Of a DNA stretch of 64,000 nt, positions 1-64,000 are shown piece after piece (the first letter of the stretch is position 1; the number at the start of each line of letters is the position of its first letter). This stretch comes from a virus. The DNA lies in IMG/VR virus record IMGVR_UViG_3300008448_008004, positions 1 through 64,000 of that record. The stretch is one strand, 5' to 3'. Made by a program: the position numbers and the translations under genes. The notes beneath the pieces were generated by a model that worked only from the letters and a program-made list of their open reading frames with translations, ran no database searches and had not been told where the DNA came from.

Positions 1-757
1 TTTTGATTTTTTGGTATGTATTTTTTATGTAATTTATTTCATCACCATCTACATCTCTTGCAAGTTGCAATATGATGTTATCAGTGTAATTAATATTTTT
101 TAATGAATCAATTACAGTTTTAAAATTGGTATCACCTAACCCAAAATGTTTTGTTTCACCATTAAAAGTTCTATCTTTAAAATGAACATTTTTTATTTTT
201 GACCCGAAGTAATTTATTAATTCTTCATGGTCTATTTTTTCTTTATATGTTGAGGTGAAATTACCGGTATCATAGGTAATAAAAAAATTGTCTTTTTTAT
301 TTACGACATCCATCACAATCTCTTTAATGCATTCAAATTCAAAACAAAAATTAATTGATGGGTATTTTTCAGATATTGGGATTATGTTTTTTAAAAATTC
401 ATATCTGATATATACATTTTCTACTGAACTATCTTCTAAAAGTGGTATTACTATTTTATTCAATTTTAGTTCTACCATTTTATCTAAAACAGGTACTAAA
501 TTTTGATTCATAAATTCATTTTTGTAAAATGAATTATTAACCATAGTGTCTACACAAACCGATAAGATGTTAGTGGGTAAATTAGATTCAATAAATAATG
601 GATTATTTAAGTTATCGTTTGGGGTTATTAACCACTCAATACCACTTAACTCAATATGATTTAAAACATTAAATTCGGATTTCCAGTTAAGTGGAAACTC
701 TTGCATTTTTTTATTGACCGGTTCACTAAGACGACCTTGTAAAACTCCTACTATCAT
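1..757 (-). CDS. Sugar-phosphate isomerase/epimerase, xylose-isomerase-like TIM barrel (3' end runs off the window)
   Basis: Not in the ORF track because it is truncated. ATG at 757 overlaps the stop of the VOC gene (ATGA). Translates MIVGVLQGRLSEP...IEW...IVIPLLE...YDTGN...NVHFKDR...GLGDTNF, motifs typical of this family. Confidence 0.75.
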   Translation of the reverse strand, partial: MIVGVLQGRLSEPVNKKMQEFPLNWKSEFNVLNHIELSGIEWLITPNDNLNNPLFIESNLPTNILSVCVDTMVNNSFYKNEFMNQNLVPVLDKMVELKLNKIVIPLLEDSSVENVYIRYEFLKNIIPISEKYPSINFCFEFECIKEIVMDVVNKKDNFFITYDTGNFTSTYKEKIDHEELINYFGSKIKNVHFKDRTFNGETKHFGLGDTNFKTVIDSLKNINYTDNIILQLARDVDGDEINYIKNTYQKIK

Positions 758-1167
758 AATAACTCAACAAATTCTATAATATTATTTTCTGGGTCCGAAC
801 CAAAAAAAACTTTAACCGTTTTTTCATCAGAAATTGTCGGCGTATTAATGATAGGTAAATTATTATCAATAAACTTATCGTAAAGAGTTTTAACATTATC
901 TATAGTTAATGCAAAATGAGTGTACCCGTTTTCAAAAAGACTTTTTTTATTTATTTTACAACTTCCAAAATAAAGTAATTCAACTATAATTTTATTTTCC
1001 CAACCCAATTTAATAATTCTTGGAGATTTATTAACAGAATTAAGTATATGGTTTAAAAACCGACCCTCTTCTATTTTATCATAAAGAATTTCCAATCCAA
1101 TTATATCTTGATAAAACCATAACATTTTATTCAAGTCGTTTACGACTATACCAACGTGCCTAAACAT
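754..1167 (-). CDS. VOC/glyoxalase family protein
   Basis: FRHVGIVVNDL...FY...G; HFALTIDN; DPENNIIEFVE are canonical VOC metal-binding motifs. Confidence 0.85.
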   Translation of the reverse strand: MFRHVGIVVNDLNKMLWFYQDIIGLEILYDKIEEGRFLNHILNSVNKSPRIIKLGWENKIIVELLYFGSCKINKKSLFENGYTHFALTIDNVKTLYDKFIDNNLPIINTPTISDEKTVKVFFGSDPENNIIEFVELL

Positions 1168-2480
1168 TCTATCAAACTTTCTTTTAAAACTCCGATACCT
1201 TCAATTAACGCATCATCATCAATAGTTAATGGAGGACCTATTTTTAATGTTCCTGATTGTGTCCTAATTGATAATAAACCTTTTCTCATTGCAACTTCTA
1301 TTATCATATCAACAAAATCAACGTCATTTCCATTTGGTGATTTGATGAAAACCCCCGCCAATAATCCTTTACAGTTTATTTTTTTTACATAATCAGGCAT
1401 TTCTTCTTTCCACTTTAATAATTCCGTTTCCATTATCTTACCTTTCCGATATGATTCGTTAATCAAATCATTATCTAAAAGATATTCTACAGAAGCTTTT
1501 GACGCGGCAACCGCAACAGGGTTACCCCCGTGTGTACTGTTGTATGACATATCGTTGTTAACAATTTTATTATTAGTTATAACACAAGATAATGGTAATG
1601 ATGATGATATACCTTTAGCGCAAACAATTATATCGGGAGTTACATCAAAATGTTCATAAGCAAATAATTTACCAGTCCTACCAAACCCTGATTGTATCTC
1701 GTCAATTATTAATAAAACTTTATTATCTTCACACCATTTTTTTAATAATTTAACATATTCTTTTGATGCAAATTCTGCCGACCATCCTTGGTAAGGTTCC
1801 ATAATTACTGCGGAATACTCATAAGGATTAATATCTTTAAAATATTTTTCAAAAAGTTCTTGAGGTAACAATCCTTCGTTTTCTAATGTTATGGTATCAG
1901 GATAAGGTAAATGTGTTACGTATGTTTTAACGGGTATCCATTCTTGTGATTTAAATTTACCACCCGCCATTGCAGAGCCCATAGTTTTACCATGATAACC
2001 ATTATTAAATGAAATGATTTTGTTTTTACCAGTATGTTTAATTGACATTTTAATCGCACACTCAACAGCCTCAGAACCCGTAGATAAAAATAAAACTTTA
2101 TCTAAATTTTTAGGTGTTATATCAACTAATAGTTTAGAAAATTCAGACCTCTCTTTGGTTGGGTAATAATATGCGTTTAATAAATTTTTATTAGTTGTAG
2201 AGATAATCGCCTCTTTTACTTTTGGGTTTGAGTGACCAACATTTGCAACAAATATTGACGAGGTAAAATCTATCCATTTATTACCTGATATATCATAAAT
2301 TGAATAGTCTGATGCTGAGTCCCACACAACAGGTAGTTGGTCATTCATTGAATTTGGCTCATACTTGATACAATCATTTAAATAATCTAATGATTGTGGT
2401 GATGGAATTGATGTTGTAATGTTTCTATAACGAGTTTTTACAAAATCACATTTAAATGGTGTTAACTGAAACTTATACAT
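1146..2480 (-). CDS. Class III PLP-dependent aminotransferase
   Basis: WIDFTS, GHSNP, TGSEAVE, YHGKT, EPYQG, DEIQSGFGRTG, AKG (PLP lysine), THGGNP. Confidence 0.92.
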   Translation of the reverse strand: MYKFQLTPFKCDFVKTRYRNITTSIPSPQSLDYLNDCIKYEPNSMNDQLPVVWDSASDYSIYDISGNKWIDFTSSIFVANVGHSNPKVKEAIISTTNKNLLNAYYYPTKERSEFSKLLVDITPKNLDKVLFLSTGSEAVECAIKMSIKHTGKNKIISFNNGYHGKTMGSAMAGGKFKSQEWIPVKTYVTHLPYPDTITLENEGLLPQELFEKYFKDINPYEYSAVIMEPYQGWSAEFASKEYVKLLKKWCEDNKVLLIIDEIQSGFGRTGKLFAYEHFDVTPDIIVCAKGISSSLPLSCVITNNKIVNNDMSYNSTHGGNPVAVAASKASVEYLLDNDLINESYRKGKIMETELLKWKEEMPDYVKKINCKGLLAGVFIKSPNGNDVDFVDMIIEVAMRKGLLSIRTQSGTLKIGPPLTIDDDALIEGIGVLKESLIECLGTLV

Positions 2481-3141
2481 TTTTTTTACTTAAGATATAC
2501 TCAATATAATTAAAATCATCAATAGTGTCAATTTCATAAGTTTTATCGGTAATAAATGAATAAATTCTATCCCCATAAAAACTATCCGAGTTCATAAAAA
2601 TTTCAGGTTTGACTATATCAACATAACCGTTAGGTGAATATGTTTTAGGATAACTCTGTCTGGGTAAATTAGTATCCAAGTTATCAACTATAGGTCTCCA
2701 AAACTCACCATTTTTTTTATAAAATTTATATACAGATTCTGAAGTTTCATGTGCGGACCTAAGACTTGTTATTTTGTTTTTATTTTTTAAAAACACTTCA
2801 ATGGCATCATCAATAACTAATGAATTTACTAAAGGAGTTGTTGCTCTTAAATGTATAATTGGTTCCGTATGGTTTAGTAATTTACAAAAATGTCTAAAAG
2901 AATCTATATCTAAAGATGTGTCAGTTGATAATTCGTAAGGTCTCATGATGGTTTTACACCCTAAATTTTTTGATATCTCAATTATCTCTTCGTCATCGGA
3001 AGAAACATATATGTCTTTAATTTTCTTTGATTGTTTAGCTGAAGTAATAACATATTCAATTAAAGGTTTACCGATTAATTCTTTTATGTTTTTTTTTGGG
3101 ATACCCTTACTACCACCCCTTGCTAAAATTAAGGCAATCAT
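2473..3141 (-). CDS. neuA: Acylneuraminate (CMP-nonulosonic acid) cytidylyltransferase
   Basis: ILARGGSKGIPKKNIK..GKPLI, VSSDD, RP.ELSTD, LRATTP, PRQ, NG, EIDT.DDF. Confidence 0.9.
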   Translation of the reverse strand: MIALILARGGSKGIPKKNIKELIGKPLIEYVITSAKQSKKIKDIYVSSDDEEIIEISKNLGCKTIMRPYELSTDTSLDIDSFRHFCKLLNHTEPIIHLRATTPLVNSLVIDDAIEVFLKNKNKITSLRSAHETSESVYKFYKKNGEFWRPIVDNLDTNLPRQSYPKTYSPNGYVDIVKPEIFMNSDSFYGDRIYSFITDKTYEIDTIDDFNYIEYILSKKNV

Positions 3142-3836
3142 TTTTTTTCTGCTTTACAAATTAACATAGCTTCTTTTGAGAATCTAATAATCTTGTTTGT
3201 TTTTTTACCCCATAATACTTTTTCAAATGGTGAGTATGGTAAAGGTAATTTTTGAATGATGTATCTAAAAATATTTAAAAATGGATATTTCCACGTTAAC
3301 GGTAATTGATAAAAATATTCACACTCAGAAACAAACCCAGATAGGTCACAAGCGGTTTCTAATGAATATCTAGTAAAAGGTGTAACATGTGTGTGGTCAA
3401 TATAGAAGGCTTCCTTATATGAATGTTTCCAACTTGGAGCCATACAAATTAATACGCCTCCCTTTTTTAACATTCTATATGATTCATCTAATAAAATATC
3501 CGGATTTTGTAGATGCTCAACAACAGATTTTGAAAAAATAAAATCAAATTTTTCATCTTTAAATGGGTATTTTTTTTCGTTTAAATTATAAGATTTAAAT
3601 TTTTTTGACGGTATGTTTTCTTTTGAGGAATTTGATATGTCCATTCCATAAGCATCTATACCACATTCAATAAAACATTTTGTTATTACTCCATCACCAC
3701 ATCCGATATCTAAAATCTTATCTCCTTCTTTTATGTTATATTTTTTTATAATATAGTTAACTAACTTTTTTGGGTAATCTGATTTATTTTCTTTATATGT
3801 TTTTTGAACATAATTAGGATTAAATATTGAACTCAT
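3138..3836 (-). CDS. Class I SAM-dependent methyltransferase
   Basis: ILDIGCGDG motif I; FDFIFSKSVVEHL; LKKGG. Confidence 0.9.
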   Translation of the reverse strand: MSSIFNPNYVQKTYKENKSDYPKKLVNYIIKKYNIKEGDKILDIGCGDGVITKCFIECGIDAYGMDISNSSKENIPSKKFKSYNLNEKKYPFKDEKFDFIFSKSVVEHLQNPDILLDESYRMLKKGGVLICMAPSWKHSYKEAFYIDHTHVTPFTRYSLETACDLSGFVSECEYFYQLPLTWKYPFLNIFRYIIQKLPLPYSPFEKVLWGKKTNKIIRFSKEAMLICKAEKK

Positions 3837-4552
3837 ATTTTTTCAGTTTTTAAAATTTCACTTAGACGTGATTCTACACTGGTGTTTATTATCTCAACGC
3901 CAATTTTTTTAGCACTATCGTTAATAATTCTAAAATCATTTAACATATTAGGTATAGTTGAGTCAAATTCCGTTGCCGATATTGGTGTCATATAAGAACC
4001 AAAATAACCTTTTTTATAGTCTAAATCTACCCCTGATACGTATATTTTTTTACACCCCAATAATATAGATAGGGCTAACATATGTACAGCAACAGTATCC
4101 CCCTCACTATATTTCTCAACATTACCTGTAAATTTTTGTAACTCTTCTTGTATTGTTAATCTATCACTAATAAAATTTTGACATCCGTTCGAACAACTAT
4201 AACACGTTTTATTATTAAAGTGTCTTTGGTCGTAACCCACATAATTTAAATTTCCTAAATTTTTTTCAATCCACCATCTAGGTGTTGAGTCTACTGAGTC
4301 TGCATGTACAAGTGATGTGTTGGGCATTCTTTTTAATCTATCAATTAAACTACCAACTTGTTGTGTATTCGCCCAAACCCAATAGTTAGGTTGTAAATCA
4401 CTTATCAAATCAATATCGTTACAAGAAACTAAAACTATATTTTTCCTTTCTTTTATAATATGTCCTATAGTGTCCGAAAGAGAAGGTCCTAAACCACAAA
4501 CAAATGATGTTTTGTCTTTCTCAAGGTTTATAATATCTTTTAAATTTTTCAT
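3833..4552 (-). CDS. CstII(GT42)/Maf/DUF115-like putative nonulosonic-acid (sialyl) transferase
   Basis: VCGLGPSL...VSCN...TVAVHMLALSILLGCKKIYVSGVDL parallels the CstII pattern IAGNGPSL...RCN...ALGYKEIYLSGIDF; lies two genes from neuA. Confidence 0.65.
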   Translation of the reverse strand: MKNLKDIINLEKDKTSFVCGLGPSLSDTIGHIIKERKNIVLVSCNDIDLISDLQPNYWVWANTQQVGSLIDRLKRMPNTSLVHADSVDSTPRWWIEKNLGNLNYVGYDQRHFNNKTCYSCSNGCQNFISDRLTIQEELQKFTGNVEKYSEGDTVAVHMLALSILLGCKKIYVSGVDLDYKKGYFGSYMTPISATEFDSTIPNMLNDFRIINDSAKKIGVEIINTSVESRLSEILKTEKI

Positions 4553-4560
4553 AATATTTT

Positions 4561-6207
4561 TTATATTTTTAAAGTAAGTTTTTTGTAAATAATATCATCT
4601 GGCAACAAATATTTTTTTGATTTATTAAAATTATTTTTAATACTTTCTAGTCTTTTTATATAGTCATCTATAGATAAATTATTTATGATGTCCACTAACT
4701 CCTCAACATTGTCAAAAATAATCATACCGTTAGTGTCAAAAAAATCACCTATTGAAGGACACCCCCAATAAATTGGTACTGTTCCTGTTACAAAACAATC
4801 AATTAGTTTTTCAGTAAACCAATAATCTCTTTTAGTATTTTCCACTACGATGTGAAATTTATATTCTTTTAGTCCGTCAAGTTTATAGTCTATTGGGTTA
4901 TAAGTTCTACCGTATACGTCTATTTTACCATTTAATTGGTTAATAATATCGTGTCTTAATCTGTGACCATTTGTTTGAGTCTTATTTGATGATATTATAC
5001 TTATCATTTTTGATTTGTTGTAAATTTTTTGGTCCTCAGGTTTTATCCAACAACATCCAAATGGTAATAATTCATAATTTTCACCCTTGTCTAATAGTGA
5101 CTTTTCGTGTGTGAACACTTTTTTAAATTTATTATTGTTATTAACAATAAAATCATATGTATAAGATGCAATTTCTTTTGGCTCAATTAACCAAGCGATA
5201 GAATTATAGTTATTTGTAACTTCCCCTAATCTGGCGTCGGTATAAACAACAAAATCATTATCGTTTTTATTAAAATTTTCTCGTTTCCATTTAAAAAATA
5301 ATGAATCTTGGTAATCACTGCAGTAACCTATTTTTGAATGTGCAAATGTTAAGTCTATAAGATTAATAGTGTCGTTTTTTGTTTTTACTAATAAACCATT
5401 ATCATAATTAACGTTTACTTTGACCCACCCATCAACATATATGTTATCATAATCTTTAAAACCTTTAGGTCCAAACCACATACTTGGACATAAAACTTTT
5501 TTATTTTTGTTTTTATTTAAAAACGCGGACCACCATGAAAATGTTGAGTTTGATATTACGTTATTTTCACATAAACTCATCATCCATAAATCTTCATAAT
5601 CTTGTAACTGGTCAACAAAAACCGCTTTAGAAGATTTAATATTATTTTTAACCCAATTAATATCATCACTAAAAACATAAAATACATCAGTTAAGTCATC
5701 CAAAAGATTTATACAATAATTAATATAACTTAAATCTACTGATGGTAGTATGTCGTTTATGGTAAGATAATCACCTCTTCTAATGTGTATTGAAGTTGAT
5801 TTTTCATTTTTAAAATTTGGATACAAAGATTTTAATTTTGCAATAAAATTATTATCAGGACCAAACATTTTTTTTACATGTTCATCATAACCAAAAAAAT
5901 TGTTTAAACTTTGGTAATAACCATAGAATTCTATATTACTATCCCAAGAAAAATTTAAATTAGGTTTATTCCATGTTTCTTCAGAAACTCTTTTTTTATT
6001 AATAATTTTATCAACAAATTTTACATTTTTAAAAATGTTATCAACATAATTAATAGTTTGTTTAGATTGTGACATTGGGGTATAAGACACGGGTTCAAAA
6101 ACACTTTCTTTGTTATTTTTTAATCCTTGACAAACCGCATGTGCGATTTGAAACATTTGATTACCTAAGCCGCCCATCAAATAAGCAGTTGAATAAAAAT
6201 TTTCCAT
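4561..6207 (-). CDS. Fusion of GT11 (alpha-1,2-fucosyltransferase-like) and GT10 (alpha-1,3/4-fucosyltransferase-like) domains
   Basis: N-half: GGLGNQMFQ, GYYQS, SIHIRRGDY, VFSDD, NSTFSWW (GT11). C-half: YKFHIVVEN...YWFTEKLIDCFVTGTVPIYWG (GT10 motif). Confidence 0.85.
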   Translation of the reverse strand: MENFYSTAYLMGGLGNQMFQIAHAVCQGLKNNKESVFEPVSYTPMSQSKQTINYVDNIFKNVKFVDKIINKKRVSEETWNKPNLNFSWDSNIEFYGYYQSLNNFFGYDEHVKKMFGPDNNFIAKLKSLYPNFKNEKSTSIHIRRGDYLTINDILPSVDLSYINYCINLLDDLTDVFYVFSDDINWVKNNIKSSKAVFVDQLQDYEDLWMMSLCENNVISNSTFSWWSAFLNKNKNKKVLCPSMWFGPKGFKDYDNIYVDGWVKVNVNYDNGLLVKTKNDTINLIDLTFAHSKIGYCSDYQDSLFFKWKRENFNKNDNDFVVYTDARLGEVTNNYNSIAWLIEPKEIASYTYDFIVNNNNKFKKVFTHEKSLLDKGENYELLPFGCCWIKPEDQKIYNKSKMISIISSNKTQTNGHRLRHDIINQLNGKIDVYGRTYNPIDYKLDGLKEYKFHIVVENTKRDYWFTEKLIDCFVTGTVPIYWGCPSIGDFFDTNGMIIFDNVEELVDIINNLSIDDYIKRLESIKNNFNKSKKYLLPDDIIYKKLTLKI

Positions 6208-6208
6208 A

Positions 6209-6937
6209 TTATAGTGGTTTATATTTTTCTAAGTTTCTTATTATGTTTGCACATCTTTGTTGTTCTGTTTGTCCTGCACGAGCATTTTCTTTGTGTTCGT
6301 TATGTGGATTTTCTTCATTATATACTAGTAATATTTCAGGTATAAATTCATAATGTTTATCACCACACATCTCAATCATAGGGTATGAGTATGCAACATC
6401 AGGAGCTGCTTTAAAATATTCTCCATTTTCATCGGTAAATGATGATTCATCAATATTACGCCAAAGATGAACTTTCCATGTTCTCAAATGTGAAAACGAA
6501 AAAATATCCGTTCTAACTGTTTTATATTTTACTTTATTTGAAAATCCTATTCTACCATTTGAATAAACAAAACTTCCGTTAGTTAACCATAAATCTTTAT
6601 TTTTTTCATATTTGTTGTTAATAAACCCTAAGACTTTATCATCATACAACCAATCATCCCCATCCAATTCAACAATAACGTCATCATCTTTGAATAATAA
6701 TTCATCCATTAATAAATCATCCATGTTTTTTAGTTTATATTTTTTTTCTTTATTTTCTATTAGTATAAACCTATCATCCCCCTCAATTAGTTTTTTTATT
6801 ATTTTCACCGTATTATCAGTGGAAACATCATCAACCAAGTACATTTTGAAATTTTTATGTAATTGATTTTTAACTGAATTAATACATTTTTCAATATAGT
6901 TTTCGGCATTCCAAAAACAACTAACAACTTTAATCAT
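6209..6937 (-). CDS. Glycosyltransferase family 2
   Basis: WNAENYIEKCINSV..Q, LVDDVSTD, ELDGDD (DxD). Confidence 0.88.
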   Translation of the reverse strand: MIKVVSCFWNAENYIEKCINSVKNQLHKNFKMYLVDDVSTDNTVKIIKKLIEGDDRFILIENKEKKYKLKNMDDLLMDELLFKDDDVIVELDGDDWLYDDKVLGFINNKYEKNKDLWLTNGSFVYSNGRIGFSNKVKYKTVRTDIFSFSHLRTWKVHLWRNIDESSFTDENGEYFKAAPDVAYSYPMIEMCGDKHYEFIPEILLVYNEENPHNEHKENARAGQTEQQRCANIIRNLEKYKPL

Positions 6938-8570
6938 TTAAAATTTTGATATATTCTTTTTTTATTTTTTTAGCAACTTCTTCTGAATTAAATTTATTAA
7001 TGTCAGAAGGGACTTCATATTTATTTTTTTCTATAATATTACCATAATTGTCGACATTGTAAATCCATCCTGACTTACCACACATCCAACCTTCTATTGT
7101 TGTTCTACCTAATAAAATTCCTGCGGTCTCACTACAATTTTTCACATATTCCTCAACTTTATTAGTTGCACCAAAATGCTTAACATGTGTGTTTTCTAAC
7201 AACTCCGGTAAATAATTTGATTTGTTTTCACCAACTAACCAAAGTTCTTTACCTATTGATTTTGAATACTCAACTAAATCTCTAATTGTTTTTTCTCGTA
7301 AATAATCAATTGTTCCAACAAATAATACATAGGGATATGTCTTCGTATTTTTAGTATTAAATCTTTTAGTGTCTATTGGATTATAAATAACTTCAGTGTC
7401 AGATGAACTAATGTTAAAGTTATTAACTATATGTTTTTGTATTTCTGGTCTAATGCAAATATATTTTTTTATTGATTCGTGTATAAAAGGATTTTCTAAT
7501 TCAATTACCTCAGAGTGTATCGTTGATATTTTTGGGGTATTTGGATACATCTCCGTAATTTGTTTTGAAATTGGATTGTGTTGAATATGCATAATATCAA
7601 AATTTACATCTGACATTTTATACATCATATTTGGTTGACTTGTAACAACACCTTGAGGGGTATTGAATCCCCATTTTCCGTCACCCATTTTATAACCTGG
7701 TGGGTTAGAGAATGGTAACACTTTTATTCCTTGTTGGGATGCTAATTTTGAAAGCGGACCTTCAATATCTGAAAGAACCGTAACATCACAATTAAGTTTT
7801 TTTAACCCTTTGGCTAATTCATAAACATACATTTCAGAACCAGTAAAGGTTTTAAAAAATAAACAAGATAGTAAAACTTTAATCGGTGATTCTAATGTTA
7901 GGTTTCTTTTGATTTTTACAGGAAGAATGTCTTTGTGTCTTTCAGAAAAAATAATCCTATTTTTTTCCCATTCTTCGTTAGTCGCTCCAATTGATTTATG
8001 TGTGACTCTAACGTCATACATAACCCCAATCTTAACGTCTTCTATAAAGTTTCTAAATGAAAAATCAACATCGTAGAAGTGAAATCCTTTTATTTCTTCA
8101 TTAAAAGTTTCTATAATATTTTTTTTATTTATAACAATAAAAAGACCATCAATTAAAACTACATCATCTATTTGATTACCTAAACTTGAGGAATATTTTG
8201 ATTCCCATTTTTTACCTTCGTGTTCATGATTTACAATACCTTTCATTTTAGAAAAGTCTTCCCACCATTTTGCGGTTGATGGAAGTTGTGTTGAACCTGC
8301 TAGTCCTAAAATCCCATATTCAGGATTTCTTTTAAAATGTTTTAAAATCTTACTACCCCAATTCTTACTATCAAAGTAAATGTCATCATGACACAAAACA
8401 ACAATATCATTTGTTGATTGTTCTAAAATCATATTATAAGCTTCAGGTAAAGAATACTTTCCTTCATTTTCAATTGGGATGATTTCTGGATTAGAAACTC
8501 CACACGTTTTTTTTAACAACTCAATAAAATTACTATCTACCTTTCTTGAAGAAAAACCTATTGTAATCAT
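6930..8570 (-). CDS. Two-domain glycosyltransferase: GT2-like N-domain plus GT-B (GT4-like) C-domain
   Basis: N: YN..LEQSTNDIVVLCHDD, IDGLFI, GFHFYDVD. C: TGSEMYVYELAKGL, IYNPID..RF, LFVGT, GRTTIEGWMCGK. Confidence 0.8.
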   Translation of the reverse strand: MITIGFSSRKVDSNFIELLKKTCGVSNPEIIPIENEGKYSLPEAYNMILEQSTNDIVVLCHDDIYFDSKNWGSKILKHFKRNPEYGILGLAGSTQLPSTAKWWEDFSKMKGIVNHEHEGKKWESKYSSSLGNQIDDVVLIDGLFIVINKKNIIETFNEEIKGFHFYDVDFSFRNFIEDVKIGVMYDVRVTHKSIGATNEEWEKNRIIFSERHKDILPVKIKRNLTLESPIKVLLSCLFFKTFTGSEMYVYELAKGLKKLNCDVTVLSDIEGPLSKLASQQGIKVLPFSNPPGYKMGDGKWGFNTPQGVVTSQPNMMYKMSDVNFDIMHIQHNPISKQITEMYPNTPKISTIHSEVIELENPFIHESIKKYICIRPEIQKHIVNNFNISSSDTEVIYNPIDTKRFNTKNTKTYPYVLFVGTIDYLREKTIRDLVEYSKSIGKELWLVGENKSNYLPELLENTHVKHFGATNKVEEYVKNCSETAGILLGRTTIEGWMCGKSGWIYNVDNYGNIIEKNKYEVPSDINKFNSEEVAKKIKKEYIKILND

Positions 8571-9184
8571 AAACCTGTACTTCCGAAACCATTTTCGTTT
8601 CTATCTTTTTCTTTTATTTCTTTAACTTGAATAAGGTTAACTAATTTGGCAATCGCAACAGGACTAAGTACTGCTTGTGCGATTTTTTGACCCTTTTCAA
8701 TTTTTTTTGTTTGATTTGTTGTGTTAAAAATAATAACCTTTATTTCACCTGTATATCCATTATCTACAGTTCCTGGTGAATTTAATACCATTAATCCTTC
8801 TTTTAATGCTAATCCACTTTTTGACCTGACTTGAATTTCATATCCAGGAGGAATATCAAATTTTAAACCTGTCGGAACCAACGCTCTATCAAAAGGATTT
8901 AATAATACTTCTTCATTAGACCTTAAATCAAAACCTGAATCATAATCATAAACATAAGAAGGATTTTTATTTTCACTATCATTTACATAGTTTAAATTTA
9001 CTTTCATATAATCTGATGACATTTCATCATCAATTTCTTCAAAATGTTTGTTTATATCGTTTAGATTAAACCCCATTGATTTTAACATTTCTTCAGGGTT
9101 ATTCATGTCAATATTACCTATTTTAGATTGTAGGTCTTTTAACATTTTAAATTGTTCTCTAGCTTCTTTAATTTCTTTAAACAT
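8567..9184 (-). CDS. dut: Trimeric dUTPase with ~60-aa N-terminal extension
   Basis: SGFDL, VRSKSGLA, NSPGTVDNGYTGEI, IAQAV, RNENGFGSTG (motifs I-V). Confidence 0.95.
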   Translation of the reverse strand: MFKEIKEAREQFKMLKDLQSKIGNIDMNNPEEMLKSMGFNLNDINKHFEEIDDEMSSDYMKVNLNYVNDSENKNPSYVYDYDSGFDLRSNEEVLLNPFDRALVPTGLKFDIPPGYEIQVRSKSGLALKEGLMVLNSPGTVDNGYTGEIKVIIFNTTNQTKKIEKGQKIAQAVLSPVAIAKLVNLIQVKEIKEKDRNENGFGSTGL

Positions 9185-9185
9185 A

Positions 9186-9914
9186 TTATTTTAATGATTT
9201 TAATTTTAAAATTCCGTTTATTAATACTTCGACATCTTTTTCGCAGTATTCTACAATTTCAGTTAATCTATTGTGTGACCAGTAAGCTTCGTGAACCATA
9301 CCACCATTTATGGGTCCGTCTTTAGGGGTAGGTATTTCTAAACAGGCACACATCAAATCTAATGAACCAATTGATGAGTAGGCTCCGTATTGCCAAATTT
9401 CTTTAGTGTCAATCGCTTTAACTTCCCAAGGCTTAGTATCGTATGAAGGTAACATTTTGGATGGTCTAATACCATTAATAATCATACGTTTTGCCAACAT
9501 AGGTATATCAAAGTTCTTTAGGTTATGCCCACATAGATAGAAATCTAATTTACTACATCTATCTAAAAGGGTTCTTACTTCCATTAGTAAGTCATGTTCA
9601 TTATCACCTGAAAAACTTTGTTTTTTAACTTCTCCATTCTCCATAACAAATGCGACAGACACACAAACAATTTTCGCAAATTCAGGAACTAGTGCAGTTC
9701 TTTTTGCATATACATCATTCATTTTTTGCATTTCATCTTCCAACCCGTTTGTTTCTACATCGTCTTCAGGGAAACGTTTTAAAAACCAATCAAAGTATTT
9801 AACAAATTGTTCTGCAATTTTTGGATTGGTGTTTTGACAAGTGCTCCAATCTTTACAAATACCGACAGTCTCGATATCTAAAAATAAAATTTTGTTAATA
9901 GGTATGTTTATCAT
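9186..9914 (-). CDS. Stand-alone DEDDy 3'-5' exonuclease (PolB-exo-like)
   Basis: FLDIETV (ExoI), GHNLKNFDIP (ExoII), YCEKDV (ExoIII). Confidence 0.85.
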   Translation of the reverse strand: MINIPINKILFLDIETVGICKDWSTCQNTNPKIAEQFVKYFDWFLKRFPEDDVETNGLEDEMQKMNDVYAKRTALVPEFAKIVCVSVAFVMENGEVKKQSFSGDNEHDLLMEVRTLLDRCSKLDFYLCGHNLKNFDIPMLAKRMIINGIRPSKMLPSYDTKPWEVKAIDTKEIWQYGAYSSIGSLDLMCACLEIPTPKDGPINGGMVHEAYWSHNRLTEIVEYCEKDVEVLINGILKLKSLK

Positions 9915-11125
9915 TTTACTAAGGATTTATATAATTCTGCTCTATCTCTTGTTACTTTATTTAAATCATATGTGTCTTTAACTGTTTCATACAATCTTTG
10001 ACCTAAATCGTATGCGAAGTTAGGGTTATCGATTAATTTTTTCATGTATTTAGCCCAATCACTATGACTTCTTGCTTCATCAACAAGTAATGCATTACCA
10101 TCTGTAAATTCACCATTTTTCATAGCGTGTTTTAAATCGACAGTATATGGACCAACATTAGAGGCGATGATTGCTTTTTTATAGAATCCCGCCTCAATTA
10201 CTTTTAATTGTGATTTAACTCTATTAAAAATGTGATTTTTAATTGGGGCTAATGATACATCAAACCATTTATAGTTATTAGCATAACTTGTTACTGGTTT
10301 AGTCCAAACTCTATTATAGAAAGGTAATTCATCTGATTTATATTCTTCTTCAACAAATTTCATTAAAAAATCTTTATGTGATGGATTAACTAATTTGTAA
10401 TTATCAGTAAATATTTCTTCATATCTTGACCAAACAGTCTCTTCAGGTTTAATATCACGTTGTTTTTGTTCACCTGTTTGTTGATTGATTTCAGTAACCG
10501 TTCCTCTAATATCAAAACCACAAAGATACATACTAAATTTATCTTTTAATGGTGTTAATTTATTCATAGTTCCATCTAAAAGTTTTAAATCGTGAAGGTG
10601 AGATGAACCACCTAACCAACCAAATCTTAACTTATCGGATGGTTCAGTTTTAGCATTAAATTGAGGTTCTTTTGGATTAATCGCATTTGGAAGTACGTAA
10701 ACATTTTTATTAAATTTAGATATTTCTTTTGCAAAAATAGATGTAGTTGTGGTAACATGACCAGCAACTTTTAGGTTATTAATAATTTTTTTATGTAATT
10801 CTGTTTGTATAACCATTTGATGAACTGGATGCTCTTTTGTTGGTAACCAATAATCATCTAAGTCCATTATAGTGACGATACCTAAATTATTTAATTTTTG
10901 AATTAAGTTAACTGAGTTTTCATAATCATGACCAACCGTTCTGTGGAAATGAACTATATCGTATTGTTTCCAATAGTTTAAATCATTAACTTTTGGTTCG
11001 TAATCAATATCAATATGAAATTCATCCGCGTGATTATTTTGTAGACAGACATGTGGGTCAACACTTCTAAATTTCCCAACTCCCGTTTTGTCTGACGGTA
11101 ATACTAAAACTTTTATTTTACTCAT
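9911..11125 (-). CDS. GT-B fold glycosyltransferase (GT4-like)
   Basis: GVGKFR..P, DLDDYW, VLPNAI, GWLGGSSHLHDL, DVSLAPI...FNRVKSQLKVIEAG, IIASNVGPY. Confidence 0.8.
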   Translation of the reverse strand: MSKIKVLVLPSDKTGVGKFRSVDPHVCLQNNHADEFHIDIDYEPKVNDLNYWKQYDIVHFHRTVGHDYENSVNLIQKLNNLGIVTIMDLDDYWLPTKEHPVHQMVIQTELHKKIINNLKVAGHVTTTTSIFAKEISKFNKNVYVLPNAINPKEPQFNAKTEPSDKLRFGWLGGSSHLHDLKLLDGTMNKLTPLKDKFSMYLCGFDIRGTVTEINQQTGEQKQRDIKPEETVWSRYEEIFTDNYKLVNPSHKDFLMKFVEEEYKSDELPFYNRVWTKPVTSYANNYKWFDVSLAPIKNHIFNRVKSQLKVIEAGFYKKAIIASNVGPYTVDLKHAMKNGEFTDGNALLVDEARSHSDWAKYMKKLIDNPNFAYDLGQRLYETVKDTYDLNKVTRDRAELYKSLVK

Positions 11126-11156
11126 ATTATTTTTTTTATAATAAAAGTAATGTATT

Positions 11157-11190
11157 TAAAATAAAAAATCCACCCCTTTTGAGAGTGGAT
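11157..11190 (-). terminator. Intrinsic terminator
   Basis: Minus strand ATCCACTCT-CAAAA-GGGGTGGAT followed by TTTTTATTTT, just downstream of the 11212-11829 gene. Confidence 0.75.
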
Positions 11191-11211
11191 TAACATTACA
11201 ATGTTATTTAT

Positions 11212-11829
11212 TTATTGTAGTTTTTTAATCTTGTTTACTTTACCAACAAACAAGTGATTACCCACTTTAAATTGTATTGTATCGTTAGAATTACTTGTGG
11301 ATTCTACTAACATTCCGGCTTCTTTTAGTTCTTCTCTTACAACGTCTCTTACTGTGTCTCTTACTACATCGCGTATCATAGATTTCATTTCATTCATATT
11401 GAAATTATATGGAGATGATTGTTGTTGGTTAGTTGTTGGAATCTTAACTGATTGTGGTTGTTGAGTAGATGTGTTTTTATTTATATTCATTAATCTTTGA
11501 GCTCCCTCAATAATATCATCACTAATTGCTGCACTACCACCCATAGAACTTGGTTGAACTATCGGTTGTTCAATCATTAGTCTTTTAATTTCATCAGGTA
11601 GTTTTGAATTTTTAATTCTACTTTCATCTAATGGTTGTGTTGGGTCAAAATTTGGTTTTGGTTGTGAAATTTCACCCATATATTCTTGTGGAATATTGTA
11701 AGATGCGTTTGGTGTTTCAAAATTTTCTACCATAGGCATTGATGGTGTTGCGGTTCCTCTTTGTATACCTGAATGAACGTCCATTATTTTTTTTGATATT
11801 GCTAATTTTTGCATTAAATCGTTTGACAT
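11212..11829 (-). CDS. Hypothetical protein (late operon)
   Basis: 205-aa ORF tightly packed in the 13722-11212 operon; C-terminal MIRDVVRDTVRDVVREELKE helix. Confidence 0.7.
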   Translation of the reverse strand: MSNDLMQKLAISKKIMDVHSGIQRGTATPSMPMVENFETPNASYNIPQEYMGEISQPKPNFDPTQPLDESRIKNSKLPDEIKRLMIEQPIVQPSSMGGSAAISDDIIEGAQRLMNINKNTSTQQPQSVKIPTTNQQQSSPYNFNMNEMKSMIRDVVRDTVRDVVREELKEAGMLVESTSNSNDTIQFKVGNHLFVGKVNKIKKLQ

Positions 11830-11830
11830 A

Positions 11831-12232
11831 CTATGCTAAGTTTTCAGTGTTATCGTCAAATTTTGCGTTTACAATAACTCTAACCATTGAATTGTCACCG
11901 TTAGGGTTATATAAAGGTCTGACTTCATTAAACTTATCCCCTTGTAAAGCATAAGTCAATATTTTATCTAATCTAAACATCCTCCAACCTGGAATTGGGT
12001 TGCCCTCAACTTTATTTGAGTGTGATGCTCCTTGTCTTTCCCAAGCTCTCAATACCATATTACCTTTTTTACTAATACCTAAGCAAACTGGTTCAATGTC
12101 ACGATATCCTTTACCGTACTCATCACCTTGGTAATTAATAGTGATTACATTTTTTTGCTTGATGCTTTTTTGAACATCATCAATAGATGCAACTTCCGTA
12201 ATTAGTTTGCTTAAAGTTTTAATTAACTTCAT
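11831..12232 (-). CDS. Stand-alone WYL-domain protein
   Basis: I....VITINY...G.RDIEPVCLG....NMVLRAW....GWRMFRLDKI matches the WYL pattern (R.vEP..L...wyl.a......R.FRlDRI); no HTH present. Confidence 0.75.
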   Translation of the reverse strand: MKLIKTLSKLITEVASIDDVQKSIKQKNVITINYQGDEYGKGYRDIEPVCLGISKKGNMVLRAWERQGASHSNKVEGNPIPGWRMFRLDKILTYALQGDKFNEVRPLYNPNGDNSMVRVIVNAKFDDNTENLA

Positions 12233-12522
12233 GATATGTTATAATAAGGATTGTTTGGTGAAAATTTATTTATTTTTAAATCATCTTTTCTTTCTGCGAT
12301 ATCAGTAGATGTTCCCGCACCTTGATTGTAAACATCTAATTCACCGCCAGTCCCCCTACCAATTTTATCTCCATCTGCTATTGCATCAGGGTGAACTGAT
12401 GAGTATTGGTCCGCGGGATTGAAGTCATTTCTTGGAAATAACTTTTTTCTTTGTTCTTCCGCAATTCTAGATAATTCGTTGTTTGGTTGCGAAAAATCCA
12501 TTTTATCTGATTGAACTGCCAT
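12229..12522 (-). CDS. Hypothetical protein
   Basis: 97-aa ORF with overlapping start/stop junctions on both sides. Confidence 0.7.
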   Translation of the reverse strand: MAVQSDKMDFSQPNNELSRIAEEQRKKLFPRNDFNPADQYSSVHPDAIADGDKIGRGTGGELDVYNQGAGTSTDIAERKDDLKINKFSPNNPYYNIS

Positions 12523-12986
12523 TATAATATTTTTTGATATAGTTTATTCATTAATTTAATTTCTTGTTCCACTCTTACATCTATGTCACTATTTGTTTTT
12601 GTGTGACTATCTAAAGGATTTTTAATTAGTTGGTCTTTTTGGTGAGAGTCAATAAATTGATTTTGCATTCCCGCATTCATTTTTACATTTTTACCACTTT
12701 TATCATTATCTCTCCAAATTCTTAAAACCTCATCACACCAACTTTTCATTCTATCGCCACCATTTAAAATAAACGGGGCGTCCTCTTTTTTACCATTGTA
12801 GTTGTCAAACCAACTTTTAATTCTTTTTATTTGTTGATATGTTGCTTGTTTTGATTGTCTTAGTTGTTGATTTCTATTATACCCCTCAATATTTTGATTA
12901 CCCTGCACAGTACTGAAACAATCATTAAGATGTTTAACTAAACTATCAGGAATTATAGCAATTCTATCGTATAAGTTTTTATTCAT
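12522..12986 (-). CDS. Hypothetical protein
   Basis: 154-aa ORF in a coupled operon. Confidence 0.7.
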   Translation of the reverse strand: MNKNLYDRIAIIPDSLVKHLNDCFSTVQGNQNIEGYNRNQQLRQSKQATYQQIKRIKSWFDNYNGKKEDAPFILNGGDRMKSWCDEVLRIWRDNDKSGKNVKMNAGMQNQFIDSHQKDQLIKNPLDSHTKTNSDIDVRVEQEIKLMNKLYQKIL

Positions 12987-13722
12987 CTTTTAACATTTGC
13001 ATTAAATCTCTTACAGAAACACCATGTTCTTTAGCCATTTTCTTTAATGACCTAATGTTTCTAATTAATAGAGGGTTAATTAAATCTTTTAATTTTCCTT
13101 TTTCTGTATTATTTTCTTCTTTTTCTTTGTTTAACAATACATCCTCATCTATTTCTTTTTCTTTTAAAATTGGTCTACCTACAAATCCTTTTTTGTTTTT
13201 GAATTTAGATTTTTTATCTCTTTCGGGGCTTTTACCAAATTCATCATCAACTCTCACTTCCGCCTTTTCATCATCCATACCCAATTCATCTTTGAAGTAA
13301 TCTAAAGTTTCTTTAGCGTCCATGTCTTTTGTGTCTTTCCATCCAAAAGCTTTGGTCATGTTTTCTTCTTTTACATGACTTTCACCGTAATACCCATACC
13401 ACCCTCTTAACAACGGGTCTCTTGGGTTTCTTGCGGCTGGAACAATTTGGTCTGTTGTTTTTGTTCCCACACCTGTACTTGCGGGGTCCATAATGCGATT
13501 ATTAGATGATAACCATGTTCCGTCATCATCAATTAACTCAGTAACTTCCTGTTCGACAGGTTCCTCATCAGAAGATTTTATTTTTTTTAAAAATATTTCG
13601 TGGGACTTACATGGCATATATTTTCTATCACCATTTTCATTATGATAGTGTGAACCAGTACAACCAAGAGTCTTTGCAACTCTTTCTGCCCTTTCTTCTG
13701 TTGAGTATTTGTACGTTTTCAT
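12979..13722 (-). CDS. Hypothetical protein with N-terminal DUF3721-like Cys/His module
   Basis: YSTEERAERVAKTLGCTGSHYH...YMPCKSH resembles the A....GC.G.H....WMPC signature; preceded by a TATTTAT motif. Confidence 0.65.
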   Translation of the reverse strand: MKTYKYSTEERAERVAKTLGCTGSHYHNENGDRKYMPCKSHEIFLKKIKSSDEEPVEQEVTELIDDDGTWLSSNNRIMDPASTGVGTKTTDQIVPAARNPRDPLLRGWYGYYGESHVKEENMTKAFGWKDTKDMDAKETLDYFKDELGMDDEKAEVRVDDEFGKSPERDKKSKFKNKKGFVGRPILKEKEIDEDVLLNKEKEENNTEKGKLKDLINPLLIRNIRSLKKMAKEHGVSVRDLMQMLKDE

Positions 13723-13736
13723 CTGAGCTTTTACCT

Positions 13737-13762
13737 ATAAATACTCCAAACAAAGTATTTAT
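13737..13762. promoter_or_regulatory. Back-to-back TATTTAT motifs (divergent putative late promoters)
   Basis: ATAAATACT-ccaaacaa-AGTATTTAT lies between divergent starts at 13722 (-) and 13774 (+). Confidence 0.6.
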
Positions 13763-13773
13763 CATAAAAAAGA

Positions 13774-15654
13774 ATGCCTACACAAAATTTAAATACATAT
13801 TATTACCCGAAGTACAAAACTTTTTTGAATTCAAGGCAGTATTTTGATTTGACATTAGCTGCGGATGAAAGGGATTATGACGAGGAGGTTGTATTTTCTA
13901 CAGATATAATTGCGGCAAATGACGGGACAAGATTACCAATCAATTTAGATTTGAACAACACGGATTCTTGCCCTCAACTTACAATGTCTTTTGATGTGTT
14001 TTATAGTGGAGCAACATTACTTTCTAAAAATTATTACAATCCCGATAATTTAGATTTAAATTGTTTATCTGCGTTTACAGGAACTTGTGATATTGGTTTG
14101 ACTGCAACTGACAATGGTTTATATACAGGTATGACAGGTCAGACATTATACTACACTATGGGTATAAGAAATGATTATAAGTTTCACCCACACTATTACG
14201 ATAGAAGAATGAAACTTCACATGGTAACGGGATATACAACATCACCTAATACCGTGTTTTCAGGTAGACCAAAAAATGTCATATACAATATAGTTTCTAA
14301 AACTGAACCAGGTATTGGATATTATCAAGAATTGTATGGTGGGTTTTATCAAGGATTTTATAAATTATTTGGTTATGATTATGAAGTTTTCCCTGAAAGA
14401 ATGAACAAAGGGTGGACTATGGAAACAGTTATTAAACCAAGAATAACTGATGAATACTCAATTAGTGCGTCTACTGAAGAATACTTAAACACAAGATATC
14501 CTGAAAATGCTGGAACGTTTTTTTACTTTGGTACAAGAGCTGAGAATAAATATTATCATTTTGCCGATGGTAAACCTGCCAGTGATAGTGGTTATACAAG
14601 AGTAACTTCAGGTCTAACAAGTTTATCAAGTTGTACTTGTAATGAAACGGGATATACGAATGCAAATTGTGTAAAACTATACCCAACAAGTGCAACAACC
14701 GCATATCATAATATAGGTTGTGGTTGTGGTTCGTGTACAGAACAATTACCTGTCCCACCATTAGACCCTAAATTTGATGTGTTATCGAACGCATTATCAA
14801 TTAGATTTAGTGGTTGTGCTGCAGACCCAAGAGTCTGTGTTAAGACAATTGTAATTACCGGTGATTGTGTTACAACGGGTTCTTGTGAGACAACAGGTTT
14901 AACATGGCAAACAGGTTATACAATAACTGAAGTTTGTAGTCCCCCAATTTATGATGTATGTGATTATATATGTTCAGCAATAACACATGATAGGTGGGTA
15001 ATGGTAACCGCGGTATTTGAAAGGTATACCACAATAGAAGAATGTGATTTATTGAACTTAGGTGGTTTAAATGATATAAGACAAGTCACATATCAATCAA
15101 TATTAAATAACACATCTTATAATTTAATAATGCCACCTGAAACACACTCCGGTGGAACTAAGGAGGATAAGGTATATCGGGTAGTATTTGATAGAAGATG
15201 GTTTGATGATGAGTCATATAGATTAGGCAGATTAAAAATATACATCAACGGGTATTACTTTATGGTTATTGAGAACTTTGAAGAGATAATACCGAGAGAA
15301 TTAAATTGTGAAAAAGAAAAACAATTAGGGGTTCCGTTTAATATATCATGGGGAGGTGGTTCTCAAGGACTCCACGACAATTTAATTTTTTCCGCAAGTT
15401 CAGCAACAACAGGTTCTTATACCCAAGACCCTGAACTTTTCCCAAATGAAATACTTTCAGCGACCACGTATAGTGGATTAACAACACAAATTTTAATGGA
15501 ACAAAATTTTGGTGGGACTTTTATGGGAGGAATATCACAATTTAGAATGTATACCGAGGCATTCAATAGCTCACAGGTTCAACATAATTTTAGAATCTTA
15601 AAAGACCGATTTAATCTTTTTGATTTTTGGTGTCCTAATTGTTTAACAAGTTAA
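13774..15654 (+). CDS. Cys-rich putative virion protein with split LamG/concanavalin-like domain
   Basis: GWTMETVIKP, GTFFYFG, WVMVTAVF, LKIYING, FMGGISQFRMY...SSQVQHNF are LamG-like strands interrupted by Cys/Thr-rich inserts. Confidence 0.6.
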   Translation: MPTQNLNTYYYPKYKTFLNSRQYFDLTLAADERDYDEEVVFSTDIIAANDGTRLPINLDLNNTDSCPQLTMSFDVFYSGATLLSKNYYNPDNLDLNCLSAFTGTCDIGLTATDNGLYTGMTGQTLYYTMGIRNDYKFHPHYYDRRMKLHMVTGYTTSPNTVFSGRPKNVIYNIVSKTEPGIGYYQELYGGFYQGFYKLFGYDYEVFPERMNKGWTMETVIKPRITDEYSISASTEEYLNTRYPENAGTFFYFGTRAENKYYHFADGKPASDSGYTRVTSGLTSLSSCTCNETGYTNANCVKLYPTSATTAYHNIGCGCGSCTEQLPVPPLDPKFDVLSNALSIRFSGCAADPRVCVKTIVITGDCVTTGSCETTGLTWQTGYTITEVCSPPIYDVCDYICSAITHDRWVMVTAVFERYTTIEECDLLNLGGLNDIRQVTYQSILNNTSYNLIMPPETHSGGTKEDKVYRVVFDRRWFDDESYRLGRLKIYINGYYFMVIENFEEIIPRELNCEKEKQLGVPFNISWGGGSQGLHDNLIFSASSATTGSYTQDPELFPNEILSATTYSGLTTQILMEQNFGGTFMGGISQFRMYTEAFNSSQVQHNFRILKDRFNLFDFWCPNCLTS

Positions 15655-15656
15655 TT

Positions 15657-16010
15657 ATGGAATTTTTTATAAAACAAAATACAACTTTACCCATAGTAAA
15701 AATGGATGTAGTTTTTGACGGTAGAACAGATGCTGGTGAAAATTTTTATTCTGTATTAGACAACGCCACTTTAAGGTTTTCTATGGTTAATGAGCAAACG
15801 GGCATCCCAAAAATTCATATGAAACAGGCATATATTGTTGCAAAAGACAAAAGAAATCCTGACTCGCCGTGGGAGTATTACATTTACTATAAGTGGTCAG
15901 GGAAGGACACAAACACCAAAGGAAGGTTTATAGGTGAATTTTTAGTGGTGTTAGAGTCAGGAGAGTTAATATCACCAATCAGAGAAAATCTTTATATCAA
16001 TATTATTTGA
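15657..16010 (+). CDS. BppU-N-like small structural/adaptor protein
   Basis: Likely start is ATG 15657 (MEFFIKQNTTLP); FFIKQN.TLP...Y.W...DT...G.F.GEF.V pattern. Confidence 0.55.
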   Translation: MEFFIKQNTTLPIVKMDVVFDGRTDAGENFYSVLDNATLRFSMVNEQTGIPKIHMKQAYIVAKDKRNPDSPWEYYIYYKWSGKDTNTKGRFIGEFLVVLESGELISPIRENLYINII

Positions 16011-16037
16011 CAAGGGTAAATTTTACACTTATATTTA
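16006..16037 (+). promoter_or_regulatory. Host-sigma (early/middle) promoter for DNA polymerase
   Basis: TTTGACA-N17-TATATTTA fits both TTGACA/17/TATAtT and the Bacteroidota TTTG-N20-TAnnTTT(G) consensus. Confidence 0.65.
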
Positions 16038-16098
16038 GGACGAAGGTAAATGTTACATTTATGTGACAGCTAATACACCAAACTTAAATATAAAAATT

Positions 16099-18927
16099 AT
16101 GGTTCCACAAGAAGAAATTGAACGCTTTTTATTAGGCGAAGACGACGAAAAATATATTGTTTCACTCGAATACGATTACAAAACATCAAAAATTTATAAA
16201 GTAATTCAAGACCCTATTAAGGGTAAGTTGTTACGTCCTGACACATTCATCCCATTTGCATGGGTTGGTGACTTGAAGGGTAAAAACTTTTACAAGAACG
16301 ACAAACACGCACAAAAACGTGCGATGAGTGAAAATGGTATCATTATTGAAAAATTAGATACTTACGGAGATGAACGTTTAGAAAACGGACTCAAGTACAT
16401 TGTTAAAACAACAAAATCATACTCAAACCTTGTAAACTTTTTTAAGGGTGGAGGTTTAGACCCATGGGGTAGAGACAACACGGATAGTATACAAATTCTA
16501 TCACCTGTAGAACAATACCTTATTCAAAAAAACAAACGACTATTCAAAGGATTTGAAGAATACGATGAAATCCATAGGTTTGTATTCGATATCGAGACCA
16601 CAGGTCTTGACCCCAAAACAAGTAAGATATTCTTGATAGGGATGAAAGACAATCGTGGTTTCTTAAAATTATTATCCGCACAAAATGAAGATGAAGAACG
16701 TCAAATGATTGTTGACTTCTTCAAGACTATTGATGAATTAAAACCATCTTTAGTTGGTGGTTACAACTCAGCATTCTTTGACTTCCCATTTATTTTGAAA
16801 CGTGCTGAGATTTTGAAATTAAATATCAAAAAAATATGTAAGACGTTACATCCTGATTATACTTTGAAACAAAAAGATGGTATTCTAAAGTTAGCGAACG
16901 AAATGGAACCATATGTTCAAACTCAGATGTGGGGGTATAACATTGTGGATATTGCACACGCCGTTCGTAGAGCTCAAGCAATCAACTCAGACATTAAGAG
17001 TTGGTCTTTGAAGTATATCACAAAATTTATTGAAGCAGAAAAACCAAATCGTGTTTATGTAGAAGGAGATAAGATTGGTAAAATATATTTTGATAATGAA
17101 GAGTTTTGGATGAATAAAGAAAACGGAGTATACAAAAAGGTTGGATTTGATTCTAAAATAGATGAGGTCTGTAAAAGACGTGACGATGTTTATAAATTGA
17201 TTACGGGGTCTAAGATTATCGAGGACTACTTGGATGATGACCTTTATGAGACGATGGTTGTTGATGAGCAGTTTAATCAGGCCAATTTCTTATTATCCAA
17301 ACTTGTACCAACAACATATGAAAGACTTTCAACTATGGGAACCGCAACGTTATGGAAAATGATTATGTCTTCATGGTCATATAAACATAATTTAGCTCTA
17401 CCAAGAAAATTAGAAAAAAGAAAATTTACAGGAGGTCTTTCTCGTTTGGTTCAGGTTGGGTTCTCTAAAAACGTATTGAAACTTGACTACTCTTCACTAT
17501 ACCCATCTATTCAGTTGGTTCATGATGTGTTCCCTGCTTGTGATGTTACAGGTGCGATGAAAAGTATGTTAAAGTATTTCCGTGATACTCGTATTAAGTA
17601 TAAGAACTTGGCAAGTGAATATAAAACAATAGACCCAAAACTTGCAATTTCATACGACAGAAAACAATTACCAATTAAAATCTTTATCAACGCATTCTTT
17701 GGTTCGTTATCTGCACCACAAGTATTTCCGTGGGGCGATATAGATATGGGTGAACAGATTACTTGTACGGGTAGACAATATCTTCGTCAGATGATAATGT
17801 TCTTTATGAAACGAGGTTATGTTCCTCTTGTAATGGATACGGATGGTGTAAACTTTGAAACTCCATCGGACCGTGATGAATACAAATACGTCGGTAAAGG
17901 TCTTAATGGATTAGTTAAAGAAGGAAAAGAATATGTTGGCGCGGAGGCTGATGTGGCAGAATACAATGATTTATTCTTACGAGGTGAAATGGGATTAGAC
18001 ATCGATGGTGTTTGGCCTTCAACCATTAACGTGGCTCGTAAAAACTATGCTCTACTTACAGACAAAGGAAAAGTAAAACTTACAGGTAATACAATTAAAT
18101 CTAAAAAACTTCAAACATATGTTGCTGAATTCTTAGATAAAGGTCTTCGAATGTTATTAGATGGTAAAGGTGGTGAATTTTTAGATTTCTATTACGAGTA
18201 TGTGGATAAGTTGTATAACCGACAAATTCCTTTGGCTAAAATTGCAAATAAAGCTCGTGTTAAACAATCTATTGATGATTATAAAGTTCACATTACAAAA
18301 ACCACAAGGGCCGGTAATATGATGTCCCGCCAAGCACACATGGAGCTTTTAATTAAAGAGGGTAAGAATCCTGGTCTTGGTGATACTATCTACTATGTTA
18401 ATAATGGTGAGAAGAAATCACACGGTGATGTTCAAAAGAAAAAAGATGAATTAGTTTTAAATTGTTATTTGATTGATGAAAAAGAAATTGAAAGGAATCC
18501 CGATTTATTAGGGGAGTATAATATTGCTAGATATATGGCTGCGTTCAACAAAAGAATTGAACCATTATTGGTTGTATATAAACCTGAAATAAGAGAAGAC
18601 ATTTTAATTGAGGACCCTAAGGATAGACCTATTTTTACAAAGACACAAACAGAACTTGTAAGGGGATATCCTATGAAGGAAGCTCACCAAGACACTTTAG
18701 AGGAGGTTTTATCCTTATCTGATATGGAACTAACGTTTTGGAAAAATGTTGGTATTGACCCTTACTATATGTATATTGATAATACATTAGAATTGGTTGA
18801 TACAGAATGGGTTCAAAAAAATAGGGATATGATGGATGAGTTTGTAAAACAAAACACTAAAGTAGACCAAGACGAATATTATGAATTCGATGCTGAAGGT
18901 GATTTGATGACTCTTAGTTTCGACTAA
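16099..18927 (+). CDS. polB: Family B DNA polymerase with 3'-5' exonuclease
   Basis: FDIETTG, GYNSAFFD, YLDDD (exo); LDYSSLYPSI (A), KIFINAFFG (B), MDTDG (C). ATG 16099 with an A-rich leader is preferred over GTG 16063. Confidence 0.95.
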   Translation: MVPQEEIERFLLGEDDEKYIVSLEYDYKTSKIYKVIQDPIKGKLLRPDTFIPFAWVGDLKGKNFYKNDKHAQKRAMSENGIIIEKLDTYGDERLENGLKYIVKTTKSYSNLVNFFKGGGLDPWGRDNTDSIQILSPVEQYLIQKNKRLFKGFEEYDEIHRFVFDIETTGLDPKTSKIFLIGMKDNRGFLKLLSAQNEDEERQMIVDFFKTIDELKPSLVGGYNSAFFDFPFILKRAEILKLNIKKICKTLHPDYTLKQKDGILKLANEMEPYVQTQMWGYNIVDIAHAVRRAQAINSDIKSWSLKYITKFIEAEKPNRVYVEGDKIGKIYFDNEEFWMNKENGVYKKVGFDSKIDEVCKRRDDVYKLITGSKIIEDYLDDDLYETMVVDEQFNQANFLLSKLVPTTYERLSTMGTATLWKMIMSSWSYKHNLALPRKLEKRKFTGGLSRLVQVGFSKNVLKLDYSSLYPSIQLVHDVFPACDVTGAMKSMLKYFRDTRIKYKNLASEYKTIDPKLAISYDRKQLPIKIFINAFFGSLSAPQVFPWGDIDMGEQITCTGRQYLRQMIMFFMKRGYVPLVMDTDGVNFETPSDRDEYKYVGKGLNGLVKEGKEYVGAEADVAEYNDLFLRGEMGLDIDGVWPSTINVARKNYALLTDKGKVKLTGNTIKSKKLQTYVAEFLDKGLRMLLDGKGGEFLDFYYEYVDKLYNRQIPLAKIANKARVKQSIDDYKVHITKTTRAGNMMSRQAHMELLIKEGKNPGLGDTIYYVNNGEKKSHGDVQKKKDELVLNCYLIDEKEIERNPDLLGEYNIARYMAAFNKRIEPLLVVYKPEIREDILIEDPKDRPIFTKTQTELVRGYPMKEAHQDTLEEVLSLSDMELTFWKNVGIDPYYMYIDNTLELVDTEWVQKNRDMMDEFVKQNTKVDQDEYYEFDAEGDLMTLSFD

Positions 18928-19256
18928 GAGTTTTTCAATCCATCAGAAGAAAGAATATACCAAAAGTCACCAATTTTACGATATTCAACACAAGCGCCCT
19001 TATCTAATTCGATTATATCAAATTCTTCATCAATTAAAGAATCTGCAGTTACGTCAACTCTTGTAAGTGCTTTTATAACCACATGGTCTGTAGTTTTTGA
19101 ATTTAAAAATAACTCACAAAGTTCAACTCCTTTGATGACAATTGCCGATTCGCCGTTTGTTGTGTATTTAGAATTTGTTACAACAGCAACATCTGAAGTC
19201 ACAATCTCATGACCATTTATTATTCTTTTAGATGGAATTGACCTGAATACTGACAT
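18924..19256 (-). CDS. Hypothetical beta-rich small protein, possibly a virion decoration
   Basis: 110 aa, immediately downstream of the neck gene; IDEE...IEL....CVE.....WYILS C-terminus. Confidence 0.6.
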   Translation of the reverse strand: MSVFRSIPSKRIINGHEIVTSDVAVVTNSKYTTNGESAIVIKGVELCELFLNSKTTDHVVIKALTRVDVTADSLIDEEFDIIELDKGACVEYRKIGDFWYILSSDGLKNS

Positions 19257-19263
19257 AAAATTA

Positions 19264-20385
19264 TTAAATAACCGTATATGGACTTTGGAATGCCCTTAAC
19301 TTTAATAATTTGTTTAAATTCTCAGCTTGTAAAGCCTTTTGTTCCATCATTTTTTCTGGACGTAATCTTTCAAGCCTTGTTTTTAGTTCTTCCCATAACA
19401 TAGCTTTTTCATCTTTAGCTTCTGTTGATAAGGATGAATAGTCCATTGTTAATTCGGAATCAGGTGTTTTTAAATTACCACTAAACTTACCTCTAACTCT
19501 TGCTAAAGTTTCTTTACAATATGCTGTAAACCATCTCCTAACCCAAGTTTGTGCGGGTGGATTTAATTTATCCCATCTTAATTTATCTAATGGAATATCT
19601 GAAGGTAATCTTACAACATCAGGATTTTTAGCCAAACAATCTTCTCTATCAAATGTATCGTAATACCAATACCAAACTCTATGTTGGTTTCGTCTCATAT
19701 TACCAAAATCAAATTTACCTCCAGGAACATTCATTAAGTGAATTGCTTTTTTTCCTTCAGGTAGTGCGGTAACTCGATATGTTAAGTCTCCTGTTATAAT
19801 TCTTCTTTTCATTTGAATATCCGCCATTCTTAAAAGGATATCAAATGCGGGTGTGATAAAATAGTTACCCGTTGTTCCCATCTGAGAAAAACCGGCACCA
19901 CCACCTAAACCAATACCTCCAAATCCCCCAAATCCACCCATGAATGGGTCGAAGTAAGCAGCATCCAATTCTGGTCTTGCAAACCATAAAAGTTCGTTCA
20001 ACTCTCTACCTGCAGGTATTTCATAAATTTGTTGGTTAGGTACCAAGTCGATGTAATCTTTTTTCAAAACCCAATCACCACCCGCTTGAAGACCAACAAT
20101 TTTAGAATATGCGTACGTAAATTGAGTTTCCCAATCCATACTTCTTGTTGATAATGCTCTTGTGATTGATTGTTCGTCAAGGTTCAAACCATATACTGAT
20201 GTCCATTGAGATTCAATTAACCAATCCTGAACGTGTTGTTCATAATCTTCAATAGATAATTCCAATAAAGAATCCATCATTTCGTCCTCTAATTCTACAG
20301 AACGTAACGGCGCACCTAAAAGATTTCTAATCCTTTTGTAAAGTTTACTTCTATCAGGTTCATTAATTATAACAACAGTTGACAT
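19264..20385 (-). CDS. Neck/head-tail adaptor protein (T4 gp13-like)
   Basis: LGAP...VEL...M; W.RRW..A..KE.L..VRGKFSG.L..P....T.D...L..EA..E..L.EEL. Confidence 0.75.
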   Translation of the reverse strand: MSTVVIINEPDRSKLYKRIRNLLGAPLRSVELEDEMMDSLLELSIEDYEQHVQDWLIESQWTSVYGLNLDEQSITRALSTRSMDWETQFTYAYSKIVGLQAGGDWVLKKDYIDLVPNQQIYEIPAGRELNELLWFARPELDAAYFDPFMGGFGGFGGIGLGGGAGFSQMGTTGNYFITPAFDILLRMADIQMKRRIITGDLTYRVTALPEGKKAIHLMNVPGGKFDFGNMRRNQHRVWYWYYDTFDREDCLAKNPDVVRLPSDIPLDKLRWDKLNPPAQTWVRRWFTAYCKETLARVRGKFSGNLKTPDSELTMDYSSLSTEAKDEKAMLWEELKTRLERLRPEKMMEQKALQAENLNKLLKLRAFQSPYTVI

Positions 20386-20421
20386 ATATATTTTTACTAT
20401 AAATATCTAACCAAAATAATT

Positions 20422-21510
20422 CTACTCGGACTTCTTTTTAATTTGATTATTATATTGGTCATTTACAAACGACCAATTAACTACTTTCCAAAAGTTAGAG
20501 ATGTATTCGTCTCTTTTATTTTTATATTTTAGATAATAAGCGTGTTCCCACAAATCTAACCCTAAAAGTGGATATCCACCATCTTTTTCGGTATTCATAA
20601 GTGGGTTGTCTTGATTAGATGTGGTTAATACTTTTAGTCTATTGTTTTTTGTTAAAACTAACCAAACCCACCCCGAACCAAATTTTGATTTAGCTTCTGA
20701 ACTAAACAATTCTTTAAATTTTTCAAAAGAACCAAAGTCTTTTTTAATTTTAGAAAGAATTGGGTCGGTTATCTCTTGTTTTTTTGGTGATAACATTTTC
20801 CAAAATAATGCGTGATTAAATGCCCCACCACCATTATTTTTTACCACTTTATTAAACCTTGATATTTTCTCTATAATTTCTTCTAAGTCTAAATCTTTTC
20901 CTTTAATTTTTTCTAATTCAACATTTAGTTTTTCAACATATCCTTTGTAATGTTTGTTGTAGTGAGTATTCATAGTATCACTATCAATAAATCTTTCTAA
21001 AGAATCATAACTATAAGGTAGTTTATCTACACTAACTTTTTTTATTTCAGTAATTAATAAATTTTTTTTTGACGAATCAACTTCTAATAAAGATTCAATT
21101 GATTCAATCTTTTCTGAAAATAATTTATAAACTGTTTTTTCTAATTTTTTGTGTGATTTTTCAAACTTTTTAATTTCTTGTGATGCTTGTGAACTAGCCT
21201 CGTCTTCATTTTTTCCACCAATATCTTTTCCTTTTTTTCTTTTTAAAACATTTCGTTGGTATTCGTGAGACCACTCGTGAGCTAATGTTCTCATTACGTC
21301 ACGATTTAATCTATTTTTTACTAAAATTTTAAGTTTGTTTTTGTTGGTTCTTGAACCCGTTGTCATTTCACCATTTCTTTTATTTTGAAATAAAATAGTA
21401 ATATCATCTTTTAATGGATAATTCTTTTTAAGTTGTGAAATAAAACTCTTAATTAATTTTTCATCTTCTTTTGATGGCTCAATTCCAATATATTCAATAT
21501 TAACTTCCAT
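20422..21510 (-). CDS. sodA: Mn-type superoxide dismutase fused to an N-terminal HExxH domain
   Basis: LPYSYDSLE, THYNKHY..Y, NNGGG..NH.LFW, FGSGWVWL, NQDNP, DLWEHAYYL; all metal ligands are present. The first ~150 aa carry RTLAHEWSHEYQ. Confidence 0.9.
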   Translation of the reverse strand: MEVNIEYIGIEPSKEDEKLIKSFISQLKKNYPLKDDITILFQNKRNGEMTTGSRTNKNKLKILVKNRLNRDVMRTLAHEWSHEYQRNVLKRKKGKDIGGKNEDEASSQASQEIKKFEKSHKKLEKTVYKLFSEKIESIESLLEVDSSKKNLLITEIKKVSVDKLPYSYDSLERFIDSDTMNTHYNKHYKGYVEKLNVELEKIKGKDLDLEEIIEKISRFNKVVKNNGGGAFNHALFWKMLSPKKQEITDPILSKIKKDFGSFEKFKELFSSEAKSKFGSGWVWLVLTKNNRLKVLTTSNQDNPLMNTEKDGGYPLLGLDLWEHAYYLKYKNKRDEYISNFWKVVNWSFVNDQYNNQIKKKSE

Positions 21511-21522
21511 GATATATAAATA

Positions 21523-23286
21523 TCATCGGTTCTTAGAAATTAAATTTAACATTTCTTCTATGATTGTCGCTTCGTCAAACATATCATCACCCATTACAGT
21601 TGATATGATTTTCTTTTTTCTGTTGAGTATATCATATATTGCGCCTTCTATTGTGTTTTCAAAAAGTGGATAATAAACAGATGTTGAATTTTTTTGACCA
21701 ATTCTGTGGGACCTATCTTCCGCTTGTGAATGTTCAGCAGGGACAAATGATAAATCATTCATAATTACCGCCTCGGCTGAGGTTAGTGTAATACCAACCC
21801 CCGCAGCCTTTAGGTTTCCAACAAATACTCTTATTTTGTCGTTTGTTTGAAATTCGTCAACAGCATTTTGTCTATGAAATTTAGAACAACTTCCGTCAAG
21901 ATATACCGCTTGTTTTCCAAAATGGTTATAGATAATGTTTAGAGTGTCTGTAAAGTTTGTGAATATAATAACCTTTTTACCTTGCTCAATAATATTTTCA
22001 GCCAACTCAATTGTATTATTAATTTTCTCTTGTGCTATAACCTTTCTAACTTTCATTAATTTTGAAAACTGAATTGTTAGGGATGAAGACTCTTCAGGAT
22101 TTGAATCATACCAATCAAAGTATTCCCCCATCAATTCTTCATAATCTTTTGATTTTAGTCTTAGATAAACAGGAGTTATAATTTTTTCAGGTAAATCTAA
22201 AACATCTTCTTTCAATCTCCTTAATATGTGAGTTGACGTTCTTTCTCTTAACTCATCAAGATTTGATGCTCCAGTAACATTCCAAACTTTTCTTTTACCA
22301 ACACTAAATTGGAATCCGTTACAGTATCTTTTAGCATACGCCATCCAATTAGCAGCAACAGGACTATCAACAAGATTTAATAAATTATAATAATTCATAG
22401 GTCTTGAAGTCATTGGGGTTCCCGATAATAACCACACCCTTGTTGATTTTTGTGCGATGTCGTTTGCAATTTTTGTTCTTTGTGCTTGTGGGTTTGAAAT
22501 CATGTGAGCTTCATCCATGATTACCAAATCAAATTTTGTTTTTAATATTTCTGACTCTTCTTTCTTTTTTGGGTCGTGGAAATTTTTTAAGATATCATAA
22601 TTGATGATAACAAAATCGTGTTCGGTTGAAAATTTCTTCCCTTCTGCAATAAAAACAGACCTATCAGAATAATTTGCAATTTCACGTTCCCAATTTATCT
22701 TTAAAGATGCTGGACATACTATTAATATTTTTTTAGCTCCCGTTTCTAATGCTGCAACGATTGTGGAAGTTGTTTTACCAAGACCCATGTCATCAGCTAA
22801 AATAAACTTCTTATTCTTAACCAATTTTTCAATTGCTTCTTTCTGATGAGTCATTGGCGGTCTGTGGGAATATTTTTCATATTCTATTTGGACATTCTTT
22901 ACTTCATTATCTTTTAACAATGCTGTTTTAGGCATCCAAAAGTCATGTAATGTCTCACCACTAAAAACCTTACCCCAAATATGATATGCTTTATCTTTTT
23001 CAACCAACAACTTCTCAACATATATTTCAGTTGGTTCTTTGGTATACATTTTATCTTCAGCTAACTTTTTAGAAAAATATAAGTCTAACTTAACCCATTT
23101 TTTTGCAACTTTTGGTTGAGTATTTTTATAGTTGTTGATATATTCTGCCTGACTTCTTGTCGGTACAAATGATTTACTATTTTCCTTCTTATGTTTTAAA
23201 TTGAGGATGTAGTTATTTGACCCATCATACGTTTCTAACGCTAAAAGGGCTTGAGACTCTATTGTTTTTGGTATAAAATCTTCCAT
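21523..23286 (-). CDS. SNF2-family helicase (SMARCAL1/HARP-like)
   Basis: DDMGLGKT, VCPASLKINW, DEAH, LSGTP, RRLK.DVL.LPEK, GVGITLT, QAEDRSHRIGQ. Confidence 0.92.
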   Translation of the reverse strand: MEDFIPKTIESQALLALETYDGSNNYILNLKHKKENSKSFVPTRSQAEYINNYKNTQPKVAKKWVKLDLYFSKKLAEDKMYTKEPTEIYVEKLLVEKDKAYHIWGKVFSGETLHDFWMPKTALLKDNEVKNVQIEYEKYSHRPPMTHQKEAIEKLVKNKKFILADDMGLGKTTSTIVAALETGAKKILIVCPASLKINWEREIANYSDRSVFIAEGKKFSTEHDFVIINYDILKNFHDPKKKEESEILKTKFDLVIMDEAHMISNPQAQRTKIANDIAQKSTRVWLLSGTPMTSRPMNYYNLLNLVDSPVAANWMAYAKRYCNGFQFSVGKRKVWNVTGASNLDELRERTSTHILRRLKEDVLDLPEKIITPVYLRLKSKDYEELMGEYFDWYDSNPEESSSLTIQFSKLMKVRKVIAQEKINNTIELAENIIEQGKKVIIFTNFTDTLNIIYNHFGKQAVYLDGSCSKFHRQNAVDEFQTNDKIRVFVGNLKAAGVGITLTSAEAVIMNDLSFVPAEHSQAEDRSHRIGQKNSTSVYYPLFENTIEGAIYDILNRKKKIISTVMGDDMFDEATIIEEMLNLISKNR

Positions 23287-23297
23287 TACACATATAT

Positions 23298-23326
23298 AAT
23301 ATAATAATAAATTACCAAAAAATCAA
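23298..23326 (-). promoter_or_regulatory. Possible host-sigma promoter for the SNF2 helicase
   Basis: Minus strand TTGATT-N17-TATATT, 11 nt upstream of the ATG; same -10 as the polB and SSB promoters. Confidence 0.4.
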
Positions 23327-23343
23327 TTAAAGTATTTATAAGT

Positions 23344-23859
23344 ATGGCAGATAACAGAGTTCCAATTACAAGATTAAACAAATTTTTCTCTGAAGAAGAT
23401 TTTAATATGGATATTTCTATGGGAGACGAATGGTTAGGGGGAGATATGAATTTCACACTTGTATTATATCGTGTTGATAGACAAAAAACAATTAGTGACG
23501 ATGTTTACGGTGAAACATTAGAAGATGGAATACAATTTTTACCACCTGTTGAATTTAAAGGATATGTCCAAATTGAATCACCAACAAATGCAGACTACGG
23601 GGGGTCTAAATTATCACAAACAGAGCCAGGTAATTTAAAAGTTGGAGTCTATCAAAAACAACTTGAAGAATTAAATATTGATATAAATTATGGTGACTAT
23701 ATAGGATACTATGAAACGGAAACAAGAGTTAGATATTATAGTGTTGTAAATGATGGTCGTGTATTATCAGATAATAAACACACATATGGTGGATACAAAC
23801 CATTCTATCGTTCAATTGTTGCATCACCTGTAACTGATAATGAGTTTAGAGGATTATAA
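23344..23859 (+). CDS. Head-closure/neck protein (gp14-like)
   Basis: DDVYGE, PPVEFKGYV, I.YGDYIGY pattern; position before the tail terminator and sheath. Confidence 0.6.
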   Translation: MADNRVPITRLNKFFSEEDFNMDISMGDEWLGGDMNFTLVLYRVDRQKTISDDVYGETLEDGIQFLPPVEFKGYVQIESPTNADYGGSKLSQTEPGNLKVGVYQKQLEELNIDINYGDYIGYYETETRVRYYSVVNDGRVLSDNKHTYGGYKPFYRSIVASPVTDNEFRGL

Positions 23860-23861
23860 AA

Positions 23862-24902
23862 ATGGCATTACCTAAAAAAATAAAAAAACATTTACCATTA
23901 ATACCTGAAAAGGTTGGTCGTGAAAGAAGACAAGAAATGTTAGACGATATCACCGACCATGGAACTTTTTTACCTAAAGGTGTATTACACGCAGACTTAG
24001 ATTTGGGAATGTTAGATTTTGTTAAAGAAAAATTAAAACTTGTTGTTACTGAAAAATTAGTCCCAACGGTAGATAAAATTATTACAAACCAAAACTGGTC
24101 TCAATTTACGGAGACTTGGAATTTTCAAGACTTAGATAAAAACATTTCTTTACCATTTATAGCAACAGTAAGAACTCCCGAAGTAAAATATGGAACGTTT
24201 CAAGGAGGGGCTGCTAATATTTCAAACAGAAGACAATTTTTTTATTATACGGTCCCAACATGGGATGGCCAAAGAAAAGGTGCTGACGTGTATAAGATAC
24301 CTCAACCAATACCTGTGGATATTACGTATAATGTTAAATTGTTTTGTAATAGAATGCGAGAACTTAATGAGTTTAATAAAATTGTAATGCAAACCTTCAC
24401 ATCAAAACAGGCATATACTCAAATTAAAGGACACTATATTCCAATTACTATGGATGGTGTTGCCGATGAATCTGCCAAAGAATTAGAAAAAAGAAAATAT
24501 TACATTGCAAGTTATACTTTTATAATGAAAGGTCTTTTAATCGATGAGGCAGAATTTCAAATTTCACCAGCCATTACAAGACAAGTAACTTTATTTGAGA
24601 CTGAAGACAAAGTAAAAACTAAAAAGGTAAACACTCAACCACCAAGACCCGATAATTTTGATTTAGATTTACTTTTTATCACAGGTAATACTCAATTAAC
24701 TGAAGTTTTTAGATACACTGTTGATTTAAAAACTACTGAACTAACCAATGTTAGTTCATATGATGTTTATATAAATTCAAATTTTGTTGGTAGTGATTTA
24801 TCTACAATACAAATTAATGATGGTGATACTTTATTGATTAATGTCACAAAAATAGATAATACAAAACAGTCTATTATTAAAACAACCGCTTACTTAGTTT
24901 AA
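23862..24902 (+). CDS. Tail terminator/completion protein (gp15-like)
   Basis: LPFIATVR, PQPIPVDITYNV...MRELNEF; directly upstream of the sheath. Confidence 0.6.
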   Translation: MALPKKIKKHLPLIPEKVGRERRQEMLDDITDHGTFLPKGVLHADLDLGMLDFVKEKLKLVVTEKLVPTVDKIITNQNWSQFTETWNFQDLDKNISLPFIATVRTPEVKYGTFQGGAANISNRRQFFYYTVPTWDGQRKGADVYKIPQPIPVDITYNVKLFCNRMRELNEFNKIVMQTFTSKQAYTQIKGHYIPITMDGVADESAKELEKRKYYIASYTFIMKGLLIDEAEFQISPAITRQVTLFETEDKVKTKKVNTQPPRPDNFDLDLLFITGNTQLTEVFRYTVDLKTTELTNVSSYDVYINSNFVGSDLSTIQINDGDTLLINVTKIDNTKQSIIKTTAYLV

Positions 24903-25064
24903 TTATTCACCGTAAATATCTTTAACTTCTTTACAGTTTTCGGTAATTATCTTCTCTAAATACCTATACATCTTCAACCCATTTTTATCACAATAGTTCT
25001 TTAATAACAAGTGAACTTCAGGTTTAATTTTCAAGTTTTTTATTTTTTTTTGGTCAGTTTTCAT
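24903..25064 (-). CDS. Small ribbon-helix-helix-like DNA-binding protein (53 aa)
   Basis: Below the ORF-track cutoff: MKTDQKKIKNLKIKPEVHLLLKNYCDKNGLKMYRYLEKIITENCKEVKDIYGE; beta-strand KNLKI followed by helix-G-helix. Confidence 0.6.
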   Translation of the reverse strand: MKTDQKKIKNLKIKPEVHLLLKNYCDKNGLKMYRYLEKIITENCKEVKDIYGE

Positions 25065-25185
25065 AATGGTAGAAAAAAGGCAGAATTTATTCTTACTCCT
25101 TGATAAATATTATCATAGGGGAAAGTTTTTTGTGGTTTGACGATGTATTTATATAGAAAAATAAATTCTAAACTATATTATTAAA

Positions 25186-28100
25186 ATGGCATCATCTAAT
25201 AAAGTTTTTGTTTCACCTGGAGTTTATACTTCAGAAAGAGACTTAACATTTGTTGCACAAAGTGTTGGTGTAACTACTTTAGGGGTTGTTGGTGAGACTT
25301 TACAAGGTCCAGCTTTCGAACCTATTTTTATTACAAACTTTGATGAATTTCAAACGTATTTTGGAGGAACGAATCCTGAAAAATTTGTTAATACACAAAT
25401 CCCAAAATATGAACTGTCTTACATTGCAAAATCTTATTTATCACAATCAAATCAATTATTTGTAACAAGAGTTCTTGGGCTTTCTGGTTATGACGCGGGA
25501 CCGTCTTGGTCAATTGTCACTATTGGAAATGTAAATCCTGCAACAATACAAGCAACAGGAACAACAGGTCCTGTAGCTGTTACGTTTACAGGAACTACAG
25601 GTGGGACAGTTACTTTGACATCAGTTCCATCATCTGTTAACGTTGGGGGTAATTTTTATAATCCTTATACTGAATTTAACGGTGGGACATCGTCTATATC
25701 TTCAGATTTACAAAGTTATATTTCAACACAAATTAATTTATTTGCAACATCTTCATCAGCGTCAGGGGCTACCGCAATTTTATGGGGAACTTCAAGCGCA
25801 TCTACATTAAACAGTGTTACGGGTGTAACTTCAGTAAATACAATTACAGGTTCAACAGAAATGTTTGGTGTAAATAATGTTAATTTAACTTACGCTAATT
25901 TATCTGCATCAACTAACGACGCTTGGTATTATGGGTTATTCAACTATTATCAAGGAGCTAATGATGTAAACACATACTTTGGCCAAAGTTTAGGCGGAGC
26001 ATTATCAGGTATTTCAACAACACCAACATCTGGAGTTTATTCAGGGACGGTTGCATTCTATACGACATCATATTCAGGAGCACCTTACTCAACATACGAT
26101 GATATGGTTGTTGCGACATTAAGGTCAAGAGGTATTTCAAACTATAACTCAACTCAATCAGGGCCTTTCTATGAAGTGTCCGGCACAACTGACGTTACGA
26201 TGGTTTGTACAGGTGGTTATTCAGCAGTAACTAAAAACCCTTACTCAACATTCCAAATATCAGGTGTAACATACGATGGAAATAACTTTACGTTTGAAAC
26301 ATCTATGTTGAACACACAAACAAATTATTTAAGAAATGTATTTGGGGCATCTAATTTTGGAAAAGATAGAACTGAAGTTCCTTTATTCGTAGAAGAAACT
26401 TATTCAGCATTATTACAAAATGGTTATAGAGCGGGACAAATTAGAGGTCTATATTGTGATTTAGTTTCTCTTGATAAAGCTCGTTCATTAGATACTGACA
26501 GTATTGGTTTTTACTTAGAACAATACCAAACACCTGAAACACCATTTGTGGTTTCTGAATTAAGAGGTAACAAAGTTTATAAGTTATTCAAGTTTGTTCT
26601 TATATCTGATGGAAATGCCGCTAACACATACGTTAAACTTTCAATAGGTAATATTTCATTTAACAATGGAACTTTTGACGTATTCGTTAGAGATTTCTTT
26701 GATAATGACCAAAACGTAAAAGTTTTAGAAAGTTTTACAAACTGTTCATTAGACCCAAATCAAAACAACTACATTGCAAATAAAATTGGAACATCTAACG
26801 GTGAATATCAAGTTAAATCTAAATTTGTCATGTTGGAGATGAGTGATGAGGCACCAATTGATGCGTTACCTTGTGGATTTGAGGGTTACATTATGAGAGA
26901 ATACGCAAATGCGACTCCTCCATTTGTTCCTTTCAAAACTAAATACTATAGTGCGGGTGAAACTATTTATAACCCACCTTTTGGCTCAACAAGCGGAGGA
27001 GACAATCCAGTTATATCAAGTGGCGAAAACCCAAGAAGAGCTTATTTAGGTATCTCAAATATTTCAGGATTTGACTACGACTTCTTCCAATATAAAGGAA
27101 AACAATTACCAACTAACTTGGCTACTGATACAACAGGACCATCTTGGGGTTATTTGACAAAAGGATTCCACATGGATAGCGGGGCAACAGTTGTAACAAT
27201 TACTAATGGATATTCAACATCAGGTCAATCGGCATTTGAAGTAGGGGTGGGTTCATTTAATTCTGAACCAACTGATTCAACTAATCCTTATTACAGATTA
27301 AATACACGTAAATTCACATTATTAGCCTATGGTGGATTTGATGGGTGGGATGTCTATAGAGAATATAGAACAAACAATGATTCTTACGCTTTAGGTCAAA
27401 CAGGATTCAAATACGGAGCAGCAAGCTCAGTAACCTACCCAACGGCAACAGGATGGGGAGCATTCAAAGCGATTTCAGGACCTAACCAAGAAAATTGGGC
27501 TAATACTGACTACTACGCTTACAAATGGGGTCAATCAACTTTTGCCAATCCAGAAGCAACAAATATTAATGTATTTGCAACCCCTGGTATTGATTATGTA
27601 AATAACTCAAACTTGGTTGAAGATGCTATTGATATGATTGAGACAGACAGAGCGGATTCAATCTACATTACAACAACACCTGATTTTAATATGTTCTTAC
27701 CTTCATACCAAGATATTAGTGAAGGTTTAATATATCCACAAGAGGCTGTTGATAATTTAGAAGGAACAGGAATTGACTCTAACTACACAGCAACTTACTA
27801 CCCTTGGATTTTAACAAGAGATACTGTTAACAATACACAAATCTATATTCCTGCAACATCTGAAGTTTGTAGAAACTTAGCGTTGACTGATAACATCGCA
27901 TTCCCTTGGTTTGCATCTGCGGGTTATACAAGAGGTCTTGTAAATGCAATTAGAGCAAGACGTAAGTTGACACAAGATGATAGAGATACTCTATACAAAG
28001 GTAGAGTTAACCCAATCGCTACCTTCTCTGATGTAGGAACAGTAATTTGGGGTAATAAAACTTTACAAATAAGAGAATCTGCACTTGACAGAATTAACGT

Positions 28101-28398
28101 AAGAAGATTGTTGTTACAGGCTCGTAAATTGATTTCAGCAGTAGCGGTGAGATTATTGTTTGAACAAAACGACAACAAAGTAAGACAAGACTTTTTGGAT
28201 TCAGTTAACCCAATCTTAGACCAAATCAGAAGAGACCGAGGTTTAATTGACTTTAGAGTTCAAGTTTCTAACACACCTGAAGATTTAGATTCAAACACAT
28301 TAACAGGTAAAATCTTCTTGAAACCAACAAGAGCGTTAGAATACATCGACATCGAGTTTGTTATAACACCAACAGGAGCATCATTTGATAATATCTAA
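25186..28398 (+). CDS. Contractile tail sheath protein (gp18-like), 1070 aa
   Basis: SPGVYTSERD, GETLQGP..EP..ITNFDEF...FG; C-terminal YYPW, PWFASAGYTRG, LYKGRVNPI, WGNKT, RINVRRLL, LKPTRALEYI. Confidence 0.95.
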   Translation: MASSNKVFVSPGVYTSERDLTFVAQSVGVTTLGVVGETLQGPAFEPIFITNFDEFQTYFGGTNPEKFVNTQIPKYELSYIAKSYLSQSNQLFVTRVLGLSGYDAGPSWSIVTIGNVNPATIQATGTTGPVAVTFTGTTGGTVTLTSVPSSVNVGGNFYNPYTEFNGGTSSISSDLQSYISTQINLFATSSSASGATAILWGTSSASTLNSVTGVTSVNTITGSTEMFGVNNVNLTYANLSASTNDAWYYGLFNYYQGANDVNTYFGQSLGGALSGISTTPTSGVYSGTVAFYTTSYSGAPYSTYDDMVVATLRSRGISNYNSTQSGPFYEVSGTTDVTMVCTGGYSAVTKNPYSTFQISGVTYDGNNFTFETSMLNTQTNYLRNVFGASNFGKDRTEVPLFVEETYSALLQNGYRAGQIRGLYCDLVSLDKARSLDTDSIGFYLEQYQTPETPFVVSELRGNKVYKLFKFVLISDGNAANTYVKLSIGNISFNNGTFDVFVRDFFDNDQNVKVLESFTNCSLDPNQNNYIANKIGTSNGEYQVKSKFVMLEMSDEAPIDALPCGFEGYIMREYANATPPFVPFKTKYYSAGETIYNPPFGSTSGGDNPVISSGENPRRAYLGISNISGFDYDFFQYKGKQLPTNLATDTTGPSWGYLTKGFHMDSGATVVTITNGYSTSGQSAFEVGVGSFNSEPTDSTNPYYRLNTRKFTLLAYGGFDGWDVYREYRTNNDSYALGQTGFKYGAASSVTYPTATGWGAFKAISGPNQENWANTDYYAYKWGQSTFANPEATNINVFATPGIDYVNNSNLVEDAIDMIETDRADSIYITTTPDFNMFLPSYQDISEGLIYPQEAVDNLEGTGIDSNYTATYYPWILTRDTVNNTQIYIPATSEVCRNLALTDNIAFPWFASAGYTRGLVNAIRARRKLTQDDRDTLYKGRVNPIATFSDVGTVIWGNKTLQIRESALDRINVRRLLLQARKLISAVAVRLLFEQNDNKVRQDFLDSVNPILDQIRRDRGLIDFRVQVSNTPEDLDSNTLTGKIFLKPTRALEYIDIEFVITPTGASFDNI

Positions 28399-28410
28399 AA
28401 ATAAAATGAG

Positions 28411-28432
28411 TGGGGGGTAGTAATATCCCCCA
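28411..28432 (+). terminator. GNRA-loop hairpin after the sheath gene (weak terminator or RNA-stability element)
   Basis: TGGGGGGTA-GTAA-TATCCCCCA, with only a weak U-tract. Confidence 0.5.
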
Positions 28433-28455
28433 TAAATTATTTAACACATAAAACT

Positions 28456-28593
28456 ATGAAAATAGAAAAAAAACTAATCAAAGAATCTTTAGGATACAAT
28501 ACTAAAGGAAAACAAACTTTTGCAGATAAAAAGCAAAATATTATTATTACAGAAGCTCAATTAGAAAAATTATTGGAAAAACTTAAAAAATAA
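28456..28593 (+). CDS. Small basic protein (45 aa)
   Basis: Below the cutoff: MKIEKKLIKESLGYNTKGKQTFADKKQNIIITEAQLEKLLEKLKK; AAACT-ATG leader; stop overlaps the next ATG (TAATG). Confidence 0.65.
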   Translation: MKIEKKLIKESLGYNTKGKQTFADKKQNIIITEAQLEKLLEKLKK

Positions 28594-29465
28594 TGAATAT
28601 TAGAAAGCATATTAATCAATTTATTAAATCTCGTAGTTTGAATGAGGGGTTCACTGAAGAAGGAAATCCTGACACAAAATACTACGCGTTTGATTGGGAT
28701 GATAATATAATGTTTATGCCAACTTCAATCATGGTCCTTAGTGAAAACGACGAAGAAGTACCGATGTCTACAGAAGACTTTGCGGACCACAGACATCAAA
28801 TTGGTAAAGAACCGTTTTCTTATAAGGGAACTACTGTTGTTGATTTTGCACCAGACCCATTTAGAAACTTCGGGGTTAAAGGTGATAAGAGATTTGTATT
28901 AGACTCTATGATAGCGTCTGTTGGACCGTCTTGGAATGATTTTGTTGAATGTATAAACGGAGGTTCAATTTTCGCAATTATCACGGCAAGAGGTCACAAC
29001 CCAAAAACTTTAAAAGAAGGTGTGTATAATTTAATAATGTCTAATAAAAATGGTCTTAATAGTAGAACATTGGCTGAAAACCTTTATAAATACAGAAATA
29101 TAGGTAATGAAGTTACTGATAATAAAAAGACAAGGGCATTAACACCAAAAGAATTACGTGAGTATTTGGACCTTTGTAGATTTTATCCCGTGTCTTTTGG
29201 TGAGGGGTCGGCAACTAATCCTGAAGAAGGAAAAATCAAAGCTATGAGAGAATTTATTTCTTACTGTAAAGATATGGCAAAAGAAGTGGGTGAAAAAGCA
29301 TACTTCAAAAATGATGTGGAAAACAATGAAATACTTCCTATAATTGGTTTTTCTGATGATGACCCAAGAAATATCGAAAAGATGAAAGAATTTTTAGATG
29401 ATGAAGATAAAGAAAAACTAGTAAAAACTTATTTAACTAAAGGAGGTGAAAAGAAAGAATACTAG
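28593..29465 (+). CDS. HAD-superfamily phosphatase-like protein
   Basis: YAFDWDDN (motif I DxD), IITARGH (II), K (III), GFSDDD..N (IV). Confidence 0.7.
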   Translation: MNIRKHINQFIKSRSLNEGFTEEGNPDTKYYAFDWDDNIMFMPTSIMVLSENDEEVPMSTEDFADHRHQIGKEPFSYKGTTVVDFAPDPFRNFGVKGDKRFVLDSMIASVGPSWNDFVECINGGSIFAIITARGHNPKTLKEGVYNLIMSNKNGLNSRTLAENLYKYRNIGNEVTDNKKTRALTPKELREYLDLCRFYPVSFGEGSATNPEEGKIKAMREFISYCKDMAKEVGEKAYFKNDVENNEILPIIGFSDDDPRNIEKMKEFLDDEDKEKLVKTYLTKGGEKKEY

Positions 29466-29576
29466 AATGTTATTTATAATGCAACAATAATTTTTAAAAA
29501 TAACAAAGTAAATAGAAAAAAATTTAGTTGAAGATATTTATAATAAAAATAAAAGAAACAAAAAAAATAGATAGAC

Positions 29577-30065
29577 ATGGCTGATTTATTAATGAAAATG
29601 CCCTTTCAATATGAACCTAAAAGAAAAAATAGGTTTATTATAACATTCCCATCTTCTTTGGGGATTAATTCTTGGTATGTTGAAAGTGCTTCAAGACCAA
29701 AAATTGAAATCAAGGAAACACCAATTCCATTCTTAAATACTGAAACTTATGTTGCAGGTCAGTTTAAGTGGGGAACAATTGATGTTACTTTCCGTGACCC
29801 AATTGGACCATCAGCGTCACAAGCATTAATGGAGTGGGTTCGTTTACACGCAGAATCAGTTACAGGACGTATGGGTTATGCTGCTGGTTACAAAAAAGAT
29901 ATTGACCTTGAAATGTTGGACCCAACAGGTGTGGCTGTCGAAAAATGGATTCTTCAAGGAACATTCTTAACAAGTGTTGATTTTGATTCATTAGGATATA
30001 GTGAAGATGGTTTAATAACTGTAAAGGCAACTCTTAGACCTGACAGATGTATATTAGTATACTAA
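29577..30065 (+). CDS. Tail tube protein (gp19-like)
   Basis: YEPKRKNRF, YVAG..KW.TIDVTFRD, WV......TG..G.A..YKKD..LEMLDPTG..VEKW.LQG.F. Confidence 0.92.
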   Translation: MADLLMKMPFQYEPKRKNRFIITFPSSLGINSWYVESASRPKIEIKETPIPFLNTETYVAGQFKWGTIDVTFRDPIGPSASQALMEWVRLHAESVTGRMGYAAGYKKDIDLEMLDPTGVAVEKWILQGTFLTSVDFDSLGYSEDGLITVKATLRPDRCILVY

Positions 30066-30086
30066 AAACAAAATAAAATATTATTT

Positions 30087-30119
30087 AATCCCATCTATTT
30101 TAGGTGGGATTTTTTATTT
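30087..30119 (+). terminator. Intrinsic terminator after the tail tube gene
   Basis: AATCCCATCTA-TTT-TAGGTGGGATT-TTTTATTT. Confidence 0.8.
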
Positions 30120-30158
30120 ACATAAACTAAAGTCAAGTTATTTTTAAAGAAAAAAATT

Positions 30159-30917
30159 ATGGATAAAAGTGCTCAATATGGTCAAATGGATTTTAATCTT
30201 CCACATGACGTTGTAAAATTACCATCCGGAGGGATGTTTTATAAACCAAAAAAAGAAAGTTTAAAAGTTGGTTATTTGACCGCATCTGATGAAAATTTAT
30301 TAATGTCCCCAAATACACCATCAGATGGTATAATAAATAATTTGTTGAGGACAAAAATTTATGAACCTGGTTTTGATGTTGGACAACTTTTAGACGTAGA
30401 CGTTCAAGCCATATTAATTTTTTTAAGGAACACTTCTTTTGGTAATGAATACGAATTTTCAATTAATGACCCCAAGACTAATAAAAGATTTGATGCTAAA
30501 ATCCTTTTGGATGAATTGAACTATATCCCCATGAGTAATAAACCGGACTCTGAAGGATTATTTGATTTTGTTTTACCAAAATCGAGGGCACAAGTAAAGT
30601 TGAAACTTTTAACATTATCTGAAACAAATGAGTTAGAAAAGTTACAGGAAAATTATCCGCCAAACATGGTTGCTCCGGTTATAACAAAAAGATTAGAAAA
30701 ACAAATTGTAGAATTAAACGGTGACAGAGATAAACTAAAAATTGTACAGTTCGTTACTCAAATGCCTATTATTGATTCTAAGGAGTTAAGAAAATTTATT
30801 AGAGATTGTGAGCCCAAAATAGACTTAAAAAGAACAATTACCGCCCCGTCCGGAGAAAGAGTCACAGTTAATGTGTCTTTTGGGGCGGAGTTTTTTCGTC
30901 CTTTCTTCTCAATTTAA
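30159..30917 (+). CDS. Baseplate-hub/tail assembly chaperone (gp26-like)
   Basis: VKLPSGG.FY, YLTASDE..L, D.QAILIFLR..SFG..Y, LPKS...VKLKLLT, C-terminal EFFRP; lies between the tube and tape measure genes. Confidence 0.75.
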   Translation: MDKSAQYGQMDFNLPHDVVKLPSGGMFYKPKKESLKVGYLTASDENLLMSPNTPSDGIINNLLRTKIYEPGFDVGQLLDVDVQAILIFLRNTSFGNEYEFSINDPKTNKRFDAKILLDELNYIPMSNKPDSEGLFDFVLPKSRAQVKLKLLTLSETNELEKLQENYPPNMVAPVITKRLEKQIVELNGDRDKLKIVQFVTQMPIIDSKELRKFIRDCEPKIDLKRTITAPSGERVTVNVSFGAEFFRPFFSI

Positions 30918-31041
30918 ACAAATTTTATTAGATGAAATATTTTATTTAACAAAATATGCAAACTTTTCATATTCAGATATTATGAAAATGCCAACATATG
31001 AAAGGAAATATTTCATAAATAAACTTTTCGAAAAACAATAG
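30871..31041 (+). CDS. gp51-like chaperone segment in the +1 frame (overlapping ATG, or frameshift extension of the upstream gene)
   Basis: The +1 frame is open 30829-31041: ...QILLDEIFYLTKYANFSYSDIMKMPTYERKYFINKLFEKQ. The only ATG before the conserved part is at 30871, inside the upstream gene. Confidence 0.7.
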   Translation: MCLLGRSFFVLSSQFKQILLDEIFYLTKYANFSYSDIMKMPTYERKYFINKLFEKQ

Positions 31042-31063
31042 AAAATAATATTTATAAAATAAA

Positions 31064-32860
31064 ATGATGTTTTTTGAGACAGAAGCAGGCGAATTAGGAA
31101 GTGCTGCTGGTAAAAATTTAAAGGAATTTGCAGATGCACTAAAAGGTGCATTAGAACAGTCTTTAAGTCCCGAAGGATTTGTCAAGGCCTTGACGGATGT
31201 TGAAAACCAATCAAACAAATTACAAAAAAGTATTGGGGGTGTTGTTATTGGTGCAGACCAATTTAGAGAAAAACTAATGGCCGCATACAAAAACACTCAA
31301 AACATGAATGCGACCTTTGCAGACACTGTAAATGCGGTTAAGGGTTTAGCTCAAGGTATGGGTAAATTTGTAAACCCATCACAAGAGGCATTAGAGGCGG
31401 TAGTTGGATTAGCCAAAGGTATTGGTGAAACACCTGAAAAGATTGGTGAAATGACTTCAAATCTAATGAGTTTTGGAGGAACCCAAGTAGAGGTTGTTGG
31501 TAAAATGAATGAAATTGCAAAAAGTGCAAGAAAAGCCGGACTTGATGCAAAAGGATTATTGGCGGACATAACAACTAACTTGAAAAAAGCATCAGGATTT
31601 GGTTTCTCAAACAGTGTGAAAGGACTCACCGAAATGGCAAAACAGGCAAAACTTTTACGTACAGATGTATCATCATTAGGTGCAATGAGTTTACAAGGAA
31701 GTATATTAGACCCAGAAGGAGCAATAGAAGCTGCTTCCAAATTTCAAATGTTAGGTGGGCAAGTTGGAAAACTTGGGGACCCCTTCCAACTATTATATAT
31801 GGCACAAAAAGATTTAGCCGGTCTACAAGATGAGTTAGTCAAATCTTCAAAAGCTGCATTTACGTTCAATAAAGAAACTGGAAACTTTGACATAGGAACT
31901 CAAGATTTATATAGATTAAGAGAACAAGCAAAAATAACAGGTCAAGATTTTGATGCCTTAGTTAATTCGGGTAAAGAAGCAGCAAAACTTGATTACCTTA
32001 CCGAAAAATTTAACTTAAAAGGATTAGATAAGGAAACTCAACAAATGGTTGCGGGGTTAGCTCAGATAGGTGAAGGAGGAAAAGTTGAAATAGATATACC
32101 TGGATATAAGAAAATTGAAGCAAACAGTGCGGAACAATTAAAGACGGCATTACAATCTGAGGATGTACAAAAAAAATTAAAAGAATATCAGGCTAAGGCC
32201 GACATGGACTCAAAAGACTTGGCTGTATCTCAATTATCTGTCACAGAAGAGTTATCTGCATCCGCAAGAACGATAAGAGATGCGGTTTTATTACAATCGG
32301 GAGCAGTCGCAGAAACGGACAGAAAGGCATTGTTAGATGGTTTAAGAACCGACGCTAAAGATGCTATTGACGCATATGGTAAAGTTGCAAAAGTTGCTCA
32401 AGACAAAACTTATGAGATTGCAAAAACAGGTGTTAGTGCTGTTGGTAAACAAATGGAAGATACTAAAGAAAGATATTCTAAAAACACAGAAAAAGAATTG
32501 TTAAAACAAAAAGTAGAGGGTAAGGAATATAAAGGTGAAGACACAGAAGTTACTGTAAAAGATGGATTATTTCCATCGGCAAATAGTGCCCCAACAATTT
32601 TAAGTAAAGGAGCAATTTATAAAGGTATTGTTGGGGATGATGTTGCTGTTGGAACAAATTTAGGGGAGGCACTTAACAAAGCTGGTTCCGGTAATATTGG
32701 AGGAGCTATTGATATTAATATTAATTTGACAGGGTCAATAGGTGGTGACCCAGGACAACTTACAAAAATGTTTAATTCACCACAAGTTCAAAAACAAATA
32801 ATGGATACGGTCTTATATAAGTTGAATGATTATAAAAAACAACAAGGGGTTCTTGCCTAA
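31064..32860 (+). CDS. Tape measure protein
   Basis: Ala/Gly/Lys-rich helical 598-aa protein following the tube and chaperone genes; length similar to T4 gp29. Confidence 0.7.
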   Translation: MMFFETEAGELGSAAGKNLKEFADALKGALEQSLSPEGFVKALTDVENQSNKLQKSIGGVVIGADQFREKLMAAYKNTQNMNATFADTVNAVKGLAQGMGKFVNPSQEALEAVVGLAKGIGETPEKIGEMTSNLMSFGGTQVEVVGKMNEIAKSARKAGLDAKGLLADITTNLKKASGFGFSNSVKGLTEMAKQAKLLRTDVSSLGAMSLQGSILDPEGAIEAASKFQMLGGQVGKLGDPFQLLYMAQKDLAGLQDELVKSSKAAFTFNKETGNFDIGTQDLYRLREQAKITGQDFDALVNSGKEAAKLDYLTEKFNLKGLDKETQQMVAGLAQIGEGGKVEIDIPGYKKIEANSAEQLKTALQSEDVQKKLKEYQAKADMDSKDLAVSQLSVTEELSASARTIRDAVLLQSGAVAETDRKALLDGLRTDAKDAIDAYGKVAKVAQDKTYEIAKTGVSAVGKQMEDTKERYSKNTEKELLKQKVEGKEYKGEDTEVTVKDGLFPSANSAPTILSKGAIYKGIVGDDVAVGTNLGEALNKAGSGNIGGAIDININLTGSIGGDPGQLTKMFNSPQVQKQIMDTVLYKLNDYKKQQGVLA

Positions 32861-32897
32861 AAAATCTAAAACAATCTATTTATCATAAAAAGACTAA

Positions 32898-35800
32898 ATG
32901 GAGAGTCCACTATCATTTAATTCAAGTGAAAATTTTAGAAAAAAACTTTTGGTGCGTAATTTACCACCATATAAAGTTGATAATGCATTTTCCAATAATA
33001 GTAAACCTGGGTCATCTGAGTTTACAATTAATGACCTTACACCAATTGATTCACCAAGCGTAGAACAAATCGGAAACCAACAAGAAAAAGTTTTATTACC
33101 AATAAATCAATACGGACCACAAAATAACCAAGGTGACTTTGGTAATATGGTTCCAATAAATAATAACCTAAATTATAAATCAAACGAAGGTGTTTATGGA
33201 TATCCCGACAGTATTGGAAGTGATTTAGAAGTTATTGGTAACAATACTGAAAAACAACTTATTATAAAAAATGTATATCGACCACAAAATGGTTTGGCGG
33301 ATTTTGGCTCAACTGCTTGGTATATAAATAATGATAAAGTAATCAACACAATAGGTGAAGGTGAATATACAATTCAAGACACTGTTGGAGGTAATTTAGA
33401 AACTACCGCAAATTTAGACAGACCTGTATTGATAACTAATAATCAGTACGGTCCACAGCTTTTAACAAATACTGAAGTTCCAATTAATAACAACTATCAG
33501 ACTAATCCAAATGAGGGTGAATATGGGTTTCCTGATACCTTTGGAAGTCAGTTAGAAACTGTTGGTGATACTGATAGACCTGTATTATTTGCTATTAATC
33601 AGTATGGACCTGATAATATACCAACAAATGAAGTTCAAATTAATCAAAACCTTCAAACAAATTCAAATGAGGGTGAATATGGTTTTCCTGATACAGTTAA
33701 TAGTGAACTACAATTAATTGGTGAAGACGAAAGAACACCAAGTTTTTTACAAAACCCATATGGTCCTGAACAAGGGCAAAGTGTTTTTGAAGTTGACCCT
33801 TATAGAAAATTAAAAAATTTAATAATACCGCAAGGAAATTATTTAGATGCTACAGATACTTTTGGTAGTGAATTAGAATTAGAGGCGGGTATAAAAGAAA
33901 CTGAGGCATATATTGGAAATACTTACGCAACAGGAACAGGAGAATATGACCCAACACTTTTCAGATATTTACAGACAAAAGGTTTACAGTTACCTTACGC
34001 AAATTCAGATAACACATTTATATTTTTACCCTCAACATATACACCTTATAGTATATTAATAAGTGATAATCCTAGTGGTTCTGATGGTACGTTATCAGAG
34101 GACTCAAGCTTAGCTGGTATTGGTGCAAAACAACTTAACAAAGAATTTAAACATAGAGTTGCATTAGAGTTATATCAACAAACATTAGGTCAAATAAATT
34201 TATTTAGTGGTAATGTAAATCCTGAAACTGGTGAAATATCCGCAAACCCAAATACAGACCCATTCAATGCTATTGGACTATTAACGGGTAACGTTCCAAT
34301 TATTGCAAGAAAATATAATATCACAACACCTGACTTTTTATTTGGGCAAGGAATTAATTTTGCTGCCAAATTAGCAGGATTGTATTCACCATATTCTTAT
34401 ATCCCTGGTGAATATTTTGACTATCCTAACTCGGTAGGTAATGGGCCATATCAGAATCCACTATCTTTAATAGGTGGGGCATTAGGTTCATTATTCAGTG
34501 CATTACAACCAGCTAATCAATCATCATCTGAATTATTAGTTGAATACACATCAGTGGCAACAAGAAAATTATTATATGACCAATTAAGATATAATATTTA
34601 TAGACCTAACTATAAAATAGGTAATAATTTATTGGCACCTCCGGGTTCATTTTACGTTGGTGATAGAAAGAATCATTTAACTGAATTAGTTTCACCGGCA
34701 CCTTTTTTACCATATGGTAGAGATGGTAAGACATCGGCTATGGGACCTGTTCTTTCTTACTCAGATATGGGTAAGTTATATGAAACTTCTCAACTTGACG
34801 ACACTCAGTTTGGTATTAATAGTAGAAACTTATATAGTGCAGGCGCAACTAGAGATGGGGTAAAATGGATAGGTAGTAATATTTCGGGTGGGTTAACTTG
34901 GATTGGTAGTAAAAGCCCCGACCAACTTAACTGTCCTTTACCTGGAAAATTAGTAGGTAGAGGTAATCAAGAATTTGAAGATAATAGTGAATTTAATTTT
35001 AATAATCTATCGGGGTTCGATAGCACTAAATCCACAAATAATAATTTTACACCAGGGTCAATACTTGATGTGACACAAAAGTTAATTGACGCGGGTGAAA
35101 GAAGTAGTAGTAGAGAACATGTCGGAAAGGCTATTAATCAAGTATCTAAAGTTTTTAACGACGGATACCAAGAAATAACAAAAGGTTCAAGAGTAGTAAG
35201 ATACACGACAAAAAATTCAACAGGTGGTGGTGATATTAAAGGTTTAGAATATTGTAGAATTTTTACAAAAGACAGGCCTTATTACACATATGATGAATTA
35301 CAAAAAACAGATGGTAATATTAGAAAATACACAGATTCGGTTTTAGATAATACTTGGAATTTGAACATAGCACCTGTTGATGGATATAGTGTCAAAGACG
35401 GTAAAGTTAAAAAATATATGTTTTCATTAGAAAACTTAGCTTGGAGAACTTCAAATAAAAAAGGTTTCACCTATGAAGATTTACCTGCTTGTGAAAAAGG
35501 ACCTAACGGGGGACGTATTATGTGGTTTCCACCTTACGGATTAAGTTTTGATGAACAAATTTCGACAGGATGGAATGAAAATACGTTTTTAGGAAGAACA
35601 GAACCAATTTATACATACACTAATACATCAAGAAAAGGTAATTTATCATTTAAAGTGATTGTTGACCACCCATCTATATTAAACTTAATAGTTGATAAGG
35701 AGTTAGAAAACGTAGGAAATAATGGAGAAATTACTCAAATTGTCGATTCGTTCTTTGCGGGTTGTACAAAATACGACTTATGGGATTTAACAACAAAATT

Positions 35801-38800
35801 CCCTATGTTTACACCAAATGATGTTTTTGAAACTCAAATTTTAACAACGGAAGATATTGTTACAGTAGTCGAAGAACATAACTATACTACAATAGAAGAA
35901 GAGGTAGATATAGATGATGATTATATTCCACCAACAGAAACACCACCATGTACTGTTTATCATTATGAAATTGGAGTTAATACTGATTTAAAATATACTG
36001 CATGTACGGGAAATGAAATTACTTTATCATTGTCAGGAGGTAATAAAGGAGACATTTGTGTTCAAAGAGGAACTACACCTCAAATTATTACACCGGACCC
36101 GACAAATACGGTTACACCAACAGGTGATGAATGTACTAGTACGACACCTAATCCAACTCCGACACCATCTCCAACACCAACACCAACACCAACGGAACCA
36201 CCATTAAAAACAACGTTTCCCGATATTGGATTTTATTTTGATAATAATTTCCCCGATGGAACTAATAATAGAGAGGGGGTAACTGTAGATAAGGACTTTA
36301 AACATTGGTATGATTTATATATTGCTTCAGAAAACCAATACGTAAATTTAGGTAAAAGTGGAAGTTATTCGGCAGCATTAAACAAAATTGTTATTTATGG
36401 AGACCCCACATATAAAGATTATACTAATTATGTAACAAACCAATTACCAAATGATGCTAAAATTAAATACCTAGATAGTTTTGTTGACACTAGAAAAGAC
36501 AAAATATCAGAATTTTTTGGGTATATTAAAAAAGAATTTGAAGAAGCAAAAAAATTCATTGAAAAAATTGGACCTCTATTAGACGCTGGTGACACAATTT
36601 CATTTGATTTAGTTGCAAGTGCTTCGGCGGTTAATGATAACGCTTATAATATTAATTTATCTAAGAGAAGATATGACTCCGTTAAAAAATGGATTTATGC
36701 TCAAACTTCACCAAATGGAACTACAATGGAAAAATATGTCCAACAAGGTAAATTAAAAATCAAAGAATCTACAGTTGGTGAGGACACAAGTCTTGTCGAT
36801 GAACCTTATAAATTCATTAAATGTAGTAAAGATTTTCAAGACAGACAAAAAGACGGAACTGTTTCTGTTAACGCTATGGCTTGTAGAAGAACAAAAATTT
36901 CTAACATAGAAAGAACCAAAAACGTTTCTCAAAATGAAAACCCAACAAATACTGAGTCAAGTAACGTAGTAACAAATAATGGTGACCCATCACAAACAAA
37001 CCAACAATTGGCTGGTCAAGATTTTATTATTACAGGTCCTGCAGGTCAAGAAAGTACAGGACAAAGTATAACACAACCTAACTCATCTTCACAATCATTT
37101 GTTTCACAATCACCAGAATCGCAACCATATACCAATAGTATTAATACAAGACCACAAGATGTCCAAACACAAACTTTTGAAAAAAGAAAAGATTTAACAA
37201 AAAGATTAGCAAGAAAACTTTTAACTGAGTGTAACTATTTTGAATATATTCAACAAAATGCCCCGATGATATACGATGGAATAAAATCTAAAATAAAATA
37301 TTTCCAACCGGCATTTCACTCAATAACTCCTGAAGGGCTTAATTCTAGATTAGTTTTCTTACAACAATGTATGAGGCCTGGTGATACCATCCCTACAATT
37401 TCTGAATCAAATGGGGGTCAAGTTAAACTACTTTACAATGACGTATCAAATAGTGCGTTTGGGGCTCCACCAATCTGCGTATTAAGAATTGGTGATTTCT
37501 TTCACACTAAAATAGTAATAGATGGTTTAACCTTAAAATATGATGAAGTACCATTTGATTTAAATCCTGAAGGAATTGGCGTCCAACCAATGATTGCGGA
37601 TGTTACGGTTTCTTTTTCTTTTATTGGTGGACATGGATTGGCGGAACCTGTCGCTAAATTACAAAATGCATTAAGTTTTAACTATTATGGTAATACTGAA
37701 ATGTATGACGAAAGAGCCGAATCCACGTCTCAATTAGATTTAAGTCAATATGATGCACAAATAATATCACAAATAAAAGATGAGTTAAATGTCGTTGACA
37801 CATCAGCCACAAGACCTACGGTAAATGATGGTGGAGTAACCATTGGTGTTACTAAAACTAACACTGTTGATTTAGTAACTTCAGCAACAACCGGAACTAT
37901 CACATATAAAGACATTATGTCAAAGTTAGTGGACTCTACTAAATCATATGTAGAAAAAACAACATCTACTTTAGAAAAAATTAATCAAGAATATTTAATT
38001 GGGGGTCTTCAAATATTCACTAAGGATAGAAAATATACAGACGGGTTTTTCAATAGTTTAGGTGGTGATTTATCAAACACGGCTAACATATTTGGTTATG
38101 CTAGTACAATACAAGATAAATTAAACGATTTAGCAACTAAGACTAAAGAAGATATAGATAACGACTTGTGTCCTTTATTACCTACAGTATATAATCAAAA
38201 TTTGACCGACATACAAATTAAAAAAATTAAAAAACAATTAAAAGATAATATTGATACGAGAAAGAACGAAATGACAAATGCGTTAGAGAATTACTCTAAT
38301 GAAATTTCAACGAATGAATTAGATTTAATTAGTTTAATTGATAAAATTAGTTTTGTTTCTAATGGACATGACGGGTTTATAAAGAAAACCTTCTCAACTG
38401 TTGTTTATAATCTTTCAGGAACAACAAAGGTTACCCAACCAACATTACCTAATGTTGTGGACACACTACAAGAATTGGTTTTAGATTCATATTTAGTAAA
38501 AGATGATATGAATACATATTATCAAAAACTTTCTGAGTTCTCTTTAATTCCTACAGGTGATGATGTTTATAGTAGTAATTATACTCAGAACACTTATTTA
38601 CCTGAAAACAAACCTGGAGACACTAGATTTTTTATGTTATTTGGTAAACCTATTATTGATAACCCTGATAAATTTGTAGATGACTTAATTAACAAAGCAA
38701 TACCAAACGCTAACCAACAGGACAAAGATGATTGGTTTTTATATTTAATGAATAATGTGAAAAATCCAAATAAAGGATTGCAAAATGCTTATTTAGCTTC

Positions 38801-39017
38801 TATGGTTGAAGTTAATAATAAAATTGAAAAATTCAGAACAGAATACTTTAATTCTACATTTACCAATTATTTACCTTATAATAAAGATAAAGAAAGGTTA
38901 ATGTGGTATCAATCACAAGTACCGGCTAACTCAAATGATAGTAGAGATTTGTCAAATTTATACAAATCAATTAATAGTGGAGGAGATAAATTTAATTTGA
39001 AAAAAAAGTTTAAATAA
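32898..39017 (+). CDS. Giant baseplate/tube-initiator-like protein with N-terminal repeats and an inserted OmpA-like domain (2039 aa)
   Basis: FPPYGLSFDE..STGW....FLGRTEPIYTY..TSR..NLSF and PPICVLRIGDF..TKIVI.GL.L.Y halves; ASAS....YNINLSKRR..SV..W...RR (OmpA-like); follows the tape measure gene. Confidence 0.6.
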   Translation: MESPLSFNSSENFRKKLLVRNLPPYKVDNAFSNNSKPGSSEFTINDLTPIDSPSVEQIGNQQEKVLLPINQYGPQNNQGDFGNMVPINNNLNYKSNEGVYGYPDSIGSDLEVIGNNTEKQLIIKNVYRPQNGLADFGSTAWYINNDKVINTIGEGEYTIQDTVGGNLETTANLDRPVLITNNQYGPQLLTNTEVPINNNYQTNPNEGEYGFPDTFGSQLETVGDTDRPVLFAINQYGPDNIPTNEVQINQNLQTNSNEGEYGFPDTVNSELQLIGEDERTPSFLQNPYGPEQGQSVFEVDPYRKLKNLIIPQGNYLDATDTFGSELELEAGIKETEAYIGNTYATGTGEYDPTLFRYLQTKGLQLPYANSDNTFIFLPSTYTPYSILISDNPSGSDGTLSEDSSLAGIGAKQLNKEFKHRVALELYQQTLGQINLFSGNVNPETGEISANPNTDPFNAIGLLTGNVPIIARKYNITTPDFLFGQGINFAAKLAGLYSPYSYIPGEYFDYPNSVGNGPYQNPLSLIGGALGSLFSALQPANQSSSELLVEYTSVATRKLLYDQLRYNIYRPNYKIGNNLLAPPGSFYVGDRKNHLTELVSPAPFLPYGRDGKTSAMGPVLSYSDMGKLYETSQLDDTQFGINSRNLYSAGATRDGVKWIGSNISGGLTWIGSKSPDQLNCPLPGKLVGRGNQEFEDNSEFNFNNLSGFDSTKSTNNNFTPGSILDVTQKLIDAGERSSSREHVGKAINQVSKVFNDGYQEITKGSRVVRYTTKNSTGGGDIKGLEYCRIFTKDRPYYTYDELQKTDGNIRKYTDSVLDNTWNLNIAPVDGYSVKDGKVKKYMFSLENLAWRTSNKKGFTYEDLPACEKGPNGGRIMWFPPYGLSFDEQISTGWNENTFLGRTEPIYTYTNTSRKGNLSFKVIVDHPSILNLIVDKELENVGNNGEITQIVDSFFAGCTKYDLWDLTTKFPMFTPNDVFETQILTTEDIVTVVEEHNYTTIEEEVDIDDDYIPPTETPPCTVYHYEIGVNTDLKYTACTGNEITLSLSGGNKGDICVQRGTTPQIITPDPTNTVTPTGDECTSTTPNPTPTPSPTPTPTPTEPPLKTTFPDIGFYFDNNFPDGTNNREGVTVDKDFKHWYDLYIASENQYVNLGKSGSYSAALNKIVIYGDPTYKDYTNYVTNQLPNDAKIKYLDSFVDTRKDKISEFFGYIKKEFEEAKKFIEKIGPLLDAGDTISFDLVASASAVNDNAYNINLSKRRYDSVKKWIYAQTSPNGTTMEKYVQQGKLKIKESTVGEDTSLVDEPYKFIKCSKDFQDRQKDGTVSVNAMACRRTKISNIERTKNVSQNENPTNTESSNVVTNNGDPSQTNQQLAGQDFIITGPAGQESTGQSITQPNSSSQSFVSQSPESQPYTNSINTRPQDVQTQTFEKRKDLTKRLARKLLTECNYFEYIQQNAPMIYDGIKSKIKYFQPAFHSITPEGLNSRLVFLQQCMRPGDTIPTISESNGGQVKLLYNDVSNSAFGAPPICVLRIGDFFHTKIVIDGLTLKYDEVPFDLNPEGIGVQPMIADVTVSFSFIGGHGLAEPVAKLQNALSFNYYGNTEMYDERAESTSQLDLSQYDAQIISQIKDELNVVDTSATRPTVNDGGVTIGVTKTNTVDLVTSATTGTITYKDIMSKLVDSTKSYVEKTTSTLEKINQEYLIGGLQIFTKDRKYTDGFFNSLGGDLSNTANIFGYASTIQDKLNDLATKTKEDIDNDLCPLLPTVYNQNLTDIQIKKIKKQLKDNIDTRKNEMTNALENYSNEISTNELDLISLIDKISFVSNGHDGFIKKTFSTVVYNLSGTTKVTQPTLPNVVDTLQELVLDSYLVKDDMNTYYQKLSEFSLIPTGDDVYSSNYTQNTYLPENKPGDTRFFMLFGKPIIDNPDKFVDDLINKAIPNANQQDKDDWFLYLMNNVKNPNKGLQNAYLASMVEVNNKIEKFRTEYFNSTFTNYLPYNKDKERLMWYQSQVPANSNDSRDLSNLYKSINSGGDKFNLKKKFK
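33075..33940 (+). repeat. About 5-6 degenerate ~52-57-aa repeats in the protein N-terminus
   Basis: Recurring R/K.VL..NQYGP....V.IN.N.Q.N.NEGEYGFPDT.GS.LE..G. Confidence 0.8.
36141..36203 (+). repeat. Pro-Thr linker repeat
   Basis: TTPNPTPTPSPTPTPTPTEPP, encoded by ACACCA repeats. Confidence 0.85.
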
Positions 39018-39334
39018 TGGACTACTATAACAGATATAAGGATTTTTTAATTAATGGGAAGCAAACTGTTGTTCCATTTTTAACTATTCCATCTAGAGTT
39101 ACCGACCAACAGTATCTTTATAGGTCAGGTCAAAGTCGATTAGATAAAATTAGTTTTGAAAAATATGGAACACCTTATTTCGGATGGTTAATACTTGCTG
39201 CTAACCCAATGTATGGCGGATTAGAACAAAACATACCAGATGGAACTATTTTAATAATCCCATACCCATTAACCGCAGCACTTCAAGACTACAAATCTTC
39301 ATTAGATACACATATATTCTATTATGGCCGTTAG
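39017..39334 (+). CDS. LysM-like baseplate wedge protein (gp53/tail-X-like)
   Basis: RLDKISFEKYGTPYFGWLILAANP......IPDGTILIIP. Confidence 0.8.
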   Translation: MDYYNRYKDFLINGKQTVVPFLTIPSRVTDQQYLYRSGQSRLDKISFEKYGTPYFGWLILAANPMYGGLEQNIPDGTILIIPYPLTAALQDYKSSLDTHIFYYGR

Positions 39335-42300
39335 ACAAAAACAAAATAAAAAAATTTACATTGAGACAGAATACGATAATATCGTTATTGTAAACCCAAA
39401 CGAAGTTTTTACTCCTGATGGTAACAAAGAAGAACGCTTAGTTGACCACGAAGATTTGGTTTATTATGCAAATTTAGAAACATTTATTATACCTAGAACA
39501 AAATTGGCGATAGGACAAAGTTTTACTGACCCTGTTTTTAATACAACAATTGCCACAATTTTTAAGGGCGATGATGCCCTTAAAGTTAATTTTTTAAAAC
39601 CAAAGGGTAAAACTGAATTTGATACTAGTTGGTCTAATCAATTAACAGGTGAAGGCTCAAGACAACAAATGGGAGCCAATCAAACATCTGAAAGGGTTGT
39701 TAGTAATGAAGGAAGACAATCATTTCAAAGGAGCGTAAAAAATAATGAAGATACACAATTATTAGGTATTAAATCTATTAGAGTTAATATTAAAGGAACT
39801 GGAGTTCCTGAGGTTGCGATTGAAATGGTTGACATACAAGGTAGGTCTTTATTTGAACAGGGTGAGAATTCATTGTATTCTGCATTTTTTAACTTTCCAT
39901 ATCCATTATTTTATTTAACCCTTAAAGGTTATTATGGTAAGGCGGTCAGATATAGACTATCTTTAATGTCTTTTAATGCTTCTTTTGATGCTGATACTGG
40001 TAATTATAATATTTCACTAAAATTAATTGGTAAGTTCACCGCACTTTTATTTGACACACCATTGTCTTACGCGATAACTGCACCAAAAATGTATAATACA
40101 CAGATAACCGTAACAGAGCCAAACGGTAACAAAAGTTATTTCAATACATATAAGGGAAGACAAAAACTAAAAGAAGTCTACGATATATACAAAAGAAAAG
40201 GATTAATTTCTTCAGACTTTCCGGTTTTATCTATAGAAGATTTTGTACATAGGGTAGAAAATTACAAAACAGGTTTAAAGGCCGACTTAACTAAACAAGA
40301 AGATTTTACAAAATTAAATGATTTACAAGATTTTGCAGACAATTTAAATAAATTAAAAACTGAAGTATTTGAATATGCAATTAATAATTACTTAGATAGA
40401 AGTAGTTACTACATTGTCGGACAAGAAATTTATTACCCATTTAAAAAAGAAATCACATTTGAATCAAGAGAACTTTTTAAAACAAAAATTAAAGATAGAA
40501 TACAAAAATATGTTTCATACTTAAAAGAAAATGCGACATTTGGGGAAGGAAAAAGTGCCGAATACCAAATCAACATTACTGTAAAAAATGAAAAAGACGT
40601 ATTAAGAAAGTTAGATTTTAAAACTTGGTCGGACAATCAAGAAAATGTTAGAAACACTTATCAATCAAGGTATAACAAACCGTTAACATCAACAGACACT
40701 GAAGGTTATGAAAAGTTTGTCAGAGATGAAACTTTAACTGCCGTTTTAGATACTAAAGTGCAAAATGAAAATGGTGATTGGATTGAAGATAAACCCGATT
40801 ACTTTGTTTTTGGTGATAAAATTATTTCAGACGGAACTTTTATAAAAAATTCATATTTAGACAAACTGGATGGCATGACAACTAGTTTAGAGGCTAAACA
40901 AAAAATCATTGAAGATAGATTAACTAAATTTTATGCTGAACAACAATTAAAACAACCCACAAAGGGAGGTGGTGGATTAGGGTTTAAACCAACAATAAGA
41001 AATATTTTTGCGGTAATAATGGCAGGTGCTGATGCCTTTTACAGATTAATGGAAGATAATCATCAGGAGGCTTGGAATGTTAGAACTGAAAAAGATAGGT
41101 TATTGGCAGTTATACCTGCAGAAAAAAACTTTTCAGTAGACGCTTTAAAGAGTATACAAAAATCTAGTGGTGAATTAAATGATGACAATGTTGTTTACCC
41201 ATGGCCTTTATATTTTACTTTAGAAAAACAAGAAAGTGGTTCTGACCTGTATACTATACAGTATCCTGGAGATGCAAAATACATTAGACAAACTAAAGCG
41301 TACGATTATAGAATTTGGCCTGAGGTTGGGTTTACAGAAGCCTTTATTAAGGCGTCTTTAGAAAAAGAAAGACCCGAATCAAATTATTCATATGATAACC
41401 CAACAGATGTTACAAAATACGTATCTTGTGGAGCGTTAGAGTTCCCTTTCAAAACCGCACCTTATCAAGATTTAAATGCGATTAAAATATTTTATGAAAT
41501 TTTTGAAAGAACTTATTTAAGCTCACATTACGGAAATTTACCTAATAATGTTGCAACAAAAAATCAGATAGATAAATTTTATGGTGATATAGAAAGTTTA
41601 AATTTAAGTTTAATTGCACCTGAAGATATTACTTTAAATCAAACCCTTAGGAATTCAAAATTCAACATGCAAAAACTTGTTGAATATATGAAAGTAATAT
41701 CTAACAATGGGCAGGGACAAAGTTGGCAAACATATATTAGGGATATTTTTACAACCGAGTATATACAAAATTTATTAAAAACTATTAATGAAATCTATTC
41801 AATTGACACAATAGAAAGTAGTTCCACACAAGTTTCCGCGGATTTACCTTTGATAAAAAATATGGGTGAGTTTTTAAATGATAGTGCGACTTCTCAAAAA
41901 AATAGATTGGACACATACCCATTTACTGATGTTAAGTGGTTAAAAAATAATATGTCTAATGGTAATAAAATTGAAAAATATGAAGACTTTAATAATACAA
42001 CTAATAGTTTTGTTTTTTTAGAAAATAAAAAAACAATTGCAAGAACTACAAGTAAAAATAATTACAACAATTTAAAACTTTTTACAAGTCAAACTGTTTT
42101 TGAAAATCAAAACCAACAAAAGTTTACAAACTCCAGTAATCCCGAACAAGTCATAAATTCACAATTGGCTCTCAAAAATTATTTTGAAAATAGAAAACAA
42201 AAAGATTTATATCTTACAGAATCTTACATTGATTATGGTTCTAGTTATAGCGGTAATTTAGGAACATTTATACAAACAACATCATTATTAAACACACCAT

Positions 42301-45300
42301 ATTTTGTAAATGCATTGACTGAAGGGGTAAAAAAACAAAAAAGTAAAAAATCAAACCCATATGCTGCTCTTGGATATTTGTTTCTTAATTCATTACCACT
42401 TATAACAACAAAGGAAAAAATAAAAAATTTCAACGGAGTTGTTGCTACTGATTTAGATTACTTAGCCGCAACCTTCAACAAATTTTCTTCAATACACCAA
42501 GTTCCATATGCTTGGGTATTAAAATACGGCTCAATTTGGCATAGATATAAAAACTATGTTAATAACAAAATTGATATTTTAGATGATGTATGGAAAGATT
42601 TTGATTATGCAAAATCATATGACCCTGTTAGTGGTAATTCTTATACAAATTATACTATTCTTGATTATAGTGGAAATCCAAAACAAATATCATTACAAAG
42701 AGTAGAACTTTTGGGGGCATTCCCAAATTTCACACAAAGAACCGATATTTTTAATACGGGATTTTATCCACAAGTGGTTAATTCTGTTGAGTACTATCTA
42801 AACGGGAAAGATTTATTTACAGGATATACTGCAAATGATTTTTCAAACGCATATAAAAAGAAAGGGTTTAGAATTGGTTTTACAAGTAAATCATCAAGTA
42901 GTTTTCCAAAAGGGTTTGACCAACAAAACAATATAAGGACACTAATAAAAACAAATGCATATGTATATAGAGTCGATAGTGGTGATACAAAAACACCTGG
43001 TAAAAAAATAATAATGTACCCATCCATGGGTGCCGTTCCGTTTGACCAAGCAATTTTTGAATGTTTTAACGATACTAATGAAATAACAAAAGATATCTAT
43101 GATAACAAATCAATGTTTAATGGGACTGTAAGAACACTTTGGGGGGCATCACATTTTGGTTATTTTGATAATTCTTTAATAAAAAAACCAAAACCTACTG
43201 AATATCTAAAAGTAATCAAAACAAATACCGATTCACAAAATGATTTTGATATTACAAATAACCAATCAACATATTCTTTGATTGAGGAAATTTTTAATTT
43301 ATTTGATGTTGATTTATTAGATAAGATGGAGGCTAAGTTTTTAACGTTTTGTAACCCAACACCATCGGCAAATGATTTGATATTAAATAGTGAAAACATC
43401 AAAACATCTTACACAAGTAGTGGAGGATTAACAAATGCAAATTTAAAATTATTAAAAAGTCAAATAAGTGGTTTATTCACCTATAGAACCATGTTTTTTG
43501 ATGGTACAAATGAAGAAAACGATGGTAACATGTTAATTGATGACCAATTACAAACAATGTATACAACACTTAAAGAGTTTTTAAACTTTGATTGTGTTAT
43601 AAAAATTGGTAACCCAACACAATTTGATAGAAAATTATTTGACTCATTCAGTAACCTGACTCAAATGCAAACTGTGGACAAATTAACTTTTGATAGTTAT
43701 ATCGCCAATAATTTACCAGGGGACGGAACTCCAATTACTTTGACACAAAGTTTAGCTAAAAATTCTGAAGCTTGGAAAGCGCTTAGAAAATATGTTGGAT
43801 TTTCATCTATCAATGGGATTGATTATCAAAATCAAGTTGATAGTGCGTTTCCTTCAGTTAGTGGTATTACAACCGCAGCAACACAATCAGTACAAGTACA
43901 ATTTATTGGAGATTACTCAACTCAATTTCCGGCAAATTCAGGAACTACAGATATTATTAACGTCCAAAAAACAGATGGTACTTATCAAGTTTTTAGAATT
44001 ATAGGTGAAGCAAATCCACAAGATATCAAAACCAAACTTCAAAATATTAAATTCTATCAACCATACTCAAATATTGAAGACAGTTCAAATACGGTTCCCT
44101 CAACCACAGAAAATGATTTTACAACAAATTATCAGTACGTTTCAACAATACAGGACATTGCGCCTGGAGATTACCAAATGGTTATTACGTATATACCAAA
44201 CTTACTTCAATTAACTCCGATAAAATTAATAGCCGCGGTCTCAACATTTCCTGGAATTCAAACGACAAATCCTTTTATTACAACACCATTCTCATTTCCA
44301 CAACCATTTCCTAATACCGAAAAGTCATTTGTTTCTGATTTCTTTTTTGATAACAATATAAAATTTACAAAAGAAAATATTGAAACACTTTACCCATTAA
44401 TAAGATTATATTCAGAATTAAAACGAGAAGATAAAACTTTTGATAAAAACAAATTTACAACTTATATTAATGACTTTCTTTTAGACAGGTATGATTTACA
44501 AAATAAGATGGTAAATGAAACTTTTAGTAATTTAAATAAAATATTAAAAAATATTGAGGTTGATTTAGGTTTACCTAAAACTGCAATGAATGGAGATACA
44601 ACAAAATTATCAACATATAATACATTAAAAGGTTTTAATGATAAATGGATTGCGGGTTCTGATTTAAAAACAAATACATTATTTGAGGATTTCTTATTTA
44701 TGGATAGAGCAAATAGTGATTTAGGAGATAGTTTTGTTTTAGATGTTGAAAAAGTGGTAAGTAGATTATCCATAGACACTAATCAAAATCAAAGTTTAAT
44801 GTCATTGGTTAGTTCAATTTTGGAAGATAATTTTTTTATTTTTATGGCAATGCCCGCTTACATTAATTTTTATGGAATCCAACAAGCCGCAAAAAAACCA
44901 GAGGCGTTAAGGGATAGTGAAATTGGTAATAGTTTATTTGGGACTTATTTAGAAGTGGATTATACCAAATCAAGTCCAAAATTTTTATGTCTATATATTG
45001 GTAACCCTTCAGAATATCCTAAACCAAAAGAAAACACTTTTAATAGATTTGGTGACGATAGTTTTGATTTAAGAGTTCCTGATAATCCAGTAAGAAGGTC
45101 AGACCCAAATACAAATTACTCACTAAGTAATCGTGTTGTTGGATTTGCGGTAGATTTTGGAATTAGAAACCAAAACATATTTAAAAGTTTGAGTTTAGAC
45201 ATGTCAGAAATGAAAAATACTTCAGAGTCATTTAAAGTTTACGCTGATATGGGTAGCTCAGTTGCAGGGGATAAAGTTGGTCAACAATCACAATCATTAT

Positions 45301-46289
45301 ATAGTATATATAAATCTAGGTCATATGCTTGTGGGGTAACATCTATGGGTAATGCCATGATACAACCAACTATGTATTTTATTTTAAGACACGTTCCTAT
45401 GTTTTATGGACCTTATTGGATTACAGAAGTAAACCATAATGTGACAGAAAGAGGTTTTGATACTGATTTTAAAGGAACAAGAATTCCTAAATATGCATTA
45501 CCACAAGTTGATAATTTATTGGCGTCAGTTAATAAAGATGTTATAAGTAAAATTAAAGAAATTGCGGCAAAAGATAAAAAACCAAAAACACAACAAAGAT
45601 TAGATGAGGAAAAATTGTTAAGTGAAAATCCAACAATAAATACTTTAGCGGGAAATGATTCAGATTGTAAAGATAATATCCCAACACCATATATAAATAT
45701 ACCTTTTGAAGACCTCACACAAACAACTTTTACTACAGAAGACATTTATCCTTTAATAAAACAAGCAACAACTGACACTAATATGAGGGCACTTATTTGG
45801 GGTATTGCTCAAATTATGACTGGTACTACATTAAATAATGACGTTTATAATTGTATTAATAATAATCCATTCGAGATTAACACTGAGAGCTCATGGCCTG
45901 GAAATTTAAATTCATATATTAAAAAACAATCATGCGTTAAAATTGCCAACAATTCATTAAGATTAGTAAAATTTGATAATCTTTCAGAATCAATTGCATT
46001 TATGGCTTCTTTTATGAATGAAGTTGTAAAAAATAATGTCGAACCACTTAAAACGTTAAATGTTGATACAGATATAAATAAAAGTTACGGTAAAGCTTTA
46101 TTCCAAATAGCTTATACTACGTGGTTAACACCATTGGCGTTTACCAATTCATTAAATTCTGAAGGAATTAAAGATACCACTGTAAATGATTTTTCAGAAC
46201 CAAATGGAGACTATAGTGTGAACACTTATAACCTTTTTGTTAGCGTATTTACTAATGCTTATGAATATTTTAAACAAAACCCAAATTAA
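39324..46289 (+). CDS. Giant baseplate hub protein (gp27/gpD-like ends with very large insertions, 2321 aa)
   Basis: N: LGIKSI.V......VP.V.IEMVD; C: SY.C.V..MGNA.IQP..YF.L...PMF.G.YWITEV.H.....GF.T.FKG.R; follows the LysM wedge gene. Confidence 0.6.
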   Translation: MAVRQKQNKKIYIETEYDNIVIVNPNEVFTPDGNKEERLVDHEDLVYYANLETFIIPRTKLAIGQSFTDPVFNTTIATIFKGDDALKVNFLKPKGKTEFDTSWSNQLTGEGSRQQMGANQTSERVVSNEGRQSFQRSVKNNEDTQLLGIKSIRVNIKGTGVPEVAIEMVDIQGRSLFEQGENSLYSAFFNFPYPLFYLTLKGYYGKAVRYRLSLMSFNASFDADTGNYNISLKLIGKFTALLFDTPLSYAITAPKMYNTQITVTEPNGNKSYFNTYKGRQKLKEVYDIYKRKGLISSDFPVLSIEDFVHRVENYKTGLKADLTKQEDFTKLNDLQDFADNLNKLKTEVFEYAINNYLDRSSYYIVGQEIYYPFKKEITFESRELFKTKIKDRIQKYVSYLKENATFGEGKSAEYQINITVKNEKDVLRKLDFKTWSDNQENVRNTYQSRYNKPLTSTDTEGYEKFVRDETLTAVLDTKVQNENGDWIEDKPDYFVFGDKIISDGTFIKNSYLDKLDGMTTSLEAKQKIIEDRLTKFYAEQQLKQPTKGGGGLGFKPTIRNIFAVIMAGADAFYRLMEDNHQEAWNVRTEKDRLLAVIPAEKNFSVDALKSIQKSSGELNDDNVVYPWPLYFTLEKQESGSDLYTIQYPGDAKYIRQTKAYDYRIWPEVGFTEAFIKASLEKERPESNYSYDNPTDVTKYVSCGALEFPFKTAPYQDLNAIKIFYEIFERTYLSSHYGNLPNNVATKNQIDKFYGDIESLNLSLIAPEDITLNQTLRNSKFNMQKLVEYMKVISNNGQGQSWQTYIRDIFTTEYIQNLLKTINEIYSIDTIESSSTQVSADLPLIKNMGEFLNDSATSQKNRLDTYPFTDVKWLKNNMSNGNKIEKYEDFNNTTNSFVFLENKKTIARTTSKNNYNNLKLFTSQTVFENQNQQKFTNSSNPEQVINSQLALKNYFENRKQKDLYLTESYIDYGSSYSGNLGTFIQTTSLLNTPYFVNALTEGVKKQKSKKSNPYAALGYLFLNSLPLITTKEKIKNFNGVVATDLDYLAATFNKFSSIHQVPYAWVLKYGSIWHRYKNYVNNKIDILDDVWKDFDYAKSYDPVSGNSYTNYTILDYSGNPKQISLQRVELLGAFPNFTQRTDIFNTGFYPQVVNSVEYYLNGKDLFTGYTANDFSNAYKKKGFRIGFTSKSSSSFPKGFDQQNNIRTLIKTNAYVYRVDSGDTKTPGKKIIMYPSMGAVPFDQAIFECFNDTNEITKDIYDNKSMFNGTVRTLWGASHFGYFDNSLIKKPKPTEYLKVIKTNTDSQNDFDITNNQSTYSLIEEIFNLFDVDLLDKMEAKFLTFCNPTPSANDLILNSENIKTSYTSSGGLTNANLKLLKSQISGLFTYRTMFFDGTNEENDGNMLIDDQLQTMYTTLKEFLNFDCVIKIGNPTQFDRKLFDSFSNLTQMQTVDKLTFDSYIANNLPGDGTPITLTQSLAKNSEAWKALRKYVGFSSINGIDYQNQVDSAFPSVSGITTAATQSVQVQFIGDYSTQFPANSGTTDIINVQKTDGTYQVFRIIGEANPQDIKTKLQNIKFYQPYSNIEDSSNTVPSTTENDFTTNYQYVSTIQDIAPGDYQMVITYIPNLLQLTPIKLIAAVSTFPGIQTTNPFITTPFSFPQPFPNTEKSFVSDFFFDNNIKFTKENIETLYPLIRLYSELKREDKTFDKNKFTTYINDFLLDRYDLQNKMVNETFSNLNKILKNIEVDLGLPKTAMNGDTTKLSTYNTLKGFNDKWIAGSDLKTNTLFEDFLFMDRANSDLGDSFVLDVEKVVSRLSIDTNQNQSLMSLVSSILEDNFFIFMAMPAYINFYGIQQAAKKPEALRDSEIGNSLFGTYLEVDYTKSSPKFLCLYIGNPSEYPKPKENTFNRFGDDSFDLRVPDNPVRRSDPNTNYSLSNRVVGFAVDFGIRNQNIFKSLSLDMSEMKNTSESFKVYADMGSSVAGDKVGQQSQSLYSIYKSRSYACGVTSMGNAMIQPTMYFILRHVPMFYGPYWITEVNHNVTERGFDTDFKGTRIPKYALPQVDNLLASVNKDVISKIKEIAAKDKKPKTQQRLDEEKLLSENPTINTLAGNDSDCKDNIPTPYINIPFEDLTQTTFTTEDIYPLIKQATTDTNMRALIWGIAQIMTGTTLNNDVYNCINNNPFEINTESSWPGNLNSYIKKQSCVKIANNSLRLVKFDNLSESIAFMASFMNEVVKNNVEPLKTLNVDTDINKSYGKALFQIAYTTWLTPLAFTNSLNSEGIKDTTVNDFSEPNGDYSVNTYNLFVSVFTNAYEYFKQNPN

Positions 46290-46313
46290 GATATATTTAT
46301 ATAATAAAATGCT

Positions 46314-46541
46314 ATGAATAATATGAAAGCACTATTAGACGATTATTTAAAAAAAGATACAAGAGTTACTCAAAAAGATGCGGGTAATGGGTATCAGGAA
46401 GTTTGTGACTTAGACACAGGCGATTGTTATACTATCAGAATGAAAGATGGTTTAATTGAAAGAGTGGATAATACCATGAAAACAAATAGAACATTAAGAG
46501 TCGAAACTCCACAAGGAGTTAAAACATTACTAAACGGTTAA
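46314..46541 (+). CDS. Hypothetical protein
   Basis: 75 aa, EVCDLDTGDC motif, preceded by TATTTAT. Confidence 0.7.
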   Translation: MNNMKALLDDYLKKDTRVTQKDAGNGYQEVCDLDTGDCYTIRMKDGLIERVDNTMKTNRTLRVETPQGVKTLLNG

Positions 46542-46551
46542 GAATATAAAA

Positions 46552-47241
46552 ATGAGTATAGAAAGAAAAATTTTAGAAGAATTAAAACGTTTTAACCAAA
46601 TTAATTCATACATTCTTAATGAACAACCCGAACCACCGGCACCTGAAGGTGATTTACCACCAGCGCCCGAAGCGGGAGCACCGGCACCTGATGCAGGAGC
46701 AGCACCGGCACCTGATGCAGGGGCGGCACCGGCACCTGATGCGGGAGCAGCACCAGCAGGGGGAGAGGCTATTCCTGAACCTGTTGATATTGAAAATGAC
46801 CCTGATGTTGAAGAAGTGGGTGGAGAAGCAAAAGGTGGTGAAGATGAAGAATCAGAAGAAATTGATATTACGGACCTTGTAACATCACAACAAGAAATAC
46901 AAGCTAAACAAGATGAGTTCATGGATAGTATGTTTTCTAAACTTGATGATTTAGCATCTAAGTTAGAGAACATGGACCAAATAATGAATAAGATAAATGA
47001 TTTGGAATCTAAATTTGATAAATACAGAGAAAAAACACCTGAAGAAAAATTGATGTTACGTTCTTTGGACTCTTATCCATATAATCAAAAACTAACTGAT
47101 TTTTTTGATGACAAAAAAGATGAAATGGAAGAAACAGGAAAAAATGAATATGTATTAACTTCAGATGAGGTTGAGAATTTTTCACCTAACGAAGTTAAAA
47201 AAACATTTAACATTTACGATAATGAAGAAGACAATATGTAA
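46552..47241 (+). CDS. Acidic Pro/Ala-repeat coiled-coil protein, possibly a prohead core/scaffold
   Basis: Basic N-helix ending ILNE, GAAPAPDA repeats, acidic tract, heptad region. Confidence 0.6.
   Translation: MSIERKILEELKRFNQINSYILNEQPEPPAPEGDLPPAPEAGAPAPDAGAAPAPDAGAAPAPDAGAAPAGGEAIPEPVDIENDPDVEEVGGEAKGGEDEESEEIDITDLVTSQQEIQAKQDEFMDSMFSKLDDLASKLENMDQIMNKINDLESKFDKYREKTPEEKLMLRSLDSYPYNQKLTDFFDDKKDEMEETGKNEYVLTSDEVENFSPNEVKKTFNIYDNEEDNM
46672..46760 (+). repeat. 24-nt tandem repeat, about 3.5 copies
   Basis: GCACCGGCACCTGATGC(A/G)GG(A/G)GC(A/G) encoding APAPDAGA. Confidence 0.9.
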
Positions 47242-47267
47242 TTTTACACATAATTTTTAATATAAAT

Positions 47268-47296
47268 AAAGGGGGCGTTTGTCCCCTTTTTTATTT
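47268..47296 (+). terminator. Intrinsic terminator
   Basis: AAAGGGGGC-GTTT-GTCCCCTTT-TTTATTT. Confidence 0.8.
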
Positions 47297-47324
47297 GACA
47301 AACTTGAATATTCACCTATATTTG
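47294..47324 (+). promoter_or_regulatory. Bacteroidota-type housekeeping-sigma promoter for the replication block
   Basis: TTTG(ACA)-N19-TATATTTG is an exact TAnnTTTG -7 element with a -33 TTTG. Confidence 0.75.
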
Positions 47325-47359
47325 TTGTAGATAAAAGAGTAATAATTAAAAATTTATTT

Positions 47360-48214
47360 ATGGCAAATTCAGTATTAGATTCAGTACTAGCACAGTACGA
47401 AAAGAACGCGACCACATCAAGTTCGCAAAAATCAAACATCTCACAAGAAGACAGATTGAAAAAGTATTTTTCAGCTATTCTTCAAAAGAATGAAAAATCC
47501 GCATCTCGTAGAATCCGTATCTTACCTACAAAAGATGGTTCTTCACCATTTGTTGAAGTGTGGTATCACGAAATTCAAGTAAACGGACAATGGGTTAAGT
47601 TGTATGACCCCGATAAAAATGACAACCAACGTTCACCATTGACTGAAGTTTATAATGAACTAATTTCGACAGGTAAGAAAGAGGATAAAGAATTGGCATC
47701 TCAGTACCGTTCACGTTTATTTTACATTGTAAAAGTAATTGACCGTGACAACGAACAAGACGGTGTTAAATTTTGGAGATTCAAACACAACTACAAACAA
47801 GAAGGAGTGTTAGATAAAATCTTACCAATTTGGAAAGCTAAAGGTGACGTTACAGATGCTGAAAAAGGACGTGATTTAATCATCGAACTTACAAAGGCAA
47901 AAACACCACAAGGAAAAGAATACACGGTTATTCAAACAATCATGTATGATGACCCTCAACCACTTCACGAAGATAAAGGAATTATGGAAGGATGGCTCCA
48001 AGATGAACTTACGTGGAATGATGCGTATTCAAAAAAACCTGTAGAATACTTAGAGGCAGTTGCAGTTGGCGAAACTCCAATTTGGTCTTCTGAACTTAAA
48101 AAGTATGTATACGGAGAAGAAGCAGAAATCTCACTTGGGGGGACAAAACAAGAAACACCTGCTCCTGCAGACCCACAAGCAAATGACGAACCTGCAGAAG
48201 ATTTGCCATTCTAA
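47360..48214 (+). CDS. Single-stranded DNA-binding protein (gp32-like)
   Basis: RIRILP....PF....YH, Y..R..Y..VIDRD...GVKFW, D...GRD..I, acidic tail ending EDLPF. The start is ATG 47360; the track start at 47279 lies in the terminator. Confidence 0.85.
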   Translation: MANSVLDSVLAQYEKNATTSSSQKSNISQEDRLKKYFSAILQKNEKSASRRIRILPTKDGSSPFVEVWYHEIQVNGQWVKLYDPDKNDNQRSPLTEVYNELISTGKKEDKELASQYRSRLFYIVKVIDRDNEQDGVKFWRFKHNYKQEGVLDKILPIWKAKGDVTDAEKGRDLIIELTKAKTPQGKEYTVIQTIMYDDPQPLHEDKGIMEGWLQDELTWNDAYSKKPVEYLEAVAVGETPIWSSELKKYVYGEEAEISLGGTKQETPAPADPQANDEPAEDLPF

Positions 48215-48222
48215 ATTTTATC

Positions 48223-48260
48223 AAAGCATGGATACCTTGCAAGTGTCCATGCTTTTTTTA
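48223..48260 (+). terminator. Intrinsic terminator after SSB
   Basis: AAAGCATGGATAC-CTTGCAA-GTGTCCATGCTTT-TTTTA. Confidence 0.8.
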
Positions 48261-48281
48261 TTAACTAATTAAAACAAAAAC

Positions 48282-48503
48282 ATGAAACCAATTATTGCAG
48301 AAAAACTAAAAGACGCTTTAATCAAAAAGTATGAAGCAGAGATTGCTGACGCTGAAGCACGTTTATATGTTTATTTTACAAACCCTGTTGGAATTGGAGA
48401 ACATCCACAACACACAGAAGAAATGGACAATTTGGTTGGACAACTTACCGACGCAAAAGATAAGTTAGAAACCATAACAGAATTTAAATTATACGAATTA
48501 TAA
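48282..48503 (+). CDS. Conserved small phage protein
   Basis: YEAEIA.A...VY..NPVGIGEHP pattern, recognised from T4-like aquatic phages. Confidence 0.7.
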   Translation: MKPIIAEKLKDALIKKYEAEIADAEARLYVYFTNPVGIGEHPQHTEEMDNLVGQLTDAKDKLETITEFKLYEL

Positions 48504-48504
48504 T

Positions 48505-49512
48505 ATGGCCATTAAGAAAAACGATTTCGGTTCATTAAAGAAAAAATTCTCCACATCGGCGAAGTATAAACCACAAAGATTTTTTGATTTGGGTTCTGAC
48601 TTCTTGGATGCGGTTGGTTTACCAGGTCCCGCTATTGGACACCTTAATATGTTGTTAGGTCACTCTGACACAGGAAAAACTACAGCATTAGTTAAAACTG
48701 CGGTTGATGCACAAAAGAAAGGTATTCTACCTGTATTCATTATTACAGAACAGAAGTGGTCTTTTGAACACGCAAAACTAATGGGGTTTGAATGTGAAGA
48801 AGTGGTTGACGAAGAAACGGGTGAACTTGATTGGGACGGATTTTTTATATTCAACAACAATTTTGAATACATCGAACAAATTACAGATTATATTAATAGT
48901 TTGTTAGATGCTCAAGAAAAGGGTGAATTAGAATATTCATTATGTTTCTTATGGGATTCAGTAGGGTCTGTTCCTTGTAAGATGACTTATGAAGGTAAAG
49001 GTGGTAAACAACACAACGCATCAACATTGGCCGACAAAATTGGTATGGGTATCAACCAACGTATTTCGGGGTCTCGTAAATCAGATTCTAAATACGAAAA
49101 TACCTTAATCATTGTTAATCAACCATGGGTGGAATTACCTGACAATCCGTTCGGTCAACCCAAAATTAAAGCAAAAGGTGGTGAAGCAATTTGGTTAAAC
49201 TCATCGTTAGTGTTCTTGTTCGGAAATCAAAAAGGTGCGGGCACAACTAAGATTACAGCAACTAAAGACAAACGAACAGTTAAGTTTGCTACAAGAACAA
49301 AAGTATCTGTTATGAAAAACCACATCAACGGACTTGGGTTTGAAGATGGTAGAATTATCGTAACGCCACACGGGTTCTTACCGGGTAAAGATACTACAGA
49401 GGAGAAAGCTTCCGTAGAAAAGTATAAGAAAGAATATGCTGAGTATTGGAAGGAAATAATCGGAGTTGATGGTGACTTTGATTTGAAAACAGAAAAAGAA
49501 GAAGTAGAGTAG
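48505..49512 (+). CDS. uvsX: RecA/UvsX-like recombinase
   Basis: GHSDTGKT (Walker A), FLWDSVG (Walker B), IIVNQ, KGGEAI, KNH. Confidence 0.88.
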   Translation: MAIKKNDFGSLKKKFSTSAKYKPQRFFDLGSDFLDAVGLPGPAIGHLNMLLGHSDTGKTTALVKTAVDAQKKGILPVFIITEQKWSFEHAKLMGFECEEVVDEETGELDWDGFFIFNNNFEYIEQITDYINSLLDAQEKGELEYSLCFLWDSVGSVPCKMTYEGKGGKQHNASTLADKIGMGINQRISGSRKSDSKYENTLIIVNQPWVELPDNPFGQPKIKAKGGEAIWLNSSLVFLFGNQKGAGTTKITATKDKRTVKFATRTKVSVMKNHINGLGFEDGRIIVTPHGFLPGKDTTEEKASVEKYKKEYAEYWKEIIGVDGDFDLKTEKEEVE

Positions 49513-49533
49513 TAACAATTAAAAAACAAAAAA

Positions 49534-50541
49534 GTGACAAAAACCTTATTGGTTGATGGAAACAATTTAATTAAAATTGGTTTTCATGGTGTGAAAGATT
49601 ACTTTCACAACGGGCAACATATTGGTGCTATTTGGCACTTTTTAAATACTTTAAGAAAGTTCATAGATGAAAATAACTATAACAAAGTAGTTGTATTTTG
49701 GGATAGTGAAACTAATTCGTCACAAAGAAGACTTATATACCCTAAATATAAGTTAAATCGACGTGAACCATCTAATGAGTATAAAGAAGAATCTTGTGAA
49801 GGTCAAAAACAACGAGTTAAACAATATCTTGAAGAGATGTTTGTAAGACAAGTTCAAGTTGAACATTCTGAGGCCGATGATTTAATTGCTTATTATTGTC
49901 AGATTTCTGAAGACGAGGATAAAACTATATTCTCAAGTGATAGAGACCTTACACAATTAATTTCTGAAAAGGTATCTATCTATTCACCATCCACAAAAAG
50001 ATATTATAAGATGGGGGACACTATTAAAATGAGTGATTTTGAAGTTCCCCATTATAATGTCAAAACAATCAAAATTCTTACTGGAGATAGTTCAGACAAC
50101 ATTGACGGTATTTTCTATTTGGGTGAAAAAACATTATTCAAGTTTTTTCCTGAGTTACTTGAAAATCACGTTGAATTGTCCGATATTTTGTCTAAAGGAG
50201 AAGAGTTACTTAAAGAAAATAAAGATAACAAATCATTACAAAATCTTTTATCGGGAAAGACAAAAGAAGGTGTTTTTGGTGAAGAGTTTTATGTCATTAA
50301 CAAAAAACTTGTAGACCTAAGTGAACCTTTGATAAATGAAGAGGGTAAAGAACTTGTTCAATCGTATTATTCAGAATCATTAGACCCTGATGGGAGAGGT
50401 TATAAGAATCTTATTCGAATGATGATGGAAGATGGATTATTCAAATACTTACCAAAGAGTGATGATAGTTGGGTTTATTTTTTAAAACCATTTTTAAAGT
50501 TAACAAGAAAAGAAAAGTCAAAATTCAAAAACAAAAAGTAA
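49534..50541 (+). CDS. 5'-3' exonuclease/flap endonuclease (T4 RNase H/PolI-N-like)
   Basis: LLVDGNNL, VFWD, YPKYK.NR, EADDLIA, SSDRDL.QL, LTGDSSDNI.GI..LGEKT. Confidence 0.92.
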   Translation: MTKTLLVDGNNLIKIGFHGVKDYFHNGQHIGAIWHFLNTLRKFIDENNYNKVVVFWDSETNSSQRRLIYPKYKLNRREPSNEYKEESCEGQKQRVKQYLEEMFVRQVQVEHSEADDLIAYYCQISEDEDKTIFSSDRDLTQLISEKVSIYSPSTKRYYKMGDTIKMSDFEVPHYNVKTIKILTGDSSDNIDGIFYLGEKTLFKFFPELLENHVELSDILSKGEELLKENKDNKSLQNLLSGKTKEGVFGEEFYVINKKLVDLSEPLINEEGKELVQSYYSESLDPDGRGYKNLIRMMMEDGLFKYLPKSDDSWVYFLKPFLKLTRKEKSKFKNKK

Positions 50542-50545
50542 AATT

Positions 50546-50998
50546 ATGAAAGAACAAAACGACGTAACAAAAGTTGAATTTCTTATAACACTAAATGATA
50601 ATTTCGTGGTTCAAAGATTTTTTAACGTTAAAGGTTATAATCCTAAAACAAAAGGAAGTGTAGAATTGATAAACTACATGTATGGGCTAAGAGAAGATTT
50701 AAAAAACCAACTTCGCAACAAATGTGCGGTTTATATGTTGGAAAATAGATTTCAAATTGAAGAAGACTCAAGTGTTTTAGAAACATCAAATACAGACGGT
50801 CCTGAAAGATTTAACATTATTTTAAGAATCGGAAATGAGACAATTTGTCATTATATTATTGACGCTAAATTATACCCCCCAAAGGTAAGATATACGCTGG
50901 ATGTAAGACCATCAATAAAAAACATATTGAAGAACCTTACTGACATTTTTTCAGCTAAAAATTTATCTTACAACTATATGAATTATTCGTTAATCTAA
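50546..50998 (+). CDS. Hypothetical protein
   Basis: 150-aa ORF inside the replication operon. Confidence 0.7.
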   Translation: MKEQNDVTKVEFLITLNDNFVVQRFFNVKGYNPKTKGSVELINYMYGLREDLKNQLRNKCAVYMLENRFQIEEDSSVLETSNTDGPERFNIILRIGNETICHYIIDAKLYPPKVRYTLDVRPSIKNILKNLTDIFSAKNLSYNYMNYSLI

Positions 50999-51038
50999 TC
51001 ATATTTATCATATACAACAATTAAAAAAATCAAAAAAT

Positions 51039-52427
51039 ATGTCAGATAAAAAAAGCTTTGGATACCTGGGAAACACTTTTCAAATTCAATTATTGAATAA
51101 CATTATACTATATAAAGATTTCTCAAATTCCATCCTTGAAGTTATCGACCCACACTATTTTGACAACCAATATTTTAGAATTATTTGTCAAATGATTAAG
51201 GAATATTATTCCAAATATGAACATACCCCAACCTTTGATACATTAGAGCAGTTAACAAAATCGGAGGTTTCATCACCAATGGCTCAAAAAAGTATTTTAG
51301 ATACCTTAGACCAAGTAAAAAACGTATCAGACGAAGGTTCAATGTTTGTTCAAGAAAAGTCACTTAAATTCTGTAAACAACAAGAACTACAGAAAGTTAT
51401 GACTAAAGCCCAATCAATTATTGATAAAGGTGAATTTGAAAGTTATGACCACTTAGAAGAAATGGTTAGAGGAGCGTTACAAGTTGGTGAAGTAGATAAA
51501 GGGACAACCGATGTTTTCTTCAACCTTGATGAGGTTTTAGATGACGATTATAGACACCCCATTCCAATTGGAGTTCCAGGTATTGACAATCTTCTTCGTG
51601 GCGGTTTGGCAAAAGGAGAAATTGGTGTTATCTTAGCACCCACAGGTGTAGGTAAATCAACTTTCACTACAAAAATTGCTAACCATGCATTTAATTTAGG
51701 TTATAATGTTTTACAAGTGTTTTTTGAGGATAACCCAAAAATCATACAAAGAAAACATATTACACTTTGGACTGGAATGCATCCTGATGATTTAACTGAA
51801 AACAGAGATGATGTAGTAGAAAAAGTTAGACACATTCAATCAACTATGAAAAATAAGTTGATATTGAAAAAGTTACCTTCGGATACGGTAACAATGAACC
51901 AAATAAAAAATCAAGTTAGAAAAATGATAGCCGAAGGAACAAAGATTGATGTTATCATTTTAGACTATATTGATTGTGTGGTTCCTGATAAAATGTTAAG
52001 TGATGAGTGGAAAAGTGAAGGTTCAGTAATGAGAGCATTTGAGGCTATGTGTCATGAATTAGATATTGCCGGTTGGACTGCAACTCAGGGTAATAGAAAT
52101 TCAATATCATCTGAAGTTGTTACTACAGACCAAATGGGTGGGTCAATTAAAAAGGCACAAGTGGGTCACGTAATTATAACTGTCGCTAAAAGTTTACAAC
52201 AAAAAGAAATGAACTTAGCGACGATAGCAATTACAAAATCAAGAATTGGAAAAGACGGTATTGTCTTTGAAAACTGTAAGTTTGATAATGCAATGCTTGA
52301 TATAGACACAGAACAAAGTGTAACGTTCTTAGGTTTAGAAGAACAAAAAGAAGAAAAAAATAGAAATAGAGTTCGAGAGCTTTTAGAAAAGAAAAAGCAG
52401 AAAGAACAAGAATCAAAAAGTAATTAA
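51039..52427 (+). CDS. dnaB: Replicative DnaB-like helicase (gp41-like)
   Basis: GGLAKGE...[29 protein letters not shown]. Confidence 0.9.
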
Positions 52428-52440
52428 TTTAAATTTTATT

Positions 52441-53388
52441 ATGGAAAAAATATTAACAGAAAATCCTGGTCGGTTCGTTATCTTCCCAATTGAACACAAT
52501 GATATATGGGAATTTTACAAACAACACCAAGCAGCGTTTTGGACCGCTGAAGAAATCGATTTAACAAATGACATCAGAGATTGGGAATCTCTTACTGAGA
52601 ATGAACAATATTTTGTTAAAAATGTTTTATCATTTTTTGCGGCATCTGATGGTATCGTAAATGAAAATTTAGCCGAAAACTTTTATAGAGAGGTTCAATA
52701 CCCTGAGGCTAAATTCTTTTATGGGATGCAATTAGCAATGGAAAACATTCACTCACTTATGTATTCATTATTGATTGACACTTACATCAATAATCCAAAA
52801 GAAAAGGATGAATGTTTTAACGCGATTGATAGATTACCTGCAGTTCAAAAGAAAGCTAAGTGGGCTTTAGAGTGGATTGAAAATGCTTCGTTTGCTGAAA
52901 GATTAGTTGCGTTCGCCGCGGTTGAAGGTATCTTTTTTTCAGGTTCATTCTGTTCAATCTTTTGGTTGAAATCAAGAGGTATTATGCAAGGACTATGTAA
53001 CGCTAACTCACTTATTTTTAAAGATGAAAATTTACATTGTGATTTTGCAATTCACTTATTGAATAATCACGTAGAAAAAAGACCATCAGAAAAAAGAATA
53101 AAAGAAATTATTTTGTCAGCTTTAGAAATTGAAAAAGAATTTATCACAGAATCTCTACCTGTTTCTTTAATTGGTATGAATTCTAATTTAATGAAACAAT
53201 ATTTGGAATTTGTTGTTGATGGATTATTAGTTAAGTTAGGTTGTTCTAAAGAATTTAACGTTGAACAACCCTTTAAATTCATGGAACAAATCGCTGTGGA
53301 AACAAAAGGTAATTTCTTTGAGTCTAGAACAGTTGAATACCAAAAAGCGAAGTTAAACGAAACCATAACATTTACAGACGATTTTTAA
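52441..53388 (+). CDS. nrdB: Ribonucleotide reductase class Ia beta subunit
   Basis: [51 protein letters not shown]. Confidence 0.97.
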
Positions 53389-53398
53389 ATTATAAACT

Positions 53399-55828
53399 AT
53401 GTCATTAAAAATTAATAAAAGAGGAGGGGAAAGTGCTTCATTTAACCCACAAAAAATTTACAATAGAGTAAAACGTGCGGCAAAAAGCCTTAGCGTAAAC
53501 TCCGATGAAATATTCATCAAAGTGATAACGTCAGTACCAACTGAGGGTGAGATTACAACAAAAGAGTTGGATAAATTGATATATGAAATCGCTGCATCAT
53601 ATACTGGTAGTCACCACGACTATTCCAGATTGGCATCATCAGTTGCTATTTCATCATATCATAAAGAAACAAATGATAGTTTTTCACAAACTATGATGTT
53701 ACTATATGAGGATGGTGTTGTTAATGAAAAATTAATTGAAACAATTAAAGAATATGGTGAAGACACTATTGACGCAGTTATCAACCATGAAAATGACTAT
53801 AATTTTGATTACTTTGCTTGGCGTTCATTACAAGAAATGTATTTGTTAAAAAGACCAAACGGACAAGTAATTGAAAGACCTCAACATATGTATATGAGAG
53901 TTGCTTTATGGGTTACGGATTCTTTTGAGGCTGCCGCTGAATATTATAAATCGTTGTCCAACCAATTGATTTCAAAGGCAACCCCAATCATGATTAATGC
54001 TGGAACTAAGGTTCCCCAACTTGCTTCTTGTGTATTACATTATAATAATTCAGATTCAAGAGACGGTTTACTTGGAACACTTAATGATATATCAACATTC
54101 TCATCAGACGCTGCAGGTATTGGTTTATCCATGTCTAACATCAGAAGTAAAGAAAGTAGAATTTCATCATCAGGTGGTTATGCAGGAGGATTGTTAAAAT
54201 ATTTAAAAATTGTTAATGAGTCATTAAGATACTTTAACCAACAAGGAAGAAGACCGGGAAGTGCTGCGATATACATCGAACCATGGCACAAAGACATTAT
54301 TGATTTATTAGATATTAAAAAGAACACAGGTGCTGAAGAATTAAGAGCTCGTGATTTATTTACAGCAATTTGGATTCCCGATAACTTTATGAGAGCGGTA
54401 AAAAATAATTCAGATTGGTATTTGTTTTGCCCTAATGACATCATTAAGGCCGGTTTAAAACCTTTACAAGAATGTTACGGAGAGGAATATGAAGAAATGT
54501 ATAATAGAGCAGTTCAAATGGGGTTAGGTAAAAAAGTATCTGCTCAAACTATTTGGAGTAAAATTATTGAATCACAAATTGAAACTGGTGTTCCTTATTT
54601 ATGTTCTAAAGATAATGCTAATAAAAAAACCAATCATCAAAATATTGGTGTAATTAAACAATCCAATCTTTGTAATGAGATTTACCAATATACCGACGAA
54701 AAGACGACAGCGATTTGTACTCTTTCATCTATGGTCCTTAAAAACTTTGTTGAGGGCGGTAAATTTAACTTTGAGTTGTTATTTAACGAAGTTAGAAAAG
54801 TTGTTAGAGCTTTGAATAAAGTTGTTGATATTAATAACTATTCAACTGAAAAAGGTAGAAAGGGTGGTTTAGAACAAAGAGCAATCGCGATTGGAACTCA
54901 AGGTTTAGCCGATGTATTCTATTTAATGGATTATATATTCACATCAGAGGAAGCTAAAAAATTAAATAAAGATATTTTTGAAACTATCTATTATGCCGCT
55001 ATTTTTGAAAGTAACCAACTTTGTAAAGAAGGTAAGTATCAACAATACACATACTTCAATAATTCACCAATGTCAAAAGGTATTTTCCAATATGATATGT
55101 GGGGATTAAATGAAGACAATCTTTCAGGAATGTGGGATTGGGATAAGTTAAAAGAAAATGTTAAAGAACATGGAATTTGTAATTCATTATTCACCGCTCA
55201 AATGCCGGTAGCGTCTTCTGCTAAGATTACAGGTTCATTTGAAATGACCGAACCTGCACACTCGGCGTTATTTAATAGAAGAGTTGTGGGTGGTGAAATT
55301 ATGATTGTTAACAAATACCTTATTAATGACTTTGAAAAAATTGGTATTTGGTGTGAGGATTTGAAAAATGAAATAATCATCAACGAAGGGTCAATTCAGA
55401 ATATCAACTTCAATAATTACTTAGATAGTGAAGATAAAAATTACAATAAAAAAGTTAAACGAATTGAACATTTAATACCTAAATACAAAACTATTTGGGA
55501 GATTTCACAAAAACAACTTATTGATATGGCAGCCGACAGAGCACCATTTATCGACCAATCCCAATCGATGAATATTTACATGGCTAACCCAACATTATCA
55601 AAGATTACCTCATCTCACTTTCATGCATGGGAAAGAGGATTAAAAACACTTTGTTATTATGTTAGAACGAAGGCTATTTCAACGGGAGCAAAACATTTAG
55701 CTTTGGATATGTCAAAAAAAGAAAAACCAAAAGTTAAATTCGAAACACCAACGGTAGATTATTCAAATATAAATTTACCACCAAAACCTGAAAATTCAGA
55801 TTTCGATTGTTTTGGTTGTTCTTCTTAA
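53399..55828 (+). CDS. nrdA: Ribonucleotide reductase class Ia alpha subunit with ATP cone
   Basis: N-terminal INKRGG..F...KI; ERPQ, ATP..INAG...QLASC, QSNLCNEI, MPVAS, LKT..YY, C-terminal CFGCSS. Confidence 0.97.
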   Translation: MSLKINKRGGESASFNPQKIYNRVKRAAKSLSVNSDEIFIKVITSVPTEGEITTKELDKLIYEIAASYTGSHHDYSRLASSVAISSYHKETNDSFSQTMMLLYEDGVVNEKLIETIKEYGEDTIDAVINHENDYNFDYFAWRSLQEMYLLKRPNGQVIERPQHMYMRVALWVTDSFEAAAEYYKSLSNQLISKATPIMINAGTKVPQLASCVLHYNNSDSRDGLLGTLNDISTFSSDAAGIGLSMSNIRSKESRISSSGGYAGGLLKYLKIVNESLRYFNQQGRRPGSAAIYIEPWHKDIIDLLDIKKNTGAEELRARDLFTAIWIPDNFMRAVKNNSDWYLFCPNDIIKAGLKPLQECYGEEYEEMYNRAVQMGLGKKVSAQTIWSKIIESQIETGVPYLCSKDNANKKTNHQNIGVIKQSNLCNEIYQYTDEKTTAICTLSSMVLKNFVEGGKFNFELLFNEVRKVVRALNKVVDINNYSTEKGRKGGLEQRAIAIGTQGLADVFYLMDYIFTSEEAKKLNKDIFETIYYAAIFESNQLCKEGKYQQYTYFNNSPMSKGIFQYDMWGLNEDNLSGMWDWDKLKENVKEHGICNSLFTAQMPVASSAKITGSFEMTEPAHSALFNRRVVGGEIMIVNKYLINDFEKIGIWCEDLKNEIIINEGSIQNINFNNYLDSEDKNYNKKVKRIEHLIPKYKTIWEISQKQLIDMAADRAPFIDQSQSMNIYMANPTLSKITSSHFHAWERGLKTLCYYVRTKAISTGAKHLALDMSKKEKPKVKFETPTVDYSNINLPPKPENSDFDCFGCSS

Positions 55829-55901
55829 TCACGACACTAATCCCGACACTATGTCGGGATTTTTTATTTAATAACTATTTATTGAAAATATCACGACACT
55901 A
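55828..55901 (+). repeat. Three copies of the 12-mer ATC(A/C)CGACACTA
   Basis: Copies at 55828-55839, 55840-55851 and 55890-55901. Confidence 0.8.
55839..55869 (+). terminator. Intrinsic terminator after nrdA
   Basis: AATCCCGACA-CTA-TGTCGGGATT-TTTTATTT. Confidence 0.85.
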
Positions 55902-55913
55902 TATTTATCTAAT

Positions 55914-56378
55914 ATGGCAAACGGAATAACATATGGTATACATTTTCCATTTTTACAAAGCGAAAAGGGAAATTACTTAAAGTTGACGGAAACGACTGAT
56001 GAAGAAATCAGGACCGACCTAATACATTTGCTTATGACCCGAAGAGGAACAAGATATTTTTTACCTGATTTTGGAACAAGATTGTATGAATATATTTTTG
56101 AACCTTTAGATGGCGCAACCTTTGAAGAAATTAGGGCTGAAATCCAAGAACAGGTTGATAAATACATTCCTAACCTTACAATTAATAGTATTACTGTTGA
56201 ATCATATAACGATAGTGGTGATGTTGCAGGACAATTGGATTATGAATTATTGGGGCAAGCGAGTATTTATCGCATACCGGGAGCGAATACTGCAGAGTAC
56301 AGTGCAAAAATAAAAATTGACTATACAAATGACGCAAGGGCTTTTGGTAGTAGACAGTTTGTGATAATCAACATATAA
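55914..56378 (+). CDS. Baseplate wedge protein (gp25-like)
   Basis: IRTDLIHLLMT.RG.R...PDFGT.LY.YIFEP. Confidence 0.9.
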   Translation: MANGITYGIHFPFLQSEKGNYLKLTETTDEEIRTDLIHLLMTRRGTRYFLPDFGTRLYEYIFEPLDGATFEEIRAEIQEQVDKYIPNLTINSITVESYNDSGDVAGQLDYELLGQASIYRIPGANTAEYSAKIKIDYTNDARAFGSRQFVIINI

Positions 56379-56379
56379 T

Positions 56380-58218
56380 ATGGCAAATAACAAAATTAAT
56401 TACACGGATAGGGATTTTGAATCCATAAGAGACGGGTTAATAAATTACACTAAACAGTATTACCCCGAACTTATTCAAAACTTTAACGACGCATCTGTGT
56501 TTTCGGTTTTGATGGATTTGAATGCTGCGGTCGCAGATAACTTACATTACCATATTGATAGAAGTATACAAGAAACGGTATTACAATATGCTCAACAAAA
56601 ATCTTCAATTTATAATATTGCAAGAACTTATGGTTTAAAAATACCGGGGTATAGACCATCTGTTGCTGTGGTAGATATTTCAATTACAGTTCCACCTTTA
56701 GGGGATGCTGAAGATTATAGATATTTAGGGATTTTAAGGGCAGGGTCGCAATTTAATGGTGGAGGAACTACATTTGAAACGGTATATGATATTGATTTTT
56801 CAACACAATACAATCAAGAAGGTGAAGTTAATAGAACGAAAGTTCCAACTTTTGACGCTAATAATAAAATTATAAATTACATTATTACCAAAAGAGAGGT
56901 TGTTGTTAATGGAACTACAAAAGTTTTTAAAAGAGTTATAAACGCAACCGATGTTGTCCCATTCTTTAATTTCTTTTTACCCGAAAGAAACGTATTGGGG
57001 GTAAATGCGATAATACAAAGAGACGGAACAAGTTACCCTAATGTACCAAATTATGGAGAGTTTTTAACCGCTAATAATAAATGGTATGAAGTTGACGCAT
57101 TGGCAGAAGACACTGTTTTTATTGAAGACCCGACTAAACCTGTAGATAATGCGGGTATAAAAGTTGGTAAATATATTAAAACTGAAAACAGATTTATTAC
57201 CGAATACACACCTGAAGGTTTTTTAAAAATACAATTTGGTGGAGGAACAACAACACCTAATATACAACTTGCTAATTTTGCAAAACAAGGTATTAATTTA
57301 GATTTGGCTAATTACCAAAACAATATTGGACTTGGACTTACCGTCCAACCAAATACCACAATATTTGTTCAGTATAGAACTGGAGGTGGTTTAGCGTCTA
57401 ATGTTGGTGTAGGGGTAATCAATCAAGTAGGAACTATTGATTTTGCGGTTAATGGACCTTCAGATTCTATTAACTCTAATGTGTTAAACTCTTTAGTGGT
57501 GAATAATGTAACTGCAGCAATTGGAGGAGCCAACCCACCCTCAACTGAAGAAGTTAGAAACATGGTCGCATTTAATTTTGCGGCACAAAGAAGGGCAGTT
57601 ACCGTTAATGATTATAAATCGTTAATTGATACGATGCCAGGAAAATTTGGAGCACCTGCAAAGGTTGCAATTACAGAAAACAATAATAAAATAACAGTTC
57701 AAATATTGTCTTATGACCAAACAGGTAAATTAACACAAATAGTATCAAACAATTTAAAAACAAATTTGGCAACATATCTTTCTAAATTTAGAATGATAAA
57801 CGACTATATACAAATTGATGTGGCAAAGGTTATTGATTTAGCTTTTGATATCTATGTGGTTGTGGAGTCAAGCGTTAATAGAGGTCAGGTTATTACTGAA
57901 CTAATTAACCAAGTTTCAAATTACATGTCACCCGAAAATAGAGATATGGGTGAAAATGTTAATATTTCGGATATAAGAAGATTAATTCAAAACACCGCTG
58001 GTGTTATAAGTTTAAGTAAATTACAAGTGTTTAATAAAGTTGGGGGACAATACTCGACTTCTGAGACATCTCAAAGATATCTTAATAAAGCGACAAAAGA
58101 AATAGAATTAATTGATGATAATATATTTGCAGAACCAACACAAATATATCAAGTTAGATTTGATAATAAAGACATTAGGGTTTTTGTTAAAAATCTAACC
58201 TCAGTAGATTTTACATAA
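56380..58218 (+). CDS. Baseplate wedge protein (gp6/baseplate J-like)
   Basis: YTDRDFESI...L, A...S..NIA...G, IQFGGG, Y..GGG...NV, A.GGA, AQ.RAVT..DY. Confidence 0.9.
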   Translation: MANNKINYTDRDFESIRDGLINYTKQYYPELIQNFNDASVFSVLMDLNAAVADNLHYHIDRSIQETVLQYAQQKSSIYNIARTYGLKIPGYRPSVAVVDISITVPPLGDAEDYRYLGILRAGSQFNGGGTTFETVYDIDFSTQYNQEGEVNRTKVPTFDANNKIINYIITKREVVVNGTTKVFKRVINATDVVPFFNFFLPERNVLGVNAIIQRDGTSYPNVPNYGEFLTANNKWYEVDALAEDTVFIEDPTKPVDNAGIKVGKYIKTENRFITEYTPEGFLKIQFGGGTTTPNIQLANFAKQGINLDLANYQNNIGLGLTVQPNTTIFVQYRTGGGLASNVGVGVINQVGTIDFAVNGPSDSINSNVLNSLVVNNVTAAIGGANPPSTEEVRNMVAFNFAAQRRAVTVNDYKSLIDTMPGKFGAPAKVAITENNNKITVQILSYDQTGKLTQIVSNNLKTNLATYLSKFRMINDYIQIDVAKVIDLAFDIYVVVESSVNRGQVITELINQVSNYMSPENRDMGENVNISDIRRLIQNTAGVISLSKLQVFNKVGGQYSTSETSQRYLNKATKEIELIDDNIFAEPTQIYQVRFDNKDIRVFVKNLTSVDFT

Positions 58219-58292
58219 GATTATTTATTTCCGTAATGTCTTACCTATTTTTTTTAAAATGGGCAAAATAACTATTTATTTTTAAAAGACTA

Positions 58293-61200
58293 ATGACCAA
58301 AAGCTATAGGATAAGAACAGCACCTGGAACTGACAAAAACATAAGAGTTAATATCAACCAAGATTTTGACTTCTTGGAAATTTTATCATTAAAATTAAGA
58401 CAAGAAGATGTTTATACTAGATTCTGTGCTGACTATGGTGTTGTAACAGGTAGGGTCATTGTAAATGGTGGATACGGTGTCCCAAACGCCAATGTATCAA
58501 TTTTTGTTCCTTTAGATAGTGTTGATGAAAATGACCCAGTAATTTCCACACTTTACCCTTATAGGAATGTAGACCAAAAAAATGAAGATGGTTATAGATA
58601 TAATCTTTTACCATATAGAAAAGAATATGACGGGCATACACCAACAGGAACATTTCCCGATAGAGAAGATATTTTGACAAGAACTGAAGTTTTAGAAGTT
58701 TATGAAAAATATTACAAGTATACCGTAAAAACAAATGAAAGTGGTGACTTCATGATTATTGGAGCACCTCTTGGTTTGCAAACATTAACTTTAGATTTAG
58801 ACCTATCAAATATAGGTTGTTTTTCTTTAAGGCCCGCCGATTTAATTAGAGCGGGTTTGGGAACTCCCGAACAATTTAATGGAGACCAATTTAAATCGTC
58901 AACAGATTTAAGTTCGTTACCACAATTAGTCAACATAAGACAAGATATTGAAGTTAGCTCTTTTTGGGGTGAGAATGAAATATGTAATATTGGTATTACA
59001 AGAGCGGACTTTGACCTTCGTGATTTTGGAATTGAAATTAAACCACATGCTATTTTTATGGGGTCATTATTTTCTTCATCCGATGAAGACTTCTTAAAAA
59101 CAAATTGTAAACCAGGAAAAGACACGGGTAAACTATGTGATTTGGTAACGGCACCTGGTAGTATATTAGCCGTTAGACAAACTATTGATTACGATGCGGA
59201 TGGAAGACCTATTCTTGAAAGATACACGTTACCTGACGGAGGAAAAGTTATTGATGATGAAGGAACATGGTTGGTTGAAGTTCCTATGAACTTGGACTAT
59301 GTTACCACAAATGAATTTGGTGAACAAGTAATATCTAATGACCCAAATGTAGGTATACCAACAAAAGGTAAATATCGTTTTAGAATTCAATACCAAAATG
59401 AATCTGGTATGGCAAATTCCATAATGAGAGGTGACTACTTGGTCCCTAACGTAAAAGAATGGGGATGGTCGTTAAATAACGATGACGAACCAACAGATTT
59501 AAATGCCCAACTATATTCATATGCTTTTAGTTTAGATTGGAATGATTATGGTGATGATACCACAACTATTGGTCAACAAATGATACAAGAGGCTATTGAT
59601 TGTGAAGATAGATTCTATGAGTTTAATTATAATAAGGTTTATACAATTTCAAACTTTATTGATAGATGGAAATGGGGAGCAAATAGATTAAAACATTTAG
59701 GTATTAAAGATATTACTGATAGAACTTGTACTAATACTGTTAATAAGTTTCCTGTTAATGATGGTGTAAGAAATTTTGATTTTTTGGTTTTTATTATGAA
59801 CCTATTAATCACAATTTTAACACCACAATTTGTTAGTCTTATCGTAATATTACACGTCTTAGCCGTATTATATCCTGTTCTTAGAGTTGTTATTAATTTG
59901 ATTTTATGGATAGTTAATACTTTAGTTTATGCGATATGTATTGTTGTAGCGGCACTTAGTAAAAAACTTAAAAAGGAAGATTGTAAAAAACAAAATATCC
60001 AACCATTAAGTAAGGATAATCCATTCAAAAGAATTTCATTGCCGATGATGTCATATCCTGACTGTGAAGCTTGTCCTTGTGAGGATGTGGAGTTAGCTGA
60101 AGGAGATACGGGATTCCAAGAGAGTGCAACTATAACAATATCGGCAAATAACTTTAGTCCATTATCTGATTTAAGTTCTATTGCATCATTTACATCATAC
60201 AATAGTGCTCAATCGGTAAATTCGTCAAATCCTGAATCTTTTAATAATGGAATAAGACAAGTATTTGCGGGGTATCAATACCAATCATTAAATAATAATT
60301 TTGATAAATTAATAAAAACCCCAATTACTCAATTTCCAGTTCAAGGTGCCGTTACATGGGCTGGATTTGATGTTCAATTGGCTCAGTCAATGAACTTAGC
60401 TAATGTTAGACAAAGGTATTTTGATGGTGAAAACCACATTAAAACAACGGTTAGAAATATTAACCCATCAACAAATCTTGTCGACCCATCAACTACTTTT
60501 GATGATAGTGTGTTGATTATTTTATGTGATTCAGGAACCATTGCAAATTTACCAAATTCACAGTTAGTAACATTCACAGATTTAACAACCATTAATGACC
60601 CTAACGTTTCTGGTTTATCAACAACAAACCAATTTAATACAAACAATGTAACGGGTTCAACACCGTATAACGCAACGGGATTAGTTAATAAACAAATTAA
60701 TTGGATTGGAACAGGAGGGACTGTTCAAAATGGTATATTAAAATTAAGTATCACTGAAAATGGTAAAGAGTATAAATTTAAAGGAGGTGTGGAATACTTC
60801 CAAGTTTTAACAGGAGGAACAATACAACAATTCTCAGGAATTACAAACACCACAGGTGGACTACTTAATAAGTATTTATTTCAAAAAACACAAGCATATA
60901 CATACGGTGGATATTTATCATTTCCCGCAGTGAATGAATATGTTTTCCCGATTAAATTTTTAGATGGATTTGAAGATTTAGAAATAATAATCCTATCAAG
61001 AGGAGTTGACCCATACACCCAAAAACAAAACATTAGATACGACTTATCAAGATTGTTTGGTTATTCTTTTGGTTCAGGACCGGTAATTGAGGGTTCATAT
61101 TATCTTAATATCCCAATTAAGCCAAACACAGGGCCTGCAACAAGTTTTTCTTTTTACCCTTGGCATAGTTCATATATTACACCAGAAACGCATAAAATTA

Positions 61201-63170
61201 CAGATAACACCAACACATCCCTTTATCACCAACCCTACGGTTTTACCGTAGATAATACTAAATTTAGTTCATTCACAAATAATTCACTTTACTATTATAA
61301 CTCAACAGATAAAAGTCAGGCAATATCTTTTAAACCATTTCCTTTTGACACAAAGAGTTTAGGGTTCTATACAAATAACACAGGAACTATTGATAACGGT
61401 TCCGTTAACCAAATACGTTTTCAGTACAATCCGGTCAGTTCATCCTACACCGGTCAAGGAAATGTTGAGGGTGGAACTATAATAACATCTAATGCCCCAT
61501 TAGGTGGTCTATTAGACCCAACTCTAAATACTTCATTAGAAGTTAGGGCAATGTCACCGGCATATCATTTACAACAGTTTACTAATGTTACAATTACAAA
61601 CAATAATAGACTTGTATTTAGGTCCGACAGATTACCAACCTCAACCACAGTTCAAATTAGTGGTAATTCTTCTTATTCCTTACATTTAAATGACAATTTT
61701 GCAATTTATAACGTTACTGAACAAGGTAATGGTATGACAACTCCTTTTGTTCCATTGGCGGCAACTGACACTACTAATAATTTAGATGACCTTACAGGTG
61801 ACACTTCTAATGGTATTACTGATGCGGTTATTAGTTCATTACAATGTAATAATTTAACATTACTTGAGTGTTATAGTGGTAATGGAACTAGTTTTGGTGT
61901 TAGTGAACCATGTGATGCAAATTTAGATGATAAAAGAGTAAAAGGTGGATGTTATTATTTTGTTGATAAAACATTGATAGTTTCAATTCCTAAAGACATT
62001 AAATATTTTATTGAATGGAAGTCAAGATTTAGAATGATGTTTGCCGCTTGTAGAGGGGTGTTCTCACAAGTTTTCCAAAACAATTGGGTTAATGGAACTC
62101 TTTATATGTTTTCATTTAAAAAGAAAACAATTTTTAACGTAACAGGGCAACCTAAAAAATATTTATTCTGTGGTAGTTATGATAGTTCATTTAGACCTGG
62201 ACAAGGTCCCGTTTTTTATACTGAAGGAACCACAAATTCTTTATTCTATAGGTCAACACCATTTAATGGAACGAACTTTATAGGACAAGTTCCACAAAGT
62301 AAAACACCAATAACAAATTTAGTTCCTGTTGGATATAAAGGAATTAATACTAGAAACATATTCTTTCCAACAACCATTATGGATTTGGGACCAAGAGACC
62401 AATTTACAAAAGAAATATGTGTGAATCCACAATTTGAGGGTTATATGTTAGAGACGATGAAATCAACATCATATAATGATACATCAGATTTACTTCAATT
62501 ATTTATCATTTCAAGATTAATTAATAGTAATTTTTGGACTCAAATATTAGGTATTGGAGACGCATCAATTAATAGAATGTTTTCGAGAAGTGAAGATAGA
62601 ATTGATGGTGATGTAGCACAACTATTTAGTATTAATTCAGAATATGGTGTTGAAGGATTTAGTGATGATGCATATGATGATGATACTTTATATGTCTCAG
62701 GTTCAGGAGATGCTTTGGTAGGTGTTTTCTTTACGGGTAGCACTGAAAATAGAATTAAGTTAACGCCGGGGATTACAACATTCACACCGACATTGACAAA
62801 TTATTTCGGATACCCTAAAACTCAAGAAGTTCCATTTTATCTATGGAAATTAAATACGACAAACACAATTTTTGGTGACGATAAAAACGACTGGTCAACA
62901 GGTTTACAAGGTTCAGGATTTTATAAACAAAAATACCAAACCATGAGTTTTTACCAAGCTCCATTCTCAAATTACTTTAATTCAACAAACTATGGTAAAA
63001 AAGGATATATCTATAATACCGATAGCAATGGGTATACGGAATCATTCCCACCTGGTCAAAATAGTAGTTTTGTTGTTGGCGCTCCATATCATTTCTATTT
63101 TGGGTTAGGTAAAGGAAAAACTGCAATGAACAGATACATAACAAAATATATTTTGAATCAAGATGCCTAA
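58293..63170 (+). CDS. Large putative baseplate/virion protein with an internal hydrophobic hairpin (1625 aa)
   Basis: N-terminal beta-sandwich (VTGRV...G.GVPNANVSIF...TN.SGDFMI.G.P.G); ~60-aa hydrophobic stretch; follows the gp6-like gene. Confidence 0.6.
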   Translation: MTKSYRIRTAPGTDKNIRVNINQDFDFLEILSLKLRQEDVYTRFCADYGVVTGRVIVNGGYGVPNANVSIFVPLDSVDENDPVISTLYPYRNVDQKNEDGYRYNLLPYRKEYDGHTPTGTFPDREDILTRTEVLEVYEKYYKYTVKTNESGDFMIIGAPLGLQTLTLDLDLSNIGCFSLRPADLIRAGLGTPEQFNGDQFKSSTDLSSLPQLVNIRQDIEVSSFWGENEICNIGITRADFDLRDFGIEIKPHAIFMGSLFSSSDEDFLKTNCKPGKDTGKLCDLVTAPGSILAVRQTIDYDADGRPILERYTLPDGGKVIDDEGTWLVEVPMNLDYVTTNEFGEQVISNDPNVGIPTKGKYRFRIQYQNESGMANSIMRGDYLVPNVKEWGWSLNNDDEPTDLNAQLYSYAFSLDWNDYGDDTTTIGQQMIQEAIDCEDRFYEFNYNKVYTISNFIDRWKWGANRLKHLGIKDITDRTCTNTVNKFPVNDGVRNFDFLVFIMNLLITILTPQFVSLIVILHVLAVLYPVLRVVINLILWIVNTLVYAICIVVAALSKKLKKEDCKKQNIQPLSKDNPFKRISLPMMSYPDCEACPCEDVELAEGDTGFQESATITISANNFSPLSDLSSIASFTSYNSAQSVNSSNPESFNNGIRQVFAGYQYQSLNNNFDKLIKTPITQFPVQGAVTWAGFDVQLAQSMNLANVRQRYFDGENHIKTTVRNINPSTNLVDPSTTFDDSVLIILCDSGTIANLPNSQLVTFTDLTTINDPNVSGLSTTNQFNTNNVTGSTPYNATGLVNKQINWIGTGGTVQNGILKLSITENGKEYKFKGGVEYFQVLTGGTIQQFSGITNTTGGLLNKYLFQKTQAYTYGGYLSFPAVNEYVFPIKFLDGFEDLEIIILSRGVDPYTQKQNIRYDLSRLFGYSFGSGPVIEGSYYLNIPIKPNTGPATSFSFYPWHSSYITPETHKITDNTNTSLYHQPYGFTVDNTKFSSFTNNSLYYYNSTDKSQAISFKPFPFDTKSLGFYTNNTGTIDNGSVNQIRFQYNPVSSSYTGQGNVEGGTIITSNAPLGGLLDPTLNTSLEVRAMSPAYHLQQFTNVTITNNNRLVFRSDRLPTSTTVQISGNSSYSLHLNDNFAIYNVTEQGNGMTTPFVPLAATDTTNNLDDLTGDTSNGITDAVISSLQCNNLTLLECYSGNGTSFGVSEPCDANLDDKRVKGGCYYFVDKTLIVSIPKDIKYFIEWKSRFRMMFAACRGVFSQVFQNNWVNGTLYMFSFKKKTIFNVTGQPKKYLFCGSYDSSFRPGQGPVFYTEGTTNSLFYRSTPFNGTNFIGQVPQSKTPITNLVPVGYKGINTRNIFFPTTIMDLGPRDQFTKEICVNPQFEGYMLETMKSTSYNDTSDLLQLFIISRLINSNFWTQILGIGDASINRMFSRSEDRIDGDVAQLFSINSEYGVEGFSDDAYDDDTLYVSGSGDALVGVFFTGSTENRIKLTPGITTFTPTLTNYFGYPKTQEVPFYLWKLNTTNTIFGDDKNDWSTGLQGSGFYKQKYQTMSFYQAPFSNYFNSTNYGKKGYIYNTDSNGYTESFPPGQNSSFVVGAPYHFYFGLGKGKTAMNRYITKYILNQDA

Positions 63171-64000
63171 CGAAAACAATATAAGAATAGTTTTAGGTTC
63201 TCAGCAATTTGCTGGTAACACGGACAAGGACATTTGGATACAACCACCATTGTTTGGTGATAGACGAACTATGGTTGAAGGTGATAGGTCTTTAACATTA
63301 AACCTTGCGGACCAATTTGATACGGAAAGACAGGAAAGTAATAAATTTAGAATATCAGGTAAAATAACAAATATATTTAACAATACGGTATCCGGTAAAA
63401 CAACTTATACACCGTTTAGAAATATTCTTTATTACACCAATGCTGTTGCAAATGCAACTTTAAATACTCCACCAAACCCTAATGTTCCGTGGGAAGGTTA
63501 CCCACAGTTTGATGAATTTACTTTTGCAAGATATTCTGCAGTTGCGGGACATAGAAATTATGTAGCAAAAAGTGCTACATCTTATAATTGGATGTTATAT
63601 TTAACATATCCATTTAGTAGTGATACGACACACCCGATGTCGTATAAAAGTGAGCAGTTTAATGTTAGTGTAAATTTTACGGCTGGAGACGGAATACCTT
63701 TTGTTATTTCTACAGGAAACATTAATGGTAAAAGAGTTGTGTACTTCAACTGTGGAACCAAACATAATTTAAGAATAGGTGAATGGGTTGAGATAAACAT
63801 CCCAACAAACCCGAGTGGATTAGGAGGTAAAAAAATATTTCAAGTTTTTTCTTTGGGTAGTGAAAATTATAGGTCAGAAGAAACCGTATTTTCAACTTTT
63901 GATTTAAAATTTCCACCAAACCAAACTACAAATGGAACGGTTGGTACGTTCAAAAGAATTAAAAATATTGTAAATAGTGGTGAAACAAAATCAATATATT
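63163..64000 (+). CDS. Hypothetical structural protein (runs off the window)
   Basis: ATG 63163 overlaps the end of the previous gene; MPNENNIRIVLGSQQF...QFDTERQESNKFRISGKI...; frame appears open to the window end. Confidence 0.7.
   Translation, partial: MPNENNIRIVLGSQQFAGNTDKDIWIQPPLFGDRRTMVEGDRSLTLNLADQFDTERQESNKFRISGKITNIFNNTVSGKTTYTPFRNILYYTNAVANATLNTPPNPNVPWEGYPQFDEFTFARYSAVAGHRNYVAKSATSYNWMLYLTYPFSSDTTHPMSYKSEQFNVSVNFTAGDGIPFVISTGNINGKRVVYFNCGTKHNLRIGEWVEINIPTNPSGLGGKKIFQVFSLGSENYRSEETVFSTFDLKFPPNQTTNGTVGTFKRIKNIVNSGETKSIY

Follow-up and report, generated by a model that had tools for sequence, protein, structure and literature searches.

Autonomous glycosylation is known from the chloroviruses and mimivirus; to our knowledge, neither their glycosylation nor that of mycobacteriophages uses a nonulosonic or ulosonic acid. 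Giant viruses also supply nucleotide-sugar pathways, as appears to be the case for the phage considered here. In mycobacteriophages, O-glycans on the capsid and the tail tube represent virus-encoded virion glycosylation (Freeman et al. 2023, as cited in PMC12619734). In both groups, virus-supplied soluble glycosyltransferases modify the virus's own structural proteins in the cytoplasm, a candidate parallel to the present locus. The T4-like cyanophage P-SSM2 carries clusters of 'LPS genes', for which a role at the host envelope was proposed (Sullivan et al. 2005, PMC1079782). Like the present phage, P-SSM2 is a large, lytic, T4-like myophage of aquatic origin that devotes a sizeable block of genes to sugar epimerases, dehydratases, transferases and synthases; in both, the function is predicted from sequence only. 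Among bacteria, the flagellin Pse/Leg glycosylation systems of Campylobacter and Helicobacter and the CstII GT42 systems combine, as do our locus and its relatives taken together, a DUF115/GT42-fold transferase with a NeuB-family synthase, a CTP_transf_3 CMP-activating enzyme and an SDR of PtmA type. The enzymes of the bacterial Maf/CstII systems are cytoplasmic and soluble, as all proteins of the phage cluster are predicted to be, whereas the phage transferase is a 239-aa minimal domain compared with ~600 aa for Maf proteins.

The window analysed here is a stretch of 64,000 nucleotides (positions 1-64000) from a 93.8-kb viral contig. The contig begins at window base 1, so there is no sequence to the left of the window, and the operon runs off this edge. 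Twelve co-oriented minus-strand ORFs occupy positions 2-11125 (Table 1), with eight of the 11 gene junctions overlapping by 4-22 nt and the remaining three leaving gaps of 1-8 nt. The last gene is nearly complete, with 252 of ~255 codons present, and its product is 98% identical to residues 1-252 of a 255-aa protein of the related contig L002. The minus-strand run extends upstream to 13722 with five further small genes, which are separated from the operon by a terminator-like hairpin. In four relatives the stem and T-run of this hairpin are invariant and the loop is variable; the hairpin delimits the operon at its 5' end. On our reading, window positions 1-11191 are the promoter-proximal half of a glycan-biosynthesis operon of ~20-22 kb.

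Table 1. Operon genes and the upstream hairpin, in window coordinates
Coordinates	Strand	Product or feature	Length	Evidence and remarks
2..757	-	Xylose-isomerase-like TIM-barrel protein		PF01261, 39.2 bits; 3' end lost at contig end
754..1167	-	VOC/glyoxalase-fold protein	137 aa	PF00903, 35.4 bits
1146..2480	-	Class III (omega-type) PLP aminotransferase	444 aa	PF00202, 290 bits
2473..3141	-	CMP-ulosonate synthetase, CTP_transf_3 (NeuA/PseF/LegF family)	222 aa	PF02348, 99 bits
3138..3836	-	SAM-dependent class I methyltransferase	232 aa	PF13489, 73.9 bits; PF08241, 67.3 bits
3833..4552	-	Minimal MptE-like/DUF115 protein, GT42/Maf fold	239 aa	PF01973, 45.9 bits
4561..6207	-	GT11-GT10 fusion, two fucosyltransferase-family domains	548 aa	PF01531, 90 bits at aa 7-264; PF00852, 39.8 bits at aa 397-514
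6209..6937	-	GT2 glycosyltransferase	242 aa	PF00535, 64.9 bits
6930..8570	-	Two-domain glycosyltransferase: N-terminal GT-A (Glyco_tranf_2_5), C-terminal GT4-type GT-B (Glyco_transf_4)	546 aa	PF13712, 99 bits at aa 15-210; PF13439, 47.6 bits at aa 244-403
8567..9184	-	dUTPase; not a glycan gene	205 aa	PF00692, 85.7 bits
9186..9914	-	PolB-exonuclease-like 3'-5' exonuclease; not a glycan gene	242 aa	PF10108, 47 bits
9911..11125	-	GT-B glycosyltransferase, GT4 (retaining) type	404 aa	Weak Glyco_trans_1_4 match alone, E 2e-3; first operon gene
11167..11191	-	Terminator-like hairpin		10-bp stem and T-run, ~40 nt upstream of first operon gene

The sequence-only reading of this DNA had described twelve co-oriented genes with mostly overlapping junctions, encoding a NeuA-type CMP-activating enzyme, a CstII/Maf-like transferase, GT11 and GT10 domains and about seven transferase domains in all, and our analysis agrees with it on each of these points. 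Its list of transferase, CMP-activating and tailoring genes also stands, although it passed over the dUTPase and the exonuclease among the twelve.

Pfam together with AlphaFold modelling gave seven glycosyltransferase domains: two of GT4-type GT-B, two of GT2 type, GT11, GT10 and one of minimal GT42/Maf fold. The first operon gene belongs to a family of 4137 members (at E<=1e-3), and the AlphaFold (AF2) model of its product (pLDDT 95.5) found its best Foldseek matches in GlgM, PglA, BshA, MshA and PimA (E 1e-14 to 1e-11), a predicted fold that confirms the GT4-type GT-B assignment. In the fusion protein, the GT11 motif HIRRGDY lies at aa 141 and a GT10-type motif, VENT....YWFTEK, near aa 455-468; the relatives L006 and L008 encode the two families as separate genes, GT10 before GT11. 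The word 'fucose' is used here as a family-level inference. For the MptE-like protein, the AF2 model (pLDDT 93) folds like CstII and Maf, the best Foldseek matches being CstII, Maf 5mu5, a P. multocida sialyltransferase and archaeal MptE (E ~1e-6, TM ~0.5), and the protein is on this basis a candidate CMP-ulosonate transferase. Its gene adjoins NeuB/CTPtr in 17 of 80 viral NeuB loci. CstII, the best of the fold matches, modifies lipooligosaccharide and not protein.

The cytidylyltransferase, with the N-terminal motif LILARGGSKGIPKKN, is closest among solved structures to the CMP-Neu5Ac synthetases 6ifd and 1eyr, and its best NCBIfam match is PseF (109 bits, under the cutoff of 205.7). A conserved tailoring set accompanies it in the operon: the methyltransferase, the omega-type aminotransferase, the VOC protein and the TIM barrel. 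The aminotransferase is closest among solved structures to GABA, acetylornithine and putrescine aminotransferases and to isoleucine 2-epimerase, and its nearest cellular homologues are located in NeuB/CTPtr operons. The conserved module reads NeuB-CTPtr-class III aminotransferase-VOC-TIM-SDR, VOC protein included, and the order (MptE)-NeuB-CTPtr-AT3-(MTase)-VOC-TIM-SDR-(HAD) recurs across diverse viral contigs; the methyltransferase belongs to it in viral and cellular loci. Without MptE, the module recurs in many bacterial and archaeal phyla. Its genes and their order match an unnamed cellular operon (NeuB-CTP_transf_3-class III aminotransferase-VOC-(MTase)-TIM-SDR) of Omnitrophota, Woesearchaeota, Methanoperedens, Chlorobium, Algibacillus, Methylophilaceae and others. 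This operon is the evident source of the phage module, although the proteins of the two share only 24-50% identity, a small MptE-like gene lies within 10 kb in 0 of 80 cellular loci, and a small HAD gene occurs in 4 of 80 cellular versus 47 of 80 viral loci.

The classical accessory set (PseB/C/H/G or LegB/C/H/G) is absent, and the class III aminotransferase-VOC-TIM-SDR set stands in its place. The route is not the classical one to Neu5Ac, Leg or Pse, and the predicted product is a sialic-acid-like (ulosonic) sugar in a sense that does not imply identity with any of the three. In the Shewanella Kdo8N pathway, KdnB oxidizes and KdnA transaminates the terminal carbon of the sugar. It offers a chemical analogy, and an analogy only, for an SDR and an omega-type aminotransferase acting on an ulosonic acid; the enzyme families differ, and the 8-carbon Kdo derives from KdsA, not NeuB. 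Our literature search found neither a characterised product of the cellular operon nor a paper describing a phage nonulosonic-acid and Maf-type module. By tblastn against 50,697 deposited phage records (P-SSM2 assumed to be included), NeuB matches were confined to two uncultured records and a doubtful third, the cytidylyltransferase matched a single doubtful record, and the MptE-like transferase had no match.

Beyond the left edge, NeuB and GDP-sugar genes had been predicted. These genes, and those for HAD, SIS and SDR, are absent from the contig and present in the syntenic relatives L002 and L004, which are collinear with window positions 13109-1 (88% nucleotide identity over 13.1 kb; 67-99% amino acid identity across the region). 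Past this region both carry GMD, Fcl-like and DegT aminotransferase genes together with genes for a PtmA-like SDR, a GmhA-like (SIS) isomerase, a small HAD phosphatase and a short synthase of the NeuB family, and we infer from this synteny a similar continuation in the present phage. Equivalog-level NCBIfam scores were all under their cutoffs (PseF 109 of 206, NeuB 226 of 400, Fcl 196 of 500). A misassembly or mis-binning that attached host DNA to a phage contig is scarcely credible as the origin of the cluster, although the slightly lower GC of 1-10 kb (0.27-0.29, against 0.29-0.36 across most of the window) and the cellular homologues of the module speak a little for it. The same layout, with identical junctions and gene order, is found in at least seven IMG/VR contigs from separate metagenome assemblies or samples; dUTPase, exonuclease and PhoH genes of phage type occur in among the others, PhoH adjoining the cluster in a relative; and the aminotransferase is only 44% identical to its best cellular homologue. 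In a single 121-kb relative, moreover, the cluster (~52-74 kb) lies between the tail sheath (34.5-37.7 kb) and the major head protein (~82 kb) and portal (~88 kb), and is thus not a chimera. It belongs to the genome proper of a large, uncultured aquatic tailed phage of T4-like type (myophage), whose PolB shares only ~24% identity with any counterpart among deposited phages.

The exonuclease keeps its position in L002, L006 and L008 (73-98% identity), as does the dUTPase in relatives (61-72%). Their conserved place between glycosyltransferase genes would be explained if the cluster hypermodified phage DNA with sugars, like the glucosyl-hmC of T4 or arabinosyl-hmC. This reading is very improbable, given that the three largest fragments contain no thymidylate-synthase-family hydroxymethylase and that the first GT-B matches GT4 enzymes (GlgM, PglA, BshA), with no T4 DNA glucosyltransferase among the top fold matches listed. 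We also know of no role on DNA for CMP-ulosonate or GDP-6-deoxyhexose donors or for GT10-, GT11- or GT42-type enzymes.

We propose that the SIS enzyme would isomerise a host sugar phosphate, which NeuB would condense with PEP, followed by dephosphorylation. The product may then be oxidised by the SDR and transaminated by the class III aminotransferase, probably at the terminal carbon by analogy with Kdo8N, next methylated and/or epimerised, and finally activated as a CMP-sugar; how the tailoring steps are ordered, and what chemistry each performs, is guesswork. Host GDP-mannose would yield a GDP-6-deoxyhexose (fucose-type) and a GDP-4-amino-6-deoxyhexose. The soluble transferases would assemble an oligosaccharide in the cytoplasm, to which the Maf/CstII-like enzyme would attach the acidic sugar.

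As to the acceptor, the enzymes may act on the envelope of the infected host and change its LPS, O-antigen, capsule or S-layer glycan, building the new glycan on host lipid-linked or core acceptors for export by host machinery. Enzymes of the GT2, GT4, GT10 and GT11 families, as well as CstII, typically use lipid- or glycan-linked acceptors, in the case of the soluble transferases at the membrane face, so that solubility (0 of 25 cluster proteins have predicted transmembrane helices) fails to separate a virion from an LPS target. Among relatives, the precursor genes are 83-98% identical and GT2, GT10, GT11 and MptE only 36-64% and rearranged; the GT2 gene at 6209..6937 belongs to this variable cassette, being just 43-45% identical in L006 and L008. 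Such a cassette beside conserved precursor genes resembles O-antigen loci, and the SDR-NeuB-HAD trio is also present in a marine record assigned to Kyanoviridae. Against this, the cluster encodes no membrane proteins and sits between virion modules, and five related fragments contain no Bac_transf priming transferase (phosphoglycosyltransferase), Wzx flippase, polymerase or NDP-sugar pyrophosphorylase. All phage records compared are fragments (CheckV 2-31% complete), so flippase and priming genes may be encoded outside the sequenced parts, or their work may fall to host enzymes. The phage also looks lytic and T4-like, and the benefit of altering a doomed cell's surface is unclear. We regard envelope remodelling as the main rival, possible but on balance doubtful.

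A different protein target, namely host flagellin, pilin, S-layer protein or non-virion phage proteins modified through the minimal Maf-like enzyme, with effects on motility or receptors, is improbable. The only known role of Maf-family enzymes is the transfer of nonulosonic acids to flagellin, and Maf 5mu5 is among the top fold matches. In contrast to bacterial Maf systems, however, no flagellin gene is linked to the phage cluster, nor is a pilin gene, and with six transferase domains besides the Maf-like one, the product should be an oligosaccharide and not one sugar.

We favour glycosylation of virion proteins. In its favour are the lack of predicted transmembrane helices in the cluster proteins, the lack of priming transferase, flippase and NDP-sugar pyrophosphorylase in the five related fragments, and the word [ST][GA]xT, which is strongly over-represented in an adjacent 626-aa protein (17 observed versus 1.2 expected) and also in sheath and fibre-region proteins, although this enrichment could reflect fibre or beta-helix structure and not a sequon. 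We lean, by a little, towards the reading as a whole: a phage-integral glycan operon with CMP-ulosonate and GDP-sugar routes and virion proteins as its likeliest acceptor. Were the envelope the target, infection would lead to superinfection exclusion or to a smaller loss of progeny on cell debris. With the phage's own virion proteins as acceptors during assembly, for which we see about an even chance, the operon would give the particles a strain-variable sugar coat.

Twelve minus-strand open reading frames (ORFs) fill positions 2-11125 of the window, with overlaps of 4-22 nt at eight of their 11 junctions and gaps of 1-8 nt at the other three. Gene families were assigned with Pfam and NCBIfam (see table). 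The sequence-only reading had claimed about seven transferase domains, and the Pfam matches of the twelve ORFs agree with that count. Absent from it were two genes of nucleotide metabolism, for a dUTPase and an exonuclease, which separate the first glycosyltransferase gene from the second (8567-9914) and are kept in all close relatives, the dUTPase being the most divergent gene in the conserved block (61-72% at the amino acid level).

Some 40 nt ahead of the first operon gene is a terminator-like hairpin with an invariant stem and T-run and a variable loop across four relatives. It was therefore taken as the 5' boundary of the operon, though five small same-strand genes continue upstream to 13722; this run includes a stand-alone WYL-domain protein and a DUF3721-containing protein. 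Sigma-70-like promoter sites in the window occurred at no higher rate than in shuffled sequence. The word TATTTAT, with 45 and 24 copies against roughly 60 expected per strand by a rough estimate, was not enriched overall and did not occur directly upstream of the operon. The GC content of positions 1-10000 (0.27-0.29, versus 0.29-0.36 across most of the remaining window) is compatible with a laterally acquired or fast-evolving island.

Features of the operon, its surroundings and selected relatives (protein families from Pfam; operon genes in transcription order)
Record	Feature	Coordinates	Strand	Remark
Window	GT-B glycosyltransferase, 404 aa	9911-11125	-	first in transcription order; weak Pfam match
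Window	PolB-exo-like 3'-5' exonuclease	9186-9914	-	second in transcription order
Window	dUTPase	8567-9184	-	
Window	Glyco_tranf_2_5 + Glyco_transf_4	6930-8570	-	two domains in one protein
Window	GT2	6209-6937	-	
Window	GT11 + GT10	4561-6207	-	fusion, GT11 N-terminal
Window	MptE-like/DUF115 protein, 239 aa	3833-4552	-	
Window	SAM methyltransferase	3138-3836	-	
Window	CTP_transf_3 cytidylyltransferase	2473-3141	-	
Window	Class III aminotransferase	1146-2480	-	
Window	VOC/glyoxalase protein	754-1167	-	
Window	Xylose-isomerase-like TIM barrel	2-757	-	truncated at sequence end
Window	Terminator-like hairpin	11191-11167	-	
Window	WYL-domain protein, 133 aa	11831-12232	-	
Window	DUF3721-containing protein, 247 aa	12979-13722	-	
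Window	626-aa protein	13774-15654	+	
L006	GT10, GT11	5764-7354		separate genes
L008	GT10, GT11	6906-8433		separate genes
L010	SDR, NeuB, small HAD	12358-16130		MH319754.1
L012	GT-B (weak match), GT2	2898-4776		stretch of relative G001

The source record is a 93.8-kb linear IMG/VR contig, 23% complete according to CheckV, and as the window starts at its first base, the left edge of the window is the contig end. The remaining window encodes PolB, helicases, tail sheath, baseplate proteins, DnaB and RNR; the phage is a large myophage, whose PolB shares at best about 24% identity with its counterparts in deposited phages. The cluster DNA had no match among 50,697 deposited phage records, and close relatives of the cluster were found in seven IMG/VR contigs from different samples. 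In two of these, L002 and L004, the stretch matching window positions 13109-1 is collinear with it (88% nucleotide and 67-99% protein identity).

The sequence-only reading had placed a NeuB-type synthase and GDP-sugar genes beyond the left edge, and in L002 and L004 this is where they are found. Downstream of the TIM barrel the relatives encode a PtmA-like SDR, a GmhA-like SIS isomerase (180 bits), a NeuB-family synthase of 278 aa without a SAF domain (PF03102, 209 bits), a 99-aa HAD-IIIA phosphatase of the EcbF/BcbF capsule type, a 257-aa DUF6492 protein, an Fcl-like epimerase/reductase, a DegT aminotransferase and a GDP-mannose 4,6-dehydratase (GMD, 409 bits). A 325-aa ORF between NeuB and the phosphatase has no Pfam match; in the Atlas a viral cluster named 'glycosyltransferase family protein' is no more than a lead. 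GMD is followed by PhoH and a further two glycosyltransferases (in relative G001, a weak GT-B match and a GT2), so that the glycan locus extends past GMD. In a 121-kb relative, the cluster at about 52-74 kb is flanked by the tail sheath (34.5-37.7 kb) and by major head and portal genes (about 82-89 kb). This setting, together with the recovery of the same layout in seven contigs, rules out a chimeric join.

The cytidylyltransferase matched PF02348 with 99 bits (cutoff 22.6) and carries the N-terminal nucleotide-binding motif (consensus ARxGSKGxxxKN) as LILARGGSKGIPKKN, in the form ARGGSKG...KN. Its nearest solved structures are the CMP-Neu5Ac synthetases 6ifd and 1eyr. The best NCBIfam match, PseF (TIGR03584), reached 109 bits, below the cutoff of 205.7, and KdsB models gave at most 58 bits, so NCBIfam assigns the enzyme to neither sugar at the equivalog level. 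The MptE-like protein matched PF01973 with 45.9 bits (cutoff 34.6); its predicted structure (pLDDT 93) resembles the sialyltransferase CstII, the flagellin glycosyltransferase Maf (5mu5), a Pasteurella multocida sialyltransferase, archaeal MptE and animal GT29 sialyltransferases, at a TM score of only about 0.5. By sequence it retrieved GT42 sialyltransferases alone from the PDB, weakly, and some of its homologues carry a precomputed PF06002 match. The family alignment has invariant G22, S24, R110, H111, R131, Q135, E136 and G174 and near-invariant H157, D176, Y179 and Y183; in CstII, the catalytic base and CMP-phosphate-binding residues are His188, Tyr156 and Tyr162. Judged by domain match and model, the protein is a candidate transferase with a DUF115/MptE-like domain and a predicted CstII/Maf-type fold.

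Which sugar would be activated is a separate matter. NeuB of L002 scored 226 bits against the NeuB_NnaB model (cutoff 400) and 153 bits against PseI (cutoff 340), and all equivalog scores in the relative's sugar genes fall below cutoff. An Epimerase_2 enzyme of the NeuC/LegG/PseG type had no match in five related records, and Pfam found no LegH/PseH-type N-acetyltransferase among the L002 ORFs of at least 80 aa between the TIM barrel and GMD, where the 325-aa and 257-aa DUF6492 ORFs are without assignment. With neither a hydrolysing epimerase nor an N-acetyltransferase found there and NeuB scores below cutoff, a classical route to Neu5Ac, legionaminic or pseudaminic acid was rejected. The related records also yielded no sugar-1-phosphate nucleotidyltransferase.

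A scan of the NeuB alignment against IMG/VR returned at least 552 viral stretches, which makes the phenomenon a broad one. Among the best 80 of these loci, the partners found within 8 kb of NeuB were the cytidylyltransferase (48, as well as L002, L006 and L008; the window contig stops before that region), small HAD (47), SDR (45), DegT (35), Fcl-like protein (30), GMD (26), TIM barrel (24), VOC protein (22), class III aminotransferase (18), MptE-like protein (17) and methyltransferase (16). The recurrent viral order is (MptE)-NeuB-cytidylyltransferase-aminotransferase-(methyltransferase)-VOC-TIM-SDR-(HAD). The aminotransferase alignment was also run against prokaryotic genomes, one for each species. 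The best 80 cellular loci contained the cytidylyltransferase in 53 cases, NeuB in 49, VOC in 47, SDR in 33, methyltransferase in 28 and TIM barrel in 27, and the small MptE-like gene in none. The same module order occurs in Omnitrophota, Woesearchaeota, Methanoperedens, Nitrospirota, Chlorobium, Algibacillus, Methylophilaceae and Achromatium, among others, and we conclude that the phage module goes back to a cellular operon of wide distribution. The form conserved across many phyla of bacteria and archaea (L093-L172, e.g. L094, L101, L123 and L142) is NeuB-CTP_transf_3-class III aminotransferase-VOC-(methyltransferase)-TIM-SDR-SDR, sometimes with a GmhA-like SIS isomerase. No characterised product of this cellular operon was found in the literature, and a sequence search brought up no solved structure related to the TIM-barrel protein.

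The gene content invites some guesses about the chemistry. As the aminotransferase is one of the omega-aminotransferases (GABA, acetylornithine, putrescine), it is a reasonable guess, by likeness to Kdo8N, that the SDR would make a terminal aldehyde that is then transaminated. By analogy with the KDN-9-P route, the combination of NeuB, a small phosphatase and a SIS isomerase suggests condensation of a sugar phosphate. Given the GmhA-like isomerase, the substrate may also be a heptose-7-phosphate and the product a 10-carbon acid; CMP-activated ulosonic acids of more than nine carbons have recently been reported in Magnetospirillum (bioRxiv 10.64898/2026.04.20.719630).

The second branch of the cluster concerns fucose-type donors. 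GT11 (alpha-1,2) and GT10 (alpha-1,3/4) are fucosyltransferase families. The GT11 domain (PF01531, 90.4 bits, cutoff 23.9) has HIRRGDY at aa 141 (motif I, HxRRGDY) and YVFSDD at aa 177, and the GT10 domain (PF00852, 39.8 bits, cutoff 23.9) carries a variant of the FxxxFENSxxxxYxTEK motif, HIVVENTKRDYWFTEK (VENT....YWFTEK). GDP-fucose is plausibly their donor. In L002, GMD fell just short of the Gmd cutoff (409 versus 415 bits) and the Fcl-like protein well short of the Fcl cutoff (196 versus 500 bits); a GDP-6-deoxyhexose other than GDP-L-fucose is a possible product of the pair, and the DegT enzyme of the relatives could lead to a GDP-4-amino-6-deoxyhexose. The operon's first gene encodes a 404-aa protein from a large family, with 4137 members at E<=1e-3, and its AlphaFold model (pLDDT 95.5) matches the GT4-type retaining GT-B enzymes GlgM, PglA, BshA, MshA and PimA.

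Among close relatives, precursor genes are 83-98% identical and the GT2, GT10, GT11 and MptE genes 36-64%. The GT11-GT10 fusion is shared by the window and L002; in the relatives L006 and L008 the order is reversed, GT10 preceding GT11, with 36-56% identity to the window. This arrangement is a recent domain rearrangement, and the relatives' transferase block has extra genes for an FkbM-methyltransferase/SGNH protein, a GT8 and a UDP-galactopyranose mutase. Low identity, rearrangement and extra genes together define the block as a variable cassette, in which it resembles O-antigen loci.

Wzx/Wzy- or ABC-dependent O-antigen and capsule loci combine a priming phosphoglycosyltransferase, a flippase or transporter and a polymerase; this set was not found in the five related records, all fragments, where neither a priming Bac_transf enzyme (PF02397) nor a Wzx flippase (PF01943) gave a match, and membrane-helix prediction came back negative for all 25 cluster proteins. 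The word [ST][GA]xT lies far above composition expectation in several phage proteins: 17 copies against 1.2 expected in the 626-aa protein (z 15.5), z 4.5 in the tail sheath and z up to 12 in several proteins at 65-84 kb. The excess is compatible with a sequon, structural repeats being another possible source, and the 626-aa protein, which has no Pfam or PHROG match, may be a glycan acceptor or else a fibre rich in repeats. Its gene is divergent from the strand run holding the operon. Given the predicted solubility of the cluster proteins, the lack of a priming enzyme and flippase in these fragments, the motif excess, the site between virion modules and the Maf-like transferase, we favour, with middling confidence, cytoplasmic glycosylation of virion proteins. 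The main rival is remodelling of the host envelope, which has been put forward as the role of the 24 'LPS genes' in cyanophage P-SSM2 (PMC1079782); export genes are missing from the records, but these are fragments, so that the absence weighs little, and we hold this reading to be possible, if on the unlikely side. Hypermodification of phage DNA is unlikely: the first GT-B protein matches GT4 enzymes, and no thymidylate-synthase-type hydroxymethylase was found in the three largest fragments, which argues against DNA glycosylation.

A more specific version of virion glycosylation, which we consider improbable as a whole, holds that NeuB-HAD-cytidylyltransferase-aminotransferase-VOC-TIM-SDR(-GmhA) would yield a CMP-activated ulosonic acid whose structure is new to the literature, and that the minimal, phage-enriched Maf-like transferase would put this acid directly on virion proteins. 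The product may be a terminal-amino, N- or O-methylated KDN-type sugar, or a 10-carbon acid built from heptose-7-phosphate and PEP. If true, this would be a first for virus-encoded ulosonic-acid pathways, and the phage particle would be 'self-sialylated'.

Homologues of these genes are scarce in the 50,697 deposited phage records. NeuB occurred in one doubtful Moritella contig and in two records of uncultured origin: a 484-kb huge phage, and a single-cell virus of the marine Kyanoviridae in which a 60% identical NeuB adjoins SDR and HAD; the cytidylyltransferase occurred in the doubtful Moritella contig alone, and the MptE-like protein in none. The Kyanoviridae virus, Marine virus AG-345-L05 (L010), has SDR, NeuB and small HAD genes at 52%, 60% and 52% identity, with a GT11-like gene nearby. 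As this record belongs to the T4-like cyanophage family, the module is also present in marine Kyanoviridae. We found no description of phage- or virus-encoded nonulosonic or sialic acid synthesis in the literature. Four core glycosyltransferase groups have been described in large aquatic phages in the 'moraphage' paper (PMC12619734), and no link between those phages and the present lineage was established.

At the gene level, the sequence evidence gives good support to a cluster in which virus-encoded glycan synthesis is combined with bacterial Maf/NeuB systems. Particular to this phage are the jumbo T4-like genome that carries it, the very high number of transferases, GT10 and GT11 domains included, along with a GDP-sugar branch, and the non-classical aminotransferase-VOC-TIM-SDR ulosonic-acid module. 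The sugar module is a lead of its own, an uncharacterised ulosonic-acid pathway common to many bacterial and archaeal phyla and small enough for reconstitution in E. coli. If our reading is right, some abundant aquatic phages devote about 20 kb to an acidic, fucose-decorated glycan of their own, not borrowed from the host, and the variable transferase cassette would be a new axis of phage strain diversity. Wherever present, sialic-acid-like caps govern recognition, charge and shielding from proteases and immunity; on the virion, they could set adsorption specificity, stability or stickiness to particles and mucus.
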